A DNA stretch of 64,000 nucleotides. It comes from Nitrospirota bacterium (GTDB taxonomy: Bacteria; Nitrospirota; UBA9217). A program made the position numbers and the translations under genes. The notes beneath the pieces are model-generated. The model was not told the DNA's origin. It searched no databases and saw only the letters and a program-made list of their open reading frames with translations. Below are positions 1 to 64,000 of the stretch, piece after piece; the stretch's first letter is position 1, and each line of letters begins with the position of its first letter. The stretch is taken from NCBI GenBank assembly GCA_963840455.1, contig CAWIYV010000009.1, positions 256,001 through 320,000 of the forward strand, given 5' to 3'.

Positions 1-1545
1 ACTGGCCCTCGATATCCCGCGCTACGAGCAGTGGTTGGAACTGCGGCTGGAAGAACTGGTCCGAGAAGCAGAGAAGGAGGAGAAGCGCGCAGCACGGCGA
101 AGGAAGATCAGCCGCGACTTTCCCTTTCCTTTCGAGAGTCCTCGACCCGGCCAGCTCGAGATCGTAGACACCGTGGAGCAGGCGATGCAGGAGAATCGGC
201 CGCTCCTGATTCAGGCTCCCACCGGCCTCGGAAAGACCGTGGGCGTTCTGTATCCCGCGCTCAAGGAATCGCTCGGCAGGGGACAGAAGGTGGTTTATGT
301 GACGCCAAAGAACAGTCAGCACGCTGTTGCTGAGGATGCGGTCGGGCGGTTCCAGCGGGCAGGGGCGCCGGTCAAGTCGCTCACGATCACGGCAAAGGGC
401 AAAATCTGCTTCAAGAACGAGCCGCTCTGCGAGCCGGAGTACTGCGAATTCAGTCGAGACTATTACTCCAAGGTACAGAAGCAGGGGCTGATCGACAAGC
501 TCGCCAGGAAGCGCAAACTCACTGCCGGCGTCTTCCGAAGCCTGGGAGAGGAGCACGATGTCTGCCCCTTCGAGCTGCAGTTCGACGCAAGCCGGGAAGC
601 GGACGTCGTGATCTGCGACTATAATTATGTGTTCGCGCCTCGCTCCGCCTTCGGCCGGATCGCCATGTCCGGCATCGACCAGACCGGCAGGCCGAACCTG
701 ATAATCGACGAGGCCCAGAATCTTCCGCAGCAGGCCATGAACTACTATTCCCCAACCCTCTCCAGTCTCATGCTTGAACAGATGCGGCCTGCGCTTCAGA
801 TGTTTCCTGCTCGGTTCCGAAGCGAAGCAGAAGGACTTCTGGACGGCTGCTTCGCGGCGATCGCAGCCGCTGTCCCTGCCGGGACTCAGCAGCCGCAGAG
901 GATCGAACCGCCTGTTGATGAGTTCCTGGACCAGGACGCTCTGCTTCGTTCGTTCCTGACTCGCTATCTCGAGTCGGACGTGGATATCCAACCGCGCGAC
1001 CCTGTGATGGTCCTTGCGAACTACTGGTCCAGTTTCTGCGAGGCGCTCGTGCTCGCTGCTGATCCGGAGCGGAGGAGTTCTTCGTCACCGTACATCCCCA
1101 TCCAACAGGCGGCGTGATCAAGATCACCTGTTGCGACGCGAGTCTGATGTTGAAGGACTGTTACAAGGAGTACGAGCAGGTGATAGGGTTCTCTGCTACG
1201 CTCAAGCCCTTTACCTACTACGCCAACCTGTCAGGGCTCGATCTGGCCAGAACCATGACAGCGGAATTCCCGAGCCCCTTTTCGAAGGAGCATCGCAAGC
1301 TCCTGATCATCCCGCAGATATCCACGAAGTACAGTGACCGTGAACGCAACTATGCAAAGATTGCAGAAGCTGTGGCCCGCATCGCGTCGCTCAGGAGCGG
1401 CAACTACTTCATCTTCTTCCCGAGCTTCGAGTTTCTCGACCGGGTGCATGCTCTCTTCCAGGCTCAACCGGAACGCTCGTATTGAAGCAGGAGAGGGAAA
1501 TGAAGGCAGCAAAGGTAAGCGAAGTACTTGACCGCCTGTCAGCAG
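1..1545 (+). pseudogene. DinG/Rad3-family Fe-S ATP-dependent DNA helicase, 5'-partial, frameshifted (~1070, ~1478) and 3'-truncated
   Basis: ORF 35..1117 has Q-motif RPGQ, Walker A APTGLGKT, four Fe-S Cys (KICF..LCEPEYC..VCPF) and DEAQN. ORF 1114..1485 continues with FSATL and FFPSF motifs. A third frame gives LKQEREM..EVLDRL, then similarity is lost; helicase motifs V/VI are absent. Confidence 0.8.
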
Positions 1546-1911
1546 ACCATGATTCCCCCCAATCTTTGTTTTGCTCCCCATCACAGCATTCAAGCGCATT
1601 CAGGAGATCCGATAGTCGAAAAACTTCCATTCCATTCTGATTTCACTGCTTCCCCGCACCCTCCTTGTGATCTCTTCACAGTAATCCGCTCAACATTTCA
1701 GGATCAACCATTTCAAATCTACCCTGCCTTGCCTGTACCTATCGCCCTATTCCTGTCAAATAAAAATGGGAAATCATGATAATTATATGATTAATATATC
1801 AATATGATATAAAACTGAATTATTTTGGTAATACCATATAAATAGCAATATATGCAAGAAAAACTCTTAATTATCATTATATAACAATGCATTATATAAA
1901 ACAGATTTTTC

Positions 1912-1940
1912 TTGACAATACAATATAAAATTGGTATTTT
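1912..1940 (+). promoter_or_regulatory. sigma70-type promoter of the adhesin/DUF11 operon within an AT-rich tract (~1775-1950)
   Basis: TTGACA(1912-1917), 17-nt spacer ending TGG, then TATTTT(1935-1940). A GC-rich 5'-UTR hairpin follows at 1971-2000. Confidence 0.6.
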
Positions 1941-2042
1941 CTATATTAAGGAATGCTCTGTTTAAACAGGGGGCGCGGGGCTGACAACAGCTCAACGCCC
2001 AGGGAGTCGCATGTCAAACATGGGGTACAGGAAACAACTGCT

Positions 2043-5000
2043 ATGCCGATAAAAAAAGATGACTCACTGCTCCGGACACTCGTAAAGCGCTGCCTCTGGA
2101 TGGTCCTATGGCTTTGCGGCGCCTTCCTGGTGATCTGTCCGGATAGCCTATGGGCCGCTTCCATCACCGGCAATGTCTTCGAAGATATCAACTACGGCGG
2201 TGGAGCAGGACGGAACTGGGCGACCGCTTCCGGCAACGGCGGCCAGACGCGCCCGAACGCCCGGGTTGAGTTGTTCAACGACAACGGGCGCATTTGTGAC
2301 ATCAGTCACCACGAATGCCGCCGGAAATTACTCCTTTCTCGCTCAAATTGCCGCAAATAGGAACTGGATCGTCCGCGTTGTCAGTTCGAGTGTTACTTCG
2401 TCGCGCACCGGGTATGTGGCCGGACTCCTCCCGGTGATGACCTTCCGGACAAACGCCTCTACGGGCACGGCAGTGGACGTGACGGACTACGTCGGGGGCC
2501 TCGATCCGACCACGGCGGACGCGGGGCCTGCGGCGGCGGGATGGATACTGAATGCTGCGACGGGCGTCTTCTCCGGACCCGGCGCCTCAGGCAAGGCGCA
2601 TGCGTTCGCGGCGGTCATAACGGACCCGGGCGCGGCCGCGACCGCCAATGTCAACTTCGGTTGGAACTTCAACACGATCGTGAACACGAACGACACCGGC
2701 CAGGGTTCGCTGCGTCAGTTCATTCTCAACAGCAACGCGCTGGGCAATGCCGGACTGGCCATTCAGGGCCAGCCCGCCGGCCAGGACGTGTCCGTGTTCA
2801 TGATCAGCGACGGTCTGGCTCATCCCGGCCTGCGCGCGGGGCTGGCAAATCTGCTCAGCGCGGGAGTCGCGGTGATCACCCCCGCGACCGCGCTGCCGGC
2901 CGTGACGGATGCGAACACGACCATCGATGGCACGACCCAGACCGTCAACGTCGGCAACACCAACGCGGTGGTGCTGGGAACCGGAGGCACCGTCGGCGTG
3001 GATGGACTTGCGCTCTCCACGGTCCCGGGACCGGAGGTTGAGATCGCCGGCCCGGGGACGCTGGCGAACGGACTGCTGATCCAGGCCAACAATGCCATCG
3101 TGCGCGGCCTCTCGATCTATGGCTTCGGCAGCGTGGTCGGCGACGCCGGTGTCCGGGTCGACGCCTTCACGGGCGCACTGATCGAAGGCAATGTGCTGGG
3201 TTCGCGTGCGACATCGTTCACTGATCCCGGTGTGGTCCAGCGCAATCAGGCAGGCGTCTCCTCCGCGGGCGGCATCAGCGGCATCGTGCGCAACAACCTG
3301 GTCGGATTCGGCCGCGTCGTTGGCGTGAGACTGGATACGGGAAGCACAGGCTGGGTGGTCACCGGCAACGAGATCCGCGACAGCGGCATGGATACTGCCG
3401 ATGGCGACGGCATCACGATAAACGCCGCGCCGACGAACACGGCGACCGGCAATCTGATCACGGGATCCTCGAGCCAGGCCATAGCCGTGACCGTCGCGGG
3501 TGCGACCGGCAATACGTTCACCAATAACACAGTGACGGGCAACGGTGTCGGCATTACGACAGGCCTTGTGCAGAGCTCGGCCGTTGTCCTTCGGTCTGGC
3601 GCAGCGTCGACCACGCTGGACCGGAACGTCATCCGCGCCAATTACGGAGCCGGCGTGCAGGCGAACAACGGCTCCACGGGTACGCGCATGACGCGGAATT
3701 CGTTCGCCCTGAACGGCACCATCGCGGCCCGGAACGGCAGCGGTACGACGGGGCAGATCGCCATCGATCTTAATTCACCAACTGACGACATCAACTTAGG
3801 AACGGTTCCCTTCTACACCCTGAACGATGCCGGCGATGCGGACGCCGGGGGCAACGGTCTGCTCAATTTCCCGGTCATCACTTCGGCCACGACTATCGGA
3901 GGGAATCTGGTTGTAACGGGTTACGCGCGTCCGGGGTCGCTGGTCGAGCTGTACATCGCCAACCCCGACCCATCGGGGTTCGGGGAGGGCGAGACGTATC
4001 TCCTTACATTGACCGAAGGGGGCACTGGCGCGGGTGGCACCGATCCGTACGCCGACACTGACGCCGGAACGGGAGCTTACGGGCCCGGCGCCATCAACGG
4101 CATCGTCCAGGGCGCCGACACCACCAACCGGTTCACATTCACGCTTCCCATCCCAGGTGGGGTCAGCACCGGCACGCGCCTCACGGCGACTGCGACTCTG
4201 GGAGGCGAGACCTCGGAGTTCGGCGGTCTCGTCACCGTTATGGCCTCGGTTTCGGGGACGGTGTTCGAGGACGTGAACTACGGCGGCGGGGCGGGTCGGG
4301 ACAGGACCACCTCTTCCGGCGTGCCCCGTTCCGCAACGCGGGTAGAGCTGTACAACAATGCCGGCGCCTATGTCAACTTCACCACTACCGACGCCTCGGG
4401 CAACTACATCTTCTCCGGCCTTGCGGCGGGTAATTATACAGTCCGTGTGATCAATGCCACGGTCACTTCGTCCCGCACCGGCTACGTGGCCGGGTTGTTG
4501 CCGGTGCAGACCTACCGCACCAATGCATCGAGCGGTTCAGCCGTAGCCGTAACGGACTACGTCGGCGGCCAGAACCCGTCCGTGGCCGACGCCGGCAACG
4601 GCAGCGCCGGTGCGACCATGAACACTGTCACCGGCGTCTTCACCGCGGGAATCAGCGGAACGGCCCAGTCGATCACCAATGCGACGCTCGGAGCCTCCAG
4701 CGTCACAGGAGTAGATTTTGGATTTAATTTCGACGCCATCGTCAACGTCAATGACAGCGGTCAGGGGAGCCTGCGGCAATTCATCACCAACGCCAACACG
4801 CTCGGCGGTGACGCTTCGCTGGTCCAATCAGGACTGGTTGCCGCCAAAGAGAACGCCGTCTTCATGATCTCCAACGGCACCGCGGCAACTGGACTGCGCG
4901 CGGCGAACAACTACTTTGTCGGCGGCGTGGCCACGATCACACCCGCGTCGGCCTTTCCCATCGTTTCCACACCGATGGTCATCGATGCGCAGAAACAGCC

Positions 5001-6156
5001 GGGTTGGAGCAGTACGCCGGTCGTTGAGTTGAACGGGACCGGTGCAGGCGTCGGGAGCAACGGCCTGACCGTGAGCGGCGGCAGCAGCCTCATCAAGGGA
5101 CTTATCATCGACCGTTTCGGCGCCGCCGGTATCTCTCTCTCCGGCGCGGGCGGCACGACGCTCAGCGACAGCATCATCCGCGCCAACAACCGGGGCATCT
5201 ACGACAATGCCGCCAATGATCTCTTTTCCAGGAACGTGATCCAGGGCAACAACGGCGGCAACGGCGAGGGAATCTACCTGGACAGTGGCGCTAGCGGCGC
5301 CAAAGTCTATCACAATACCATCCACGGCAATGCCACCCGGGGGATCAGCCAGGCCGGCGGAAGCGCGACGGTGCGCAACAACCTGATCACCGGCAGCGGC
5401 GGGGTCGGGCTGTTCAGCAGCGGCGGCACCCTGACCGAATCGTACAACGGGATCACCGACGCCATAACCGCCCCGGCTAACACCGGCGGTAGGAGCAATG
5501 TGGCGCTCAGCAGTACCGACCTGAACGTGAACCCTCTCTACATCAACGCCGCTGCGGGTAATTTTACCCTCACCGAATGCGCCAGCCCTGTTATCAACCA
5601 GGGGACCGACCTTGGCGCCGACCAACCGGACATGAACGGCGCAGCTGCAGGTCTCTGGAACAACAACGCCCCGGAGCTGGGAGCCTTTGAGACGACCGGC
5701 AGCTGTACACCAAGCTTGGCCATCGTCAAACAGGCCTGGGACCTGAGCGGAATCGCGCCCCTCGGCTCGCCGGTGACCGCGCCGGCCGGCTCCACCATCA
5801 TCTTCCTGATCTACGTGAAGAACACCACCGCAGGGCCGGTAGCAGACCTGCGGATCAACGACATCCTGGATGAAACCGCTTTCCAGTATGCGTCGGGCAG
5901 TCTGGTTCGGACGCTTGCCGCTTCGCCGCCTGCGGACACGGCCACGGACAAGCAGATTTTCGACGCAACAGCTTCGGGCACAGGCACCGCTCTTTCCGAT
6001 GCCCTGGACGGAGATGTGAGCTCGGCCCTTGACACGGGAGGCCCGGCAGGGGCGGACAGGATAACGATAGGCGCGGTAACAGGCCAGGCCAATGGAATCC
6101 TGACGATCAACGGGCATACCACCTTTGCACTGCAGTTCAAGGTAAAGATCAAGTGA
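2043..6156 (+). CDS. Large secreted adhesin: two [SdrD-B-like + right-handed beta-helix] modules plus a C-terminal truncated DUF11-like domain (putative pilus tip); +1 frameshift at ~2286-2288
   Basis: Signal peptide MPIKK..SLWA is in ORF 1953..2360. Removing one G of GGG(2286-88) joins LFNDN-GAFV, matching the second module LYNNAGAYV. Duplicated motifs G.VFED.NYGGGAGR and VN.ND.GQGSLRQFI.N.N. Gly/Asn-rich PbH1-like repeats. C-terminus LAIVKQ..FLIYVKN..INDILD..FALQFKVKIK. Confidence 0.8.
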
Positions 6157-6197
6157 TGGAATCGGACATTACGGAAAGGCGCATGAAAGGAGCTGAC

Positions 6198-7770
6198 ATG
6201 GTCAAAGAGTATGAAATATTAGTGGTGGATGATGATGAATCCATCTCGCAACTACTGGGCGAGCTGTTGCGCGAGGAAGGTTATCCCGCCACCCGGGCTG
6301 TCGTGCGGCAAAGACATGCGTGATGCCCTTCGTGTCCAGCCCTATCATCTCGTGATGCTCGATCTTATGCTGCCGGACGCGCATGGCATTGAGCTTCTGC
6401 GCGAGATCAAGACCCTGTATCCGAAGACCGACGTGATCATCATGACCAGCAACGCCTCGATAGAAACGGCAGTAAAAGCACTACGGCTGGGGGCCTCCGA
6501 TTACCTTTTCAAACCCTTCGACGACGTGAATGTTGTATCCCACGTAATCGGTAAGGCGTTTGAGAAGCGGCAGATCGCAGATGAAAACGAACGCCTGCAT
6601 CAGAAACTCAAGGCAAAATCCGCAGACCTGGAATCCTCGGTAAGGCGATTGACCTCGCTCAACAATGCCGGCCGGACGCTGCATTCCATGCTGAACATAA
6701 AAGAGCTCTTTGTGGTCACCACCCAGCTCATAGCCTCGGAATTGAAGGCAAAGAGGGTCTCGCTGATGATCCTGAACAAGGCGACGAATGAGCTTGCGAT
6801 CGAGGCCTCAGTGGGGTTGGATGAGCAGATTGCGCAAACTGTCCGCGTTCCCCTCGGGGGAGGCATAGCAGGGTGGGTGGCCAGGGAAGGCAAGGCACTT
6901 CTTGTGGAAGACATTGAGCACGACGACCGATTCAAAAGAAGCCCGGACGGCAAGGGTTATGATACCAACTCCTTCATCTCAGCCCCGCTCCTGCTCAGCG
7001 TCCCGATCCAGTTTCAGAACAAAATCGTAGGCGTTATCAACATCAACAACAAAGTAGGCGGCGGCGTTTTTACCACGGCTGATCTCGAATTCGTAAGTAC
7101 CCTGGCCAGCCAGGCGGCAATTGCCATTGAAAATGGCCGCATATTCGAAAAGCTCAAAGCAATACACATGGAGGTGATCACGGCGCTCGCTGACGCGCTG
7201 GAAGCGAAAGACGTAACCACCGGACACCACAGTCTTCGTCTCATGCACCTGGCCGGACAGGTTGCCGAACGGCTCGATCTCGATGACAAGGCACAGGAGC
7301 GACTTCGCTATGCCGCAGTGCTCCACGATATCGGCAAAATCGGCGTACCGGAACGGATACTCCAAAAGCGCGGAAAGCTGACATCGGAAGAATTTGAAGA
7401 AATCTATAAACACCCGCTCCTGGGGGCGACGATCGTAAAAAAAGTAGCCTTTCTGTCGTCAGTGGCGCCCGTTATTCTGGCGCACCACGAGCGGCTCGAC
7501 GGGAGGGGTTATCCATACGGTATATCGGGAGACGCAATACCCATGGAAGCGCGGATCGTGTCGGTGATGGATTCTTTCGACGCCATGACTTCGGACCGGC
7601 CGTACAGAAAGGCCCTGGGCAAGGCGTACGCGATCAATGAGCTGGTGGCGCGTGCAGGGAGCCAGTTCGATCCACATGTCGTAGAGGCGTTTCTGGCTGT
7701 ACTTCAAGAGAACGAGAAGGATGCTGTCCAATGGGATCACCTGGACGTTTCGATGCCATGGACAGGATAA
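6198..7770 (+). CDS. REC-GAF-HD-GYP cyclic dinucleotide phosphodiesterase (frameshift near 6300)
   Basis: AAAGGAG RBS and ATG 6198 give MVKEYEILVVDDDESI (REC start), which shifts into ORF 6229..7770 (LDLMLP, DYLFKPF). GAF motifs GIAGWVA..G and GVINI.NK; LHDIGKIG and HHERLDGRGYP. Confidence 0.88.
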
Positions 7771-7847
7771 CGATCAAGTCGGTAACGGACGCAGCAAGAG
7801 AACGGTTTGAAACTATAAATTAATCTGGATTCAAAAGGAGGAGCAAA

Positions 7848-8465
7848 ATGAGAACCACAAGTAGAGTTTATGGATTGGCCCTGTGTCTGACGTTCATCAT
7901 ATCCGCCTGGGGTTCGGCCGGCATGGCGGCGACGAACACGGCCACGGACCCGGGCGGCGGCGGCGTGGCCCTGACCGCGTCCGGAGCCGTGACGGTGAAT
8001 TCGACGGCCTTGCAGCTGGTAAAGCAGGTATGGACCACTGCCGGCGCGTGCCTGGCAAGCTCGCCGGCCGACGCCACGTGTAACGGCAGCGCCACCACCA
8101 TTACCGTTCCCGTGAACACCCAGCTCAAGTTCGTCATCTTTGTCAAGAACGCCACGAACCTCGCCCTGAACGATGTCCGTTTCCAGGATACGCTGGATAT
8201 AACTCCCACGGGGTTCACGTACGTAGCAGGTTCGCTCAAGTATGACGGCAATCAATTGGACACGGCAACGCTTGCGCAGATCTACGCCGCTGTTGATGGC
8301 GGTACGGTCGAGACCGACGCGGTTGATGCGGGAGTAGGGCGTTATGCATCAATAACCGGCGGCAGCAATCTGACGGTAGGAGCGGTTGTCGGGCAGGTCA
8401 ACGCGGCATTGACTGTTGCCGCGAACAGGACCTTTGCTCTTGAGTTCCAGGCGAGAAAGAACTAG
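7848..8465 (+). CDS. Secreted DUF11-like subunit (putative major pilin), copy 1
   Basis: Strong RBS AAGGAGGAG; Sec signal ending AGMA; mature ATNTAT..; DUF11-like LQLVKQ..KFVIFVKN..DVRFQDTLD..FTYVAGSL; one Cys pair. Confidence 0.85.
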   Translation: MRTTSRVYGLALCLTFIISAWGSAGMAATNTATDPGGGGVALTASGAVTVNSTALQLVKQVWTTAGACLASSPADATCNGSATTITVPVNTQLKFVIFVKNATNLALNDVRFQDTLDITPTGFTYVAGSLKYDGNQLDTATLAQIYAAVDGGTVETDAVDAGVGRYASITGGSNLTVGAVVGQVNAALTVAANRTFALEFQARKN

Positions 8466-8577
8466 CCCTGGGATCAACGGTCATGCAGCCGGGTGAGGCA
8501 AATAGCCCGTTCCTGGTTTTGCAGCAAGAGGACGGTTTGAAGCTATAAATTAATCCGGATTCAAAAGGAGGAGCAAA

Positions 8578-9195
8578 ATGAGAACCACAAGTAGAGTTTA
8601 TGGATTGGCCCTGTGTCTGACGCTCATCATATCCGCCTGGGGTTCGGCCGGCATGGCGGCGACGAACACGGCCACGGACCCGGGCGGCGGCGGCGTGGCC
8701 CTGACCGCGTCCGGAGCCGTGACGGTGAATTCGACGGCCTTGCAGCTGGTAAAGCAGGTATGGACCACTGCCGGCGCGTGCCTGGCAAGCTCGCCGGCCG
8801 ACGCCACGTGTAACGGCAGCGCCACCACCATTACCGTTCCCGTGAACACCCAGCTCAAGTTCGTCATCTTTGTCAAGAACGCCACGAACCTCGCCCTGAA
8901 CGATGTCCGTTTCCAGGATACGCTGGATATAACCCCCACGGGGTTCACGTACGTAGCAGGTTCGCTCAAGTATGACGGCAATCAATTGGACACGGCAACG
9001 CTCGCGCAGATCTACGCCGCTGTTGATGGCGGTACGGTCGAGACCGACGCGGTTGATGCGGGAGTAGGGCGTTATGCATCAATAACCGGCGGCAGCAATC
9101 TGACGGTAGGAGCGGTTGTCGGGCAGGTCAACGCGGCATTGAGTGTTGCCGCGAACAGGACCTTTGCTCTTGAGTTCCAGGCGAGAAAGAACTAG
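8578..9195 (+). CDS. Secreted DUF11-like subunit (putative major pilin), copy 2
   Basis: 205 aa; differs from copy 1 only by F16L and one T->S near the C-terminus. Confidence 0.85.
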   Translation: MRTTSRVYGLALCLTLIISAWGSAGMAATNTATDPGGGGVALTASGAVTVNSTALQLVKQVWTTAGACLASSPADATCNGSATTITVPVNTQLKFVIFVKNATNLALNDVRFQDTLDITPTGFTYVAGSLKYDGNQLDTATLAQIYAAVDGGTVETDAVDAGVGRYASITGGSNLTVGAVVGQVNAALSVAANRTFALEFQARKN

Positions 9196-9335
9196 CCCTC
9201 GGATCAACGGTCATGTGATGGACGGAAGCAGCGTTCATGAGCATGACGTAGCGTTTTGTATCGGGACTGCAGCATAAGGAAAGATGCGGAACATGTTCGA
9301 ATCTATTTACATAACGAGCGATCGGTGAGGGCAAA

Positions 9336-9959
9336 GTGACAGGAATGCCTGTGACTATAGAAGGTCCTCCTCCCTCCAGGAAGGCCTTTGCCCGCGGTCT
9401 CGCGCTGGGTGCGATGATCGTCGTGCTCCTGCTCGGCTGCCCTCTCGCGGCTTTCTCAGCCACGAACACGGCCATTGATCCGGGCGGCGGTAGCATATCG
9501 CTCGTTCCCTCCGGACCGGTGACGGTAAACAGCGTTCAGCTGGCCTTGGTCAAGCAGGCCCGCGATCTTTCCGGCGCCGTTCTGTCAACGGGCGCCAACG
9601 TAACGCCCGGTCAGACGATCTATTTTGTTCTGTATGTCGACAACACCACCGCTTATCCCGCCAACGATATACAAATTATCGATCCATTGGACGAATCCGC
9701 CTTTACCTATCTGATAAACAGCATGGAAACCGCCGTTGTCCCCGCGGGATCCAATGACGCTGCAATATGGGCAGGCGCGTGGTCTTCCCTGTCAGATCTT
9801 CGGGGCGCACCGGATGATCTTGCCTCGATAACGGATAGCGGCGGCCCGGCGGGGCTGGACCGGTTGACGGTCGGTGCAGTTGCAATTCAGGCGAACCAGA
9901 CGTTGAATATTTCCGGCAATACCCTGCGCGCAATACGGTTCAGGGTTACGGTGAACTGA
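9336..9959 (+). CDS. Secreted DUF11-like subunit (putative minor pilin/adaptor)
   Basis: Signal peptide then ATNTAIDPGGG..VTVNSVQLALVKQ..YFVLYVDN..IIDPLD..FTYL; clear paralogue of 7848/8578. Start codon uncertain. Confidence 0.8.
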   Translation: MTGMPVTIEGPPPSRKAFARGLALGAMIVVLLLGCPLAAFSATNTAIDPGGGSISLVPSGPVTVNSVQLALVKQARDLSGAVLSTGANVTPGQTIYFVLYVDNTTAYPANDIQIIDPLDESAFTYLINSMETAVVPAGSNDAAIWAGAWSSLSDLRGAPDDLASITDSGGPAGLDRLTVGAVAIQANQTLNISGNTLRAIRFRVTVN

Positions 9960-9961
9960 TA

Positions 9962-12900
9962 ATGGTCCTTGCGTTCATCCATAGGGCGTTTTCGAGGCGG
10001 AAGCAGCCTTCCTGGCAGGAAGGCTTATGGCGCCGTTCTGCCCTGAGGATGCTTGTGGCAGTGCTCTGGATCCTGACGCTGAGCGGTATGCTGTTTGTGA
10101 CGTCCGCTCACGCGATCCAGAACAGTGCAACCGGCACCATCGGGGGGAGTCCCTTGGTTGTCACGAATGCGACCGTTACCTTGACTCGCGCCGGAAGCGC
10201 CGTTGCGTCCGCTGTCTCCGAGGTCAATCCCCATGCAGTAACTATGGGCTCGGCGGGCAACATCTTCACCTACGATGTGCTTCCGACCATTAATGCAGGC
10301 AACACGGGTGTGGACCGGGTGGCCGTTACCGCGCCGGCAGGGTACAGTGCCTTGGGCGTGACCGCCGTATCGGTTGGAGGCTTCGCCCAGACCCTGAACT
10401 GCCCTGTGCCCGGAGCGGGCCAGTACTGCGCTGTTGTGGCAGGCCAGGTGATGACCATCACGCTGGGGACCAAGGTCGCGGTCACCGGCACGAATATCCA
10501 TATCACGTTCAGCGCAGCAGCGCCGGGAGCCACGGGGAGCGCCGTCTTCAGTTCCACGATCGACGACACCAGTACCGCCGCTGTTCCTGCCCAGGCAACG
10601 ATCGCAGGCAACGCGAACGGAAACAACGTCGATGGAAACAACCAGGACGTCTCCGTAACGGGCAGTGCCGTGCCCAGCGATGTCAACTCGACTGTCATCG
10701 TTTCACCGCAAGTGGTGGTTGCCAACGGTGTCGACTTCAGCACCATCACGATCATATTGCGGGATGCAGCAAATCAACCCGTCCCCGGGAAGGTCGTTAG
10801 TCTTTCATCCGACCGAGGAGCCGATGTCATTACCCTGACGACTTTCACAACCGATGCCGGCGGTGTGGCAATAGCAACGATCAGATCAACGGTTGTCGGG
10901 GTTTCTACTCTGACGGCGACGGATGGAACGGACGGTATTGTCCTCTCAGCGCGGCCGCAGGTCTTCTTCACTCAGGGACAGGCGATTGAATTGCGCAAGA
11001 GTGCGAGTAAAAATAAGGCCGTAGTCGGCGATGTGGTCAACTACCTGATCGAGATCAAGAACAGGACCGCGAGCATCATCACCCCGGTGCGGGTGGATGA
11101 CCAGATCCCGCCGAACTTCAAGTACGTGAAAGGCAGCGCCAGGCTGAATGGATCGGTCGTGAAAGACCCCACGGGCAACCGCCCCCTGACCTTTGATATC
11201 GGCGCCGTACCGGCGTTTGTGGACAGCAACGGCAATGGCCGGGCCGACCCCGGCGAACCGGGCTATATGACGCTGAGCTATCAAATGGTCATCGGTTCAG
11301 GGGCTACGCCCCGGGAATATGTGAACACTGCCACGGCCAAGGACGTATGCGACCAGTGTTTCATCTCCAACCCCAGTGAGGCAACGGTGACCGTGACCAT
11401 AGATCCTCTGTTAGATCTGGGGACTATCATCGGTAAAGTATTCGAGGACAACAACCGAAACGGCTTGCAGGACAAGGATGAGCCAGGCGTGGCGGGAGCC
11501 ATGGTCGTCCTGGACAACGGGACCTATGTGCTCACCGACGAATACGGACGGTATCATATCCCGGCCGTGACTCCGGGCCACCGGCTTATTAAACTCAATC
11601 TCTCCAGCATATCGAGCGAAGCCGTCGCGACAACGGATGAGACTGTGGTCCTTACGGTCACGCCCGGCATCCTCGCCAAGGCGAATTTCGGCGTGATAGC
11701 ACCCGGAGGCACGGAACGTATCGGCCGGGACAAACAGCTGGGCATTTCCCTGAAGAGCGAGGACCGGAAAAAACCGCTCCAGCTCATCGGGAGCGCTGAG
11801 ACGCTGACTATTCTGATGAACGGCGAGACTACTACACTGCCGACCGCAGACGTCCAAATGGCCGTCGAGGGCCTGAATGAAGTGGTGGAAATCAACAGCG
11901 GCAAGCTGGACGCGCCGGTCAGGTTCACCGTAGCACTCGCAGAACGGCGACAGGTTGAGTCATGGCATCTTACCGTATTCGACGCTCAGGGGAGCGTAGT
12001 CCGCACGCTGCGGGGCAAGGGAGCCCCGCCCGAGACGCTGCTGTGGGACGGCCGGACAGAAGAAAAGGATCTGGTCAAAGGCGGTAGCATCTATCAGTAT
12101 CAATTCGTTGCCCAGTACGCTGACGGGAGCAGGGCAACCGGCCCGCGCGTCCTGTTCGGAGTAAACCAGACCACGGCGATCGCGGTCCGTCTGAGCGGCA
12201 GCGCATTCAAAACCGGATCGGACGAGCTCAGCGAGGAGGCAAAGACAACGCTTGCGAAGGCCGCGGAGATCCTGAGAAAGTATCCGCAGGAGAAGATCGT
12301 CATCGAAGGCCACACCGACACAACCGGGACAGACAAGCAGAACCTTGAACTTTCGAAGAAGAGGGCGGAAGCGGCGATGGCCTACCTCGTCAACGTGGAA
12401 CGGCTGCCCCGAGACCGGTTCACCGTGCGGTGGTATGGTTCGGCCAGACCGATGGCGGACAACAGGAATGACGAGGGAAGGACGCTCAATCGCCGCGTCG
12501 AGATCAAGGGAGAGGTCCATGAGATCGACCGTGCAAAATTGCTCGATGAATACCGGACAGAGCCCGTTGTCACGATCAGCGGATCTCCCCTGCAGCTCGA
12601 CCCGCTGGGGAGATTTTCCGCCCAGATTGAACCGGATTCCCGGGGTCAGGTTGAGATCGAGATGGCAAACTCGCGGGGCGGATCGGTCAAAACGAAGATG
12701 ACCATCCCGCGGCTCGAGATCCTCCGGCCGAAGGGTGAAGCTCTTCTGCCATACGGAGAGATGAACGAACAGTACCGGGTCAGCGTGCCCTCCCAGGGCC
12801 AGCAGGCAACATCGGGAGAAACGGCAGTGGAATATCAATTCCTGGGGATGACCGATCCAGGAAACGCCGTTGAGCTGGACGGTAAAACGATCGCCATTGA

Positions 12901-15900
12901 ACCAGACGGCACCTTCCGGAGCCCGCTCATGCTGAAGTCGGGCAACAACACGTACGGGATTCTGGTACGGAACCCGTCGGGATACACCCGCGCAGCCAAT
13001 CTCATGATCACGGCGACGGACCGTGACGACAAGGGGGGGGTTGTGGTAGCAGTGAAGCCAATCCCGAACCTTGTTGTCAAATTCCCGCGGCCGGGCGCGC
13101 CCTTGAAAGACAACCTGCTCACTATTTCCGGTCTGACCGACAGGGGGAATACGATCCAGGTCAACGGACAGGCGGTTACGGTCCAGCCTGACGGGCAGTT
13201 CGCCCATACCGTAAAGCTCGAAAAAGGGGCGAACCATATTGTAGTACAGGTTGCGGACCCGGAAGGTTATGAAGGATCGATCGAGCGGGAGTTCACCACG
13301 GCGGATGCGCCGCTGTTCTTCCTTGCCTTTGCCGACGGGGTAGTCGGACAGATGAGCGGCAAAGGGTACCTGGAAGGTGCCGGCATGAGCAAATCTACAG
13401 AGTATTATCAGCAGGGACGCGTGGCGTACTATTTTAAAGGCATGGTCGCTGGAAAGTATCTGATCACCTCGGCGTTTGACACCGGGACCAATGACTACAA
13501 CAAAATGTTCAAGAATCTTGACAACGCGGAGCACGATCGGCTGCTCACGAACCTCGATCCGGACAAGCTCTATCCTGTGTACGGAGATTCCAGCACGATC
13601 GTCTACGACGCGCAGAGCCAGGGGAAATTCTATCTCGCCGTGGATAGCGACGAGTTCCACCTTCTGGTCGGAAATTATCCTTTATCCCTTTCCGATACGG
13701 AACTGGCGAGGTACCAGGCGACGCTGTACGGGGCGCGGGCCGCTTACCAGTCGGTATCACGGAGCAAGTACGGAAGGGCGGATACCGAGATCATCCTGTT
13801 CGGCGCGGAAGCTTCACAGGCCCATGTCCAGGATGAGTTGCTGGCGACCGGCGGCTCACTGTATTACCTCAGCCACCGGGACGTCATCGAAGGGAGCGAA
13901 CAGGTCACCCTGGTGGTACGGGACAAGAATACGGGATTGCTGGTGGCCCGCATCCCGCAGCAGCAGAACGTGGATTATACCGTGAAGTATCCGGAAGGCC
14001 GCATTCTTTTCAATCGGCCGATCTCAAGCGTCGCCCAGGACGCGTCCCTGATCAACCAAGCGATGTTGCCCGGGAATCCCGTCTCGATCCAGGTGGACTA
14101 CGAAGTGGTCACGACTTTATTAGAGAAGACCGCGGCCGGAGGGCGCGTTCGACAGCAGGTCGGCGACCATGTATCGATCGGCAGCACCTACGTCAAGGAC
14201 GAATTGGGAACGGGGCAGTATGAACTGAAGGCCGTGGACACCGAGGTCCGGCTGGGCAAGAACACGAGGATCCTGGGCGAGTACGCGGAAAGTACGGGTA
14301 CGAATGCCGTAACCAACGTGAGCACGGACGGCGGCCTCACGTACACGGAGGTCACGCCCGCCGGTTTCCAGGAAGGCAAGGCATGGAAGGCCGCCGCAGA
14401 ATTGGATATCGGTGAGCTGTTCGGCTCGCCAGACCGGTACCAGGCGGGCGGCTACATCAAGAAGCTCGACAGCGGCTTCCTCTCGAACGGCAATTTTGCC
14501 GAAAAAGGCACCGAGAAGAGCGGTGTGAACACGAAGCTTCAGATCACGCCGGAAGACAAGCTCCTGGCCCGGTATGACCGTGAGCAGGTCGACACGGCTA
14601 CCGCAGGCGCCGCACAGCAGTCGGACACGGGAGCGGTCCAGTATGCTCACAAGAAAGACTGGTGGGAAGTCGCCGCTGAATATCAGACGTTCAAGTCCTT
14701 GGACCCGGCAGGGACGGTGCTGAACGACACGAGTCTCGGGGCCGTCAGACTCACCGTAACGCCCCGTGAGAACCTGTCGCTGTACGCGCAGCGCCAGGAG
14801 ACGATGAGCGGGGCGGAGAACGACCAGACGACGCTCGGAATCAGATACCGCATCCTCCCGTCCTTGTCCCTGGAGGCAAGCGGCATGAAGGGCACACTCG
14901 GCGATTCGGCGCAGGTCGGGCTCAACCTGACAGACGGGAAAACGAACGTATACGTGACTGAGCGGCTGAACGATGACCGCGCGGGCCAGACCACATCGAC
15001 CATTTTCGGCTCACAGTATCAGTTCGCACCTTCCAGCAAGGTCTATTCTGAATACCAGTGGGAGCGTTCGGACGGGGAGCAGGGCAACCGGACCATTTCC
15101 CTCGTCGGCGCACAGCGACAATGGGACCTCACGAAAGGAGTGACGTTCCTTCTCGCGGGCGAAGAAGCCAACCTGCACGCAGCGTCGGGAGATACCAGCC
15201 GGTCATCGCTTGCCGCCGGTCTTTCGGTCCTTCATCCATCCGGGGTGAAGTTCTCCACGCGCGATGAGATACGTCATGAGACCGGTGCCCTGAAGCGGGT
15301 GCAATACCTCACCGTGAACCAGGTCGACGTGAAAGTGAACCCCGATTATACACTCATCGGCAAGTACCGCTACAGCCTCACCCGCGATCTCATCCACGAT
15401 ACGATTGAGGCGAAGTTCGATGAACGGAGCATCGGACTTGCGTACCGGCCGGTGGAGAACGACCGATTTAACGCCCTTGCACGGTATACCCGGCTGCTGG
15501 ATCAACGTCCTGTCAGCCCGGGCCAGACCGACAATATCACCGGGCTTTCCAATGTGACCTCGCTCGAATGGTCGTTCCAGCTCAACCGTTCCGTGGAATG
15601 GGTGGAGAAATTGGCATACAATATCAAGGCCGAGGGATCAGGCTCGATGCCAGCGGTGACGACCCATACTTCCCTGATCATCACCCGTTTTAACCTTGCT
15701 CTCGGGAAGATGATCGATCTGGGGACGGAATATCGCGTCCTGGCCCAGCGCGAAGCGAACGACCAGCGCGCGGGTTGGCTCACGGAGCTCATGTGGAAAC
15801 CGTCGAAATTTATCCGCCTCGGCGTGGGGTATAATTTTACCGATTTTTCCGATAATGAGTTCTCGAATAACAATTATTCGGTCCGCGGCTGGTTCATCAG

Positions 15901-15919
15901 GCTGCAAGGAAAGTACTAA
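9962..15919 (+). CDS. 1985-aa outer-membrane protein: Ig/Big_1-like, complete DUF11, SdrD-B-like, OmpA peptidoglycan-binding and Ig domains, large C-terminal beta-barrel
   Basis: Signal ..TSAHA; DUF11 IELRKS..GDVVNYLIEIKN..DDQIPPNFKYVKGS..YVNTATA; IIGKVFEDNNRNG..EPGVAGA; OmpA IEGHTDTTG..NLELSKKRAEA..NRRVEI; amphipathic beta-strands ending FIRLQGKY (aromatic C-terminus). Confidence 0.88.
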   Translation: MVLAFIHRAFSRRKQPSWQEGLWRRSALRMLVAVLWILTLSGMLFVTSAHAIQNSATGTIGGSPLVVTNATVTLTRAGSAVASAVSEVNPHAVTMGSAGNIFTYDVLPTINAGNTGVDRVAVTAPAGYSALGVTAVSVGGFAQTLNCPVPGAGQYCAVVAGQVMTITLGTKVAVTGTNIHITFSAAAPGATGSAVFSSTIDDTSTAAVPAQATIAGNANGNNVDGNNQDVSVTGSAVPSDVNSTVIVSPQVVVANGVDFSTITIILRDAANQPVPGKVVSLSSDRGADVITLTTFTTDAGGVAIATIRSTVVGVSTLTATDGTDGIVLSARPQVFFTQGQAIELRKSASKNKAVVGDVVNYLIEIKNRTASIITPVRVDDQIPPNFKYVKGSARLNGSVVKDPTGNRPLTFDIGAVPAFVDSNGNGRADPGEPGYMTLSYQMVIGSGATPREYVNTATAKDVCDQCFISNPSEATVTVTIDPLLDLGTIIGKVFEDNNRNGLQDKDEPGVAGAMVVLDNGTYVLTDEYGRYHIPAVTPGHRLIKLNLSSISSEAVATTDETVVLTVTPGILAKANFGVIAPGGTERIGRDKQLGISLKSEDRKKPLQLIGSAETLTILMNGETTTLPTADVQMAVEGLNEVVEINSGKLDAPVRFTVALAERRQVESWHLTVFDAQGSVVRTLRGKGAPPETLLWDGRTEEKDLVKGGSIYQYQFVAQYADGSRATGPRVLFGVNQTTAIAVRLSGSAFKTGSDELSEEAKTTLAKAAEILRKYPQEKIVIEGHTDTTGTDKQNLELSKKRAEAAMAYLVNVERLPRDRFTVRWYGSARPMADNRNDEGRTLNRRVEIKGEVHEIDRAKLLDEYRTEPVVTISGSPLQLDPLGRFSAQIEPDSRGQVEIEMANSRGGSVKTKMTIPRLEILRPKGEALLPYGEMNEQYRVSVPSQGQQATSGETAVEYQFLGMTDPGNAVELDGKTIAIEPDGTFRSPLMLKSGNNTYGILVRNPSGYTRAANLMITATDRDDKGGVVVAVKPIPNLVVKFPRPGAPLKDNLLTISGLTDRGNTIQVNGQAVTVQPDGQFAHTVKLEKGANHIVVQVADPEGYEGSIEREFTTADAPLFFLAFADGVVGQMSGKGYLEGAGMSKSTEYYQQGRVAYYFKGMVAGKYLITSAFDTGTNDYNKMFKNLDNAEHDRLLTNLDPDKLYPVYGDSSTIVYDAQSQGKFYLAVDSDEFHLLVGNYPLSLSDTELARYQATLYGARAAYQSVSRSKYGRADTEIILFGAEASQAHVQDELLATGGSLYYLSHRDVIEGSEQVTLVVRDKNTGLLVARIPQQQNVDYTVKYPEGRILFNRPISSVAQDASLINQAMLPGNPVSIQVDYEVVTTLLEKTAAGGRVRQQVGDHVSIGSTYVKDELGTGQYELKAVDTEVRLGKNTRILGEYAESTGTNAVTNVSTDGGLTYTEVTPAGFQEGKAWKAAAELDIGELFGSPDRYQAGGYIKKLDSGFLSNGNFAEKGTEKSGVNTKLQITPEDKLLARYDREQVDTATAGAAQQSDTGAVQYAHKKDWWEVAAEYQTFKSLDPAGTVLNDTSLGAVRLTVTPRENLSLYAQRQETMSGAENDQTTLGIRYRILPSLSLEASGMKGTLGDSAQVGLNLTDGKTNVYVTERLNDDRAGQTTSTIFGSQYQFAPSSKVYSEYQWERSDGEQGNRTISLVGAQRQWDLTKGVTFLLAGEEANLHAASGDTSRSSLAAGLSVLHPSGVKFSTRDEIRHETGALKRVQYLTVNQVDVKVNPDYTLIGKYRYSLTRDLIHDTIEAKFDERSIGLAYRPVENDRFNALARYTRLLDQRPVSPGQTDNITGLSNVTSLEWSFQLNRSVEWVEKLAYNIKAEGSGSMPAVTTHTSLIITRFNLALGKMIDLGTEYRVLAQREANDQRAGWLTELMWKPSKFIRLGVGYNFTDFSDNEFSNNNYSVRGWFIRLQGKY

Positions 15920-16051
15920 ACGACGGGGATGCCTTTGTCCGGATGACAAGGCAGGGCGCTTTCATTGCGCTCTCCTTTACAGTATACTATCGAAAAAGTG
16001 CATCTCGGTCACGCGCGAACCTTTTCGTAGTGTCCGGGACCACGGAGAGGT

Positions 16052-17359
16052 ATGAAGCGTTTCGTCATATCCATCAAGAGGCAGCACCTGAAGACCTTCG
16101 CCGTTCGCAGTCTTGAAGCGGTGCTTACGGTAATGCTCGTTTTGGTCTTCTTTGCGCTGTTCTCGCTGCTCCTGAACGGTCTGTTCCCGTCCGGCGCGGG
16201 CATCAGCGAGATCGTGAACCGCGAACGGTCGGTCCTCCCTGCCGACTGGAACGATACGATGATAACTGAATTTCAACGTGGGCAAGGCGGGGATCAGCCA
16301 ACCGCTGTGCTGACGACGGCCCATAATACGGTGAAGCAAAGACGGGGCAATGAGATCGCCTGGTCGGATGCTCAGGGAGGCACGCAGCTCTATGACCGAG
16401 ATGCCGTTCAGACGTTACAACGGTCTTCTGCGTATATTGATTTCGGCAACCAGAGTTACCTGAACATGGGCTCGAATTCACTGGTCGTCATCAAAAGCCA
16501 GACTCCGGACGCGCAGGAGCCCGAAAGAAAGCGCTTGATCCTCATGGTGGAAGGTGATCTGCGGGGAAGGATTTCGGGATCCGGGGGGGAGCCGAGTCAG
16601 ATGGAAATCACCACGCCGCGCGCCGTTGCCGTGATCCATACGCAGCAGAACGGAGGCGATGCCGACTTCAAGGTTACGGTGAACCCCGACAAGTCATCAA
16701 CCATTGCCGTCTACCAGGGGGTTGCGGACGTCACTGCCGGAAACAAGACCGTGCGGATCGAGGAGAACAGCGCCGTTACGGTGAATCTCGACCAGGCTCT
16801 TTCCGTAACGAAGCCCCTGCCGTCCCGAACCGAGCTTATCGCGCCTGCTGCGTCCGACCGGTTCCTCTATCGAACGCTTTCACCGCGAATAGTCTTCACC
16901 TGGAAAGAGTTTCCCGGAGCGACCCGTTACCACTTAGTGGTGGCTCGGGACCAGGCCTTCCTGGACGTCGTTCTCGACGAGCAGATCTCCGGCAACGAAT
17001 TCACGCACGGGTCGCTGAAGCAGGGGACCTACTACTGGCGGACAAGTGCGCTGGTGGGCACGATCGAGGGGCCCTTCGCCGTTCCGTTGCAGTTTTATCT
17101 GGAGCAGAAGCGAACGCCTCCGCTCCTGGTCGTCAACGGTTCCCCGAAAAGGGTCTCCCGAAAATCCTGCGAATTCAGCGGGCATACCGAGCCGGGCGCC
17201 CGGGTGTTCATCAATGGCAAGGAGGTCCCGACCACCCCGCAAGGGGAATTCAGGCATGCGATAGCGCTTGAACGGGGGATCAATATTATCGTCGTAGAGG
17301 CCGTTGATGCGGTGGGCAACGTGTCGTACCGCTCGGCCAGGGTGCACGGCAAATTCTAG
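16052..17359 (+). CDS. Membrane-anchored FecR-domain protein with C-terminal Fn3/Ig-like domains
   Basis: N-terminal TM helix; FecR-like LYDRDAVQT..SAYIDF..LNMGSNS..EITTPRAVA..VYQGVADV; C-terminal GHTEPGARVFING..LERGINIIVVEAVD. Confidence 0.75.
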   Translation: MKRFVISIKRQHLKTFAVRSLEAVLTVMLVLVFFALFSLLLNGLFPSGAGISEIVNRERSVLPADWNDTMITEFQRGQGGDQPTAVLTTAHNTVKQRRGNEIAWSDAQGGTQLYDRDAVQTLQRSSAYIDFGNQSYLNMGSNSLVVIKSQTPDAQEPERKRLILMVEGDLRGRISGSGGEPSQMEITTPRAVAVIHTQQNGGDADFKVTVNPDKSSTIAVYQGVADVTAGNKTVRIEENSAVTVNLDQALSVTKPLPSRTELIAPAASDRFLYRTLSPRIVFTWKEFPGATRYHLVVARDQAFLDVVLDEQISGNEFTHGSLKQGTYYWRTSALVGTIEGPFAVPLQFYLEQKRTPPLLVVNGSPKRVSRKSCEFSGHTEPGARVFINGKEVPTTPQGEFRHAIALERGINIIVVEAVDAVGNVSYRSARVHGKF

Positions 17360-17378
17360 CCGAGAACAGGAGTCGGAC

Positions 17379-19220
17379 ATGCGCAAGAAGCTGCGGTTCC
17401 CCATTCGGTTCAAGATATTGATATCGCTGCTGTTCGTCGTCACCGGCGTGGTCAGCACCATAACCTATACCATGGCGAACCTGTTTCACGCCGACAAGTC
17501 CACGTATATCCGCGACCTGACGTCGGTAATCGCGATGCAGGCGGCCCAGGAGACCCGTGCCCTGCTGGTCGGATACAGCGAAAAGCTCAGGGTGTTCGCC
17601 AGGCTGATGAATGACGCGCAGCTCGAGAAGGCCCAGAAGACCGAGATGATCACGCGCCTGCTTGAGGACTTTCCTGACTTCCTGACGGTCACGCTCTATG
17701 TGGACCGGGTGGAACAGGCAACGGTGTACGACGCAGTTGCCCTGGAGAAGCTCGGGTTGCCGATCAATGAGTTAACGGCCTATCGCAGCAAGAATCCGCT
17801 TCCCCTGGACAGTATCCAGGCGGGAAACGTGTATATTGAAAATTCCACGCCGTCGGAAAAGCTGCCCTGTCTGACCATGGCGATTGCGGTCAAGGCCGCG
17901 GCGGACCAGGGACCGCCGGCAGTCGCGTCGGCAGTCATACGCTTGGATAGTCTTCAGCGATTGGCCAGCCGCTCAAAGGTGTTTGAGATCTTTGTGATCG
18001 ATGCCCGCGGGAACCTTCTGGCCCATAGCGATCCCCGGAAGGTGATCGAGCATGCGCAGGCGTCATGGATTCCGGATATCAGGGGCCTGAACGCCATGAA
18101 CACGCTGGGAACGACCCTCGAGTATGTTCAAAACGGCGTGCCGGTTGTGGGCGGATTCGCCCGTGCGGAGTTCAGCGGCCTGCTTGCTGGAGCGCAGATC
18201 CCGAAAAGTGCAGCCTATTTGACAGCACGGGCGTTGCTGAACAACCTGATCATCATCGCGCTGATCCTGCTCGTCATTTCGGCGATCATCGGCCTGTTCT
18301 GGTCACGGCTGATCACGCGGCCGATCGAGCATTTGTCCAGGGCTGCGAACGAGGTGGGCAAGGGCCGGTTCGATGTCCGTGTTCAAGCGACGTCCCGGGA
18401 CGAGATCGGAGATATGGCCCAGTCGTTCAACCAGATGGCGGAGGGGCTGGATACCCGCGAACGAGAGCTTCAGGCGTCACAGGCCGCCCTTATCCAGTCC
18501 GAGAAAATGGCCGCCTTCGGTCAGCTGGGCGCAGGCATCGCGCACGAAATAAAAAATCCTCTGGCAGGCATCATCGGGCTTGCTCAACTGCTGCTGCGGA
18601 AGGTCGAGAAGGACGGCCCGCTCTATGAAAACCTGGCGATGATCGAAAAAGAAGCGAGGCGGAGCAAGACGATCACAGAAAACCTGCTTCGGTTCGCGAG
18701 GCAGGAGAAGATGGAGTTTACGAGGATCGACGTGAACGCTGTTGCGACGGAATCCGCCGCAATCGTCGACCACCAGCTCGGGATCAATCAGATAAGGCTC
18801 AATAAAGAACTCGCCCCCCGTTTACCCCAGATCGTCGGCAATGCGAATCAGCTCCAGCAGGTGCTCATGAACCTCATGATCAATGCACAGCAGGCCATGG
18901 AGGGCTCGCCGGGCTCGGTCACGTTGTCGACGCGTTTGCTGAATGCAGAAAAAATAGAGCTGCGGGTCACGGACACAGGACCGGGCATCCCCCCGGACAT
19001 CCAGGCAAAGATATTCGAACCATTTTTTACCACAAAACCTGCGGGAAAAGGCACCGGTCTCGGCCTTTCAGTAAGTTATGGGATCATCAAGGACCACAAG
19101 GGAGATGTCCGCGTCGAAAGCACCGTTGGGAAAGGGACAGCTTTTGTCATTACCCTTCCGGCGGCAACCACACTCGATGCGATGCCGGCCCATGACAATC
19201 AGGCCAAACGGGTGAAATGA
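17379..19220 (+). CDS. Cache/HAMP sensor histidine kinase (NtrB-like)
   Basis: Two TM helices, HAMP ([17 protein letters not shown]), H-box [11 protein letters not shown]-box [11 protein letters not shown]-boxes [21 protein letters not shown]. Confidence 0.92.
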
Positions 19221-19263
19221 CCCTCTGTCGTGAGCAGGCAGCGATTATGGGAGGAATCTGATT

Positions 19264-20241
19264 ATGGTAACGGACAGGAAGTGCGTTCGAGTGCTGGTCG
19301 TGGATGATGATGCAAGCCTGCGGAAAGTCGTATCCCAGGTACTTATCGAGGACGGCCATGACGTGACGACAGCATCAAGCGCGGAGCAGGCATACAGCCT
19401 GTTTCAGGAACTTCCCTTCCCCCTGGTTATTTCCGACATCAGGATGGGGAACATGAGCGGCATCGAGCTTCTTCAGCTTGTCAAAGAGCACAGCCCGGAC
19501 ACCCAAGTCATCATCATGACCAGCAATGCCACGGCGGACAATACGATCGCCGCCCTTCGGGCCGGCGCCTACGACTACCTCCTCAAGCCGTTCGAGGACA
19601 TTGACCTCATCTCCAAGGTCGCAAACCGTGCGGTCGATAAGGTCCGGCTCCTGGAGGAGAATAGTAGCCTGATGAAGCAGCTCGAGCAAAAGAACGAAGA
19701 GCTCAAGAAGGCGAATTCAGTTCTCAAGGAGCGGTCCCTTTATGACGAGCTCACAGAAGTGTACAACGCAAGATTCTTTCAGGAATTGCTCAAGCTGGAG
19801 ATAGCGCAATCAACCCGCTTCAAGAGAACTTTTTCCCTCCTCATGATAGATGTGGACCATTTCGCTGCGTACAATAACGCCAATGGACATGCGGAGGGCA
19901 ACAAAGTTCTCTGCATGCTTGCATCCATTCTCGTACAAGGTCTCCGGAAGGCGGATGTCATCGTCCGATACGGCGGAGAGGAGTTCGTCGTGCTTCTTCC
20001 GGAAATCGATGGGGATAAGGCCCTAGTAACTGCTGAAAAAATCAGAGCCTATGTTGCCAACTACCCGTTCCCGAAAAGCGAATCACAACCACAGGGCCGG
20101 CTTACCGTCAGCATCGGTGCGGTCTCCTTCCCTCAGGACGGCACAACGGGGGCGGCCCTGCTGCAATGCGTCGGCGACGTTCTTTTGCAGGCGAAGAAAA
20201 ACGGGAGAAATACGGTAATGGGAGGAGTGCGGGCACTATGA
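19264..20241 (+). CDS. REC-GGDEF protein with atypical substrate-binding residues
   Basis: VLVVDDD..SDIRM..DYLLKPF; DVDHFAAYNNANGHAEGN; RKAD I-site; RYGGEEF. Confidence 0.9.
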   Translation: MVTDRKCVRVLVVDDDASLRKVVSQVLIEDGHDVTTASSAEQAYSLFQELPFPLVISDIRMGNMSGIELLQLVKEHSPDTQVIIMTSNATADNTIAALRAGAYDYLLKPFEDIDLISKVANRAVDKVRLLEENSSLMKQLEQKNEELKKANSVLKERSLYDELTEVYNARFFQELLKLEIAQSTRFKRTFSLLMIDVDHFAAYNNANGHAEGNKVLCMLASILVQGLRKADVIVRYGGEEFVVLLPEIDGDKALVTAEKIRAYVANYPFPKSESQPQGRLTVSIGAVSFPQDGTTGAALLQCVGDVLLQAKKNGRNTVMGGVRAL

Positions 20242-21206
20242 ATACTGGGGATATCTCGAAAAAACCGGTGCGCATCCTTGTTGCAGACGATGATGAAAGT
20301 CTGCGGTCCGTTCTCAAGCAGGTGCTGAGCATGGACGGCTACGAGGTGAATCTGACAGCGAGTGGCGAAGAAGCATTGGCGGCTTTCAAGAAGGAACCCT
20401 GTTCGCTGATCATCACCGATATCCGGATGGGGAAAATGAGCGGTATACAGCTCCTGCAGGAGGTCAAGCGGCTCCGCCCCGATACACAGGTTATCATTAT
20501 TACCAGCAATGCCACGCTGGACACGGCGATCACCGCCATTCAGGCCGGGGCGTATGACTATCTTACCAAGCCCTTTGACGACATTGCGCTCATATCTTCG
20601 GTGGCGCGCCGGGCAGTTGAAAAGATCCGGCTTATCGAGGAGAACAAAAGCCTGTTAGAGAAACTGAAGCGGAAAAATGAGGAGCTGGAATTCGTCAACT
20701 TGACCCTCAAGGAGCTCACGATCCGCGACGGCCTCACCGGCTTATACAACCATCGTCATTTTCAGGAGACCCTTGCAGTGGAGATCCTCCGGTCCAAGCG
20801 TCACGCAAAAACTTTTTCCCTGGTATTTCTGGATGTGGATTTCTTTAAGCAGTATAACGATACCCACGGACATCTTCATGGCGATGCCGTTCTCGTTGCG
20901 CTGTCGAAGTTGCTGATCGCTGGTCTTCGAAAATCGGATGTCGCCGTCCGCTATGGCGGAGAGGAATTTGTGCTCCTCCTCCCCGAGACATCGAAGGAGA
21001 ACGCCTTTGCCCTCGCCGGGACCATCCGCGAGAAGATCGCCGCCCATCCCTTCCCGGGGCGGGAAACGCAGCCGCAGGGGAAGGTCACGGTCAGCATGGG
21101 GATCGCCGCGTTTCCGGAGGACGGTAGCGACAGTTCCACGCTGCTGCATCGTGCCGATGAAGCACTTTACCAGGCAAAAAATGGCGGAAGAAACAAGGTA
21201 TGCTGA
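20238..21206 (+). CDS. REC-GGDEF diguanylate cyclase
   Basis: ATGA overlap with the previous stop; ILVADDD..TDIRM; DGLTGLYN..DVDFFKQYNDTHGHLHGD; RKSD; RYGGEEF. Confidence 0.92.
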   Translation: MNTGDISKKPVRILVADDDESLRSVLKQVLSMDGYEVNLTASGEEALAAFKKEPCSLIITDIRMGKMSGIQLLQEVKRLRPDTQVIIITSNATLDTAITAIQAGAYDYLTKPFDDIALISSVARRAVEKIRLIEENKSLLEKLKRKNEELEFVNLTLKELTIRDGLTGLYNHRHFQETLAVEILRSKRHAKTFSLVFLDVDFFKQYNDTHGHLHGDAVLVALSKLLIAGLRKSDVAVRYGGEEFVLLLPETSKENAFALAGTIREKIAAHPFPGRETQPQGKVTVSMGIAAFPEDGSDSSTLLHRADEALYQAKNGGRNKVC

Positions 21207-21247
21207 AATTCTTTTAAAAAACTCATGAAAAAACGGGCAAAGAATGA

Positions 21248-21336
21248 AACCACAGAGGTCACGGAGAAAGTGCTGGGTGAATACCTGAATACATTGAGTT
21301 GATCTATCAATAAAATACTCTGTGTTCCCGTGGGTT
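21248..21336. repeat. Imperfect inverted repeat (ACCACAGAG..CACGGAG / CTCTGTG..CCGTGG), REP-like
   Basis: aaccacagaggtcacggag ... ctctgtgttcccgtgggtt downstream of the operon end. Confidence 0.4.
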
Positions 21337-21763
21337 AAAGGACAAGAACAAAACGGAGCTGTGATAAAAACGGCTCAAAATGGGTATCAAAATACATCAA
21401 CAGTCATATACCATCTATTGGGTATTTACAGAGAGATATCAGGAGATTGCAATAAAACATATACGTTATGGTCTGAGCCCTTTCGCCTGTCACGGCGATA
21501 ATCATTTGCTCAATTCATCAACGTCCCTTGTCATCCCTATATATGAAACATGCTGTGAAGGATTCTTCCTGAAGCATGCAGAGATGAGCAGATCGTCATC
21601 GGTACATACTTTATCTCGTAATTTTGCTTTCTACATCTGCGACTTTTGTATCCTTTCCCACATATCTCATCATATATCTTAAAACCCCCTATGAATTATC
21701 GGAGCTCATTCGTGATCCATGCTATACTTTAAATCATTAGTTCTCGTTCCCATCAATTGTTAG

Positions 21764-21845
21764 CCTCTGATAAAGCCAAACCTTTCATGAGAAAGGGGCG
21801 GAAAACCACGGGTCTTGCTATAAGATAGCCGAGCTACCGAAGGAT
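21764..21845 (+). ncRNA. c-di-GMP-I (GEMM-I) riboswitch, G20 type, possibly degenerate
   Basis: GATAAAG-CCAAACC-TTTC-ATGA-GAAA-GGGGCGGAAAACCACGGGTC..GATAGCCGAGCTACCGA matches the GEMM-I layout. Confidence 0.65.
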
Positions 21846-21918
21846 GTAAGTCTTCGTGTTCGCTCGACTCTTTTATCAGTTCAGTATAGTGATCGAAGAA
21901 GCAAACAAGGAGGTAAGC

Positions 21919-23289
21919 ATGAAACAGTTACAAAAAGCAATTATCGACGAGTTCAAAGCGCACTTCAGGGGGAGTGTGCTTCTTCCTGGCGACGCGGGCT
22001 ATAACGAGGTACGCCAGATTTGGAACGCCATGATCGACCGCAGGCCTGGGCTGATTGCCCGCTGCACCTCGCCTGAAGATGTTGTCCAGGCCGTCCGGTT
22101 CGCGCGCAAGCACAACCTCCTTGTTTCGATCAGAGGGGGTGGACACAACATCGCGGGCAATGCCGTCTGTGACGACGGCCTCATGATCGATCTTTCGCTG
22201 ATGAAGGGCGTCAAGGTGGACCCGAAGGCCCGCCGGGCGACCGTTGAGCCCGGCTGTACTCTAGCCGACTTCGACATGGCCGCTCAGGTGCATGGCCTCG
22301 CCACGCCGCTGGGTATCAACTCGACCACAGGTGTGGCCGGCCTGACACTCGGCGGCGGCTTCGGCTGGCTAAGCCGAAAATACGGAATGACCGTCGACAA
22401 CCTTCTCTCCGCGGATGTCGTCTCAGCGGATGGCACTCAAGTGCACGCCAGCGAGAAGGAAAATGATGACCTGTTCTGGGGGCTGCGCGGTGGTGGTGGG
22501 AACTTCGGTATTGTCACCAGCTTCGAGTTCCAGCTCCATCCCGTCGGGCCGAATGTGTTAAGCGGCCTCATCGTTTTCCCGTTTGACCAGGCGAAGTCCG
22601 TGCTCACACAGTTCGCTCGTTTCACCAAGACGATGCCCGACGAGCTTAACGTTTGGATGGTCACTCGGAAAGCGCCCCCGCTTCCCTTTCTACCCGCGAA
22701 TGTCCACGGGAAAGAGGTTGTCGTGCTCGCACTGTGCTATACGGGTGACCCCACTGAGGGTGAGAAAGTGATAAAACCGCTGCGCGGATTCGGCACAGCG
22801 CACGGAGAGTATATAGGTGTACAGCCGTACACGGCCTGGCAGAAGGCCTTTGATCCGCTCTTGACGCCAGGTGCCCGCAACTACTGGAAGTCGCACAACT
22901 TCGTTCAGCTCAACGAAGGCGCGATAGACATCATCATCGAATTCGCTGGCATGCTGCCGTCACCGCAGACTGAAATCTTCATTGGCACGATCGGAGGTCA
23001 GACAGCCCGCGTAGCGCCCGAAGCAATGGCATACTCGAACCGAGACGCCAATTACGTGATGAACGTGCACGGTCGCTGGGAATCGGCCACTGATGACGAG
23101 CGATGCATCGCTTGGGCGCGCAATTTTTTCGCGAAGTCACAGCCATTTGCCAGCAGCGGCGCATACATAAACTTCCTCACCCAAGACGAGACAGACCGCG
23201 TCGCATTCGCCTACGGGATCATGCGCCGAATGGCATGCAGTGAACGTGCTGCATGCCGCCGGGTTCAGTTTCAACTTTCACGGCGATAA
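21919..23289 (+). CDS. FAD-linked oxidoreductase (BBE/FAD_binding_4 family) with abnormal C-terminus
   Basis: RBS AAGGAGG; IRGGGHNIAG, GVAGLTLGGGFG, WGLRGGGGNFGIVT, YINF. The family's usual terminal YDP.N.F motif is missing after AFAYG. Confidence 0.85.
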   Translation: MKQLQKAIIDEFKAHFRGSVLLPGDAGYNEVRQIWNAMIDRRPGLIARCTSPEDVVQAVRFARKHNLLVSIRGGGHNIAGNAVCDDGLMIDLSLMKGVKVDPKARRATVEPGCTLADFDMAAQVHGLATPLGINSTTGVAGLTLGGGFGWLSRKYGMTVDNLLSADVVSADGTQVHASEKENDDLFWGLRGGGGNFGIVTSFEFQLHPVGPNVLSGLIVFPFDQAKSVLTQFARFTKTMPDELNVWMVTRKAPPLPFLPANVHGKEVVVLALCYTGDPTEGEKVIKPLRGFGTAHGEYIGVQPYTAWQKAFDPLLTPGARNYWKSHNFVQLNEGAIDIIIEFAGMLPSPQTEIFIGTIGGQTARVAPEAMAYSNRDANYVMNVHGRWESATDDERCIAWARNFFAKSQPFASSGAYINFLTQDETDRVAFAYGIMRRMACSERAACRRVQFQLSRR

Positions 23290-23437
23290 CGGGGGTGTAA
23301 GCGCCCTGATGATAAGTGCTCAGGCGCTTCGTCGTTCAAGGAAAGGTTGTATTGATCAATGCCAGCCTGACCGGTAAACGAATACGCACGTCATGCCGGC
23401 ATTGACGATCAAATCCCCCCTGCGGACGCCAATCAAT

Positions 23438-23471
23438 AAAAAAGGAGCTGCAACCATGCAGCTCCTTTTTT
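23438..23471. terminator. Bidirectional intrinsic terminator
   Basis: AAAAAAGGAGCTGCA-ACCA-TGCAGCTCCTTTTTT between convergent genes. Confidence 0.85.
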
Positions 23472-23533
23472 ACTCCCCATTCATGAATATCTGCACGAGT
23501 CGGCCCAACACGAATCCAATTCGAGAAAAGAGC

Positions 23534-23570
23534 GGGGTCAAATCTATGATTTGATCAAAGATTTGACCCC
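23534..23570. repeat. REP-like palindrome
   Basis: GGGGTCAAATCT..AGATTTGACCCC perfect 12-bp inverted repeat. Confidence 0.55.
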
Positions 23571-23695
23571 TTAGGTTGCTATCCCCTGATTACGCCAGAG
23601 AGGGAGAGGGCCTGCAATGTTGCATCCCCTTTACTGGCTCTGCATGCGTGAGCTACTGTCCGGACGACCTGGCGTGGGGCATGCATTCTTTTCTG

Positions 23696-25726
23696 CTAGA
23701 TGGTCTTCGAGACCTCCATTGAATATCCGCTTTCCTGCCCCAGGGTATCGACGTCCGTCACGACAAAATAGTAAGTGCCCGGAGCAAGGTTCAAAGTCTT
23801 CGTTATGGTCGCGGTCCCGGGATTGGTGACGCTCACGGTTTGCGTATAGGACTGCGATGACGTTCCATAATATATCTTGTACAGGGACAGGTCGGTTGCC
23901 GCGTTCAACGGAGTCCCGTCTTCCCGCGTCGTCGGCGCATTCCATGTTAACGTTACGCTCCCACCACCGGTGGCACCGGTGACAGTAAGCGCAGTAGCCC
24001 CGGAAACACTTCCTGATGTCGCCCGGATCGTGGTCGATCCTGCCGCCACCGACGTGGCGAGGCCGTTGGAACCTGCAGCGTTGCTGATCGTCGCCACAGC
24101 GGTATTGGAGGAGCTCCAGGTCGCCGTTGTCGTCAGGTTCTGCGTCGTACCGTCGGAGTAGGCCCCCGTCGCCGTGAACTGCTGGGTCGTCCCGCTGGCG
24201 ATCGAAGCCGAAAGAGGCGATACCGAGATCGATGTGAGCGTTGCCGCCGTTATGGTCAGGGTGGTCGAACCCGAGATGCTTCCCGATGTCGCCCGGATCG
24301 TGGTCGATCCTGCCGCCACCGACGTGGCGAGGCCGTTGGAACCTGCCGCATTGCTGATCGTCGCCGCGGCGGTATTGGAGGAGCTCCAGGTCGCCGTTGC
24401 CGTCAGGTTCTGCGTTGTACCGTCGGAGTAGGTCCCCGTCGCCGTGAACTGCTTGGTGGTCCCCTTGGCGATGCTCGGATTGGCCGGAGTGACTGCGATG
24501 GAGACAAGCGTTGTCGCCGTTATGGTCAGGGTGGTCGAACCCGAGATGCTTCCCGATGTTGCCTGGATCGTGGTCGATCCTGCCGCCACCGACGTGGCGA
24601 GGCCGTTGGAACCTGCCGCATTGCTGATCGCAGCGACTCCCGTATTGGTTGAGCTCCAGGTCGCTGCTGCCGTCAGGTTCTGCGTCGTGCCGTCAGAGTA
24701 AGATCCTGTCGCGGTGAACTGTCTCGTCGTGCCCAGCGCGATGCTCGGGTTGGCCGGAGTGACTGCGATGGAGACAAGCGTTGTCGCCGTTATGGTCAGG
24801 GTGGTCGAACCCGAGATGCTTCCCGATGCCGCCCGGATCGTGGTCGATCCTGCCGCCGCCGACCTGGCAAGGCCGTTGGAACCCGCCGCATTGCTGATCG
24901 TAGCCGCGGCGGTATTGGAGGAGCTCCAGGTCACCGCCGCCGTCAGGTTCTGAGTCGTATTGTCCGAGAAGGTTCCCGTGGCGGTGAACTGACGGGACAA
25001 TCCAAGCGCGATGCTCACATTGGCCGGCGTTACGGCAAGGGACACGAGCGTTGCCGGTGTCACCGTAAGGGTGGTCGAACCCGAGATGCTCCCCGACGTC
25101 GCCGTGATCGTCGTCGAACCTGAGGCTGCCGAGGTGGCCAGACCGTTGGAACCCGCCGCATTGCTTATCGCAGCGACACCCGTGTTGGAGGAGCTCCAGG
25201 TCACCGCCGCCGTCAGGTTCTGAGTCGTATTGTCCGAGAAGGTTCCCGTAGCGGTGAACTGTTGCACCGTACCCTTGGCGATGCTCGGGTTGGTTGGGGT
25301 GACCGTGATAGCAACGAGCGTTGCCGGTGTTACCGTCAGGGTGGTGGAACCGGATAAGTCTCCCGAGGTCGCCGAAATCGTTGCTTTGCCGACACGCTTG
25401 CCGGTTACTTTTATGCGTCCGGGGGTGTTGACCGCGGCTGCCGTCACAAGGCCGCTGATCTCTGCTACGGTCGTATCAGATGAACTCCAGGTTAATGATG
25501 CGGTCAGGTCTTTCGTCGTGCCATTCGAATAGCTGCCGATGGCCGTGAAATCCTGACTGGTGCCGGTTGCTGCCGCTGGATTCGTAGGTGACAACGAGAG
25601 GGAAACAAGCTGTCCATTGTCATTCGCTGCGTTTACCGGGACTTCGCTGAGCCCCCCGCCGCATCCCGCCAGGCCGATCAGGATCAGGAATGACACGAGC
25701 ATGAAGCGTATTCTGTTCTGGATCAT
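23696..25726 (-). CDS. Lipoprotein with six Big_2 (Lig-like) Ig repeats and a C-terminal Fn3-like domain
   Basis: Lipobox LAGC; ~90-aa (270-bp) repeats LVSIAVTP..QFTATG.YSD.TTQNLT..TWSSSN; terminal VTLTWNAP..YKIYYG..GTYYFVV..GQES. Confidence 0.88.
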   Translation of the reverse strand: MIQNRIRFMLVSFLILIGLAGCGGGLSEVPVNAANDNGQLVSLSLSPTNPAAATGTSQDFTAIGSYSNGTTKDLTASLTWSSSDTTVAEISGLVTAAAVNTPGRIKVTGKRVGKATISATSGDLSGSTTLTVTPATLVAITVTPTNPSIAKGTVQQFTATGTFSDNTTQNLTAAVTWSSSNTGVAAISNAAGSNGLATSAASGSTTITATSGSISGSTTLTVTPATLVSLAVTPANVSIALGLSRQFTATGTFSDNTTQNLTAAVTWSSSNTAAATISNAAGSNGLARSAAAGSTTIRAASGSISGSTTLTITATTLVSIAVTPANPSIALGTTRQFTATGSYSDGTTQNLTAAATWSSTNTGVAAISNAAGSNGLATSVAAGSTTIQATSGSISGSTTLTITATTLVSIAVTPANPSIAKGTTKQFTATGTYSDGTTQNLTATATWSSSNTAAATISNAAGSNGLATSVAAGSTTIRATSGSISGSTTLTITAATLTSISVSPLSASIASGTTQQFTATGAYSDGTTQNLTTTATWSSSNTAVATISNAAGSNGLATSVAAGSTTIRATSGSVSGATALTVTGATGGGSVTLTWNAPTTREDGTPLNAATDLSLYKIYYGTSSQSYTQTVSVTNPGTATITKTLNLAPGTYYFVVTDVDTLGQESGYSMEVSKTI

Positions 25727-25759
25727 AGCAGCACCTCCAATGTCCGGATAGGTAAATAG

Positions 25760-25788
25760 AAAACCGCCAAAGAGTGGTCCTCTGGCGG
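25760..25788 (-). terminator. Intrinsic terminator overlapping riboswitch P1 (expression platform)
   Basis: Minus strand CCGCCAGAG-GACCA-CTCTTTGGCGG-TTTT. Confidence 0.7.
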
Positions 25789-25869
25789 CCCGGCGGACAT
25801 GGAATCCTGTGATCCGTTAGTCCCGTGGCTCTGCGTCCCAGGGTTTCCCCCGGTTTGCTCTGAGCAGAG
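25780..25869 (-). ncRNA. GEMM-I riboswitch with A at position 20 (c-AMP-GMP/GEMM-Ib signature)
   Basis: Minus strand CTCTGCTCAG-A-GCAAACCGGGG-GAAA-CCCTGGGACGCAGAGCCACGGGAC..GTCCGCCGGGCCGCCAGAG. Confidence 0.8.
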
Positions 25870-25969
25870 AAAGCAAGTAAACATTCGTAACGTCTGCAAC
25901 TCGCAACGATCGCTCGCATATTGGATCATGCGATGATAGGTACTTTTACACTAGCGCCGAAAAAGTGTC

Positions 25970-26008
25970 TGTGATTCAAGTTACCGAACATTTGTGATCC
26001 ATATCACC
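25970..26008. promoter_or_regulatory. Two CRP/FNR-family-like boxes
   Basis: TGTGA-ttcaag-TTACC (25970-85) and TGTGA-tccata-TCACC (25993-26008) versus consensus TGTGA-N6-TCACA. Confidence 0.5.
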
Positions 26009-26215
26009 AGGTGAAGGCTCACGCTTCGTCGGTGTATGTCAAGAGCAGAGCCTGCAGTGATGAGAAAAGCCCCGGTAACGAATGATCGCGATGACGAACT
26101 CGCCAGTGCTCAGTACATTTCTCGTGGACGTATTCCAGGTTCACAGGTTCAAGGGCTCTGTTCTATCTCCGGCGCAGGGAATGGTTCACTGCACCAGCAT
26201 AGTGATACCTCCTTG

Positions 26216-26252
26216 AAAAAGAAAAAGCCTGCTCCAAAAAAAGGAGCAGGCT
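26216..26252 (-). terminator. Intrinsic terminator downstream of c-di-GMP riboswitch
   Basis: Minus strand AGCCTGCTCC-T7-GGAGCAGGCT followed by TTTTCTTTTT. Confidence 0.8.
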
Positions 26253-26276
26253 GCGTCAGGTCAATAAAGATCATCG

Positions 26277-26362
26277 ACTCTTCGGCGGCCCGGCAGTCCT
26301 TTTTATGGAGGATCCGCGGCTTTGCGTCCCCCGGTTACCCGGGGTTTGCCCTTATCGCGAGT
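26277..26362 (-). ncRNA. c-di-GMP-I (GEMM-I) riboswitch, canonical G20
   Basis: Minus strand ACTCGCGATAAGGGCAAACCCCGG-GTAA-CCGGGGGACGCAAAGCCGCGGATCCT..AGGACTGCCGGGCCGCCGAAGAGT. Confidence 0.9.
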
Positions 26363-26435
26363 ACGAATTACGCGAGTTGTATGGAATTGTTCTTCTGCGA
26401 CTGTATGAATTATAGATACAGGACCGCAGACATGC

Positions 26436-26451
26436 AGTGATTCAAATCACA
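26436..26451. promoter_or_regulatory. CRP/FNR-family-like box
   Basis: AGTGA-ttcaaa-TCACA, ~75 bp upstream of the G20 riboswitch. Confidence 0.5.
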
Positions 26452-26697
26452 GAGGAAGGGAAGGGGGCACTGTTGCTGAAGGTGTCTCTTGGGCCCAGAG
26501 GAGGATTTCCAGGGGTGACCCTGAAGATGCCGCGCGGTCATTCCGAATCGCTGATGACCTTTCTCGCCAGGAGATGACATCGGTTTACTGCCGATTCGAA
26601 GTATATGCGGACGAAGGAGAGCATATTGCGGTAGAAATGGAAATTCAAAACGCGGAGCCGGGAACGACGATCCTGCCGAGAATGAGCTCTCTTGCCC

Positions 26698-26871
26698 CTA
26701 CGCGGCCGACCGGTCTTCGCTCTCTATGCAGTAACGTCGGCGGAGTTCGCAATAGAATACGGCTACGTATTCTACCCACCCGCAGGCCTTGCACATCCCG
26801 GACTCCCGAGGGTCGGTTTTCATCACGTAATTGCCGCACTTGGGGCAGTGCTTGCACCACATGCCGTCCAT
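26698..26871 (-). CDS. Small Cys-rich zinc-ribbon-like protein (57 aa)
   Basis: GGAGG RBS immediately after glmS; MDGMWCKHCPKCG..MCKACG..YCELRRRYC. Confidence 0.6.
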   Translation of the reverse strand: MDGMWCKHCPKCGNYVMKTDPRESGMCKACGWVEYVAVFYCELRRRYCIESEDRSAA

Positions 26872-26894
26872 ATGTCCTCCTTTTCGGACCCGCG

Positions 26895-28721
26895 CTATTC
26901 GACGGTGACGCTCTTCGCAAGATTTCGCGGTTGGTCCACATCGCATCCCTTCAAAACGGCAACGTGGTATGCCAGGAGCTGGAGAGGGATGACGGTCGCA
27001 AAGGGCACCAGCGCCGGGTGCGTAGGTGGAACGACAATGATATCGTCCGCCTTGTTCCGGAAGGCGGCGGGAGCGTCGGTGATCACGATGATTCGTCCGC
27101 CCCGCGCCTTGACCTCCTCGATGTTGGACAGCAGCTTTTCGTGCAGGCCGTCCACAGTGGCAAGGAACACGACCGGCACGCCGTCCTCGATGAGGGCGAT
27201 GGGGCCGTGCTTCATCTCTCCCGCGGGATACCCCTCCGCATGGATATAGGACAGTTCTTTCATTTTCAGCGCGCCTTCGAGAGCCACCGGGTAATTGATG
27301 CCCCTGCCGAGGTAGAGGATGCTCCGGGCGTCCACCAGCGTGTGCGCGACCTCGCGCACGGAACTGTCGGTGAGAAGCGCCTGTTCGATGGTCCTCGGAA
27401 GCTCAAGCAGGAACGCTTTGAGCGTGCTGATCTCGGTCTCGCAAAGCTTCCCCTTTTTTACTCCCAGGGCAATGCCCAGAAGGGACAGGGCGGCGAGCTG
27501 GGCAGTGAACGCCTTGGTGGATGCCACGCCGATCTCCGGTCCTGCCCGGGTATAGAGGACCGAGTCCGCTTCCCGCGCGGCTGTGCTGCCCACGACATTG
27601 CAGACCGTGAACGTTACAGCGCCCCGTTGCCTGGCCTCGCGCTGTGCGGCGAGGGTGTCGGCGGTCTCCCCGGACTGGGTGATGGTGATGAACGCAGTGC
27701 CTTTGGGCAGGACGGGGCTCATGTAACGGAACTCCGAGGCGATGTCCACTGCCACGGGGATGCGCACGAACTTCTCGATCAGATAACGTCCTACGAGGGC
27801 GGCGTGATACGATGTGCCGCAGGCCGCGATATGAAGGCGCCGAAGGTCCTTGACGCTGCCTGCGATGCCGAGCTCGTTCACCAGCCGGTCAGGATCGTCG
27901 ATCCATTCGCGCAGGGTGTTCGCAACCCCCTGGGGCTGCTCGTAGATCTCCTTCAGCATGAAGTGCTCATAGCCCTGTTTCTCGGCCATGGCGGGCGACC
28001 AGTCAACGGACACGATCCTCCCCGCGAGCGGCAGGTTCTCGTGACAATCAAATTTCTTCAGTTCGACGCCGCCCTCCCGGAGGATTGCCAGGTGACCGTC
28101 CTCGAGGAACACGAACTTTCTGGTGTATGGAAGGATGGCAGGCACATCGGACGCGATATAGTGGGCGTGGTCGCCGATGCCGAGCACCAGCGGGCTGCCG
28201 TTCCGAACGGCATATATCCGGTCCGGCGTATCCTCATGCAGGATGGCGAGCGCATACGAGCCGCGCAGCTGGGTCGTGGTCCTCAGGATGGCCTCGACGA
28301 TGGGAAGACCAAGTCGCAGGTGGCGGGCGATCAGGTGCGGGATGACCTCTGTATCGGTCTGGGACAGGAATGCGCTGCTGTTCATTTCCAGCGATTCCCG
28401 CAGCGAGCGGTGGTTCTCGATGATGCCGTTGTGCACCACGGTCACCCCTTCGACCGTGTGGGGATGCGCATTGACCGTGGAGGGCGCGCCGTGCGTGGCC
28501 CACCGCGTGTGCCCGATACCGATCCGGATGGAAGGGGCGGGGGCGGGAAGGATCTGCTGCAGGTCATGGATCTTGCCCTGCGTCTTGTAGATCTCCAGAC
28601 CCTTACCATTCTGGTATGCTATCCCCGCGGAGTCATACCCACGGTACGCGAGCCGCTTAAGCCCGTCCACCAGCACGTGCAGTGAGTTCGGTCGTCCTAC
28701 ATATCCTACAATGCCGCACAT
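26895..28721 (-). CDS. glmS: Glutamine--fructose-6-phosphate aminotransferase
   Basis: MCGIVGY, YRGYDSAG, GHTRWATHG, SQSGETADT, EIGVASTKAF, PRNLAKSVTVE. Confidence 0.98.
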   Translation of the reverse strand: MCGIVGYVGRPNSLHVLVDGLKRLAYRGYDSAGIAYQNGKGLEIYKTQGKIHDLQQILPAPAPSIRIGIGHTRWATHGAPSTVNAHPHTVEGVTVVHNGIIENHRSLRESLEMNSSAFLSQTDTEVIPHLIARHLRLGLPIVEAILRTTTQLRGSYALAILHEDTPDRIYAVRNGSPLVLGIGDHAHYIASDVPAILPYTRKFVFLEDGHLAILREGGVELKKFDCHENLPLAGRIVSVDWSPAMAEKQGYEHFMLKEIYEQPQGVANTLREWIDDPDRLVNELGIAGSVKDLRRLHIAACGTSYHAALVGRYLIEKFVRIPVAVDIASEFRYMSPVLPKGTAFITITQSGETADTLAAQREARQRGAVTFTVCNVVGSTAAREADSVLYTRAGPEIGVASTKAFTAQLAALSLLGIALGVKKGKLCETEISTLKAFLLELPRTIEQALLTDSSVREVAHTLVDARSILYLGRGINYPVALEGALKMKELSYIHAEGYPAGEMKHGPIALIEDGVPVVFLATVDGLHEKLLSNIEEVKARGGRIIVITDAPAAFRNKADDIIVVPPTHPALVPFATVIPLQLLAYHVAVLKGCDVDQPRNLAKSVTVE

Positions 28722-28740
28722 ACCGAAAGCCTTCTTTCGA

Positions 28741-30072
28741 TCAGCGACCGCTCCGGCGAACTGACGGGTCCTGCTGATGAGCGGTGGTCGAATCCACAGT
28801 TCTCAGATAATTGGCGGTATAGATGAAATCATCGAGGTCGTCCAGCTTGCCGTCCTTGTTCAGGTCTTTTCCCCGCTCCTTGAGATACCGGTCAAAATCG
28901 GCCATGGTGACGGTCTTTCCGCGGACAGGCCTGATAACGATCTTCGGTGCGACCGTGAGGGGATAGATCATCTTCAGCCCGCCCAGGGGGACCGCCACGC
29001 TTGCCTGGTATGCTCCTCGGTCCGGAAGCAGATCGACGATCCAGGTGTTGGTATTGTCCGGGTCCCTCTTCAGGGAAAGCAGCTTGGCGCCCATGACCGC
29101 GATATCCGAGGACGTTCTGGTGCCGGGGGAAGATACGAATACGAACCGCACGACGGATTTTCCGTCGGAGAGCGCGACAGGAGGCTCCTGGCGGCAGCCG
29201 ATCATGCTCTCATTGCCAAAGAGACCGATGAAGGCCGCGGGTGTACGCTCCCCCCGGTATGTCCGGAAGCGATCCAGGATGCTGGTCTGCCGATAAACGG
29301 ACTTGTCAGCGGCCGATGAGCCGGTTGCTGCGTCCTTTCCCTTCTGCGCCGCATCACTGGTCCGCGCCATTGCCAGACGATCTTGCTGAGCGGGACCGGC
29401 CTCAGCCGGGACAGACGGCCTGGCATCCTGTCCCGATGGGCGGGAAGCAGCGGGGGTCTCCGGAACGTTCGCTGAAGGGCTCCCTGGAACAACGAGAACG
29501 GGTGACTGAACGATTATCGGGGCCGCTGGCGTACCTGTGGACGCCGCCGATGGCGGTGTCGCCGGAGCTGACGGCGCATCCGTTCCTGTTGAGGCAGCGG
29601 CGGATTCGGATGCTGCGACGGGCGGAGCAGTAATGCTTGCCACCGATGGGATCGGCGATCCATTGATATCGGCAAGCCGGGCGGCCAAGGCGGTTATTCT
29701 GCCGGGAGACGAGCCTTTGCGGTCAAAGGTCATCGTGGCGATCACTCCGCTGCCGCGGACGGGGGTGAGGCTCACCATGACTATGCGGATCGTTCCAGGG
29801 ACATTCGGGTTGAACACCGGCATTGCCCCGGCGATCAGCGGGCCCGCAACGACGCGGGGGTTGGCGAGGGCTGCCGTATCATATGACACAACGACCTCCA
29901 GCGCTGCTGCATTCTCGACACCGATCCCCTGGAGCAGAAACACGCCGTCCCCGCCCGACGTTGCCGTGATCGTGGAAACGGCGAAGACCGGCATCGGCAG
30001 GAATATCATCAACAGCACCAAGATGGCAAGAATGATGCTGGCGGAAAGGCGAGCTCTTATTCTGACGACCAT
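28741..30072 (-). CDS. Secreted protein with N-terminal cohesin-like domain, Pro/Ala linker and C-terminal single EF-hand/dockerin-like motif
   Basis: Signal ..PVFA; AALEVVVSYD..LANPRV..GTIRIVMVS..GSGVIATMTF; DLNKDGKLDDLDDFIYTANY. Confidence 0.65.
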   Translation of the reverse strand: MVVRIRARLSASIILAILVLLMIFLPMPVFAVSTITATSGGDGVFLLQGIGVENAAALEVVVSYDTAALANPRVVAGPLIAGAMPVFNPNVPGTIRIVMVSLTPVRGSGVIATMTFDRKGSSPGRITALAARLADINGSPIPSVASITAPPVAASESAAASTGTDAPSAPATPPSAASTGTPAAPIIVQSPVLVVPGSPSANVPETPAASRPSGQDARPSVPAEAGPAQQDRLAMARTSDAAQKGKDAATGSSAADKSVYRQTSILDRFRTYRGERTPAAFIGLFGNESMIGCRQEPPVALSDGKSVVRFVFVSSPGTRTSSDIAVMGAKLLSLKRDPDNTNTWIVDLLPDRGAYQASVAVPLGGLKMIYPLTVAPKIVIRPVRGKTVTMADFDRYLKERGKDLNKDGKLDDLDDFIYTANYLRTVDSTTAHQQDPSVRRSGR

Positions 30073-30085
30073 AGGGATGTCCTTC

Positions 30086-30628
30086 CTAATATATCGACGC
30101 TGTTGCTGACAAGGACAGATTCGCTTCCAGACCGAATACGGTCGAAATGGTCATGGTGTCGATTCCCGTGGCATCATCGAGGACAAGTGGTACGAAACTC
30201 GATACAGTCGGAGACCCTGAAGCGATATTGGCGGTCACCTTACAAAATTCTCCCGCGGCGAAACCGGCAGCGCTGTAAACATATACCTTCACTGTTCCCG
30301 GGAACGTCCCTGTTGCTGCGGTATAAACTCCATCAATGACGGCGCCCGATGCCTTCCCTGACGCAGTCACCACGCCGGTGCCTGTTGCTGATGAGCTCGG
30401 CATGGTCTTGACCGTAACACCGGCAGGCAGGGTGATGGTGACGTCATAACTGTTGATGGTTGTTGTTAGAGGGAAAGTGGTGGTAACCGCGGTCGAAAGT
30501 GTTAGGATCGCCGTGGTAGGCTGGAATGGTGGTGGCGGCGTACTGCTGCTCCCTCCGCCGCCGCAGGCCGAAAGCATAGCGAGGCCAAGAGCAACTATCA
30601 ACAAGATGGATAGGGATGTCTTTTTCAT
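30086..30628 (-). CDS. Lipoprotein with cohesin-like beta-sandwich
   Basis: Lipobox LSAC-GGGG; YDVTITLPAGVTV..GTVKVYVYS..F.AGEFCKVT. Confidence 0.65.
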   Translation of the reverse strand: MKKTSLSILLIVALGLAMLSACGGGGSSSTPPPPFQPTTAILTLSTAVTTTFPLTTTINSYDVTITLPAGVTVKTMPSSSATGTGVVTASGKASGAVIDGVYTAATGTFPGTVKVYVYSAAGFAAGEFCKVTANIASGSPTVSSFVPLVLDDATGIDTMTISTVFGLEANLSLSATASIY

Positions 30629-30767
30629 TTATCTGATCCTCCTGGAATTTACGTTCCCTTCATGCTGCTAACGTTGAACAGCGTAGCAAGCGTTTTTTCG
30701 GCAGGCTCACCAGGCGTGGCCAGCATTCAAGCCTGGCCGTTCTGGTGTCCTGCCGGTACTCACCGCA

Positions 30768-33700
30768 TTACCAACTAGGCAGAAGAGCTGCCTTTCTCAA
30801 TATTGCAACCACATCGGCGCTGTCAAGCTTCCCATCGGGCACACGGGTCCCGCTTGACAGCGGGGCCACGTCGCCATGCGCAGTATCTGACGCGGTCGGT
30901 GTATCAATGCCGGCAACGAACCGAAGAGCCTTGAGGGCGTCGATCATGTCCACGATGCCGTCACCATTCAAATCACCGGAAGCATTGTCCACGGTGAAGG
31001 TAGCGCCCGGCCCGGCCGAAGAAGAGATGTTTCCTGCCAGGTCGCTTGCCGTCCCCGCCGCTATCGATATGCCGAGCGTTCCGTTGAATCCCGTGATATT
31101 AGAGACCGTGATCGTTCTGCTGCTCGTTCCTGCGCCGGTCACCGTGACTGACCCGTTCGCGTCGCCGGTCTTGTTCAAGGTTACATTCCCCGCCGCCAGG
31201 GTCACGTTGTCAGCGCCGGTGTAGGTCACGGTGTATGTTACCGGTGTGCCTTTATTTGCCACGGACAACGATGGCGGGCTGACCGCCAGGGTAGGCGCAG
31301 TGGTGTCATAGGTCCTGGTGAGCTGCAGAGCGGCACTGTTGCCGTTGCCCGCCGCGTCCTGAGCTACGTTACCAGCAACGTTCACCGTCACCGCGCCATT
31401 GGCAGTCGGCGTGACGTTGAAGTTATAGGTGGTGCCGCTGCCGGTAAAGTTTCCGATGGAGCCGTTGCCGACGATCACGTCGCCGCTCACAAAGCCCGTG
31501 ACCGCTTCGCTGAAGGTCACGGTCACTGGTATCGGCGATGTTCTGGTCTGATTCGAGGCCAGGGAGCTGATCGTCACGGTCGGCTGTGTGCTGTCATAGG
31601 TTCGGGCAAGCTGTACAGCCGCACTGTTATTGTTGCCCGCAGCGTCCTGGGCCACTCCGCCAGCAACGTCCACCGTCACGATACCATCAGCAGCGGGCGT
31701 AACAGTGAGGGTGTACGTAGTCCCGCTGACAGCAGTAAATAACCCGATGGAGCCGTTGCCGATGGTCACGTCACCGCTCGTGAAGCCCGTGACCGGTTCA
31801 CTGAAGGTCACGGTAAACGGGATCGGTAGTGCATTCGTCGGACTCGAGACGCTGGAGCTGATCACCGCGGTCGGCGCCACAGTGTCATACGTCCTGGTGA
31901 GCGAGACTGCCGCCAGGTTTGGGTTGCTCGCCACGTCGTGCGCAACACCGGCTGCAATTCCAACTGTTACCGTGAAATTGCCGGTTGGCGTAACATTGAA
32001 GGAATAGTCGGTCCCGCTGCCTGTAAATGCTGAGATAGTTCCATTACTGACGGTCACATCGCCACTGGTAAAGTCTGTCACCGGTTTGCTGAAGGTCACG
32101 GTCACCGGTATGGGCGATGTATTCGTCGGATTCGGGGCCGATGAGTTGATCGTCACGGTCGGCTGCACGCTGTCAAAGACCCTGGTAAGCGTACTTGAAA
32201 CGAGATTTCCGTTGCCAGCCGCGTCCTGGGCCGCGTTCGCATTAATGGTTACAGTGACCTGCCCGTTACCTGCCGGCGTAACAGAGAAGGTATAGTTAGC
32301 TCCGCTGCCGGAAAACGCTCCGACGCTGCCGTTGGTAACGGCGACCCCGGCAGAACTGAATCCAGTGACTGATTCACTGAATTGCACGGTCACCGGTATG
32401 GGAGAGGTATTCGTCGTTGGCGTGGCGGTGCTGCTGAGCGTCACAATAGTCGGCGCGACGTTATCCACGCTAAAGGTCGTGCTCGGTCCGGCAGCTGCTG
32501 CAGTGTTTCCCGCCAGGTCGTTCGCCGTTGCTGCCGCCAGTGAAATGCCGAGCGTCCCGTTCCCGGTGATGCTGGAGATCGTCACGGTCCGTGATGCGGT
32601 GCCTGTTCCCGATACCACGACAGTACCGTTCGCAGTGCCGGTCGTGTTCAAGGTGACATTTGCATTGGCCAGGGTGACCGAATCAGCCCCGGTGTAGGTC
32701 ACGGTATAGGTCACCGGCCCGGTGTTCGCTGCGGCCGCCGACGGTGCGCTGATCGCCAGGGTCGGTGCGCTGTTATCCACGCTAAAGGTCGTGCTCGGTC
32801 CGGCAGCTGATGCAGTGTTGCCCGTCAGATCGCTTGCCGTAGTTGCTGCCAGCGAAATGCCGAGCGTGCCGTTCCCGGTGATGCTGGAGATCGTCACGGT
32901 CCGTGATGCGGTGCCTGTTCCCGATACCACGACAGTGCCGTTCGCTGTTCCGGACTTATTCAAGGTGACATTTGCATTGGCCAGGGTGACCGAATCAGCT
33001 CCGGTGTAGGTCACGGTATAGGTCACCGGCCCGGTGTTCGTCAAGGTTGATGACGGCGCGCTTACCACAAGAGTCGGCGCGATGTTATCCACGCTAAAGG
33101 TCGCGCTCGGCGCGGCAGCTAATGCCGTATTGCCCGCCAGGTCGCTCGCCGTTGCCGCTGCCAGCGAAATGCCGAGTGTTCCGTTCCCGGTGATGCTGGA
33201 GATCGTTACGAGCCGTGACAGCGTGCCCGATCCCGATACCGCGACAGTGCCGGTCGCTGTGCCGGAGGGGTTCAGGGTTACATTTGCATTGGCCAGGGTG
33301 ACCGAATCAGCCCCGGTGTATGTCACGGTATAGGTTATTGGCCCGGTGTTCGTCAAGGTTGATGACGGTGCGCTGACCACCAGCGTCGGCGCGATGTTGT
33401 CAACAATAAAGGTCGTGCTCGGTCCGGCAGCTGCTGCCGTGTTTCCCGCCAGATCGCTCGCCGTTGCCGCTGCCAACGAAATGCCGAGCGTGCCGTCTCC
33501 GGTGATGCTGGAGATCGTCACGGTCCGTGATGCCGTGCCTGTTCCCGATACCACGGCAGTGCCGTTCGCAGTGCCGGTCGTGTTCAAGGTGATATTGGCG
33601 TCAGCCAGGGTGACCGAATCAGCCCCGGTGTAGGTCACGGTGTAGGTTACGGTCGCTCCGCTCTTGACGGCCGACGCTGATGGTGCGCTGATCGCCAGGG

Positions 33701-36700
33701 TCGGCGCGCTGTTATCCACGCTAAAGGTCGCGCTCGGTCCGGCAGCTGCTGCAGTGTTGCCCGTCAGATCGCTTGCCGTAGCTGCTGCCAGCGAAATGCC
33801 GAGCGTGCCGTTCCCGGTGATGCTGGAGATCGTCACGAGCCGTGATAGCGGTGCCCGTTCCCGATACCACGACAGTGCCGTTCGCTGTTCCGGACTTATT
33901 CAAGGTGACATTTGCATTGGCCAGGGTGACCGAATCAGCTCCGGTGTAGGTCACGGTATAGGTCACCGGCCCGGTGTTCGTCAAGGTTGATGACGGCGCG
34001 CTTACCACAAGGGTCGGCGCGATGTTATCCACGCTAAAGGTCGCGCTTGGTCCGGCAGCTGCTGCCGTATTGCCCGCCAGGTCGCTTGCCGTGCCAGCTG
34101 CCAGCGAAATGCCGAGTGTTCCGTTCCCGGTGACGCTGGAGATCGTTACGAGCCTTGATATGGTGCCCGATCCCGATACCGCGACAGTGCCGGTCGCTGT
34201 GCCGGAGGTGTTCAGGGTGACATTGGCATTGGCCAGGGTGACCGAATCAGCCCCGGTATAGGTCACGGTATAGGTCACCGGCCCGGTGTTCGTCAAGGTT
34301 GATGACGGCGCGCTGACCACAAGGGTCGGCGCGATGTTATCCACAATAAAGGTCGCGCTCGGTCCGGCAGCTGCTGCAGTGTTGCCTGCCAGGTCGCTTG
34401 CTGTGCCAGCGGCTATCGATATGCCGAGCGTTCCGTTCCCGGTGATGCTGGAGATCGTCACGAGCCTTGACAGGGTGCCCGATCCCGATACCACGACGGT
34501 GCCGGTCGCTGTGCCGGTCGCGTTCAAGGTGGCACTGGCCAGGGTCACCGAATCAGCTCCAGTGTAGGTCACGGTGTAGGTTACTGTCGCTCCGCTCTTG
34601 ACTGCCGACGCTGACGGTGCGCTGATAGCTGCGGTCGGCACCACGCTGTCGAAGGTCACGCTGCTGGAATCGGTCGTTAAATGTACCTCTGATCCAGAGA
34701 CGTTCGAAAGATTCTTGTAGGTGATGGAGAAGGAAACCATTCCCTGCGGATCGGATCCGGTCATCACAATGCTTGCCGACCAGCTTGTACCGCCGCCGAG
34801 CGGCGTCACTGACGCCGTACGTCCGGCCATCGTCACGGTCGGGGTAGAAATGACCTGCGATGAGGTGAAGGTCAGGGTGACGGTATCACCGGTCTTGGCA
34901 CGGGAGGTGTTGGTGGCATTGTTCGATGCAATATGGACGCTCGTATAGCGTGGCGGCAGCGTGGTCGCCACCTTCCGGATGCGCCAGTTGTTCACGTCCG
35001 CGATATAGAGGTTTCCGGCCGGGTCAACGGCGACACTGTAGGGGTTGTTGAGGATCGAATATCCGTCCGGCGCCGCCTGTTCGCCATCCCCGGCAAAACC
35101 GACAAATACGTTGGTAGCAACATGCCAGGGGTTATTATCCTGAATACCATTGCCGACGAACGTGGTGATCAATGCCGGCGTACCCGGTGTGACCTTCCGG
35201 ACCTTGCTGTTATAGAAGTCAGCGATATAGAGGTTCCCGGCCGCGTCCACGGCAACGCCGTAGGGCGTTGCGAGTTGCGCCGTGTTGCGTCGCACACCTT
35301 CACCGGAATATCCGTACGTTCCGTTCCCCGCGTAGGTGCTGATGGTACCGCCAGGAGTGACCTTCCGGATGCGGTTATTGCCGGAATCAGCAATAAAGAC
35401 ATTCCCAGCAGCATCAACGGCGACGCCGGTCGGCGTGTTCAGGTTTGCTGATAGGTAGCGGCTCCCCGCAACACCATCGCCTCCGTAGCCGGTGCACGGT
35501 CCCTGCAAAGTTCGTTATCGTTGCCGCCGGATAGGTGACCTTCCGGACACGGTTATTCTCCGTGTCAGCGATATATAGGTTCCCGAGCGTGTCTGTTGCG
35601 ACGCTCCTAGGGCCGCTCAACAGCGCCGCAGTTGCCAATCCGTCATCTCCCGAAGAACCCTGGGTGCCACCAGTTCCCGCCACGGTGCTTATCGTGCCCC
35701 CAGAAGTAACTTTACGGATGCGATGATTATAGGAGTCCGCGATATAGACGTTCCCGCTGGTGTCCGCAGTCACGCCGTAGGGATTGTTCAGTTGCGCCGA
35801 CAGGGCGGGCCGTTATCACCGCCCGATCCTTCCGCGCCGGTTCCGGCTATCGTGGTGACCGATCCTGTTGAGGCTGAGACCATACGGACGATCGAATTCT
35901 TGGTATCTGCGATGTAGAGCGTTCCCGGAAGGATCCGTACCGACGCCATGGGCATAGTTCAGTTTCACCGCGGTCGCCGCATGTTGGGCCGGAAATGCCA
36001 TCATACAGATTGATCGGGCTTTCCTGCGAATCGTGGATATCGTTCCGCCAGGGGTTACCTTCCTGATGCAGTCGTTGAACTGGTCTGCGATATAAAGATT
36101 CCCGGCACTGTCCCGTGCGAGACCGGTGGGAAATCTCATTGCCGCAAAGTGGCCGACGCCGCCATCACCGTAGCGTAGGGTCACCCGTAAAAGCTGCCCG
36201 CCACGGTGCTGATATTTCCGTCGTGTCTTCACCTTGCGGATGACGACTATTATAGGTGTCGGCAATATAGATGTTCCCGGCTGCGATCGACCACAACGCC
36301 GAAAGGCCCGTTCAGGCTCGCAGCGTTGCCAGCGCCTTCATCACCGGTGAATAAGCAGCTGTCCCATTTCCTGCCACGGTGGTTATAATAGGTTGGTGGA
36401 AATAATCAATTTTTCTTATACGATGATTATTCGTGTCGGCAATGTAGATATTTCCGATGCTATCCACGGCAACATCGGTGGGGTAGTTCAGGTGTGCACT
36501 CCAGACGAGACCGCCGTCGCCGTCGCCGCCGAGGGTAGGCGTCGAGCTCCCGGCAATAGTCTAATCCGTTCGATCAGATGAATCCACTCTCCGCACACGA
36601 TTGTTGTTCGAATCGGCAATATAGATGACACCTGTTGTGTTTGTGGTCGACGCTATAGGGATAAAAGAGCGTAGCTGAGGTGCAGGTATGTTATCGACGT

Positions 36701-37192
36701 TATGGCTCCCTGTGCCGATGTCACCGGTTCCTGCCACGGTCTCATCGTACCATCCGATATAGGTCGATCTTTCCGGATACGCTGGTTGAAGCTGTCGGCG
36801 ATCAGGATGTTGCCGTCCTCGTCAACTGCTACGCCATTGGCCTCGTTGATGCTTGCCGCGGTGGCAAGCCCGCCATCGCCGGCAAATGCGCTGATCCCGT
36901 TTCCCGCGACCGTGGAGATCGTTCCTGATGTAGTCGACACCATCCGGATGCGCTGATTGTAGGTGTCGACGATGTAGACTTTCGTGCCGTCAGCGCTTAC
37001 GGCAATATGGGCCGGATTGTTGATGCGCGCCGAGGTGGCGAGACCGCCGTCGCCGACATACCCTCCTACCACTGTGCTGATGGTTCCGGATGCGGCAAAA
37101 GCGGGAGTCAGCGATGCGATGATGCACAGCGCACTGATGACGATACAGCATGCCAGCCTTCCCTTGCGTATTCCCATTCTCAAAATATTCAT
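30768..37192 (-). CDS. Giant secreted protein: NHL/teneurin-like repeats, ~104-aa Ig-like repeats, Big_12-like domains, C-terminal dockerin; split by multiple frameshifts
   Basis: Start MNILRMG..PAFA (RBS GGAGG). NHL motifs (P.GVAVD..GNLYIAD..N.RIRKV) in fragments 36653-37240, 35816-36265, 35414-35773 and 33721-35508. 312-bp repeats. C-terminal GDLNGDGIVDMIDALKALR..GDVAP..DGKLDSADVVAILRK. Confidence 0.75.
32455..34650 (-). repeat. Intragenic tandem repeats, ~312-bp period, 7 units
   Basis: Recurring TYTVTYTGADSVTLANANVTLN..VTISSITGNGTLGISLAA.TASDL.GN; shadow ORFs recur at ~312-bp spacing. Confidence 0.85.
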
Positions 37193-37439
37193 GTGACCCT
37201 CCATAGTCTGTATAAGGCCGTCTGCGCTTTTACGGCGCATCTTACTTGCGTATCGCAGCTAATAACCGTGGTGCTGAGTACTACGTCAGGAAAGCGCTCA
37301 GCTGCCCGACTGGCCAGTACTCTGGCAACCACGGTTTTATGTTGAGCTGATCGCTCGATCATGAAGAACACAATCGTGCAGATGGGCATTGTCTGCAGCT
37401 ATCTGTCTGAACGCTGCAGCACTCTTATGTCTGTCAGAA

Positions 37440-37453
37440 GCAAGAACGATGCC
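37440..37453 (-). promoter_or_regulatory. sigma54 (-24/-12) promoter for the NHL/dockerin operon
   Basis: Minus strand GGCATCGTTCTTGC = GG-N10-GC with TTGC. Confidence 0.6.
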
Positions 37454-37521
37454 TTAATCGGTCTGCATGGTATTGGAACGACCATAGGTGCGGTATCCAG
37501 GGAGAGTTAAAATGTATCAAT

Positions 37522-37561
37522 GACTTGAACACCACCGATGCGACTTGAACGCCACCGATGC
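37522..37561 (+). repeat. 20-bp tandem repeat
   Basis: GACTTGAACACCACCGATGC / GACTTGAACGCCACCGATGC. Confidence 0.7.
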
Positions 37562-37893
37562 CGGATGATCATGTTTTAGGCTTAGGGAGATGCCGGATGA
37601 TCACAATCCGGATAAAAAGCCCTCGAACCTGTCCGTTTCCCGGCGGTGCGGTGTAATGTGTATCCTTTGGATACAATCACAAAATGCTCGGATCATTACA
37701 AAACCATACAAAACAATGTGTTGGAAACTAGATACCGTCTCATGGCTATGTACAACGATGGAATTACCAGGTGAGCGGCCAAATGTGTGTCCACGGGATG
37801 CACTTCTTCAGACCAGGGACCTGAGGTCCGCTCAAGATGCGGTCAAAATCAGGGCTTATTGCGTGAGCATTGAAATTGCATAGTACTATTGAC

Positions 37894-38271
37894 ATGAATA
37901 ATAGCGGAACAAGAAGGGTGCTGATCTACGACGAAGCGGGTTTCTCCCGGGTCTGTTCCGCCCTCCTGGAGATGTCGGGATGCGCCACGGACATCATGGG
38001 TGACTCGTCCGGCAAACTGAACAGCTCCGATATCGGCGTATTCATCACCAGCTATCCTTATGGAGCGTTCATGCTCGATGAAGTGAAGAAGCGCAGCATC
38101 CCGGTGATCGTGCTGTTCGACAACCTCGATGCGGGGTTCATCGATGTGCTGCATACGTACGACAATCTCTACTGTATGATCAAGCCTCTCGATTATGATA
38201 GGTTCAAAGGTTTGGTGCAGCAGCTGCTGAGCGGCGAACAGGTATCGCGAGAGGATTTCAACAGCATATGA
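37894..38271 (+). CDS. Degenerate receiver-like protein heading the EPS operon
   Basis: RRVLIYDE..IPVIVL..CMIKPLD receiver-fold pattern lacking the phosphoacceptor Asp. Confidence 0.6.
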   Translation: MNNSGTRRVLIYDEAGFSRVCSALLEMSGCATDIMGDSSGKLNSSDIGVFITSYPYGAFMLDEVKKRSIPVIVLFDNLDAGFIDVLHTYDNLYCMIKPLDYDRFKGLVQQLLSGEQVSREDFNSI

Positions 38272-39296
38272 ATGATAGAACGGAAACCGGATGCTGCGAC
38301 GGGCAATCGGGTCCCGGTTGCCCAGCACGAACGATCGTCACGTCCATGATGCAGGCGCATATGACACCCAAGGATCGAGAGGAACAAAAGCGGATGAGCG
38401 GGTCAGAGGGCAAAAAATTCAAGATGACGCTTCTCGCAGCGTTCCTGTTCTTCACGCTGCTTTCCATGGCAGCGGCACCGCCGCCGGCCCTGTCCGGCGA
38501 CTATCAGATCGGAGAAGGCGATACGCTGATGATCTCCGTGTGGGGCGAAAAGGAACTGAGCCTGTCGGTCAAGGTCCGCCCCGACGGCAAGATCACGCTG
38601 CCGGCACTGGGCGAGATCATGGCGGCCAGCCAGACCCCGAACGATCTGCAGACGGACCTGCAGAAGAAGCTGCGGGGCATCGTCAAGAACCCGGTCGTGA
38701 CGGTGATCGTCATGGAGGTCACGAACAACAAGGTATACGTGTTCGGCGGCGGCATCTCCCCCGGCGTCTACAGCCTGACGGGGCGGACCACGCTGCTCCA
38801 GCTGCTCTGCCAGATCGGCCAGCAGCGACCGGTCATCGAGGTGCGGGCCGTGTCGCCCGGGTCGTCGTCAAACTCATCTACAGCGCAGATCGCGGACCTC
38901 AGGAACTCGTATGTCATCAGGGGCGGCAAGAAGATCAAGAAGGACTTCTATGACCTGTTCGTGAATGGCAATATGTCCCAGGACATCGTGATCGAGCCGA
39001 ATGACGCGATCTTCATCCCGGCGTTCCAGGACCGGAACGTCTACGTCATGGGAGCCGTCACGACCCCGAAGTCCATCTCCTACCGCGATGGCATGACCGT
39101 CGTTGAGGCCATCCTGGAGGCCGGCGGGTTCACCAAGTTCGCGAAACCGAACAATACGGTCATCTATCGCAAGGAGGGGGACAAGGAAATCGTCACCCCC
39201 GTCAAGCTCAAGGACCTGATCAATGACGGCGACCTGCGTCAGAACCCCCGCATCCAGCCGGGGGATTACGTGGTCGTGTACGAAAGCATATTCTAA
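38268..39296 (+). CDS. Polysaccharide export protein (Wza-like, Poly_export + SLBB); true start possibly ~38394
   Basis: YQIGEGDTLMISVWGEKELS..VRPDGKITLP; VYVMGAV..P; EAGGFTKFA; QPGDYVVV. Confidence 0.9.
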   Translation: MNDRTETGCCDGQSGPGCPARTIVTSMMQAHMTPKDREEQKRMSGSEGKKFKMTLLAAFLFFTLLSMAAAPPPALSGDYQIGEGDTLMISVWGEKELSLSVKVRPDGKITLPALGEIMAASQTPNDLQTDLQKKLRGIVKNPVVTVIVMEVTNNKVYVFGGGISPGVYSLTGRTTLLQLLCQIGQQRPVIEVRAVSPGSSSNSSTAQIADLRNSYVIRGGKKIKKDFYDLFVNGNMSQDIVIEPNDAIFIPAFQDRNVYVMGAVTTPKSISYRDGMTVVEAILEAGGFTKFAKPNNTVIYRKEGDKEIVTPVKLKDLINDGDLRQNPRIQPGDYVVVYESIF

Positions 39297-39307
39297 GAGG
39301 AAGGAAC

Positions 39308-40576
39308 ATGGAGAATCAGCCCCAGGAAATGGATGTCAGACGATACCTGCAGATCCTTCACGCGAAACGGTATCTGTTCGTCCTGGTGACGGCGGGCATC
39401 ATCTCGCTCATCACCGCGGCGAGCTATGTTGTCCCGCGGAGCTACGAGGCATCTGCAACGGTATCCATCGAAAAGAACTATCTGAACGTGCTGATGCAGG
39501 ACATTGCGGTGGCGCCGTCGATCGAGGAACGGGGACACGCGCTCTCCGTCGTGATGATGAGCAGGGGGATGCTCCTCCGGGTACTGTCCGATCTCAAGGT
39601 GGAGGTCGGTTCAAAGAGCGAGGCGGAGATCGAGAAGCTCATCAAACGGTTCCAGACGAAGACGCAGATCAAGGTCGATATCAACCGGTCCAGCAGGAAG
39701 GACATGGAGCTCTTCACGGTCTCCTACCGCGACAGCGAACCCCAGTTCGCCCGGGACTATGTGAACATGCTGATCAACCGCTATATCGTCGACAGCCTTT
39801 CATCGAAGCGGCAGGAGGCGATCGGTGCGAACCGGTTCGTCTTCGGGCAGATGGACCTTTACAAGGACAAGATCGACCGGGCCGAAGAAGAACTGGCCCG
39901 GAGACGGAGAGAGCAGGGCGTCCAGCTTGCAACGCAGCTTCCACTGCTCCAGAAGAAATACGAAGAGCTGCTGGTGCAGTACACGGAGCAGCACCCCGAA
40001 GTCGTCCGTGTGCGGTCGGAGATCGAAGCGGCCCGCGAGCAGATGCAAATGCAAGCCCGGCAGGACCAGCGCCCGGCTGAGAACGAGAAGAAGATCAGGG
40101 AGAAACAGCCCAAGGCCCGGGCCACGGCCGAAAGCAAGAAGAGCATTGCTGATCTCGAGCGCGACCGGGAGGCGTATAAGAAGATCTATGAGTCGCTCGT
40201 TGCATCGATCGGAAGGGCCGAGATGTCGACCAAGGTAGAGACCCAGGCGAATTCGGACACCTTTCGTATCCTGGACCCGGCAGTCCTTCCGATCGAACCG
40301 GTCGGCGCACCCCGCTGGAAGATCATTTTGCTCGGCATCCTCGCCGGGATCGCAGGGGGCGCCGGGATCGTGATCGTCATGAACATGATGGACCGGTCGA
40401 TCAAGGACCTTGAAACGCTGAAAGGCTTCGGGCTGCCCGTGATCGGCGTGATCCCGAGGATCCAGAGCGTCAAGGCGATCCTCTCGTCCCGCAGGAAGGA
40501 CCGTCTGTTGTACGGAGCGGCCGGGATGTACCTCGCCGGGATCGCGGCGCTTGCCGTCGTAGAACTGTTGAAATGA
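39308..40576 (+). CDS. Polysaccharide chain-length determinant (Wzz/GumC-like, XrtA-system type)
   Basis: Two TM helices flanking a coiled coil; YTEQHPEV; FRILDPAVLP. Confidence 0.88.
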   Translation: MENQPQEMDVRRYLQILHAKRYLFVLVTAGIISLITAASYVVPRSYEASATVSIEKNYLNVLMQDIAVAPSIEERGHALSVVMMSRGMLLRVLSDLKVEVGSKSEAEIEKLIKRFQTKTQIKVDINRSSRKDMELFTVSYRDSEPQFARDYVNMLINRYIVDSLSSKRQEAIGANRFVFGQMDLYKDKIDRAEEELARRRREQGVQLATQLPLLQKKYEELLVQYTEQHPEVVRVRSEIEAAREQMQMQARQDQRPAENEKKIREKQPKARATAESKKSIADLERDREAYKKIYESLVASIGRAEMSTKVETQANSDTFRILDPAVLPIEPVGAPRWKIILLGILAGIAGGAGIVIVMNMMDRSIKDLETLKGFGLPVIGVIPRIQSVKAILSSRRKDRLLYGAAGMYLAGIAALAVVELLK

Positions 40577-40586
40577 AGGAGAGGGC

Positions 40587-41405
40587 ATGAGCAGGATCGA
40601 GAACGCATTGGAAAAGGTCGCCCAGTTGAACGCAGGGGCGGACGAGGCTGCCCGGCAGGCGGAGACGGCCGATCCGGCGGCATGGGCGCCCACCCTGGTG
40701 CCGAAGAGCCCCTACATCATAACGCTCACGGAGCCCGACTCGCCCGCCGCCGAGGAATACCGGAAGCTGAAGGCCATGGTCGTCAAGCTCACCGCGCACG
40801 ATGTGGCGAGGAACGTCATCATGATCACCAGCTGTACCAGCGGGGAAGGGAAGAGCATCACCTCGATCAACCTTGCCATCAGCCTTGCGCAGGAGGTGAG
40901 CTACAGCGCGCTGCTGATCGATGCCGATCTTCGCCGGCCGAGCCTTACGGAATATCTTGGCATCTCCGCCGAGCGGGGGCTCTCCGACTGCCTCAATGAC
41001 GGAACACCGGCCGCGTCGGCGGTCATCAAGACGGGCATTCCCAAGCTCGAGATCCTGCCGGCGGGCAAAAGCATCCGGAACCCCGTTGAGCTCCTTTCGT
41101 CACCGAAGATGAAGATGCTTGTCAACGAACTGAAGCGGCAGCATGCCAATCGGTACATCATCATCGACACGCCCCCGATCCTGCCCTTTGCAGAGACGCA
41201 GATCATCAGCATGCTTGTCGACAGCGTTCTGCTCGTGGTCAAGGAGGGGGCGGCCACGGGGCAGGATATGCAGGATTCCCTCGATCTCCTGAAGGGAACG
41301 CGGGTGCTGGGGATCGCATTCAATGATGTGAGCGCGCCGGCGGCGAACAACCGGTACCGCAATTATTACCATTACTACGCTGCACGCGGGCAGCGGAAGG
41401 CGTGA
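40587..41405 (+). CDS. Tyrosine autokinase (BY-kinase), XrtA-system type
   Basis: MSRIENALEK; GEGKS; LIDADLRRPS; IIDTPP; Tyr-rich tail YRNYYHYY. Confidence 0.92.
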   Translation: MSRIENALEKVAQLNAGADEAARQAETADPAAWAPTLVPKSPYIITLTEPDSPAAEEYRKLKAMVVKLTAHDVARNVIMITSCTSGEGKSITSINLAISLAQEVSYSALLIDADLRRPSLTEYLGISAERGLSDCLNDGTPAASAVIKTGIPKLEILPAGKSIRNPVELLSSPKMKMLVNELKRQHANRYIIIDTPPILPFAETQIISMLVDSVLLVVKEGAATGQDMQDSLDLLKGTRVLGIAFNDVSAPAANNRYRNYYHYYAARGQRKA

Positions 41406-41411
41406 ACGACC

Positions 41412-42692
41412 ATGTACTTATCCTACTTCCGGCTGAGAGAGAAGCCCTTCGATATCGTGCCGAATCCGGCCTATCTGTACCTGAGCAAGACGCACAAGAA
41501 GGCGATGACGTATATGCGCTACGGCCTGCAGGAGCGGCTCGGCTTCGTCCTGATGACCGGCGAGGTGGGTTCGGGAAAAACGATGCTGGTCCGGGAACTG
41601 ATCAGAACGCTGAGCCCGGAGATCACCTTTGCGCGGGTATTCAATACGCGAGTGAGCTCCGAGGAGCTCATTGCGATGATCAACGAGGACTTCGGTCTGG
41701 ACACCGCCGGCAGAAACAAGGTCCTGATGCTGAAGGACCTCTATGCACACCTGATACAGGAATATACGGAAGGACGCCGGCCGTTGCTCATCATCGATGA
41801 AGCACAGAACCTCTCCCTGGACCTGCTGGAAGAGGTCCGCATGCTTTCGAACCTCGAGACGAACGATGCGAAGCTGCTGCAGATCCTGCTCGTCGGACAG
41901 ACCGAGCTGGACCGCGTCCTGTCCCTGGACGAGATGCGGCAGTTCCGGCAGCGTATCAGCATCGCCTGCCGCATCGATAACCTGACTCGCGCAGAGGTCG
42001 AGGAATATATCCTGCACCGGCTTGCGGTCGCAGGAAACCGCGATGCCCTGACCTTCGGCGGCGAAGCCTTCAATGCTGTTCATGAAGTGACCAGCGGGGT
42101 GCCCCGCCAGATCAACACGTTGTGCAATTTCCTCCTGCTCACCGCCTTCACGGAGGGCACGCGGGATGTGTCTGCGGAGATGGTCCGTGATATTGCCGCG
42201 GGCCTCAGTCTGACAAAGTACGCCGATCCGAACGGCAGCAAAGGAAAACAGCAGGAAACGGTCCGGATGGCACCCGGCAACGGCTCCCTGGACGGAAAAC
42301 GAGCGCTTCTGCGGGCGCTCGGCGTCATGCTCCGGGACCACGAAGGCAGTGCGAAGAGCGTCGCCCCCGCGGAAGAGGCAGACGATGCGAACGAATATCC
42401 GGTCACGGTCAGAAGCATCGGCCTCCGCCTGCTTGCCATGGAGAAGGAACTGGCGCGTGTCGAGGAGGAATGCGCAAACGCGCTCAGACAGCGGATCGAT
42501 GCCCTCGAAACACAGGTCATGAGGCCGTCGCCCGGACAACGGCCGGTTCAGCAGGACATTACGACGGTCACCCCGGCGGGGCCATACTGCGACCTGCCCG
42601 GTCTAAAAGATCCGCGAAACGCAGTCTCCGGGCAGCATCCGAAGCCGGGCGGGGGCGGCGACGGCGGAAAGACCGGACGCATCGCTACGTAA
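41412..42692 (+). CDS. ExeA-like AAA ATPase, XrtA/PEP-CTERM-associated type
   Basis: MYLSYFRLREKPF..P; TGEVGSGKT; IIDEAQNL; LVGQTEL; GVPRQIN. Confidence 0.9.
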   Translation: MYLSYFRLREKPFDIVPNPAYLYLSKTHKKAMTYMRYGLQERLGFVLMTGEVGSGKTMLVRELIRTLSPEITFARVFNTRVSSEELIAMINEDFGLDTAGRNKVLMLKDLYAHLIQEYTEGRRPLLIIDEAQNLSLDLLEEVRMLSNLETNDAKLLQILLVGQTELDRVLSLDEMRQFRQRISIACRIDNLTRAEVEEYILHRLAVAGNRDALTFGGEAFNAVHEVTSGVPRQINTLCNFLLLTAFTEGTRDVSAEMVRDIAAGLSLTKYADPNGSKGKQQETVRMAPGNGSLDGKRALLRALGVMLRDHEGSAKSVAPAEEADDANEYPVTVRSIGLRLLAMEKELARVEEECANALRQRIDALETQVMRPSPGQRPVQQDITTVTPAGPYCDLPGLKDPRNAVSGQHPKPGGGGDGGKTGRIAT

Positions 42693-42704
42693 AGGAGCAG
42701 GACG

Positions 42705-43214
42705 ATGTCAGAACCGACCCCGAACTGGTATGCGCTGTTCGTCCGTTCGCGCCACGAGTTCGTGACCTCGGAACAGCTCAAGAAGCGGGGGATCGAAGTG
42801 TTCCTTCCCTCGGTCACCCGGAAGAGGCGGTGGAGCGACCGGAAAAAGGCAATTGTCTGCCCGCTCTTTCCCGGTTACCTCTTTATCTATACCGAGCCGA
42901 GCGCGGAGACCTTCCTGAACATATTACAAACGCGCGGGTCGGTCTCTTTTGTCGGCCAGGAGCCGGGTCGACCATCGCCGGTCGATCCAGGAGAAATGGA
43001 GACGCTCCGGATGATGCTTGCAGGCTGTGACGAACTCGACACCTACCCGCATCTCAATGAAGGGGCACCGGTGCTCGTCAAGCAGGGACCGCTGAAAGGC
43101 GCGAAAGGGATCCTGGCAAAAAAAGAGGATCATCACTTATTTTTGGTAAATATCGAGATCCTCGGCAGGAGCGTAGGCACGAAAGTAAGTGCAGAGGACC
43201 TTGAACTCATTTGA
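42705..43214 (+). CDS. NusG-paralogue transcription antiterminator (UpxY/RfaH/LoaP-like)
   Basis: WYALFVRSRHE; RRWSDRKK..PLFPGYLF; KOW-like VKQGPLKGAKG. Confidence 0.9.
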   Translation: MSEPTPNWYALFVRSRHEFVTSEQLKKRGIEVFLPSVTRKRRWSDRKKAIVCPLFPGYLFIYTEPSAETFLNILQTRGSVSFVGQEPGRPSPVDPGEMETLRMMLAGCDELDTYPHLNEGAPVLVKQGPLKGAKGILAKKEDHHLFLVNIEILGRSVGTKVSAEDLELI

Positions 43215-43268
43215 CGGTCCGCGGGATCGTTGCTCGGCAGACGCTCTGGTCCCTTGATGCGCTGCGGT

Positions 43269-43385
43269 ATTGAAGCTCCCTGCAGCAAGCTGCAGGGAAT
43301 CTTCGATCCTCAAGGTAGTACTATTTATTCTCATCGCTCGCTAACCCCGCAGCAAGCTACGGGGAATGCGCTTGCTCCTGGATTC
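43269..43385 (+). repeat. 117-bp REP/MITE-like element, copy A
   Basis: Two internal hairpins CCCTGCAGCAAGCTGCAGGG and CCCCGCAGCAAGCTACGGGG; inverted copy at 44920-45036. Confidence 0.85.
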
Positions 43386-43607
43386 TTCGGTGTTGCAGCG
43401 GATGCATAGTGAAGCGATTTGGTTGTTCATCGAAAGAGAAACGCACATCAACCCTCGGCGCCATGGTTGTGACTGAGAGGGCGGAGCTGTATCTGGCAAA
43501 AACGCCAGGGCAATGAGAAGAGGTCAGTCGGGCGCGGCAAACATTCCCTGATATCACGGCTTCGATCGACTATGATCCCAATCTTCGCTGCATCATCGTG
43601 ATCACTA

Positions 43608-44921
43608 TTGCACCGAGTAACTCTCTTCATTATCGTCGCCTTGGTCATTGCTGCTGTTCCGGCAGGGTCACAGGCATCGGAGTTCAAGATCACTCCTTCC
43701 ATCACGCTCAGCGAGGAGTATAACGACAATATTTTCCTCTACCCCAAGAAGCAGGTTACCGACTATGTCACGCATATCATTCCAGGCATCCGCGTTCTCT
43801 ACCTGGCGCCTTACTGGGACTGGGACATCAAATACACTTACGAACACCGCTATTACTATAAAGGATCGATCACGGGTGATAATCCCCGGGATCTAGACCT
43901 GACCGGCAATATGAGGCTCATTAAGGAGTTCCTCTTTTTCGATGTGAAGGACAGATACAATCGGACATCGCTGTCTCCCGTGCGTGACTATACGCAGGTA
44001 AGTCCCACGGTGAACCAGACCGATCAGAACATCCTCACGCTGAATCCCTACGTGGTGCTCCATCCGACCACGCGTACCGAGCTCAAACCAGGATACCAAT
44101 ACCGTACTGTCTGGTATCAAGATCCGATCGCCATCGACAAAATAGTGTATACCGCCTATCTCGATATCAAGCAGGAGCTCTCACAGCGTCTCAGCCTGAC
44201 GGGGACGATCCGCCGCGAGGCGACTGACACCAATAATGTCGACTTCACCCAGAACCTCTTTCTGATAGGACCGCGATATGAATATCAGGACACGTCGGTC
44301 GCGTGGCTCAGGGTAGGGGTGAGCAAGTTCACACCCTATGCCGTGGACCAGCAGCCGCGGCCTATCTGGGACGCCGGCGTCATACACAAACTGCCGACCA
44401 TTACGATCAGTTATGAGACCGCAAGGACCTGGATCGATGACCCTATCTTTATTCTCCGAAGGGAAGACAAGTATATAGCGGGTATCCGTAAGGGCTCAAC
44501 CATCTATGCAGAGGAGGACCCCGCTGGCCAGCACCCAGCAGGCAATTTGCTCACGACGGCTCCCGTCGTCAGCGATGTCGGGCGAACGTCGATCGGTGGC
44601 ACGTTTGGATACCGGGAGTATGGAACCGGTAACTACGTGGATGAACGACGATACACCACGACGGCATTTTTCAGCCATTTCCTGGGGGAAAAGGTGCAGG
44701 GAACGTATGCGTTGAACATCGATGCGTATTACCGGTTCCCTGAACGGGCAGGCAATACCACAACGATCGTATATGTGACCGACGTGCGATTCGATTATCA
44801 TGCGCAGGAAACCCTTACCTATTGGACCAGCTATCAGTACACGGACAGCTATTCACCGGATATCTATATCGACAATTATAATGTCAACCGCGTGTTCATA
44901 GGGGTGACCGCGAGTTTCTGA
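43608..44921 (+). CDS. Outer-membrane beta-barrel protein of EPS/PEP-CTERM systems
   Basis: Signal ..SQA; FKITPSITLSEEYNDNIF; Tyr-rich amphipathic strands; C-terminal NRVFIGVTASF. Confidence 0.82.
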   Translation: MHRVTLFIIVALVIAAVPAGSQASEFKITPSITLSEEYNDNIFLYPKKQVTDYVTHIIPGIRVLYLAPYWDWDIKYTYEHRYYYKGSITGDNPRDLDLTGNMRLIKEFLFFDVKDRYNRTSLSPVRDYTQVSPTVNQTDQNILTLNPYVVLHPTTRTELKPGYQYRTVWYQDPIAIDKIVYTAYLDIKQELSQRLSLTGTIRREATDTNNVDFTQNLFLIGPRYEYQDTSVAWLRVGVSKFTPYAVDQQPRPIWDAGVIHKLPTITISYETARTWIDDPIFILRREDKYIAGIRKGSTIYAEEDPAGQHPAGNLLTTAPVVSDVGRTSIGGTFGYREYGTGNYVDERRYTTTAFFSHFLGEKVQGTYALNIDAYYRFPERAGNTTTIVYVTDVRFDYHAQETLTYWTSYQYTDSYSPDIYIDNYNVNRVFIGVTASF

Positions 44922-45036
44922 ATCCAGGAGCGAGCGCATTCCCCTTAGCTTGCCGCGGGGTTAGCGAGCGATTAGAACAAAGAGTACTACCGTGAGGATC
45001 GAAGATTCCCTGCAGCTTGCTGCAGGGAGCTTCAAT
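44920..45036 (-). repeat. 117-bp REP/MITE-like element, copy B (inverted)
   Basis: Reverse complement of 43269-43385 with few mismatches; overlaps the barrel stop codon. Confidence 0.85.
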
Positions 45037-45076
45037 CGGGCGGAAGCAGGTCGTCCAGCCCTGCTCCGAGGAAGAA

Positions 45077-48000
45077 ATGATGACACGACACAATACTACA
45101 ATGAGGAAAGCAGCCGTCATCGCAATGCTTGTCATGAGCATGGCGCCGTTCCTGACCACCTGCGGCAGGGGGGCGCCTCCGCCCAAGGAGGACTTTATTC
45201 CGCCGACCGTGCTTGCCACGACGCCGCAAGACGGGTTCATGGAATTCCCGGTCGGCGACGCTGTCAAAATAACGTTCAGTGAAGAGATGGACCCTGCAAC
45301 CATCAACGCGCAAACGATCGTTCTTACGTCAAGCACGGGTACGGGGCCGGTCAGCGGATCGGTCCTGTACGGGAATGCCACTGCTGTCTTTCAGGCGGCG
45401 CAACCTCTGGAGGAAGGCACGCTCCATACGGTTACGATCAGTGCCAAGGTGGCCGATAAGTCCGGGAATTTCATGGGCCGTGATTATAGTTTCTCGTTTG
45501 TCACGCAATTGTACCCGAGCGTGCTGTCCACAGTCCCCGGGGATAGTGGCGTCAATGTACCCGTGAACCAGAACTTCAGCATAACGTTCAGCAAGCAGAT
45601 AAATCCGTTGACCCTGAACTTTTCTCTCGTCAGTGATCGAACTGGCACCATACCGCTTAATTCTCCTACGACGTCGGACAGCAGGAATTTCCTGATCATT
45701 CCTAATGTACCACCGCGGAACTGGCTGGACCCTGATACCCGTTACACGGCCAAGGTGAGCGCCGGGGTGGAGGATTATAAATACCCCGTTCCGAATATTA
45801 TGCAACAAGATTATATCTGGTCATTTACAACGGGATCGGCGCCGGATTCGACCCCGCCACAAGTACACGTCACGGACCCTGATAACGGCGCCGTGGAAGT
45901 GTCGGTGACGCCCATGATACAGGTCGTGTTCAGTGAAGCGCTGAGCACTTCTTCGACGCCGACTCTTAAGCTCTTCTCCGCCGGCACGAATACCATTCTG
46001 TGCTCAAGGGTAACTTCCACCGATACAAAGTACTTCGATTATTTAGTCCAACCGGCAGTTCCCCAACTGAATTACTTCAAGCAGTACACGGCTACGGTGA
46101 GCAGCGCAGGGATAATGGACACGTCGGGAAATCCCATGACGGGGGATTATTCGTGGACCTTTACGACCGTCAGGGCGTCCACGACGACATCGATCAGCGT
46201 GCCTGACCCGGTGCCGTTCGGCAACGTCAACGTGACGGTGACCGTATTGTCATCAGCGGGAACGCCGACTCCTACAGGAAATGTGACGTTGAGCACCGCT
46301 CCTTCGCCGACCGTGTCGCTGACACAGCCGCTGAACAGCAGCGGAGTCGCGGTCTTCACTATTACGAATCCAAGCGTAAGCGTATACCATACCTTGAACG
46401 CAACGTACAGCCAACAGGGCATCTTCAGCGCGAGCGCGGCCGCCAGTGGCTTCAGCGTTGGCGCAGCAGGATCGACAACGGCTGTCGCGTCCAGCAGTCC
46501 GACGTCTACCTTCAACAATTCCGTGACCTTCACAGCAACCGTCACCCCGCCGGCGGCGACCGGTAGTGTGACATTCTATGACAACGGAATATGGCTTGGC
46601 TCCGATGACACCCTGTTCAACGGAACAGCCGTATACAGCACAGCGACGCTTACAACGGGAATTCACGCAATAACCGCGAGATACAACGGTGACGGGAACT
46701 ACGGGCCATCGACTTCTCCTGCCATCACCCAGACCGTGAACCGGGCGGCGACAACGACGGTCGTCACGTCAAGTCCCAACCCCTCGGAGTTCAATGCTGC
46801 CACGACCTTCACGGCAACGATAACTTCGACGGAGACCGGGACCGTGACGTTCAAGGACGGAGCAACGGTCCTCGGCACCGGCATCATGTCGGGCAGCCAG
46901 GCCGTGTTCAGCACCTCGGTGCTTTCTGTCGGCACCCATACGATAACGGCAACCTACGGCGGCAGCGCGAACTACGCAGGCTCGACATCGGCAAACTACA
47001 TTCATACGGTGAGCAAGATACAGACGACGACGTCGATCAATGTGCCGGCGAACAATCCCTACAGCAACGTTACCGTGACCGTAAACGTAATGTCGTCATT
47101 TGGAACACCGACCACAGGAAATATGACGCTGAGCACCGCGCCTTTTCCGACCATGTCACAGACGCTGCCGCTGAACATCAGCGGGTCCGCGGTCTTCACT
47201 ATTCCTACTCCGAGCGTGAACATCTACCATACTTTGAACGCCACGTACGTGCCGCTGGCAAGCAGCGTGTACGCGGGGAGCAATGGATCAGGCGGCTTCA
47301 GCGTCGGCGCAGCAGGATCTACAACGGCTGTCACGTCCAGCAGTCCGACATCGACCTTTGGCGCTTCCGTGACCTTCACAGCAACGGTCACGCCTACGGC
47401 TGCGACCGGGACCGTGACATTCTATGACAGCGGCAGTACATGGCTCGGCACCGGCGCCTTGGCCGCTGGAACAGCCACGTTCAGCACATCGGCGCTTGTC
47501 GCCGGATCTCATACCATAACCGCGGTGTACCAAGGTGATGGGAACTACGCAGGATCGACATCACCAGGCATCATCCAGACCGTGAACCCGACAGCGACGA
47601 CGACGGCCGTCACGTCAAGCAGTCCGACATCGACCTTTGGCGCTCCCGTGACCTTCACAGCGGCGGTCACGCCTACGGCTGCGACCGGGACCGTGACATT
47701 CAGTGACGGTGCGACAGTTCTCGGCACCGGCAGCCTGTCAGGCGGCATTGCCACGTTCAGCACTGCGGCGCTGGCTGTTGGCCCCCACTCGATAACGGCA
47801 GCCTACGGCGGCATCGCGAATTACGCAGCATCGACATCGGCAGCCATCACCCAGGCCGTCGGTCTGGCGCCAACGCAGACGTTCGTCACGTCCAATCCCA
47901 ACCCGTCGATCTTCGGCGATTCGGTGATCTTCACGGCGACGGTCAGTGAGACGGTCAGTGCAGCGACGGCGACCGGGACCGTGACGTTCAGGGACGGTGC

Positions 48001-51000
48001 GACGGTCCTCGGCACAAGCACTTTGTCTGGCAGCTCTGCCACGTTCAGCACTGCGGCGCTGGCTGTTGGACCCCACTCGATAACGGCAGCCTACGGCGGG
48101 AACGCGAACTTCGGCGCATCGACATCGTCTCCAATTACCCAGTACGTGTCGAATGCCGCGACGACGACGGTCGTCACGTCCAATCTCAACCCGTCAACGT
48201 ATGGCGTTTCCGTGACCTTGACGTCGACGGTAACACCATCGACGGCGACCGGGACCGTGACGTTCAGTGACGGTGCGACGGTCCTCGGCACCGGCAGCCT
48301 GTCGGGCGGCATTGCCACGTTCAGCACTGCGGCGCTTGCCGGCGGACCCCACTCGATTACGGCGGTTTACGGCGGGAACGCGAACTTTGCGGCATCGACA
48401 TCGGCTCCCATCACCCAGACGGTGAACCCGGCGGCGACGACGACGGTCGTCACATCCAATTCCAACCCGTCGGCCTTCGGCGCTCCGGTGATCTTCACGG
48501 CCACGGTCAGTGCCCCGACGGCGACCGGGACCGTGACGTTCAGTGACGGTGGCGTGGTCCTCGGCACCGGCAGCCTGTCGGGCGGCATTGCAACGTTCAG
48601 CACTGCGGCGCTTGCCGGCGGACCCCACTCGATTACGGCGGCCTACGGCGGGAACGCGAACTTCGGGGCATCGACATCGGCTCCCATTACCCAGAACGTG
48701 AACCTGGCCGCGACAACGACGGTCGTCACATCCAATCTCAACCCGTCGGCCTTCGGCGCTTCCGTGATCTTCACGGCCACGGTCAGTGCCCCGACGGCGA
48801 CCGGGACCGTGACGTTCAGTGACGGTGCGACGGTCCTCGGCACCGGCAGCCTGTCGGGCGGCACTGCCACATTCAGCACTGCCACGCTTGCTTTCGGTGC
48901 CCACTCGATAACGGCGGCCTACGGCGGGAACGCGAACTTCGCTGCATCGACATCAGCTCCCATTACCCAGAACGTGAACCTGGCCGCGACAACGACGGTC
49001 GTCACGTCCAGTCTCAACCCGTCGACGTACGGCGCTTCGGTGATCTTCACGGCGACGGTCAGTGCCCCGACGGCGACCGGGACCGTGACGTTCAGTGACG
49101 GTGCGACGGTCCTCGGCACGGGCAGTCTGTCGGGCGGCACTGCCACGTTCAGCACTGCGGCGCTTGCCGGCGGACCCCACTCGATAACAGCTGCCTACGG
49201 CGGGAACGCGAACTTCGGCGCATCGACATCGGCTCCCATCACCCAGACGGTGAATCCGGCGGCAACGACGACGGTCGTCACGTCCAATCTCAACCCGTCG
49301 ACGTACGGCGCTGCGGTGATCTTCATGGCGACGGTCAGTGCCCCGACGGCGACCGGGACCGTGACGTTCAGTGACGGTGCGACGGTCCTCGGCACCGGCA
49401 GCCTGTCGGGCGGCACTGCAACGTTCAGCACCGCGGCGCTTGCCGGCGGACCCCACTCGATAACAGCGGCCTACGGCGGGAGCGCGAACTTCGGCGCATC
49501 GACATCGCCTTCCATCACCCAAACCGTGAACCCGGCGGCGACGACGACGGTCGTCACATCCAATTCCAACCCGTCGGCCTTCGGCGCTTCCGTGACCTTC
49601 ACGGCCACGGTCAGCGCCTCGACGGCGACCGGGACCGTGACGTTCAGGGACGGTGCGACGGTCCTCGGCACCGGCAATCTGTCGGGCGGCACTGCCACGT
49701 TCAGCACTGCGGCGCTTGCTGTTGGCCCCCACGTGATAACGGCTGCCTACGGCGGGAACGCGAATTTCGCTGCATCGACATCAGCTGACATCACGCAGAA
49801 CGTGTCGAATGCCGCGACGACGACGGTTGTCACGTCCAATCCCAACCCGTCGACGTACGGCGCTTCCGTGGTCTTCACGGCCACAGTCACACCATCGACG
49901 GCGACCGGGACCGTGACATTCAGGGACGGTGCTACCGACATCGGAATCGGCACCCTGTCAGGAGGCACGGCAACCTTTGCTACTGCGAGTCTTGGCGGGG
50001 GGGTCCACTCGATAAGGGCGGTCTATAGTGGCGATACAAGTTACATAGCATCAACATCATCGCCTCTTGCGCAGGAAGTTGATCCGGCCGCGACGACGAC
50101 GGTCGTCACGTCCAGTCTCAACCCATCGACGTACGGCGCTTCCGTGACCTTGACGTCGACGGTCACACCATCGACGGCGACCGGGACCGTGACGTTCAAG
50201 GACGGAGCGACGGTCCTCGGCACCGGCAGCCTGTCGGGCGGCACTGCCACGTTCAGCACTGCGGCGCTTGCTGTTGGCCCGCACTCCATAACTGCGGCCT
50301 ACGGCGGCAGCGCGAACTTCACGACATCGACATCTGCTCCCATCACCCAGACCGTGAACCCGGCGACAACGACGACAGTCGTCACGTCCAATTCCAACCC
50401 GTCGACGTACGGCGCTTCTGTGACCTTCACGGCCACGGTCACCCCGTCGACGGCGACCGGGACCGTGACGTTCAATGACGGTGCGGCGGTCCTCGGAACC
50501 GGCAGCCTGTCGGCTGGCATTGCCACGTTCAGCACTGCGGCGCTTGCCGGCGGAGCCCATTCGATAACGGCAGCCTACGGCGGGAGCACGAACTTCACGA
50601 CATCGACATCAGCTGCCATCACCCAGACCGTGAACCCTGCGGTGACGACGACGGTCGTCGCGTCCAATCTCAACCCGTCTGCCTCCGGCGCTTCCGTGAC
50701 CTTCACGGCCACGGTCAGTGCTCCCGCGGCGACCGGATCCCTGACGTTCTATGTCGATGCGACGGTCCTCGGCACCGGCAGCCTGTCGGGCGGTCAGGCA
50801 AGCTTAACAACATCGCTCCTTCCTGTTGGTCCACACTCAATAACAGCGGCCTACGGCGGGAACGCGAACTTCGCGCCTTCGACATCAACACCAATCACCC
50901 AGAACGTGAACCCAGTGGTGACGCCGTCGGCCGGCACGAACGGGGCCATCAGCCCAAACACCCCGCAGACGGTGAATCACGGCAGCACGACGGTCTTCAC

Positions 51001-51526
51001 GGTCACACCGGCCACGGGATATACGGCCGCGGTGGGCGGGACCTGCGGCGGAACGCTGGTCGGCACAACGTACACGACGAACGCGATCACGGCAAACTGC
51101 ACGGTAGCGGCGACCTTCGCGATCAACACCTTCACGGTCTCGACATCGGCTCCTGCGGCCGAGGGGAAGTTCACACCGGCATCGCAGGTGGTGAACTACG
51201 GCAGTACCACGACTTTTACGGTCGATGCTAAAAGCCTGTACTATATTACGTCCGTGAGCGGTTGCGGCGGAACGCCATTCAACAACACCGACCCCACGGT
51301 GCTGACGTATCAGTACACAACAGGTGCGATTTCAGCGGACTGCACGGTAACCGCAACCTACGACCTCGTCACCGCCGCGCTCGTCGGTGCCACGCAGGGG
51401 ATCGGGTTCGGGAGCCTCGGCGCGATGTCTTTCCTCTTGAACCACAAGCTGTTCGGCAATCTGTTCAGGCGGAGGCGCAAACAGAATGGCAGCCGCGACA
51501 ACCTTTCAAAAAAGGTTCGCGATTAA
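45077..51526 (+). CDS. Giant Ig-repeat surface lipoprotein (3x SbsA/Big_5-like, many Big_3-like repeats, InlB-B-like repeats, hydrophobic/basic C-terminal tail)
   Basis: Lipobox-like FLTTC; PPTVLATTP..VKITFSEEMDP; 92-aa repeats TTTVVTSN.NPS..G.SV.FTATV..ATGTVTF.DG..LG..HSITAAYGGNANF; tail GIGFGSLGAMSFLL..FRRRRK. Confidence 0.85.
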   Translation: MMTRHNTTMRKAAVIAMLVMSMAPFLTTCGRGAPPPKEDFIPPTVLATTPQDGFMEFPVGDAVKITFSEEMDPATINAQTIVLTSSTGTGPVSGSVLYGNATAVFQAAQPLEEGTLHTVTISAKVADKSGNFMGRDYSFSFVTQLYPSVLSTVPGDSGVNVPVNQNFSITFSKQINPLTLNFSLVSDRTGTIPLNSPTTSDSRNFLIIPNVPPRNWLDPDTRYTAKVSAGVEDYKYPVPNIMQQDYIWSFTTGSAPDSTPPQVHVTDPDNGAVEVSVTPMIQVVFSEALSTSSTPTLKLFSAGTNTILCSRVTSTDTKYFDYLVQPAVPQLNYFKQYTATVSSAGIMDTSGNPMTGDYSWTFTTVRASTTTSISVPDPVPFGNVNVTVTVLSSAGTPTPTGNVTLSTAPSPTVSLTQPLNSSGVAVFTITNPSVSVYHTLNATYSQQGIFSASAAASGFSVGAAGSTTAVASSSPTSTFNNSVTFTATVTPPAATGSVTFYDNGIWLGSDDTLFNGTAVYSTATLTTGIHAITARYNGDGNYGPSTSPAITQTVNRAATTTVVTSSPNPSEFNAATTFTATITSTETGTVTFKDGATVLGTGIMSGSQAVFSTSVLSVGTHTITATYGGSANYAGSTSANYIHTVSKIQTTTSINVPANNPYSNVTVTVNVMSSFGTPTTGNMTLSTAPFPTMSQTLPLNISGSAVFTIPTPSVNIYHTLNATYVPLASSVYAGSNGSGGFSVGAAGSTTAVTSSSPTSTFGASVTFTATVTPTAATGTVTFYDSGSTWLGTGALAAGTATFSTSALVAGSHTITAVYQGDGNYAGSTSPGIIQTVNPTATTTAVTSSSPTSTFGAPVTFTAAVTPTAATGTVTFSDGATVLGTGSLSGGIATFSTAALAVGPHSITAAYGGIANYAASTSAAITQAVGLAPTQTFVTSNPNPSIFGDSVIFTATVSETVSAATATGTVTFRDGATVLGTSTLSGSSATFSTAALAVGPHSITAAYGGNANFGASTSSPITQYVSNAATTTVVTSNLNPSTYGVSVTLTSTVTPSTATGTVTFSDGATVLGTGSLSGGIATFSTAALAGGPHSITAVYGGNANFAASTSAPITQTVNPAATTTVVTSNSNPSAFGAPVIFTATVSAPTATGTVTFSDGGVVLGTGSLSGGIATFSTAALAGGPHSITAAYGGNANFGASTSAPITQNVNLAATTTVVTSNLNPSAFGASVIFTATVSAPTATGTVTFSDGATVLGTGSLSGGTATFSTATLAFGAHSITAAYGGNANFAASTSAPITQNVNLAATTTVVTSSLNPSTYGASVIFTATVSAPTATGTVTFSDGATVLGTGSLSGGTATFSTAALAGGPHSITAAYGGNANFGASTSAPITQTVNPAATTTVVTSNLNPSTYGAAVIFMATVSAPTATGTVTFSDGATVLGTGSLSGGTATFSTAALAGGPHSITAAYGGSANFGASTSPSITQTVNPAATTTVVTSNSNPSAFGASVTFTATVSASTATGTVTFRDGATVLGTGNLSGGTATFSTAALAVGPHVITAAYGGNANFAASTSADITQNVSNAATTTVVTSNPNPSTYGASVVFTATVTPSTATGTVTFRDGATDIGIGTLSGGTATFATASLGGGVHSIRAVYSGDTSYIASTSSPLAQEVDPAATTTVVTSSLNPSTYGASVTLTSTVTPSTATGTVTFKDGATVLGTGSLSGGTATFSTAALAVGPHSITAAYGGSANFTTSTSAPITQTVNPATTTTVVTSNSNPSTYGASVTFTATVTPSTATGTVTFNDGAAVLGTGSLSAGIATFSTAALAGGAHSITAAYGGSTNFTTSTSAAITQTVNPAVTTTVVASNLNPSASGASVTFTATVSAPAATGSLTFYVDATVLGTGSLSGGQASLTTSLLPVGPHSITAAYGGNANFAPSTSTPITQNVNPVVTPSAGTNGAISPNTPQTVNHGSTTVFTVTPATGYTAAVGGTCGGTLVGTTYTTNAITANCTVAATFAINTFTVSTSAPAAEGKFTPASQVVNYGSTTTFTVDAKSLYYITSVSGCGGTPFNNTDPTVLTYQYTTGAISADCTVTATYDLVTAALVGATQGIGFGSLGAMSFLLNHKLFGNLFRRRRKQNGSRDNLSKKVRD
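47310..50910 (+). repeat. Intragenic tandem Big_3-like repeats, ~276-bp period
   Basis: Antisense shadow ORFs recur exactly 276 bp apart (48091, 48367, 48643, 48919, 49195, 49471, 49747). Confidence 0.9.
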
Positions 51527-51609
51527 ACATCCGCATGACCCTGCTCCACGGGGAGCGGAAACCGGTCCGGTCCGACGAATAAACACCGGTATGGCCTCAT
51601 GAAGGCCCA

Positions 51610-52770
51610 ATGTTCGGCAGGGAGGACCTTACTATGAGAGAGTCCACAATGTTCAAAACGGATGATACGACACGGACCTACACCGATCTCATGCTTGATC
51701 AGGAGTTCGGGTTATACGTCGCCGAGTACTTCCATCTGACCCTTTACCAGGAGCGGAAGCGGCGGGAGCGGTCCAAGCGGAGCATGTACCTTATGCTGAT
51801 CGACCTCATGCGGATCCCCGAGGAAGAGCAGGGCGCGGCGGTCAGAACGATCTCCCAAAGACTCTCGGCGCTGACGCGGGAGACCGATATCAAGGGCTGG
51901 TACAGCGTAAGCCAGGTCATCGGGGTGATCTTTACGGAGTTCAATGTCTTCGACAAACAGGCGGTGTTGAACAAGATTAAGAACGATCTTGAGCGCAACC
52001 TCCCTCCGGACGAGGTGAAGATCATTGATTTCTCGATCCATGAGTTTCCCCAGGAGAGCGACCGGTGTGAACTTCCAGAGTATCAAGTTCTCTATCCCGA
52101 AGTGAAGAAGAAATACGCTGCGAAGGGGGGGCCATTCCTCGTCAAACGGATCATCGACATCGTGGGGAGCCTCGTGGGATTGATCCTTTTCTCACCGTTC
52201 TTTCTGGCGATCCCGGTCCTGATAAAAGCAACATCGCGGGGACCGGTCCTGTTCCGGCAGCAGCGTGTGGGGCTCTATGGAAAGAAGTTCATGTTCCTCA
52301 AGTTCAGGACGATGTACGTGGGCAATGATCCACGCGTGCATGAGGAATATGTCAAGAAGCTGATCGCAGGGAAGATCGAAGCGGAGGGCGGCGACGGCGC
52401 ATCGCAGAAGCCTGTTTACAAGATCACGAACGACAAGCGTGTCACTCCCATCGGAGAGCTGCTCCGCAAGACAAGCCTGGACGAGCTGCCGCAGTTCATC
52501 AACGTGCTGCTCGGCGACATGTCGCTCGTGGGACCGCGTCCGCCGATCCCCTACGAAGTGCAGAACTATGATATATGGCACCGTTGCCGTGTAGTCGAGG
52601 TGAAGCCCGGGATCACCGGACTCTGGCAGGTCATGGGAAGGAGCACGACGAGCTTCGACGAGATGGTCAGGCTCGATATCAAATACTCACGGGAATGGTC
52701 GCTCTGGCTGGACCTCAAGATCATCGTCATGACGCCTTGGTCGGTGATCAAGGGCAAAGGGGCTTACTAA
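51610..52770 (+). CDS. Priming sugar (polyprenyl-P glycosyl-1-P) transferase with N-terminal degenerate GGDEF-like domain
   Basis: [60 protein letters not shown]; N-terminus [25 protein letters not shown]. Confidence 0.92.
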
Positions 52771-52800
52771 CGTAAGTATATTCTGAGAGAGGTGAGAACC

Positions 52801-53802
52801 ATGATCAATATCGGCGTAATAGGGTACGGCTACTGGGGGCCGAACATCGTACGGAATTTCAGCAGCCTGGAAGGCGCGGAGGTGCGGTCCGTCTGCGACA
52901 TGAATCTCCCGTTGCTGAACCGGGTCCGCAAAGCATATCCGCAGATCAAAACGACCCAGGATTGCGGCGACATCCTCGACGCTCCGGACATCGACGCCGT
53001 CGCGGTCATCACGCCGGTATCGAGCCATTATGAGCTCGCGAAGCGCGCGCTCCTGAACGGCAAGCACGTCTTTGTCGAAAAGCCCTTCACGGCCACGATC
53101 GCACAGGCCGAAGAGCTGATCGAGATCGCCGAGCGGAAGAACCTCACGATCATGGTCGACCATACGTTCATCTTCACGGGAGCGGTGCGAAAGATCAAAC
53201 GGCTGATCGAGGAGAAGTCTCTGGGCGATCTGTATTACTATGATTCTGTCCGTGTGAACCTCGGGCTTTTCCAGAGCGATGTGAACGTCGTCTGGGACCT
53301 CGCACCCCACGATTTTGCGGTCATGGACTTCCTGATCGACGAAAAGCCGGCCGCCGTGGCCGCCTGCGGAAAGGCACATGTGAACGGGCTTGAGGACACG
53401 GCCTATATCACGGTGCAATTTAACAACAATATGATAGCCCACTTCAACGTCAACTGGCTTTCCCCGGTCAAGGTAAGGACGACCCTGATCGGCGGCGAGA
53501 AGAAGATGCTGGTCTGGAACGACCTGGAGGCCGACGAGAAGATCAAGATCTACGACAAGGGCGTCGAGGTCACGAACCGGGAGGGTGTCTACAATCTGCG
53601 CGTGAGCTATCGCTCGGGCGATATGTACGCTCCGAAAGTGGACCAGATCGAGGCGCTGAAGCACGAAACGGAATATTTCCTTGAGTGCATCACAAAAGGC
53701 GAGCGTCCAAAGAACGACGGACATGCCGGGTTGCGCGTGGTGAAGCTGCTTGACGCATGCAACGAGTCGATGAAACGGAACGGGCAGATGGTGAACGTAT
53801 GA
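52801..53802 (+). CDS. Gfo/Idh/MocA NAD-dependent oxidoreductase (nucleotide-sugar 3-dehydrogenase-like)
   Basis: IGVIGYGYWG, HVFVEKP, WDLAPHD. Confidence 0.9.
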   Translation: MINIGVIGYGYWGPNIVRNFSSLEGAEVRSVCDMNLPLLNRVRKAYPQIKTTQDCGDILDAPDIDAVAVITPVSSHYELAKRALLNGKHVFVEKPFTATIAQAEELIEIAERKNLTIMVDHTFIFTGAVRKIKRLIEEKSLGDLYYYDSVRVNLGLFQSDVNVVWDLAPHDFAVMDFLIDEKPAAVAACGKAHVNGLEDTAYITVQFNNNMIAHFNVNWLSPVKVRTTLIGGEKKMLVWNDLEADEKIKIYDKGVEVTNREGVYNLRVSYRSGDMYAPKVDQIEALKHETEYFLECITKGERPKNDGHAGLRVVKLLDACNESMKRNGQMVNV

Positions 53803-54278
53803 CCTATCTCTGCGTAGCCGATGACGTGAAGCTCGGTGCGAATGTCAAGCTGGCCAAGTTCATCAACCTCTACGGCTGCACCATCGGGGACAATACAAAG
53901 ATCGGGACGTTCGTGGAAGTGCAGAAGAACGCTCATATCGGCAGGAATTGCAAGATCCAGAGCCATACGTTCATATGCGAGGGCGTGACTATCGCGGACG
54001 ATGTATTCATCGGGCACGGGGTGACGTTCGTCAACGACAAATACCCCCGGTCCACGAACGGGACCGGCTCCCTGCAGAGCGAGGAGGACTGGAAGGTCTC
54101 CCCGACGATCGTCGAACAGGGCGCCTCCGTCGGTTCGGGTGCCACGATACTCTGCAATGTGACCATCGGCGAGAGGGCCATCGTCGGCTCGGGCAGCGTG
54201 GTCACCCGGGATGTGCCGCCCTACACTATTGTTGCCGGAAATCCTGCGCGGATCATAAGGAGGATCAGTCATGAATAA
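53799..54278 (+). CDS. Hexapeptide-repeat N-acetyltransferase (WbpD/WlbB-like)
   Basis: IGDNTKIGTFVEVQ..IGRNCKIQSHTFICEGV..VVTRDVPP..AGNPAR. Confidence 0.9.
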   Translation: MTYLCVADDVKLGANVKLAKFINLYGCTIGDNTKIGTFVEVQKNAHIGRNCKIQSHTFICEGVTIADDVFIGHGVTFVNDKYPRSTNGTGSLQSEEDWKVSPTIVEQGASVGSGATILCNVTIGERAIVGSGSVVTRDVPPYTIVAGNPARIIRRISHE

Positions 54279-55491
54279 TCACGTACCGTTCCTTGATCTC
54301 ATCACGCCCCAACTCGAGGATGAGGAGGCATTGATCGGCGTCTGCCGGGAGGCCCTGCATACCGGGAGGTTCATCGGCGGGCCCATGGTGGAGGAGTTCG
54401 AGAAGCAGTTCGCGGCGTTCTGTGATACGAAATACTGTGTCGGTGTCGGGAGCGGCACCGACGCGCTTCGGTTCGGCCTGATCGCAGCAGGGATCCGGCA
54501 GGAAGATATTGTGATCACGGTCCCGAACACGTTCATTGCCACCACGGAGGCGATCTCCCAGGCAGGCGCCTACCCGGCGTTCGTCGATATCGACCCGCTG
54601 ACCAGCACGATGGACCCGAAACGGCTGCGGCAGTACCTGGAGACACAGTGTGAGAGCAGGCCGGGGACCGGCGAGACCATTCACCGGAAGACCGGCCGCC
54701 GGGTGTCCTGTGTCATACCGGTGCATCTGTACGGGCAGACAGCCGACATGGATGCGATCCGGGAGATCAGCGACCAGTATCGCCTGATCGTCATCGAGGA
54801 CGCATGCCAGGCCCATGGCGCGAAATATTATTCGAAGCGGGACGGACAGTGGACAAAAGCCGGCAGCATGGGAATCGCGGCCGCGTTCAGCTTCTATCCG
54901 GGTAAGAACCTCGGCGCTTGCGGAGAGGCAGGCGCGCTCACCACGGACAACGAAGAGCTTGCCAGTAAGGTCCGGATGCTGCGCGACCACGGCCAGGCGC
55001 AGAAATACATCCATGACATGGAAGGGTACAACGGGCGTCTGGATGCCATCCAGGCAGGGTTCCTCCAGGTCAAGCTGAAGCGGCTGAACGCCTGGAACGA
55101 GCTGCGCAGGCGACATGCCGATCGATATACAACCCTGCTGAAGGACCTCGATGGGGTCATGACGCCCGTTGAACCGGAAAATTGCAGGGGCGTCTACCAC
55201 CTCTACGTTATCCAGACGAAAGAGCGGGACGCGCTCCAGAAATTCCTGTTGGAACGGAACATCGTCACCGGCCTGCACTATCCCATCCCGTTGCATCTGC
55301 AGAAGGCATATGCCGGGTATGGCTTCTCCAAGGGCGATTATCCGGTTGCCGAGGCCGTATCCCGCGAGATCCTCTCCCTTCCAATGTTCCCCGGCCTGAC
55401 CGAACAGCAGCAGGACCGCGTCATCGAGGGAATGCGCGCGTTCCGCCCTATCGCTGCGTCGACAAGGCCGGAGATGTCTGCTCAGAGGTGA
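54271..55491 (+). CDS. DegT/DnrJ/EryC1/StrS aminotransferase
   Basis: VPFLDL, SGTDAL, PVHLYGQ, EDACQAHG, FSFYPGKNLGACGEAG, LSLPMFP. Confidence 0.95.
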   Translation: MNNHVPFLDLITPQLEDEEALIGVCREALHTGRFIGGPMVEEFEKQFAAFCDTKYCVGVGSGTDALRFGLIAAGIRQEDIVITVPNTFIATTEAISQAGAYPAFVDIDPLTSTMDPKRLRQYLETQCESRPGTGETIHRKTGRRVSCVIPVHLYGQTADMDAIREISDQYRLIVIEDACQAHGAKYYSKRDGQWTKAGSMGIAAAFSFYPGKNLGACGEAGALTTDNEELASKVRMLRDHGQAQKYIHDMEGYNGRLDAIQAGFLQVKLKRLNAWNELRRRHADRYTTLLKDLDGVMTPVEPENCRGVYHLYVIQTKERDALQKFLLERNIVTGLHYPIPLHLQKAYAGYGFSKGDYPVAEAVSREILSLPMFPGLTEQQQDRVIEGMRAFRPIAASTRPEMSAQR

Positions 55492-55569
55492 AGGTGCCAG
55501 AGGTCATGGCGCTCGGCGCGACAGGCGTGTCCCTGCCGGACGGCGGAAGCCACAGAAAGGGAGCCGAAC

Positions 55570-56343
55570 ATGGATAACCAGACTGAACATACGGTCGAAC
55601 CGGCACTTCAGCAGGAACTGATGCTGAAGCTGATCACCAAGGGATTCTATCGTGAACTGATCAACTACGGCATAGCGAAGAAAGGTGTCATTACGGTCTC
55701 GTCCTATCTGCTCGAGTACCTGATGAAAGACCTGAAGAATCCCAGCACGAACAACGGGGACGGCTACTACCATCATCTGTTCTCGATCAAGAACGTTCAT
55801 GATGACTTGAAGAACGGCCTGGGGTTGAGTATCCAGGATGTCAGCATCACCCCGCTGCGTCCCGAATTGTACGGACAGGTCGCCCTGTGGCTGGCCGATC
55901 CCGCGATCAGGGATAGCTTCGTTTCGCCGTTTCCCGATTCGGCACAGGAACTGGAGAGGTATTTTTCACAGCCGTGCCGCGAGTATTTCACGATCCAGTA
56001 CAACAATAAACCTGTCGGGGTGATCGGCGCGGACTCAATCGATGAGCGTTCGCGCAAGCTGGAAATGAAGAAGTGCATCGGCACTATGGACCTCCAGGGT
56101 CGGGGAATCGGCAAGGCCGCGACATTCCTGTTCCTCTACTACGCATTCGTTGTGATGAACTATGACAAGGTGTTTATCCACTCGGGCGACACCAATATCC
56201 GGAACATCATCCTGAACAGCAAGTTCGGATTCGAGCTCGAAGGCATTTTTTTCAGCGATGTCGTTGTAGGGACCGCCAGGAAGGACGTGGTGCGCATGGG
56301 GCTTCTCAGGCCGCAATGGTTGGAGATCTTTTCCGGTGATTGA
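55570..56343 (+). CDS. GNAT (RimJ/RimL-like) N-acetyltransferase with N-terminal extension
   Basis: QGRGIGKAA..N.RNI.LNSKFGFELEG. Confidence 0.75.
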   Translation: MDNQTEHTVEPALQQELMLKLITKGFYRELINYGIAKKGVITVSSYLLEYLMKDLKNPSTNNGDGYYHHLFSIKNVHDDLKNGLGLSIQDVSITPLRPELYGQVALWLADPAIRDSFVSPFPDSAQELERYFSQPCREYFTIQYNNKPVGVIGADSIDERSRKLEMKKCIGTMDLQGRGIGKAATFLFLYYAFVVMNYDKVFIHSGDTNIRNIILNSKFGFELEGIFFSDVVVGTARKDVVRMGLLRPQWLEIFSGD

Positions 56344-57391
56344 CCGCGTTGAGAACAGCGGCATCCGGATCCTCGACCCGCTCCATGACCCTGACTGGGA
56401 CGAGCGTATCCGCGCGCATGAAACGGCGTCGATCTTTATGACGTCGAGCTGGGCGCGGGTGCTTGCCGATTCCTACGGGTATCAACCCCGGTATTTCGGC
56501 GAGGTCCGAAACGGGGTTCTTGCCGCGCTGATGCCCTTCATGGAGGTGAGCAGCATCCTGACGGGAAAACGGGGCGTATCGCTGCCGTTCACCGACCAGT
56601 GCGAGCCGATCACGTCCAGCGTGACCGGGTTTCAGGATGTCCTCGACAGCGTCATTGATCACGGAAAGCGATCGGGGTGGAACTACCTGGAGCTGCGGCC
56701 GGGGACCGGTCTTGCTTCCCCGGCGCCGCCTTCGACGGTCTGCTGCGGACACGTGCTCGATCTCACGCCCGGTCCCGATCAGCTCTTTCGAGGCCTCCGG
56801 GACAGCACGCGTCGGAACATAAAACGAGCGCAGCACGCCGGCGTCACGGTGACCGTCAGCAGTACGGCAGAGGGTCTCCTGGAGTTCTGCCGCCTGAACT
56901 GCATGACGAGACGCGAGCACGGTCTTCCGCCGCAGCCTGCGAAGTTCTTCGGGAACATCCACCGGCATGTGCTTGCGAAAGGGCACGGCATGGTGGTCCT
57001 TGCATCCTCCGGCGGACGCACGATCGCCGGTGCGGTCTATTTTCACTTCGGCAGGAATGCCGTGTATAAATACGGGGCTTCGGACCGGCGCCATCAGAAT
57101 CTCCGTGCCAACAACCTGGTCATGTGGGAAGCGATCCGGCGCTACGCCGCCGAAGGCCTCCGGGTGTTCGACTTCGGCCGAACCGAGCCCGGGAACGAGG
57201 GGTTGCTCCAGTTCAAGCGGGGATGGGGGGCTGTGGAACGACCGGTCAACTATTACCGGTATGATCTGCGGCGGGATGAGTTCGTGACCAGCCACCTCGC
57301 CGTGGCCGGTGCGCATACGGCCTACTTCCGGCACATGCCGATGCCGCTGCTCAAGCTGGCGGGAACACTATTGTACCGGCACATGGGATAG
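56336..57391 (+). CDS. FemAB-like GNAT protein
   Basis: WDE..H..ASIF..W; VSLPFTD; RRNIKRA; ANNLVMWEAI..FDFGRT..GLLQFKRGWG. Confidence 0.85.
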   Translation: MIDRVENSGIRILDPLHDPDWDERIRAHETASIFMTSSWARVLADSYGYQPRYFGEVRNGVLAALMPFMEVSSILTGKRGVSLPFTDQCEPITSSVTGFQDVLDSVIDHGKRSGWNYLELRPGTGLASPAPPSTVCCGHVLDLTPGPDQLFRGLRDSTRRNIKRAQHAGVTVTVSSTAEGLLEFCRLNCMTRREHGLPPQPAKFFGNIHRHVLAKGHGMVVLASSGGRTIAGAVYFHFGRNAVYKYGASDRRHQNLRANNLVMWEAIRRYAAEGLRVFDFGRTEPGNEGLLQFKRGWGAVERPVNYYRYDLRRDEFVTSHLAVAGAHTAYFRHMPMPLLKLAGTLLYRHMG

Positions 57392-57416
57392 GACAGGAAC
57401 GACCGATGAGGACGCT

Positions 57417-58400
57417 ATGAAGCTGCGAAACCGGGTATTCTACAGGCTCAAACCCTTGATCCCCCGCGGGGTGCAGCTCTTTCTGAGAAGAAAGATCATC
57501 CAGCATCAGCTGGTGCGCTTCAAGGACGTCTGGCCTATTGATGAACGGGCCGGCGCCGCGCCTGCGGGGTGGTCGGGATGGCCGGAGGGAAAGCGGTTCG
57601 CGCTGGTGCTGACGCACGATGTTGATACTGCGCGCGGGTTCGAACGCTGTCTCGCGCTGGCCGATGTGGAGGAGCGACTGGGGTTCCGGTCATCGTTCAA
57701 TTTCGTGCCATTGCGGTACGCCATCTCCGATGACGTCCTGGCAAAGCTCAAACAGCGGGGATTCGAGCTCGGGGTGCATGGACTGTACCATGACGGCAAG
57801 TATTACGAGACCAAGAAAATCTTCCAGGAGCGCGCCGACAAGATCAACCACTACCTGAAAAAGTGGGGTTCCGCGGGGTACCGGGCTCCCTGCATGCTGC
57901 ACAAGCTGAGCTGGTTCCACGACCTCAATATCGAATACGACACATCGACGTTCGACACCGATCCCTTCGAGCCCAACCCCTGCGGCGCACGGACGATATT
58001 TCCCTTCATCGTCACCTCCGGTGAGACGAAGAATCAATACGTGGAAATGCCCTATACGCTGCCGCAGGACTTCACGCTCTTCATCCTGATGCGAAACCGG
58101 AACATCGATATCTGGCGGCAGAAGCTGGAATGGGTGGTCCGGCACGGTGGCGTGGTGCTGGTGAACACGCATCCTGACTACATGAACATGAACGGACAGG
58201 CGGCCGGGCGGGAGGAGTACCCGGTCCAATTCTACGAGCAGCTTCTGCGTCATATTCAGGAAGAATATCGAGGGCAGTACTGGCATGTCCTTCCCAAGGA
58301 GCTGGCCCGGTACTGGAGGAACACGACGCAGGATGCCCGCCACAATGCCCGTGCATTGTTTTCGCTGGTCCCTGAGTTCAGCGGTTGGGGAGAAGTGTAG
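57417..58400 (+). CDS. Polysaccharide deacetylase-like protein
   Basis: LTHDVD, FELGVHGLYHD, GYRAP, EMPYTLPQD, NTHPDY. Confidence 0.8.
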   Translation: MKLRNRVFYRLKPLIPRGVQLFLRRKIIQHQLVRFKDVWPIDERAGAAPAGWSGWPEGKRFALVLTHDVDTARGFERCLALADVEERLGFRSSFNFVPLRYAISDDVLAKLKQRGFELGVHGLYHDGKYYETKKIFQERADKINHYLKKWGSAGYRAPCMLHKLSWFHDLNIEYDTSTFDTDPFEPNPCGARTIFPFIVTSGETKNQYVEMPYTLPQDFTLFILMRNRNIDIWRQKLEWVVRHGGVVLVNTHPDYMNMNGQAAGREEYPVQFYEQLLRHIQEEYRGQYWHVLPKELARYWRNTTQDARHNARALFSLVPEFSGWGEV

Positions 58401-58438
58401 TGCATTCAAACGAACGACCTATAAGGAGAACAGAGACC

Positions 58439-59899
58439 ATGGGTGATTACAAAGTAGCAATGCAATTCGTAGAACCGAAGACCTATTACGACGGCGCCCC
58501 CTACGATCCGCCGGTGCGCTATCCCGAGTATGAGGGGTCCGGCGTGGACCCGAAGAACCATGTCTACGAGGCCGTTCGGAAAATGTTTTATTCGCTCGGC
58601 CTCGACAGCGCCAATTACAACACCGCGCAGTGGAACCCCTTTGGAGAGATGATCAAGCCGGGGATGACGGTGTTCATCAAGGCGAACACGGTCACCCACG
58701 AGCATAGCCAGAAGAAGGACATCTTCTCGGTGATCGTCCACGCGTCGGTGCTGCGGCCGATCCTCGACTATGTCGTCAAGGCCCTGAAGCACGAAGGGAG
58801 GATCATCGTCGGCGACTCGCAGCTCTACTACTGCGACTTCGACAAGGCGATGAAGGCCTCGCACATCGACAAGCTCCTGACATGGTATGCCGGCACCACC
58901 CGCGTTCCCTTCGAGTGCTACGACATGCGGATGAACCGTGCCGTCCGGACCTGGATGTACGGCCGCTGGGGGCGGGCAAAGGTCGAGCAGGACCCCCGGG
59001 GCTACCGGTTCATCGACCTCAAGGACAAGAGCGCCTTCGAAGGCATCGATCCGAAGCGGCTGCGCATCGCCATCGCGAGCTACAAGAACATGCGGAAGCA
59101 TCACGCGCCGGGAAAGCACCAATACCTCTTCCCGAAGTCCTTCCTCGAGAGCGACGTGGTCATCAGCATCCCCAAGCTCAAGACACACCGGCGGACCGCG
59201 GTGACGATCGCGCTCAAGAACTTCATGGGCCTTCCGGCGCTGAAAGACAGCCTGCCGCATTTCATCACCGGCTCGGTTTCCGAGGGGGGCGACCAGTACA
59301 TCAATCCCTCGCTGCGAAAGTCGATCGGCACCTTCCTGCATGACCAGATCCAGACCATCCCCTTCGTCCCGGTGAAGTTCGTGCTGGCCGTGGCAAAAGC
59401 CGCGCTCTGGAACTCGCGCCGGATCGTCCCCTTCAAGGACGATGTCGCCGAGGCCATGTGGTACGGGAACGACACGCTGTGGCGAACACTGCAGGACCTG
59501 AACAAGGCGGCGGTCTACGCGGACAAGGAAGGCAAGCTTTGCGACACGCCCCAGCGGAAGGTGTTCGTCGTTGTCGACGGCATCATTGCCGGGGAAGGGA
59601 ACGGACCGCTCGCTCCGGATCCCGTCTCGGCGGGTGTGCTGCTCGCGGGGAGCAGCACGGTTACGATCGATGCCGTGGGCGCGACGCTGATGGGATTCGA
59701 TATTGAGCGGATCCCGCTGATCCAAAAGATCCTTGACGGGAACGGCCAGTTGCCTCTGTACGCGGGGACCCGCGAAGATATCGTCGTACTGGACGGGGAC
59801 CAGAAGTACTCCCTCAAGGAGCTGGCGAAGCACCATAACCTTCATTTCGAGCCCCATCCGGGCTGGAAAAATTACGTGGAGCTGAAGGAAGAAAAATGA
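58439..59899 (+). CDS. DUF362 domain-containing protein
   Basis: VFIKAN.V.H; DVVISIPKLKTH..AVTIALKNFMG; VDGIIAGEGNGP..P. Confidence 0.82.
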   Translation: MGDYKVAMQFVEPKTYYDGAPYDPPVRYPEYEGSGVDPKNHVYEAVRKMFYSLGLDSANYNTAQWNPFGEMIKPGMTVFIKANTVTHEHSQKKDIFSVIVHASVLRPILDYVVKALKHEGRIIVGDSQLYYCDFDKAMKASHIDKLLTWYAGTTRVPFECYDMRMNRAVRTWMYGRWGRAKVEQDPRGYRFIDLKDKSAFEGIDPKRLRIAIASYKNMRKHHAPGKHQYLFPKSFLESDVVISIPKLKTHRRTAVTIALKNFMGLPALKDSLPHFITGSVSEGGDQYINPSLRKSIGTFLHDQIQTIPFVPVKFVLAVAKAALWNSRRIVPFKDDVAEAMWYGNDTLWRTLQDLNKAAVYADKEGKLCDTPQRKVFVVVDGIIAGEGNGPLAPDPVSAGVLLAGSSTVTIDAVGATLMGFDIERIPLIQKILDGNGQLPLYAGTREDIVVLDGDQKYSLKELAKHHNLHFEPHPGWKNYVELKEEK

Positions 59900-60543
59900 G
59901 CTTTGCGGTCGCCATCAAGAAGGTCCGGCGAAACCTGAGCGACTACGGGTTCGGGGAAACGCTCCGGAAAGCCCTCTCTTCGCTGGCAGGGAGCGTTTAT
60001 CTTGAACGGACCTATCGGATCTACCGCAGGGACCTGCGGACCGGGAAGTTCGCGGAAGAGGTCCCTCCGGGCATCGATCTCAGGGTCATCGGCGCGGGCG
60101 ATGCGGCGGCGATCAAAGACATCGAGAACATGGAGGAATGGCTCCAGGGAGCCGTCAAAGAACGTCTCTCGCGGGGTCTCTGCGTTGCTGCATTCGACGG
60201 CGAACGCGTCGTCGGTTTCAACCTGGTCGCCTTCGATGAGATTTACATCCCGCTGCTGAATATGACCAGACGGCTCCGGCCGAAGCAGGCCTGGTCCGAG
60301 CAGATCACGGTCGCGAAGGACCACCGGAAAAGCGGCCTTGCCTCCGCGCTTCGTCATCGCGTCTTTTCGGAACTGCAGCAGCGCGGATTCCGATTTCTGT
60401 ACGGCGGCACTTTGCTGACGAACGTCGCATCGCTTAAGTCTGCGAACAAGGTCGGATTCAGGTCCCTAGCTGATGTGCGGTACCAAAGGGTCCTTACCCG
60501 GGAATATCGCACGTACAGGAGGATCAAGCATGTCGTTCCTTGA
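59896..60543 (+). CDS. GNAT family N-acetyltransferase
   Basis: TVAKDHRKSGLA..NVASLKSANKVGF. Confidence 0.75.
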   Translation: MSFAVAIKKVRRNLSDYGFGETLRKALSSLAGSVYLERTYRIYRRDLRTGKFAEEVPPGIDLRVIGAGDAAAIKDIENMEEWLQGAVKERLSRGLCVAAFDGERVVGFNLVAFDEIYIPLLNMTRRLRPKQAWSEQITVAKDHRKSGLASALRHRVFSELQQRGFRFLYGGTLLTNVASLKSANKVGFRSLADVRYQRVLTREYRTYRRIKHVVP

Positions 60544-61987
60544 ACGAGCGGAGGAACTCCTGGTCGGAAGGGCTACCTTCCCACTGACGAACTATCTCCT
60601 CAACCGCCGGGGCATCTTGTCACGCTATGATGAGCTGCGCCGGTCGGAATGGTACCAGCCCGAACAGCTGAGGGAACTACAGCTCCGGAAGCTGAAGCAG
60701 CTCATCGCCTATGCCTACGAACAGGTCCCATTCTATACAGAACGGTTCCGTGCCATCGGCATGTTGCCGGGGGACATCAGGTCGCTCGAGGACCTCAGGA
60801 AGGTGCCGCCCCTCAGCAGACAGGAAGTGATCGATCGGAGGAGCGACCTGGTTGACCGGCGACTGAGTGACTCGCTTGCCGCCGCAGACGGCTCATCGCG
60901 GGGGCCCGGTGAACCCATCCCGTTCGCCCCGTTCCGGCGCCACAAGCTTGTACGCAATACATCCAGCGGATCCACCGGCGCGCCTACGGTATTCTATGAG
61001 GACGGCTCCCAGACAGCGCTCAACTGGGTCCATGAGCTCAGGCTCAAAAGCTGGTTCGGGAACCTGCCTGGCGCGCGTGAGGCGAGGATGGTCCGGCTTT
61101 CGACCGAGTACCTTCCGAAGAGCCGCACGCTCCGGCTCCGGAACCGCCTCTGGAACCAGCTCATCCTTCCCGGGGTGAACCTGACCGATCAGGACTACGC
61201 CGTGAGCGTCGAGAAGCTGCGGATGTTCCGGCCGAAAACGCTCTGGGGATTCACCTCTGCGGTTGCGGGCCTTGCTGACTATATCCGCAGGACCGGCATC
61301 GATCCGTCGCCCTGGGGGATCCGGCTCGTGGTAGGATGGGCCGCGCCGGTCTACGATCATGAACGCAGGCTGCTGGAAACGGTCTTTGCCTGCCCGGTCT
61401 CGAACATCTACGGCGCGCGGGAGGTCGGGCATGTGGCCGGCCAGTGCCCCGCCGGTTCCTATCATATCAACCAGGAGCACCTGCTCGTGGAGCGCGACGA
61501 GGATGCCGGGGCGACGGAGGGCCGGGAAGCAGGGGAGGTCCTCGTCACCACGCTCGGCATCTCGCCCATGCCCTTTATCCGCTACCGCATGGGCGACATC
61601 GGTACGATCGCCCCTTCGAGCTGCAGCTGCGGAAGGACGCTGCCGGTGCTCCAGGAGTTCGTCGGCAGAACAGGCGAGATATTCCGAACACGGGACGGAC
61701 GGATGATATCACCGAACTTCTGGTGCCGGACCTTTATGAACGTAAAGCTCGCCGGTGCCATCAAGCGTTTCCAGGTGATCTATCTCAGCGACCATTCCAT
61801 GCAGATCAAGATCGTGAAGGACGGCCTTTTCAGCAGCGAAACGGAGCAGGTACTGACCGGGCACCTGAAAAGGAATTTCCCTCTGGACATGGAGTTCTCG
61901 TTCGAGTATGTCCCCGAAATCCTGCCCCAGGTGTCGGGCAAATATCAGATGGTCGTGAATGCAATGGCCGGCCGACAGGCTCGATGA
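60530..61987 (+). CDS. Phenylacetate-CoA ligase/CapK-like adenylate-forming enzyme
   Basis: AYEQVPFY; TSSGSTGAP; YGAREVG; MPFIRYRMGD; GRT; SGKYQ. Confidence 0.88.
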   Translation: MSFLERAEELLVGRATFPLTNYLLNRRGILSRYDELRRSEWYQPEQLRELQLRKLKQLIAYAYEQVPFYTERFRAIGMLPGDIRSLEDLRKVPPLSRQEVIDRRSDLVDRRLSDSLAAADGSSRGPGEPIPFAPFRRHKLVRNTSSGSTGAPTVFYEDGSQTALNWVHELRLKSWFGNLPGAREARMVRLSTEYLPKSRTLRLRNRLWNQLILPGVNLTDQDYAVSVEKLRMFRPKTLWGFTSAVAGLADYIRRTGIDPSPWGIRLVVGWAAPVYDHERRLLETVFACPVSNIYGAREVGHVAGQCPAGSYHINQEHLLVERDEDAGATEGREAGEVLVTTLGISPMPFIRYRMGDIGTIAPSSCSCGRTLPVLQEFVGRTGEIFRTRDGRMISPNFWCRTFMNVKLAGAIKRFQVIYLSDHSMQIKIVKDGLFSSETEQVLTGHLKRNFPLDMEFSFEYVPEILPQVSGKYQMVVNAMAGRQAR

Positions 61988-62003
61988 GGGTAAAAACGCC
62001 CGT

Positions 62004-63095
62004 ATGAGCGACCGGCGCATGTTCGCAACATCAAGAGCGATCTCTCGTATGAGCACCTATCAAGCACGAAAACTATTTCTTGCTGTTGCGCTGATATTCC
62101 TGACCGCGTCTGCCGCGGTTGCCGACGGTCAGGCGCGGCTCGCCCCGTGGTACCAGAACCTCGACGCTGCCGTGAGCCTCAGATTCGACGACGGACTGGA
62201 GTCCCATGCGACAAAGGTCATCCCCCAACTGAACCGGTACGGCTTTCGCGCCGTCTTCCTCGTCAGTCCCGGCAGCGCACAGTACCGTGCACGTCGTGAA
62301 TTCTGGGAACAGACGGTCCCTGCGATGGGACACCATCTCGGCAATCATACCATGAACCATCGCGGCGCACGGACCATCGAGGAGGCGGACTACGAGATCG
62401 GTGAGGCAGCGCGGACGATATGGCGGGTCCAGCCCCGGGAATCCAAGCTGCTCGTTTTCGCGAGCGGCGGGGGAAAAAAACTGTGGGGCGGCAAGGAATG
62501 GGAGCAGGCCGATCCTGCCTACCGGCAGCTTGTCCAAAAATACCATCTGATCGATCTCTATGACGGGAACCATCACTATATCAGCGTACGGACCGGCATG
62601 GGGAGCGGGGATCTCTGCGGATCGCTCGACACCACGCTGGCGCGGGGGGGACATCAGAGCTACGCGTTCCATGGCATCGGACGGCCCTCTTTCCTGGAAT
62701 GGGTGAAGATGATGATCCGGGGGTATGGCATGACGACCAGTGAGGAGACCTTCTCCGGATTCCTCGGCTGCCTGGATGAACGCCGGCAGCGCTTCTGGGT
62801 GGCGCCGCTCGACGACATCCTCAAGTATGAGGAGGAGGCCCGGGACGCGGCGGTGCGGACCACCCGTTCCGACCGGCATACCGCCACCCTGCAGCTCTCG
62901 GTGCGCACGGACCCTGTGCTGTACGATCACCCGCTTACCCTGATCCTGCCTGACCAACAGGGGCGGATCGTGCAGAGCGTTAGGCAGGAACGGGAGCAAT
63001 GCAGGGTCTACCAGGATGCGGCCGGCCATGTCCTCGTTGATGTCCGGCCGGCAAACAGCGTGATTACCGTTACCTATAGCGGCGCGCGACCCTGA
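62004..63095 (+). CDS. Secreted polysaccharide deacetylase family protein (start uncertain)
   Basis: Signal-like LFLAVALIFLTASAAVA; SLRFDDG; HHLGNHTMNH; YAFHGI. Confidence 0.78.
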   Translation: MSDRRMFATSRAISRMSTYQARKLFLAVALIFLTASAAVADGQARLAPWYQNLDAAVSLRFDDGLESHATKVIPQLNRYGFRAVFLVSPGSAQYRARREFWEQTVPAMGHHLGNHTMNHRGARTIEEADYEIGEAARTIWRVQPRESKLLVFASGGGKKLWGGKEWEQADPAYRQLVQKYHLIDLYDGNHHYISVRTGMGSGDLCGSLDTTLARGGHQSYAFHGIGRPSFLEWVKMMIRGYGMTTSEETFSGFLGCLDERRQRFWVAPLDDILKYEEEARDAAVRTTRSDRHTATLQLSVRTDPVLYDHPLTLILPDQQGRIVQSVRQEREQCRVYQDAAGHVLVDVRPANSVITVTYSGARP

Positions 63096-63122
63096 GGTGC
63101 TGCCGGACCACGAGCGAACGAC

Positions 63123-63686
63123 ATGGACGTTCTTGACGCAGTAAAAGGCCGGAGAAGCATCCGGGATTTTCAGGACCGCCCGATACCGCACGAGACGCTC
63201 GAGGACCTGATCGAGGCGCTTCGATGGGCGCCATCGGCCGGGAACCTGCAGAGCAGAAAGTTCTATCTGGTATTCAACGAGGACCTGCGCAGTCGGCTTG
63301 CTGCCGCGGCAGGCAGCACGGCCCTCGCTGCCAAGCTGAAAAGAGCGGTAAAGACCGTGCTCGGGAGGAACGCCCTGTCCGCAGCTCCGCTGGTGATCGT
63401 GGCCTGCCTCGACCGTTCCATTGCGGCGCGGTACGGTGAACGCGGCGAGCGGCTCTATGCCATCCAGGACGTGGCCCTGAGCCTGATGAACATGATGCTG
63501 GTCGCGCACGACCGGGGGCTGGGCAGCGTATGGATCGGCGCCTTCGATGAGGAACGGGTAGCGTCGATCATGGGACTGCCGGAACACCTCCGGCCGGTGG
63601 CCCTGGTCCCGGTCGGCCATCCGGCGCGGGTGCCCGGACCTCCGGAACGGCTGCCGCGGGAACAGGCTGTCGAGTTCGTGCGCTGA
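63123..63686 (+). CDS. Nitroreductase family protein
   Basis: RRSIRDF; WAPSAGNLQ; GLGSVWIGAF; PVGHP. Confidence 0.92.
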   Translation: MDVLDAVKGRRSIRDFQDRPIPHETLEDLIEALRWAPSAGNLQSRKFYLVFNEDLRSRLAAAAGSTALAAKLKRAVKTVLGRNALSAAPLVIVACLDRSIAARYGERGERLYAIQDVALSLMNMMLVAHDRGLGSVWIGAFDEERVASIMGLPEHLRPVALVPVGHPARVPGPPERLPREQAVEFVR

Positions 63687-63728
63687 AGGCAGGCAGGCCA
63701 GAAGACCTGCATGCCGGAAAGGTGGTCA

Positions 63729-64000
63729 ATGGAGACAAGGATCGTTGCAGAGAAAGAAAAAAATGCGTGGGAACAGTATGTCCGAAATCATCCGGGCTCG
63801 ATCGCGTGGCAAAGTTATGATTGGTTTTCGGTCGTGCGGAAGCATTACGCTGTGGACTTCATTCCGCTGGCGGTCATGAACGGATCGGGCATCACCGGCG
63901 TCCTTCCCCTTTACCGGATCGGCTCGTCGCAAGGAAAGAACATGCTGATCTCCGTTCCCTATGCAGTGGCGGGCGGCATCCTGGCTGACAACGAGGAGGC
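63729..64000 (+). CDS. FemAB-related protein (XrtA/PEP-CTERM EPS type), 3'-partial
   Basis: Manual translation METRIVAEKEKNAWEQYVRNHP..W..GITGVLPL..LISVPYAVAGGILAD runs off the window end. Confidence 0.75.
   Translation, partial: METRIVAEKEKNAWEQYVRNHPGSIAWQSYDWFSVVRKHYAVDFIPLAVMNGSGITGVLPLYRIGSSQGKNMLISVPYAVAGGILADNEE

What the first reader, a model, noticed from the sequence alone, without database searches (positions are those of the whole stretch)
2043..15919. Candidate new Gram-negative pilus polymerised by donor-hairpin complementation with intermolecular isopeptide bonds (split DUF11 domains)
Seen: the intact DUF11 domain in the 1985-aa protein (~10985-11398) has the triad K (IELRK), D (RVDDQIP) and N (YVNTATA..EATVTV, the last hairpin). 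The three small subunits keep the Lys strand and Asp (LQLVK59Q, RFQD114TLD; LALVKQ, IIDPLD). They stop right before the Asn hairpin (..FALEFQARKN*, ..IRFRVTVN*) and instead carry that hairpin at the mature N-terminus (ATN30TATDPGGGGVALTASGAVTVN). The adhesin ends with the same truncated domain (LAIVKQ..INDILD..FALQFKVKIK*) and has no donor. The outer-membrane protein begins its mature chain with a donor-like hairpin (IQNSATGTIGGSPLVVTNATVTL). Known: DUF11/TIGR01451 and TIGR04226-type CnaB-like folds form autocatalytic Lys-Asn bonds via an acidic residue, and split versions underlie Tag/Catcher chemistry. Some archaeal filaments combine donor strands with isopeptide links. Inference: a natural Tag/Catcher chain, tip adhesin <- pilin(n) <- minor pilin <- OM anchor. 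No chaperone, sortase or type IV motor is visible in the operon. I do not know this architecture as a described diderm pilus class.
Basis: partly seen in the sequence, partly recalled or inferred. Interest (0 to 1): 0.93.

Follow-up and report, generated by a model that had tools for sequence, protein, structure and literature searches.

The report
Split-domain surface fibre of diderm bacteria
A conserved gene cluster seems to build an outer-membrane-anchored surface fibre whose subunits each plug an N-terminal two-strand hairpin into the Ig-like domain of the next subunit, possibly locked by a self-made covalent bond, which would be a new way for Gram-negative bacteria to build a pilus.

Summary
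The features belong to a conserved family: 325 cluster representatives, and syntenic clusters in Gammaproteobacteria, Geobacter and Nitrospirota MAGs.

The parts follow a strict grammar:
- Tip proteins end in a hairpin-less DUF11/CLIPPER-like domain.
- Pilins are signal peptide, then an Asn hairpin, then the same domain.
- A ~2000-aa OmpA/barrel outer-membrane protein starts with a hairpin.

Natural one-chain fusions join domain and next hairpin in that order. K59, D114 and N30 are almost invariant.

Head-to-tail assembly by hairpin insertion is the best reading. The Lys-Asn lock is plausible but unproven.

A rival surfaced here. A second conserved Asn (N185), 20 residues from the C-terminus, could make the domain complete in cis. 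Strand polarity and composition favour N30. Profile alignments cannot decide.

The structure and complex predictors were closed, so the decisive test was not run. Six literature searches found no description of such a system.

The parts
1912..1940 (+). promoter-like site (TTGACA-17-TATTTT, TG before the second hexamer) in the AT-rich stretch upstream of the tip gene
   Evidence: a consensus match only; GC 0.47 at 1001-2000
2043..6156 (+). tip protein (adhesin-like) gene, interrupted by a +1 frameshift near 2286-2289. The signal-peptide frame runs 2043..2288. The main ORF 2173..6156 (1327 aa) has two beta-helix/NosD regions and SdrD_B.
   Evidence: relatives' contigs show net -1 indels at 2280-2305
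5704..6153 (+). C-terminal hairpin-less DUF11/CLIPPER-like 'acceptor' domain of the tip protein (aa ~1178-1327; K1186, D1230)
   Evidence: 36% identical to pilin aa 54-203, E 1e-17; matches pilin profile positions 54-204; residue numbers
6229..7770 (+). response regulator REC-GAF-HD-GYP (c-di-GMP phosphodiesterase type), lying between tip and pilin genes
   Evidence: Pfam; HD and GYP motifs visible in the translation; same position in 10 related loci
7848..8465 (+). major pilin copy 1 (205 aa): signal peptide 1-27, hairpin 28-53 (N30 at 7935), domain 54-205 (K59 at 8022, D114 at 8187, N185)
   Evidence: (TIGR01451, 25.3 bits against cutoff 24)
8578..9195 (+). major pilin copy 2, a tandem duplicate with 730-nt period and 2 aa differences
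   Evidence: one relative's contig joins 7790 to 8522, i.e. has a single copy
9196..9335 (+). structured spacer between major and minor pilin genes
   Evidence: MFE -45.7 kcal/mol, z -3.0, 1 of 200 shuffles as stable; no Rfam match; sequence conserved in L023 and L025
9336..9959 (+). minor pilin (207 aa): hairpin with N44, domain with K73 and D116
   Evidence: orthologues sit directly upstream of the outer-membrane gene in 25 of 26 loci
9962..15919 (+). 1985-aa outer-membrane protein: signal peptide, donor-like hairpin, Ig-like stalk, OmpA-like domain, C-terminal probable barrel
10115..10189 (+). donor-like hairpin at the mature N-terminus of the outer-membrane protein (aa 52-76, N54)
   Evidence: conserved in 11 of 13 locus orthologues, the other 2 carrying a pilin-type hairpin; 69 of 120 database homologues carry a hairpin
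10985..11398 (+). intact DUF11/CLIPPER domain (K346, D380, N455, CxxC)
   Evidence: Pfam; K, D and N conserved in 11 of 11 orthologues, CxxC in 8 of 11; weak hit to 9IFR with Asn aligned
12206..12493 (+). OmpA-like peptidoglycan-binding domain (aa 749-844)
   Evidence: Pfam E 1.9e-23; NCBIfam
13289..15916 (+). C-terminal ~876 aa with no known family, a probable outer-membrane beta-barrel ending ..GWFIRLQGKY
   Evidence: 496 homologues; last residue aromatic in 119 of 121; Atlas neighbours of homologue P0308 named outer membrane protein, a lead only; no PDB relative
16052..17359 (+). inner-membrane-anchored periplasmic FecR-like protein. Its C-terminal Ig domain is homologous to aa ~1055-1102 of the outer-membrane protein.
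   Evidence: 42% identity over 48 aa; syntenic
17304..19220 (+). Cache-HAMP histidine kinase (probable start ATG at 17379)
   Evidence: syntenic
19264..20241 (+). REC-GGDEF diguanylate cyclase (GGEEF, RxxD I-site)
20166..21206 (+). second REC-GGDEF diguanylate cyclase (probable start near 20238)

Best explanation
The cluster 2043..21206 encodes a modular surface fibre anchored in the outer membrane.

Shown:
- The gene set and its order are conserved.
- All Sec-exported parts carry either an N-terminal two-strand Asn hairpin, a C-terminal DUF11/CLIPPER-like domain, or both.

Inferred:
- The hairpin of one part inserts into the domain of the part distal to it. It supplies the Asn strand and the last strand that a normal CLIPPER domain has in cis.
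- This gives the chain tip protein <- major pilin(n) <- minor pilin <- outer-membrane protein.
- Each junction would recreate the Lys/Asp/Asn triad of CLIPPER domains (K59 and D114 of the acceptor, N30 of the incoming hairpin). It could therefore lock itself by an autocatalytic Lys-Asn isopeptide bond.
- The 1985-aa protein anchors the base. Its OmpA-like domain would bind peptidoglycan. Its C-terminal ~880 aa are probably a barrel.

Speculation:
- The barrel may also be the export pore.
- The adjacent FecR-like protein, histidine kinase, two REC-GGDEF cyclases and the REC-GAF-HD-GYP protein couple the fibre to c-di-GMP signalling.

In this genome the tip gene carries a frameshift.
For: Family and invariance:
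- 166 relatives and 325 cluster representatives.
- K59 288 of 290, D114 295 of 296, N30 277 of 281.
- One minor pilin has lost K and D together (K->T, D->N).

Grammar:
- 48 of 58 relatives longer than 300 aa end within 3 residues of the profile end, and 41 of 50 have no donor aligned.
- 0 of 25 tip proteins in loci contain a hairpin.
- 69 of 120 homologues of the outer-membrane protein start with a hairpin.

Synteny:
- Seen in Gammaproteobacteria, Geobacter and Nitrospirota loci.
- One genome holds 5 tip-type ORFs on 5 contigs plus 2 pilins.

Natural fusions without a second signal peptide:
- P0140: pilin + minor pilin.
- P0218: minor pilin + outer-membrane protein.
- P0156: tip + minor + outer-membrane protein.
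- Acceptor-to-Asn linkers are 3-9 residues.

Phase-shifted repeat:
- From the end of the hairpin's last strand to the Lys is 9 residues, both in the pilin and between domains of tandem DUF11 proteins. The hairpin therefore has the geometry of a preceding domain's hairpin.

N30 rather than N185:
- Hydrophobic residues on the Asn face against the other face: canonical isopeptide strands 73-75% against 36-39%; N30 64% against 16%; outer-membrane donor 64% against 9%; N185 21% against 60%.
- Aromatic content: canonical strand before the Asn strand 21%, canonical last strand 0 of 196; pilin last cis strand 18%, second hairpin strand 1%.
- Four cluster representatives have N185->S with N30, K59 and D114 intact.

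Other support:
- Covariation inside the hairpin: pairs 34-44, 31-47, 29-49 and 36-42 all have i+j=78.
- Homology of the core to DUF11: TIGR01451 25.3 bits against cutoff 24; hhalign probability 84%, E 7e-6; Atlas neighbours.
- A CLIPPER isopeptide (K715-N806, D748) is solved in 9IFR (PMC12617251, passages).
Against: - No structure or complex could be predicted, so no geometry supports the junction.
- An HMM of canonical last hairpins does not find the pilin hairpins above controls: 2 of 297 at 5 bits or more, medians -1.2 against -1.3 and -0.8.
- Joining 16 minor-pilin domains to their cognate outer-membrane hairpins does not raise the profile score against the intact CLIPPER: 29.7 against 29.9 alone, 30.1 reversed, 29.7 shuffled.
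- N185 is N in 279 of 289 and lies 71 residues after D114 and 20 before the end. The intact CLIPPER has 75 and 21. The domain could therefore be complete in cis.
- From K59 to the end is 146 aa, longer than a canonical 106-aa repeat.
- An Atlas DUF11 neighbour aligns 106 residues within the domain part alone.
- Donor-acceptor covariation is weak: best pair ranks 33 of 14,878 at Neff 146.
- The link 'pilin-type hairpin on the outer-membrane protein = no minor pilin' (5 loci against 26) can be a by-product of a deletion. It is not independent proof.
- Two minor pilins have N->T in the hairpin.
- No export route for the subunits is identified.
- Expression is unknown.
- The tip gene is frameshifted here.
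Confidence: 0.55

Rival explanations
1. The C-terminal domain is a complete CLIPPER domain in cis, with an ordinary intramolecular K59-N185 isopeptide catalysed by D114. The N-terminal hairpin is an extra element. It could be an edge-strand extension of its own domain, or a beta-augmentation handle that docks non-covalently on a neighbour. The small proteins would then be single-domain DUF11 proteins or non-covalent linkers.
For: - N185 is conserved in 279 of 289 short and 49 of 50 long relatives.
- Spacing D114->N185 is 71 and N185->end is 20, against 75 and 21 in the intact CLIPPER of the same operon.
- The domain is 146 aa from Lys to end, longer than a canonical repeat.
- hhalign of the domain alone spans CLIPPER columns 6-147, and the donor adds nothing.
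- An Atlas structural neighbour aligns 106 residues within the domain part.
- The turn N51-S52-T53 would allow a tight hairpin onto strand 1.
Against: - The N185 strand has the opposite face polarity to canonical isopeptide Asn strands (21% against 60%; canonical 73-75% against 36-39%), whereas N30 has the canonical polarity.
- The last cis strand is aromatic-rich like the canonical strand before the Asn strand, not like a canonical last strand (18% against 0 of 196).
- Four cluster representatives have N185->S yet keep K59, D114 and N30.
- In relatives under 38% identity, N30 is kept in 53 of 54 and N185 in 51 of 57.
- This reading leaves several facts unexplained: the invariance of N30 at position +3 of the mature chain in pilins and outer-membrane proteins, the strict C-terminal position of the domain, and the hairpin-less tips.
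Confidence: 0.2
2. The hairpin does complete the neighbour's domain in trans, but the junction is only non-covalent, as in chaperone-usher pili. The conserved K, D and N would serve packing or folding.
For: - The grammar and fusions support trans-complementation without bearing on chemistry.
- Some junctions must be non-covalent: L006 minor pilin lacks K and D, and L010 and L014 minor pilins have N->T.
- BsaA N35A oligomers stay SDS-stable without the bond (10.1101/2024.11.04.621531, passage).
Against: - The three residues are the exact triad of CLIPPER domains, in which the bond is solved (9IFR).
- They are the most conserved positions of the family.
- K and D are lost together in the one case seen.
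Confidence: 0.1
3. It is not a long pilus but a defined short adhesin assembled from separate parts (tip, one or a few linkers, anchor). The major pilin would be a spacer used once or a few times.
For: - A same-family genome has tip + minor pilin + outer-membrane protein and no major pilin.
- P0156 has tip, minor pilin and anchor in one chain.
- Monolithic homologues with adhesin heads exist.
Against: - The major pilin's hairpin and domain are of the same type, so self-addition is expected.
- Where the outer-membrane protein carries a pilin-type hairpin, the major pilin's domain must accept that type.
- The major pilin gene is duplicated here and in several loci, and a structured spacer follows it. 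Both are typical of a high-copy subunit.
Confidence: 0.1
4. The shared C-terminal domain is a sorting or secretion tag recognised by the giant outer-membrane protein, with logic like the C-terminal domains of type IX secretion cargo. The hairpin would have another role.
For: - The domain lies at the extreme C-terminus in 48 of 58 long relatives.
- Several unlinked cargo-like proteins per genome carry it.
- The outer-membrane partner has no known family.
Against: - The 200-aa proteins would be cargo-less tags, present in two identical copies.
- The outer-membrane protein itself carries the hairpin.
- Fusions place the domain internally, followed by a hairpin.
- No NCBIfam or Pfam sorting-domain match reaches its cutoff.
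Confidence: 0.05

Closest known systems
Chaperone-usher pili (type 1, P pili)
   Same: The tip adhesin has an acceptor-only pilin domain, and subunits have an N-terminal donor plus an incomplete Ig-like fold. The order is polar, tip to base, with an outer-membrane assembly or anchor protein. Diderm hosts.
   Different: No PapD-like chaperone or usher family is present. The donor is a two-strand hairpin, not one strand. The fold is DUF11/CLIPPER. A putative covalent lock is present. The anchor itself supplies the last donor and carries an OmpA-like domain.
BsaA of Clostridium perfringens (TasA family), 'donor strand exchange and lock' (10.1101/2024.11.04.621531; passages read)
   Same: An N-terminal segment inserts into the neighbour's sheet, and an Asn on it bonds a Lys of the acceptor with an acidic catalyst (N35, K74, E56). 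There, mutants abolish oligomers.
   Different: Unrelated fold and family. Monoderm host. Secretion is linked to type IV pilus genes and SipW. The catalyst is Glu, not Asp. No outer-membrane anchor.
Archaeal thread filament, Saci_0406 (PMC9715654; passages read)
   Same: Donor strand complementation plus an intermolecular isopeptide, with no chaperone.
   Different: The bond runs from the N-terminal alpha-amine (Asp24) to Asn57 of subunit n+2. Archaeal host, heavily glycosylated, no sequence relation.
CLIPPER (DUF11) domains of fibrillar adhesins, e.g. Acinetobacter silvestris B9T28_05395, PDB 9IFR (PMC12617251; passages read)
   Same: Homologous core: TIGR01451 above cutoff, hhalign E 7e-6. 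Same Lys/Asp/Asn triad. That adhesin also ends in an OmpA-like anchoring domain. The window's outer-membrane protein holds an intact copy.
   Different: There the triad is within one domain of one chain, an intramolecular bond. Here the Asn strand that best resembles the canonical one sits at the N-terminus of a different polypeptide.
Sortase-assembled pili of monoderm bacteria
   Same: Covalent Lys-linked polymer of Ig-like (Cna-type) subunits with a tip adhesin and a basal subunit.
   Different: Those bonds are enzyme-made (sortase, LPXTG). Neither is present here, and these are diderm hosts.
Engineered split isopeptide domains (SpyTag/SpyCatcher, isopeptag, SnoopTag).
   Same: A strand bearing the reactive residue is separated from the rest of the domain and reacts in trans.
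   Different: Those are man-made from CnaB-type domains and are not filaments.
Type V secretion (autotransporters, intimin/invasin)
   Same: One protein combines an Ig-like (Big_1/Invasin_D3) passenger, a peptidoglycan-binding domain and a membrane barrel.
   Different: No autotransporter or inverse-autotransporter barrel family matched. The barrel region is about 880 aa. Domain order differs. Separate subunits are added.

Membership tests
DUF11 / CLIPPER (PF01345, TIGR01451) | Sequence match to the family models above their cutoffs | tested here: inconclusive
   Major pilin: TIGR01451 25.3 bits (cutoff 24). Minor pilin: 16.5 bits. PF01345: 10.9 and 13.8 bits against cutoff 24.6 for the window's pilins, and 24.7 for relative P0140. 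hhalign of a 298-row pilin alignment against 68 canonical domains: probability 84%, E 7e-6 over pilin aa 85-118.
DUF11 / CLIPPER (PF01345, TIGR01451) | Lys on the first strand and catalytic Asp at the homologous positions | tested here: met
   K59 and D114 align to the Lys and Asp of canonical domains. K is kept in 288 of 290 and D in 295 of 296.
DUF11 / CLIPPER (PF01345, TIGR01451) | Isopeptide Asn on the penultimate strand of the same domain (a complete fold in one chain) | tested here: inconclusive
   N185 has the right spacing but the wrong strand polarity. N30, on another part of the chain, has the right polarity. Alignments of the C-terminal half are unreliable. No structure was available.
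Chaperone-usher pili | PapD-like periplasmic chaperone and PapC/FimD-type usher | tested here: not met
   No such Pfam or NCBIfam family in any of the 11 cluster proteins scanned.
Chaperone-usher pili | N-terminal donor on subunits and a donor-less tip adhesin | tested here: met
   Met as an analogy only. Hairpins sit at mature N-termini. 0 of 25 tip proteins carry one.
Sortase-assembled pili | Sortase gene and LPXTG sorting signal | tested here: not met
   No sortase family. The proteins end ..ARKN..TVN and ..KIK.
TasA/BsaA donor-strand filaments | Homology to the TasA/camelysin family and a SipW-type signal peptidase in the operon | tested here: not met
   No such Pfam hit at E up to 10 for the pilins. 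No signal peptidase gene in the cluster.
TasA/BsaA donor-strand filaments | Asn on an N-terminal donor, with Lys and an acidic residue on the acceptor | tested here: inconclusive
   The residues are present and conserved. Their contact was not tested, because the predictors were closed.
Type V pili (Bacteroidota FimA/Mfa) | Lipoprotein precursors, protease-released N-terminal strand, C-terminal donor strands | tested here: not met
   There is no lipobox Cys at the signal-peptide end (..SAGMA|ATN). The donor is N-terminal.
Autotransporter / inverse autotransporter | Barrel of the Autotransporter or IAT_beta family | tested here: not met
   Only Big_1, Invasin_D3, DUF11, SdrD_B, OmpA and Glucodextran_B matched. 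The C-terminal 876 aa have no Pfam or PDB relative.
Outer-membrane beta-barrel protein (general) | C-terminal beta-signal ending in an aromatic residue | tested here: met
   Ends ..GWFIRLQGKY. The last residue is Y, F or W in 119 of 121 family members. The barrel itself is not shown.

The most novel reading that the evidence does not exclude
This would be a previously undescribed class of diderm surface filament, made by splitting CLIPPER (DUF11) domains between polypeptides.

- Each subunit donates the Asn-bearing last hairpin to the preceding subunit's domain.
- The junction seals itself with an autocatalytic Lys-Asn isopeptide bond, with no chaperone, usher, sortase or ATPase.
- The fibre would be capped by interchangeable tip proteins that carry only the acceptor.
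- It would be rooted by a ~2000-aa OmpA/barrel protein that supplies the final hairpin and may be the export pore.
- Its state would be read by a FecR-like/histidine kinase/GGDEF/HD-GYP module.
- It would offer at least two natural, mutually selective hairpin/domain pairs: pilin-type and outer-membrane-type.
Probability: 0.4. Interest if true: 0.9.

Novelty: new variant of a known kind. Interest (0 to 1): 0.78.

Why it matters
- **A new assembly route.** If the reading holds, Gram-negative bacteria have a route to covalently linked surface fibres that needs none of the known machines. Pilus classifications, such as the 2026 review PMC13721041 (passages read), list only chaperone-usher, type IV, sortase and curli routes.
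- **An evolutionary picture.** It would show how a tandem-repeat adhesin can become a polymer simply by moving gene boundaries by two strands. Monolithic, partly fused and fully split forms still coexist.
- **A signalling hypothesis.** It gives a testable candidate for surface or tension sensing feeding c-di-GMP.
- **Protein tools.** It may provide natural split-isopeptide pairs for protein ligation.
- **Annotation.** The family is annotated only as hypothetical or TIGR01451 repeat protein. It occurs in environmentally important groups: Nitrospirota, Geobacter and Ca. Tenderia MAGs.

Tried and rejected
The pilin trimer test was not run.
There is no monomer model, no fold of the natural fusions and no fold search.
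- The protein-atlas search did not hold the window's protein. I used stored homologues as the message suggested. Those results are leads only.

**Sequence tests of 'hairpin = displaced last hairpin of DUF11'**
- hhalign of the hairpin alone found nothing.
- An HMM of 31 canonical last hairpins gave no signal above reversed or internal controls.
- The global hhalign of four natural fused units aligned K and D, but the C-terminal half was unreliable.
- Joining domain and cognate hairpin gave no score gain.
- Larger profiles align only the core.

**Other analyses that led nowhere**
- Covariation (mean-field DCA, 284 rows, Neff 146) supports the hairpin register only. Donor-acceptor pairs and ladders were weak and partly contradictory.
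- PDB sequence searches with the pilin profile and with the barrel region found nothing useful.
- Head diversity of tip proteins: single-linkage clustering lumped 35 of 41 heads, so I make no claim of diverse heads. Lengths range from 313 to 2765 aa. 8 of 10 sampled had no Pfam family at 1e-4.
- Pilin-profile hits inside the 120 outer-membrane homologues were short cores only, in 7 of 120.
- Antisense ORFs over the cluster have no Pfam family.
- Rfam found no match in 1500-10100.
- Terminator scan: 12 found against 13.4 expected.
- RNA evidence: no RNA holder listed. The best DNA holders share at most 0.32 of the words and are relatives.
- RNAalifold on six spacers gave no consensus structure.

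**Readings considered and rejected**
- An N-glycosylation sequon at N30: there is no S/T at +2.
- A lipoprotein: there is no Cys.

**Files not seen**
- Supplementary files were not opened. Table S2 of PMC12617251, which lists DUF11 domains with and without bonds, may bear on the N185 question.

Full report
**What is there**

On the + strand the window holds one gene array.
- A tip protein gene. Its signal-peptide frame runs from 2043 and its main ORF is 2173..6156 (1327 aa). It has two beta-helix/NosD regions and SdrD_B.
- REC-GAF-HD-GYP (6229..7770).
- Two nearly identical 205-aa genes (7848..8465 and 8578..9195), a tandem duplicate with 730-nt period and 2 aa differences.
- A 207-aa gene (9336..9959).
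- A 1985-aa gene (9962..15919) that starts 2 nt after the previous stop.
- An inner-membrane-anchored FecR-like protein (16052..17359).
- A Cache-HAMP histidine kinase (17304..19220).
- Two REC-GGDEF proteins with GGEEF and RxxD motifs (19264..20241 and 20166..21206).

Low-GC stretches flank the array. A promoter-like site lies at 1912-1940. Antisense ORFs have no family.

**Check of the observation**

- Major pilin: N30, K59, D114.
- Minor pilin: N44, K73, D116.
- Tip protein: K1186, D1230.
- Outer-membrane protein: hairpin Asn N54, and an intact DUF11 domain with K346, D380 and N455 (Pfam E 1.5e-6).

That intact domain's K, D and N are kept in 11 of 11 orthologues, and its CxxC in 8 of 11. 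Its Asn aligns with N806 of PDB 9IFR in a weak hit (E 0.024).

Four corrections apply.
- The tip gene is split by a +1 frameshift near 2286-2289. Contigs of relatives in three runs carry indels there of net -1. These are X1 with -1 at 2283, and X5 and X6 with +2, +1 and -1. The break is therefore particular to this assembly or strain.
- DUF11, renamed CLIPPER, is a CnaA-like fold whose bond joins the first and the penultimate strand (PMC12617251, passages). It is not CnaB-like.
- A second conserved Asn exists (N185). See the section on the open question.

**The family**

A word-indexed search found 166 relatives, of which 120 were listed. Nearly all are unnamed, 'hypothetical' or 'TIGR01451 family'.

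I aligned 35 of the 120, picked across the identity range, with the window's major and minor pilin (A1). Invariant residues include N30, K59, Q60, N101 and D114.

A full HMM search with A1 found 325 cluster representatives at E up to 1e-3, and 166 at up to 1e-10.

Of the 266 proteins in hand, 208 are 300 aa or shorter and 58 are longer. In 48 of the 58 the match ends within 3 residues of the protein's C-terminus. It usually starts at profile position 43-55, that is at the Lys strand.

Conservation counts:
- K59 is K in 288 of 290 aligned pilin-length members.
- D114 is D in 295 of 296.
- N30 is N in 277 of 281.
- In 50 long members, K is 45 of 45 aligned and D is 50 of 50. 41 of the 50 have nothing aligned at the hairpin.

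Neither hairpin HMM hits any of 25 long acceptor-ending ORFs in the loci, against 222 of 298 pilins as positive control.

The window's genome has only the four copies of this cluster. In a sample of its phylum, 4 of 401 genomes (own included) have a match, and 0 of 5 genomes of the same genus do. The distribution is patchy.

**Synteny and grammar**

Sixteen loci came from species genomes and 65 from metagenomes. They were compared by BLASTP and HMMs in scripts.

The recurring order is:
- tip protein(s) ending in the hairpin-less domain;
- major pilin, one or two copies;
- minor pilin, sometimes with a third pilin type;
- the giant outer-membrane protein;
- the FecR-like protein, histidine kinase and REC-GGDEF.

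REC-GAF-HD-GYP lies between tip and pilin in the window's closest relatives.

The mature N-terminus of the outer-membrane protein is a conserved hairpin, x-[QST]-N-[ST]-A-T-G ... L.L.NA.V.LN. It is present in 11 of 13 locus orthologues. The other two (L005, L008) carry a pilin-type hairpin, ATNEATDPGGG...

Among 120 database homologues of the C-terminal region, 58 have the outer-membrane type, 11 the pilin type and 51 neither. Most of the 51 are N-terminally truncated. The clear exceptions start with adhesin heads, so they are monolithic forms.

In the loci, two pairs with identical architecture were counted once each.
- 26 outer-membrane genes have the outer-membrane-type hairpin. 25 of them have a minor pilin labelled upstream. 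The 26th (L007) has a third-type pilin.
- 5 have the pilin-type hairpin (L005, L008, L026, L029, L047). Each has a major pilin directly upstream and no minor pilin. The 'MIN[109]' label in L026 is the tail of a tip protein.

On a FastTree of 70 C-terminal regions the pilin-type label needs 7 changes, at least 6 of them forced by starred branches. The five loci map to three separate places on the tree.

I note that a deletion between the two hairpin-coding segments would produce this association by itself. It shows that 'minor-pilin domain plus outer-membrane hairpin' is a removable unit. It does not show that hairpin and domain fit each other.

**Natural fusions**

Three database proteins fuse neighbouring parts without an intervening signal peptide.
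- P0140: hairpin-domain-hairpin-domain.
- P0218: minor pilin followed directly by the outer-membrane hairpin and stalk.
- P0156: beta-helix head, domain, minor-type hairpin, domain, outer-membrane hairpin, then Big_1.

In all three, hairpins and domains alternate. Each domain is followed by a hairpin after 3-9 residues.

A genome of the window's family has tip, minor pilin and outer-membrane protein but no major pilin. The minimal chain is therefore tip-minor-anchor, and the major pilin is an extender.

One genome has 2 pilins and 5 unlinked long ORFs ending in the domain. This fits interchangeable tips.

**Is the domain truncated? The open question**

Evidence against that model:
- N185 (GQVN185AALTV) is N in 279 of 289.
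- It lies 71 residues after D114 and 20 before the end. The intact CLIPPER of the same operon has 75 and 21.
- The domain is long: 146 aa from Lys to the end, against a 106-aa canonical repeat.
- hhalign lets the domain alone span the whole CLIPPER. Adding the cognate hairpin changes nothing: 29.7 against 29.9, with controls 30.1 and 29.7.
- An Atlas DUF11 neighbour aligns 106 residues inside the domain part of homologue P0088.
- A canonical-hairpin HMM does not recognise the pilin hairpin.

Evidence for that model:
- **Face polarity.** In canonical isopeptide Asn strands (20 tandem repeats, 11 outer-membrane CLIPPERs) the Asn face is hydrophobic at 73-75% of positions and the other face at 36-39%. 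The N30 strand shows 64% against 16%. The outer-membrane hairpin shows 64% against 9%. The N185 strand shows the opposite, 21% against 60%.
- **Aromatic content.** The canonical strand before the Asn strand is 21% aromatic, and the canonical last strand 0 of 196. The pilin's last cis strand is 18% and the second hairpin strand 1%.
- **N185 is dispensable in some members.** Four cluster representatives have N185->S with N30, K59 and D114 intact.
- **Conservation in distant relatives.** Among relatives under 38% identity, N30 is kept in 53 of 54 and N185 in 51 of 57.
- **Repeat geometry.** From the end of the hairpin to the Lys is 9 residues, exactly as between consecutive domains of tandem DUF11 proteins. 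If the hairpin occupies the canonical position, that is far too short to reach back into its own domain.
- **Hairpin register.** Covariation supports a hairpin register in which i+j=78 in 4 of the top 8 hairpin-internal pairs. It says little on hairpin-domain contacts.

I weigh this as roughly 3 to 1 for the split-domain reading over the complete-in-cis reading.

**The outer-membrane protein and the signalling genes**

After the hairpin come these domains:
- a conserved domain of unknown family;
- Big_1/Invasin_D3;
- the intact CLIPPER;
- SdrD_B;
- an OmpA-like domain (E 1.9e-23);
- a Glucodextran_B-like Ig domain;
- 876 aa with no Pfam or PDB relative.

The C-terminal region has 496 homologues. 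The last residue is aromatic in 119 of 121. Atlas neighbours of a homologue are named 'outer membrane protein' (a lead only). A barrel is likely but not shown.

Whether the stalk lies outside the cell, and how the subunits cross the outer membrane, is unknown. Homologues with long adhesin passengers suggest the module can display an N-terminal passenger.

The FecR-like protein shares an Ig domain with the outer-membrane protein (42% identity over 48 aa). It always travels with the kinase and cyclases. A signalling link to c-di-GMP is my inference.

**Comparison with what is known**

[quoted passage not shown] None of their defining components is present; see the membership test.

The core is homologous to CLIPPER domains. 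For these an intramolecular Lys-Asn bond has been solved.

Six full-text searches found no description of a split DUF11 fibre in diderm bacteria. Neither did the passages read in PMC12617251 or in the 2026 review PMC13721041 (only the first 300,000 characters are held). Supplements were not seen.

**What could not be done**

The complex predictor and the structure predictor were closed throughout. No RNA holder was listed.

**Verdict**

- Head-to-tail assembly through the N-terminal hairpin is the best-supported mechanism (about 0.55).
- The isopeptide lock between K59 and N30' is plausible, but it competes with an ordinary in-cis K59-N185 bond.
- Either way, the system is undescribed in the literature searched and deserves experimental work.

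Noticed in passing
window 2280-2305: The tip protein gene is broken by a +1 frameshift. The signal-peptide frame from 2043 stops at 2360, and the main frame is open from 2134. Relatives' contigs carry compensating indels of net -1.
   Followed up: partly
window 7791-9199: A tandem duplication of the major pilin gene with its upstream 57 nt (period 730 nt, 7 mismatches in about 680 nt). One relative's contig has a single copy.
   Followed up: partly
window 9196-9335: The spacer between the major and minor pilin genes folds unusually well (-45.7 kcal/mol, z -3.0). Its sequence is conserved in the two closest loci. It has no Rfam family. It may set the subunit ratio.
   Followed up: partly
window 8400 (codon of N185 in pilin 1) and the same column in relatives: The motif TVGAVxGQxN185 is nearly invariant (G178, Q183, N185) and N101 is invariant (296 of 296). 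Their roles are unexplained if K59 bonds N30.
   Followed up: partly
window 13124-13282 and 17144-17344: An Ig-like (Glucodextran_B) domain of the outer-membrane protein is homologous to the C-terminal domain of the FecR-like protein (42% over 48 aa here, 36-42% in three other loci). This is a possible contact for signalling.
   Followed up: no
L086 (G069:C47:40000-59999): A genome of the same family has the cluster without any major pilin: tip protein (divergently transcribed), minor pilin, outer-membrane protein, FecR-like protein, kinase and GGDEF.
   Followed up: partly
genome G404 (holds L016): This genome has two pilins and five long ORFs (310-2722 aa) on five contigs, all ending in the hairpin-less domain. 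They may be alternative tips.
   Followed up: no
L007, L010, L042, L043, L046, L050: A third pilin type, with hairpin A(T/V)N(I)G.AN.GADP..PD.D.ITDS and tail F.FRAR(I/V)N, sits between the major and minor pilins in some loci. One of them has K->E.
   Followed up: no
window 35-1485: The upstream XPD/DinG-like helicase appears split over two frames (DEAD_2 in 35..1117, HBB in 1114..1485). It ends before the AT-rich stretch.
   Followed up: no
window 1001-2000 and 21001-22000: Low-GC stretches (0.47 and 0.45, against about 0.6 inside) flank the cluster. The family is found in only 4 of 401 sampled genomes of the phylum. This is consistent with horizontal acquisition.
   Followed up: no
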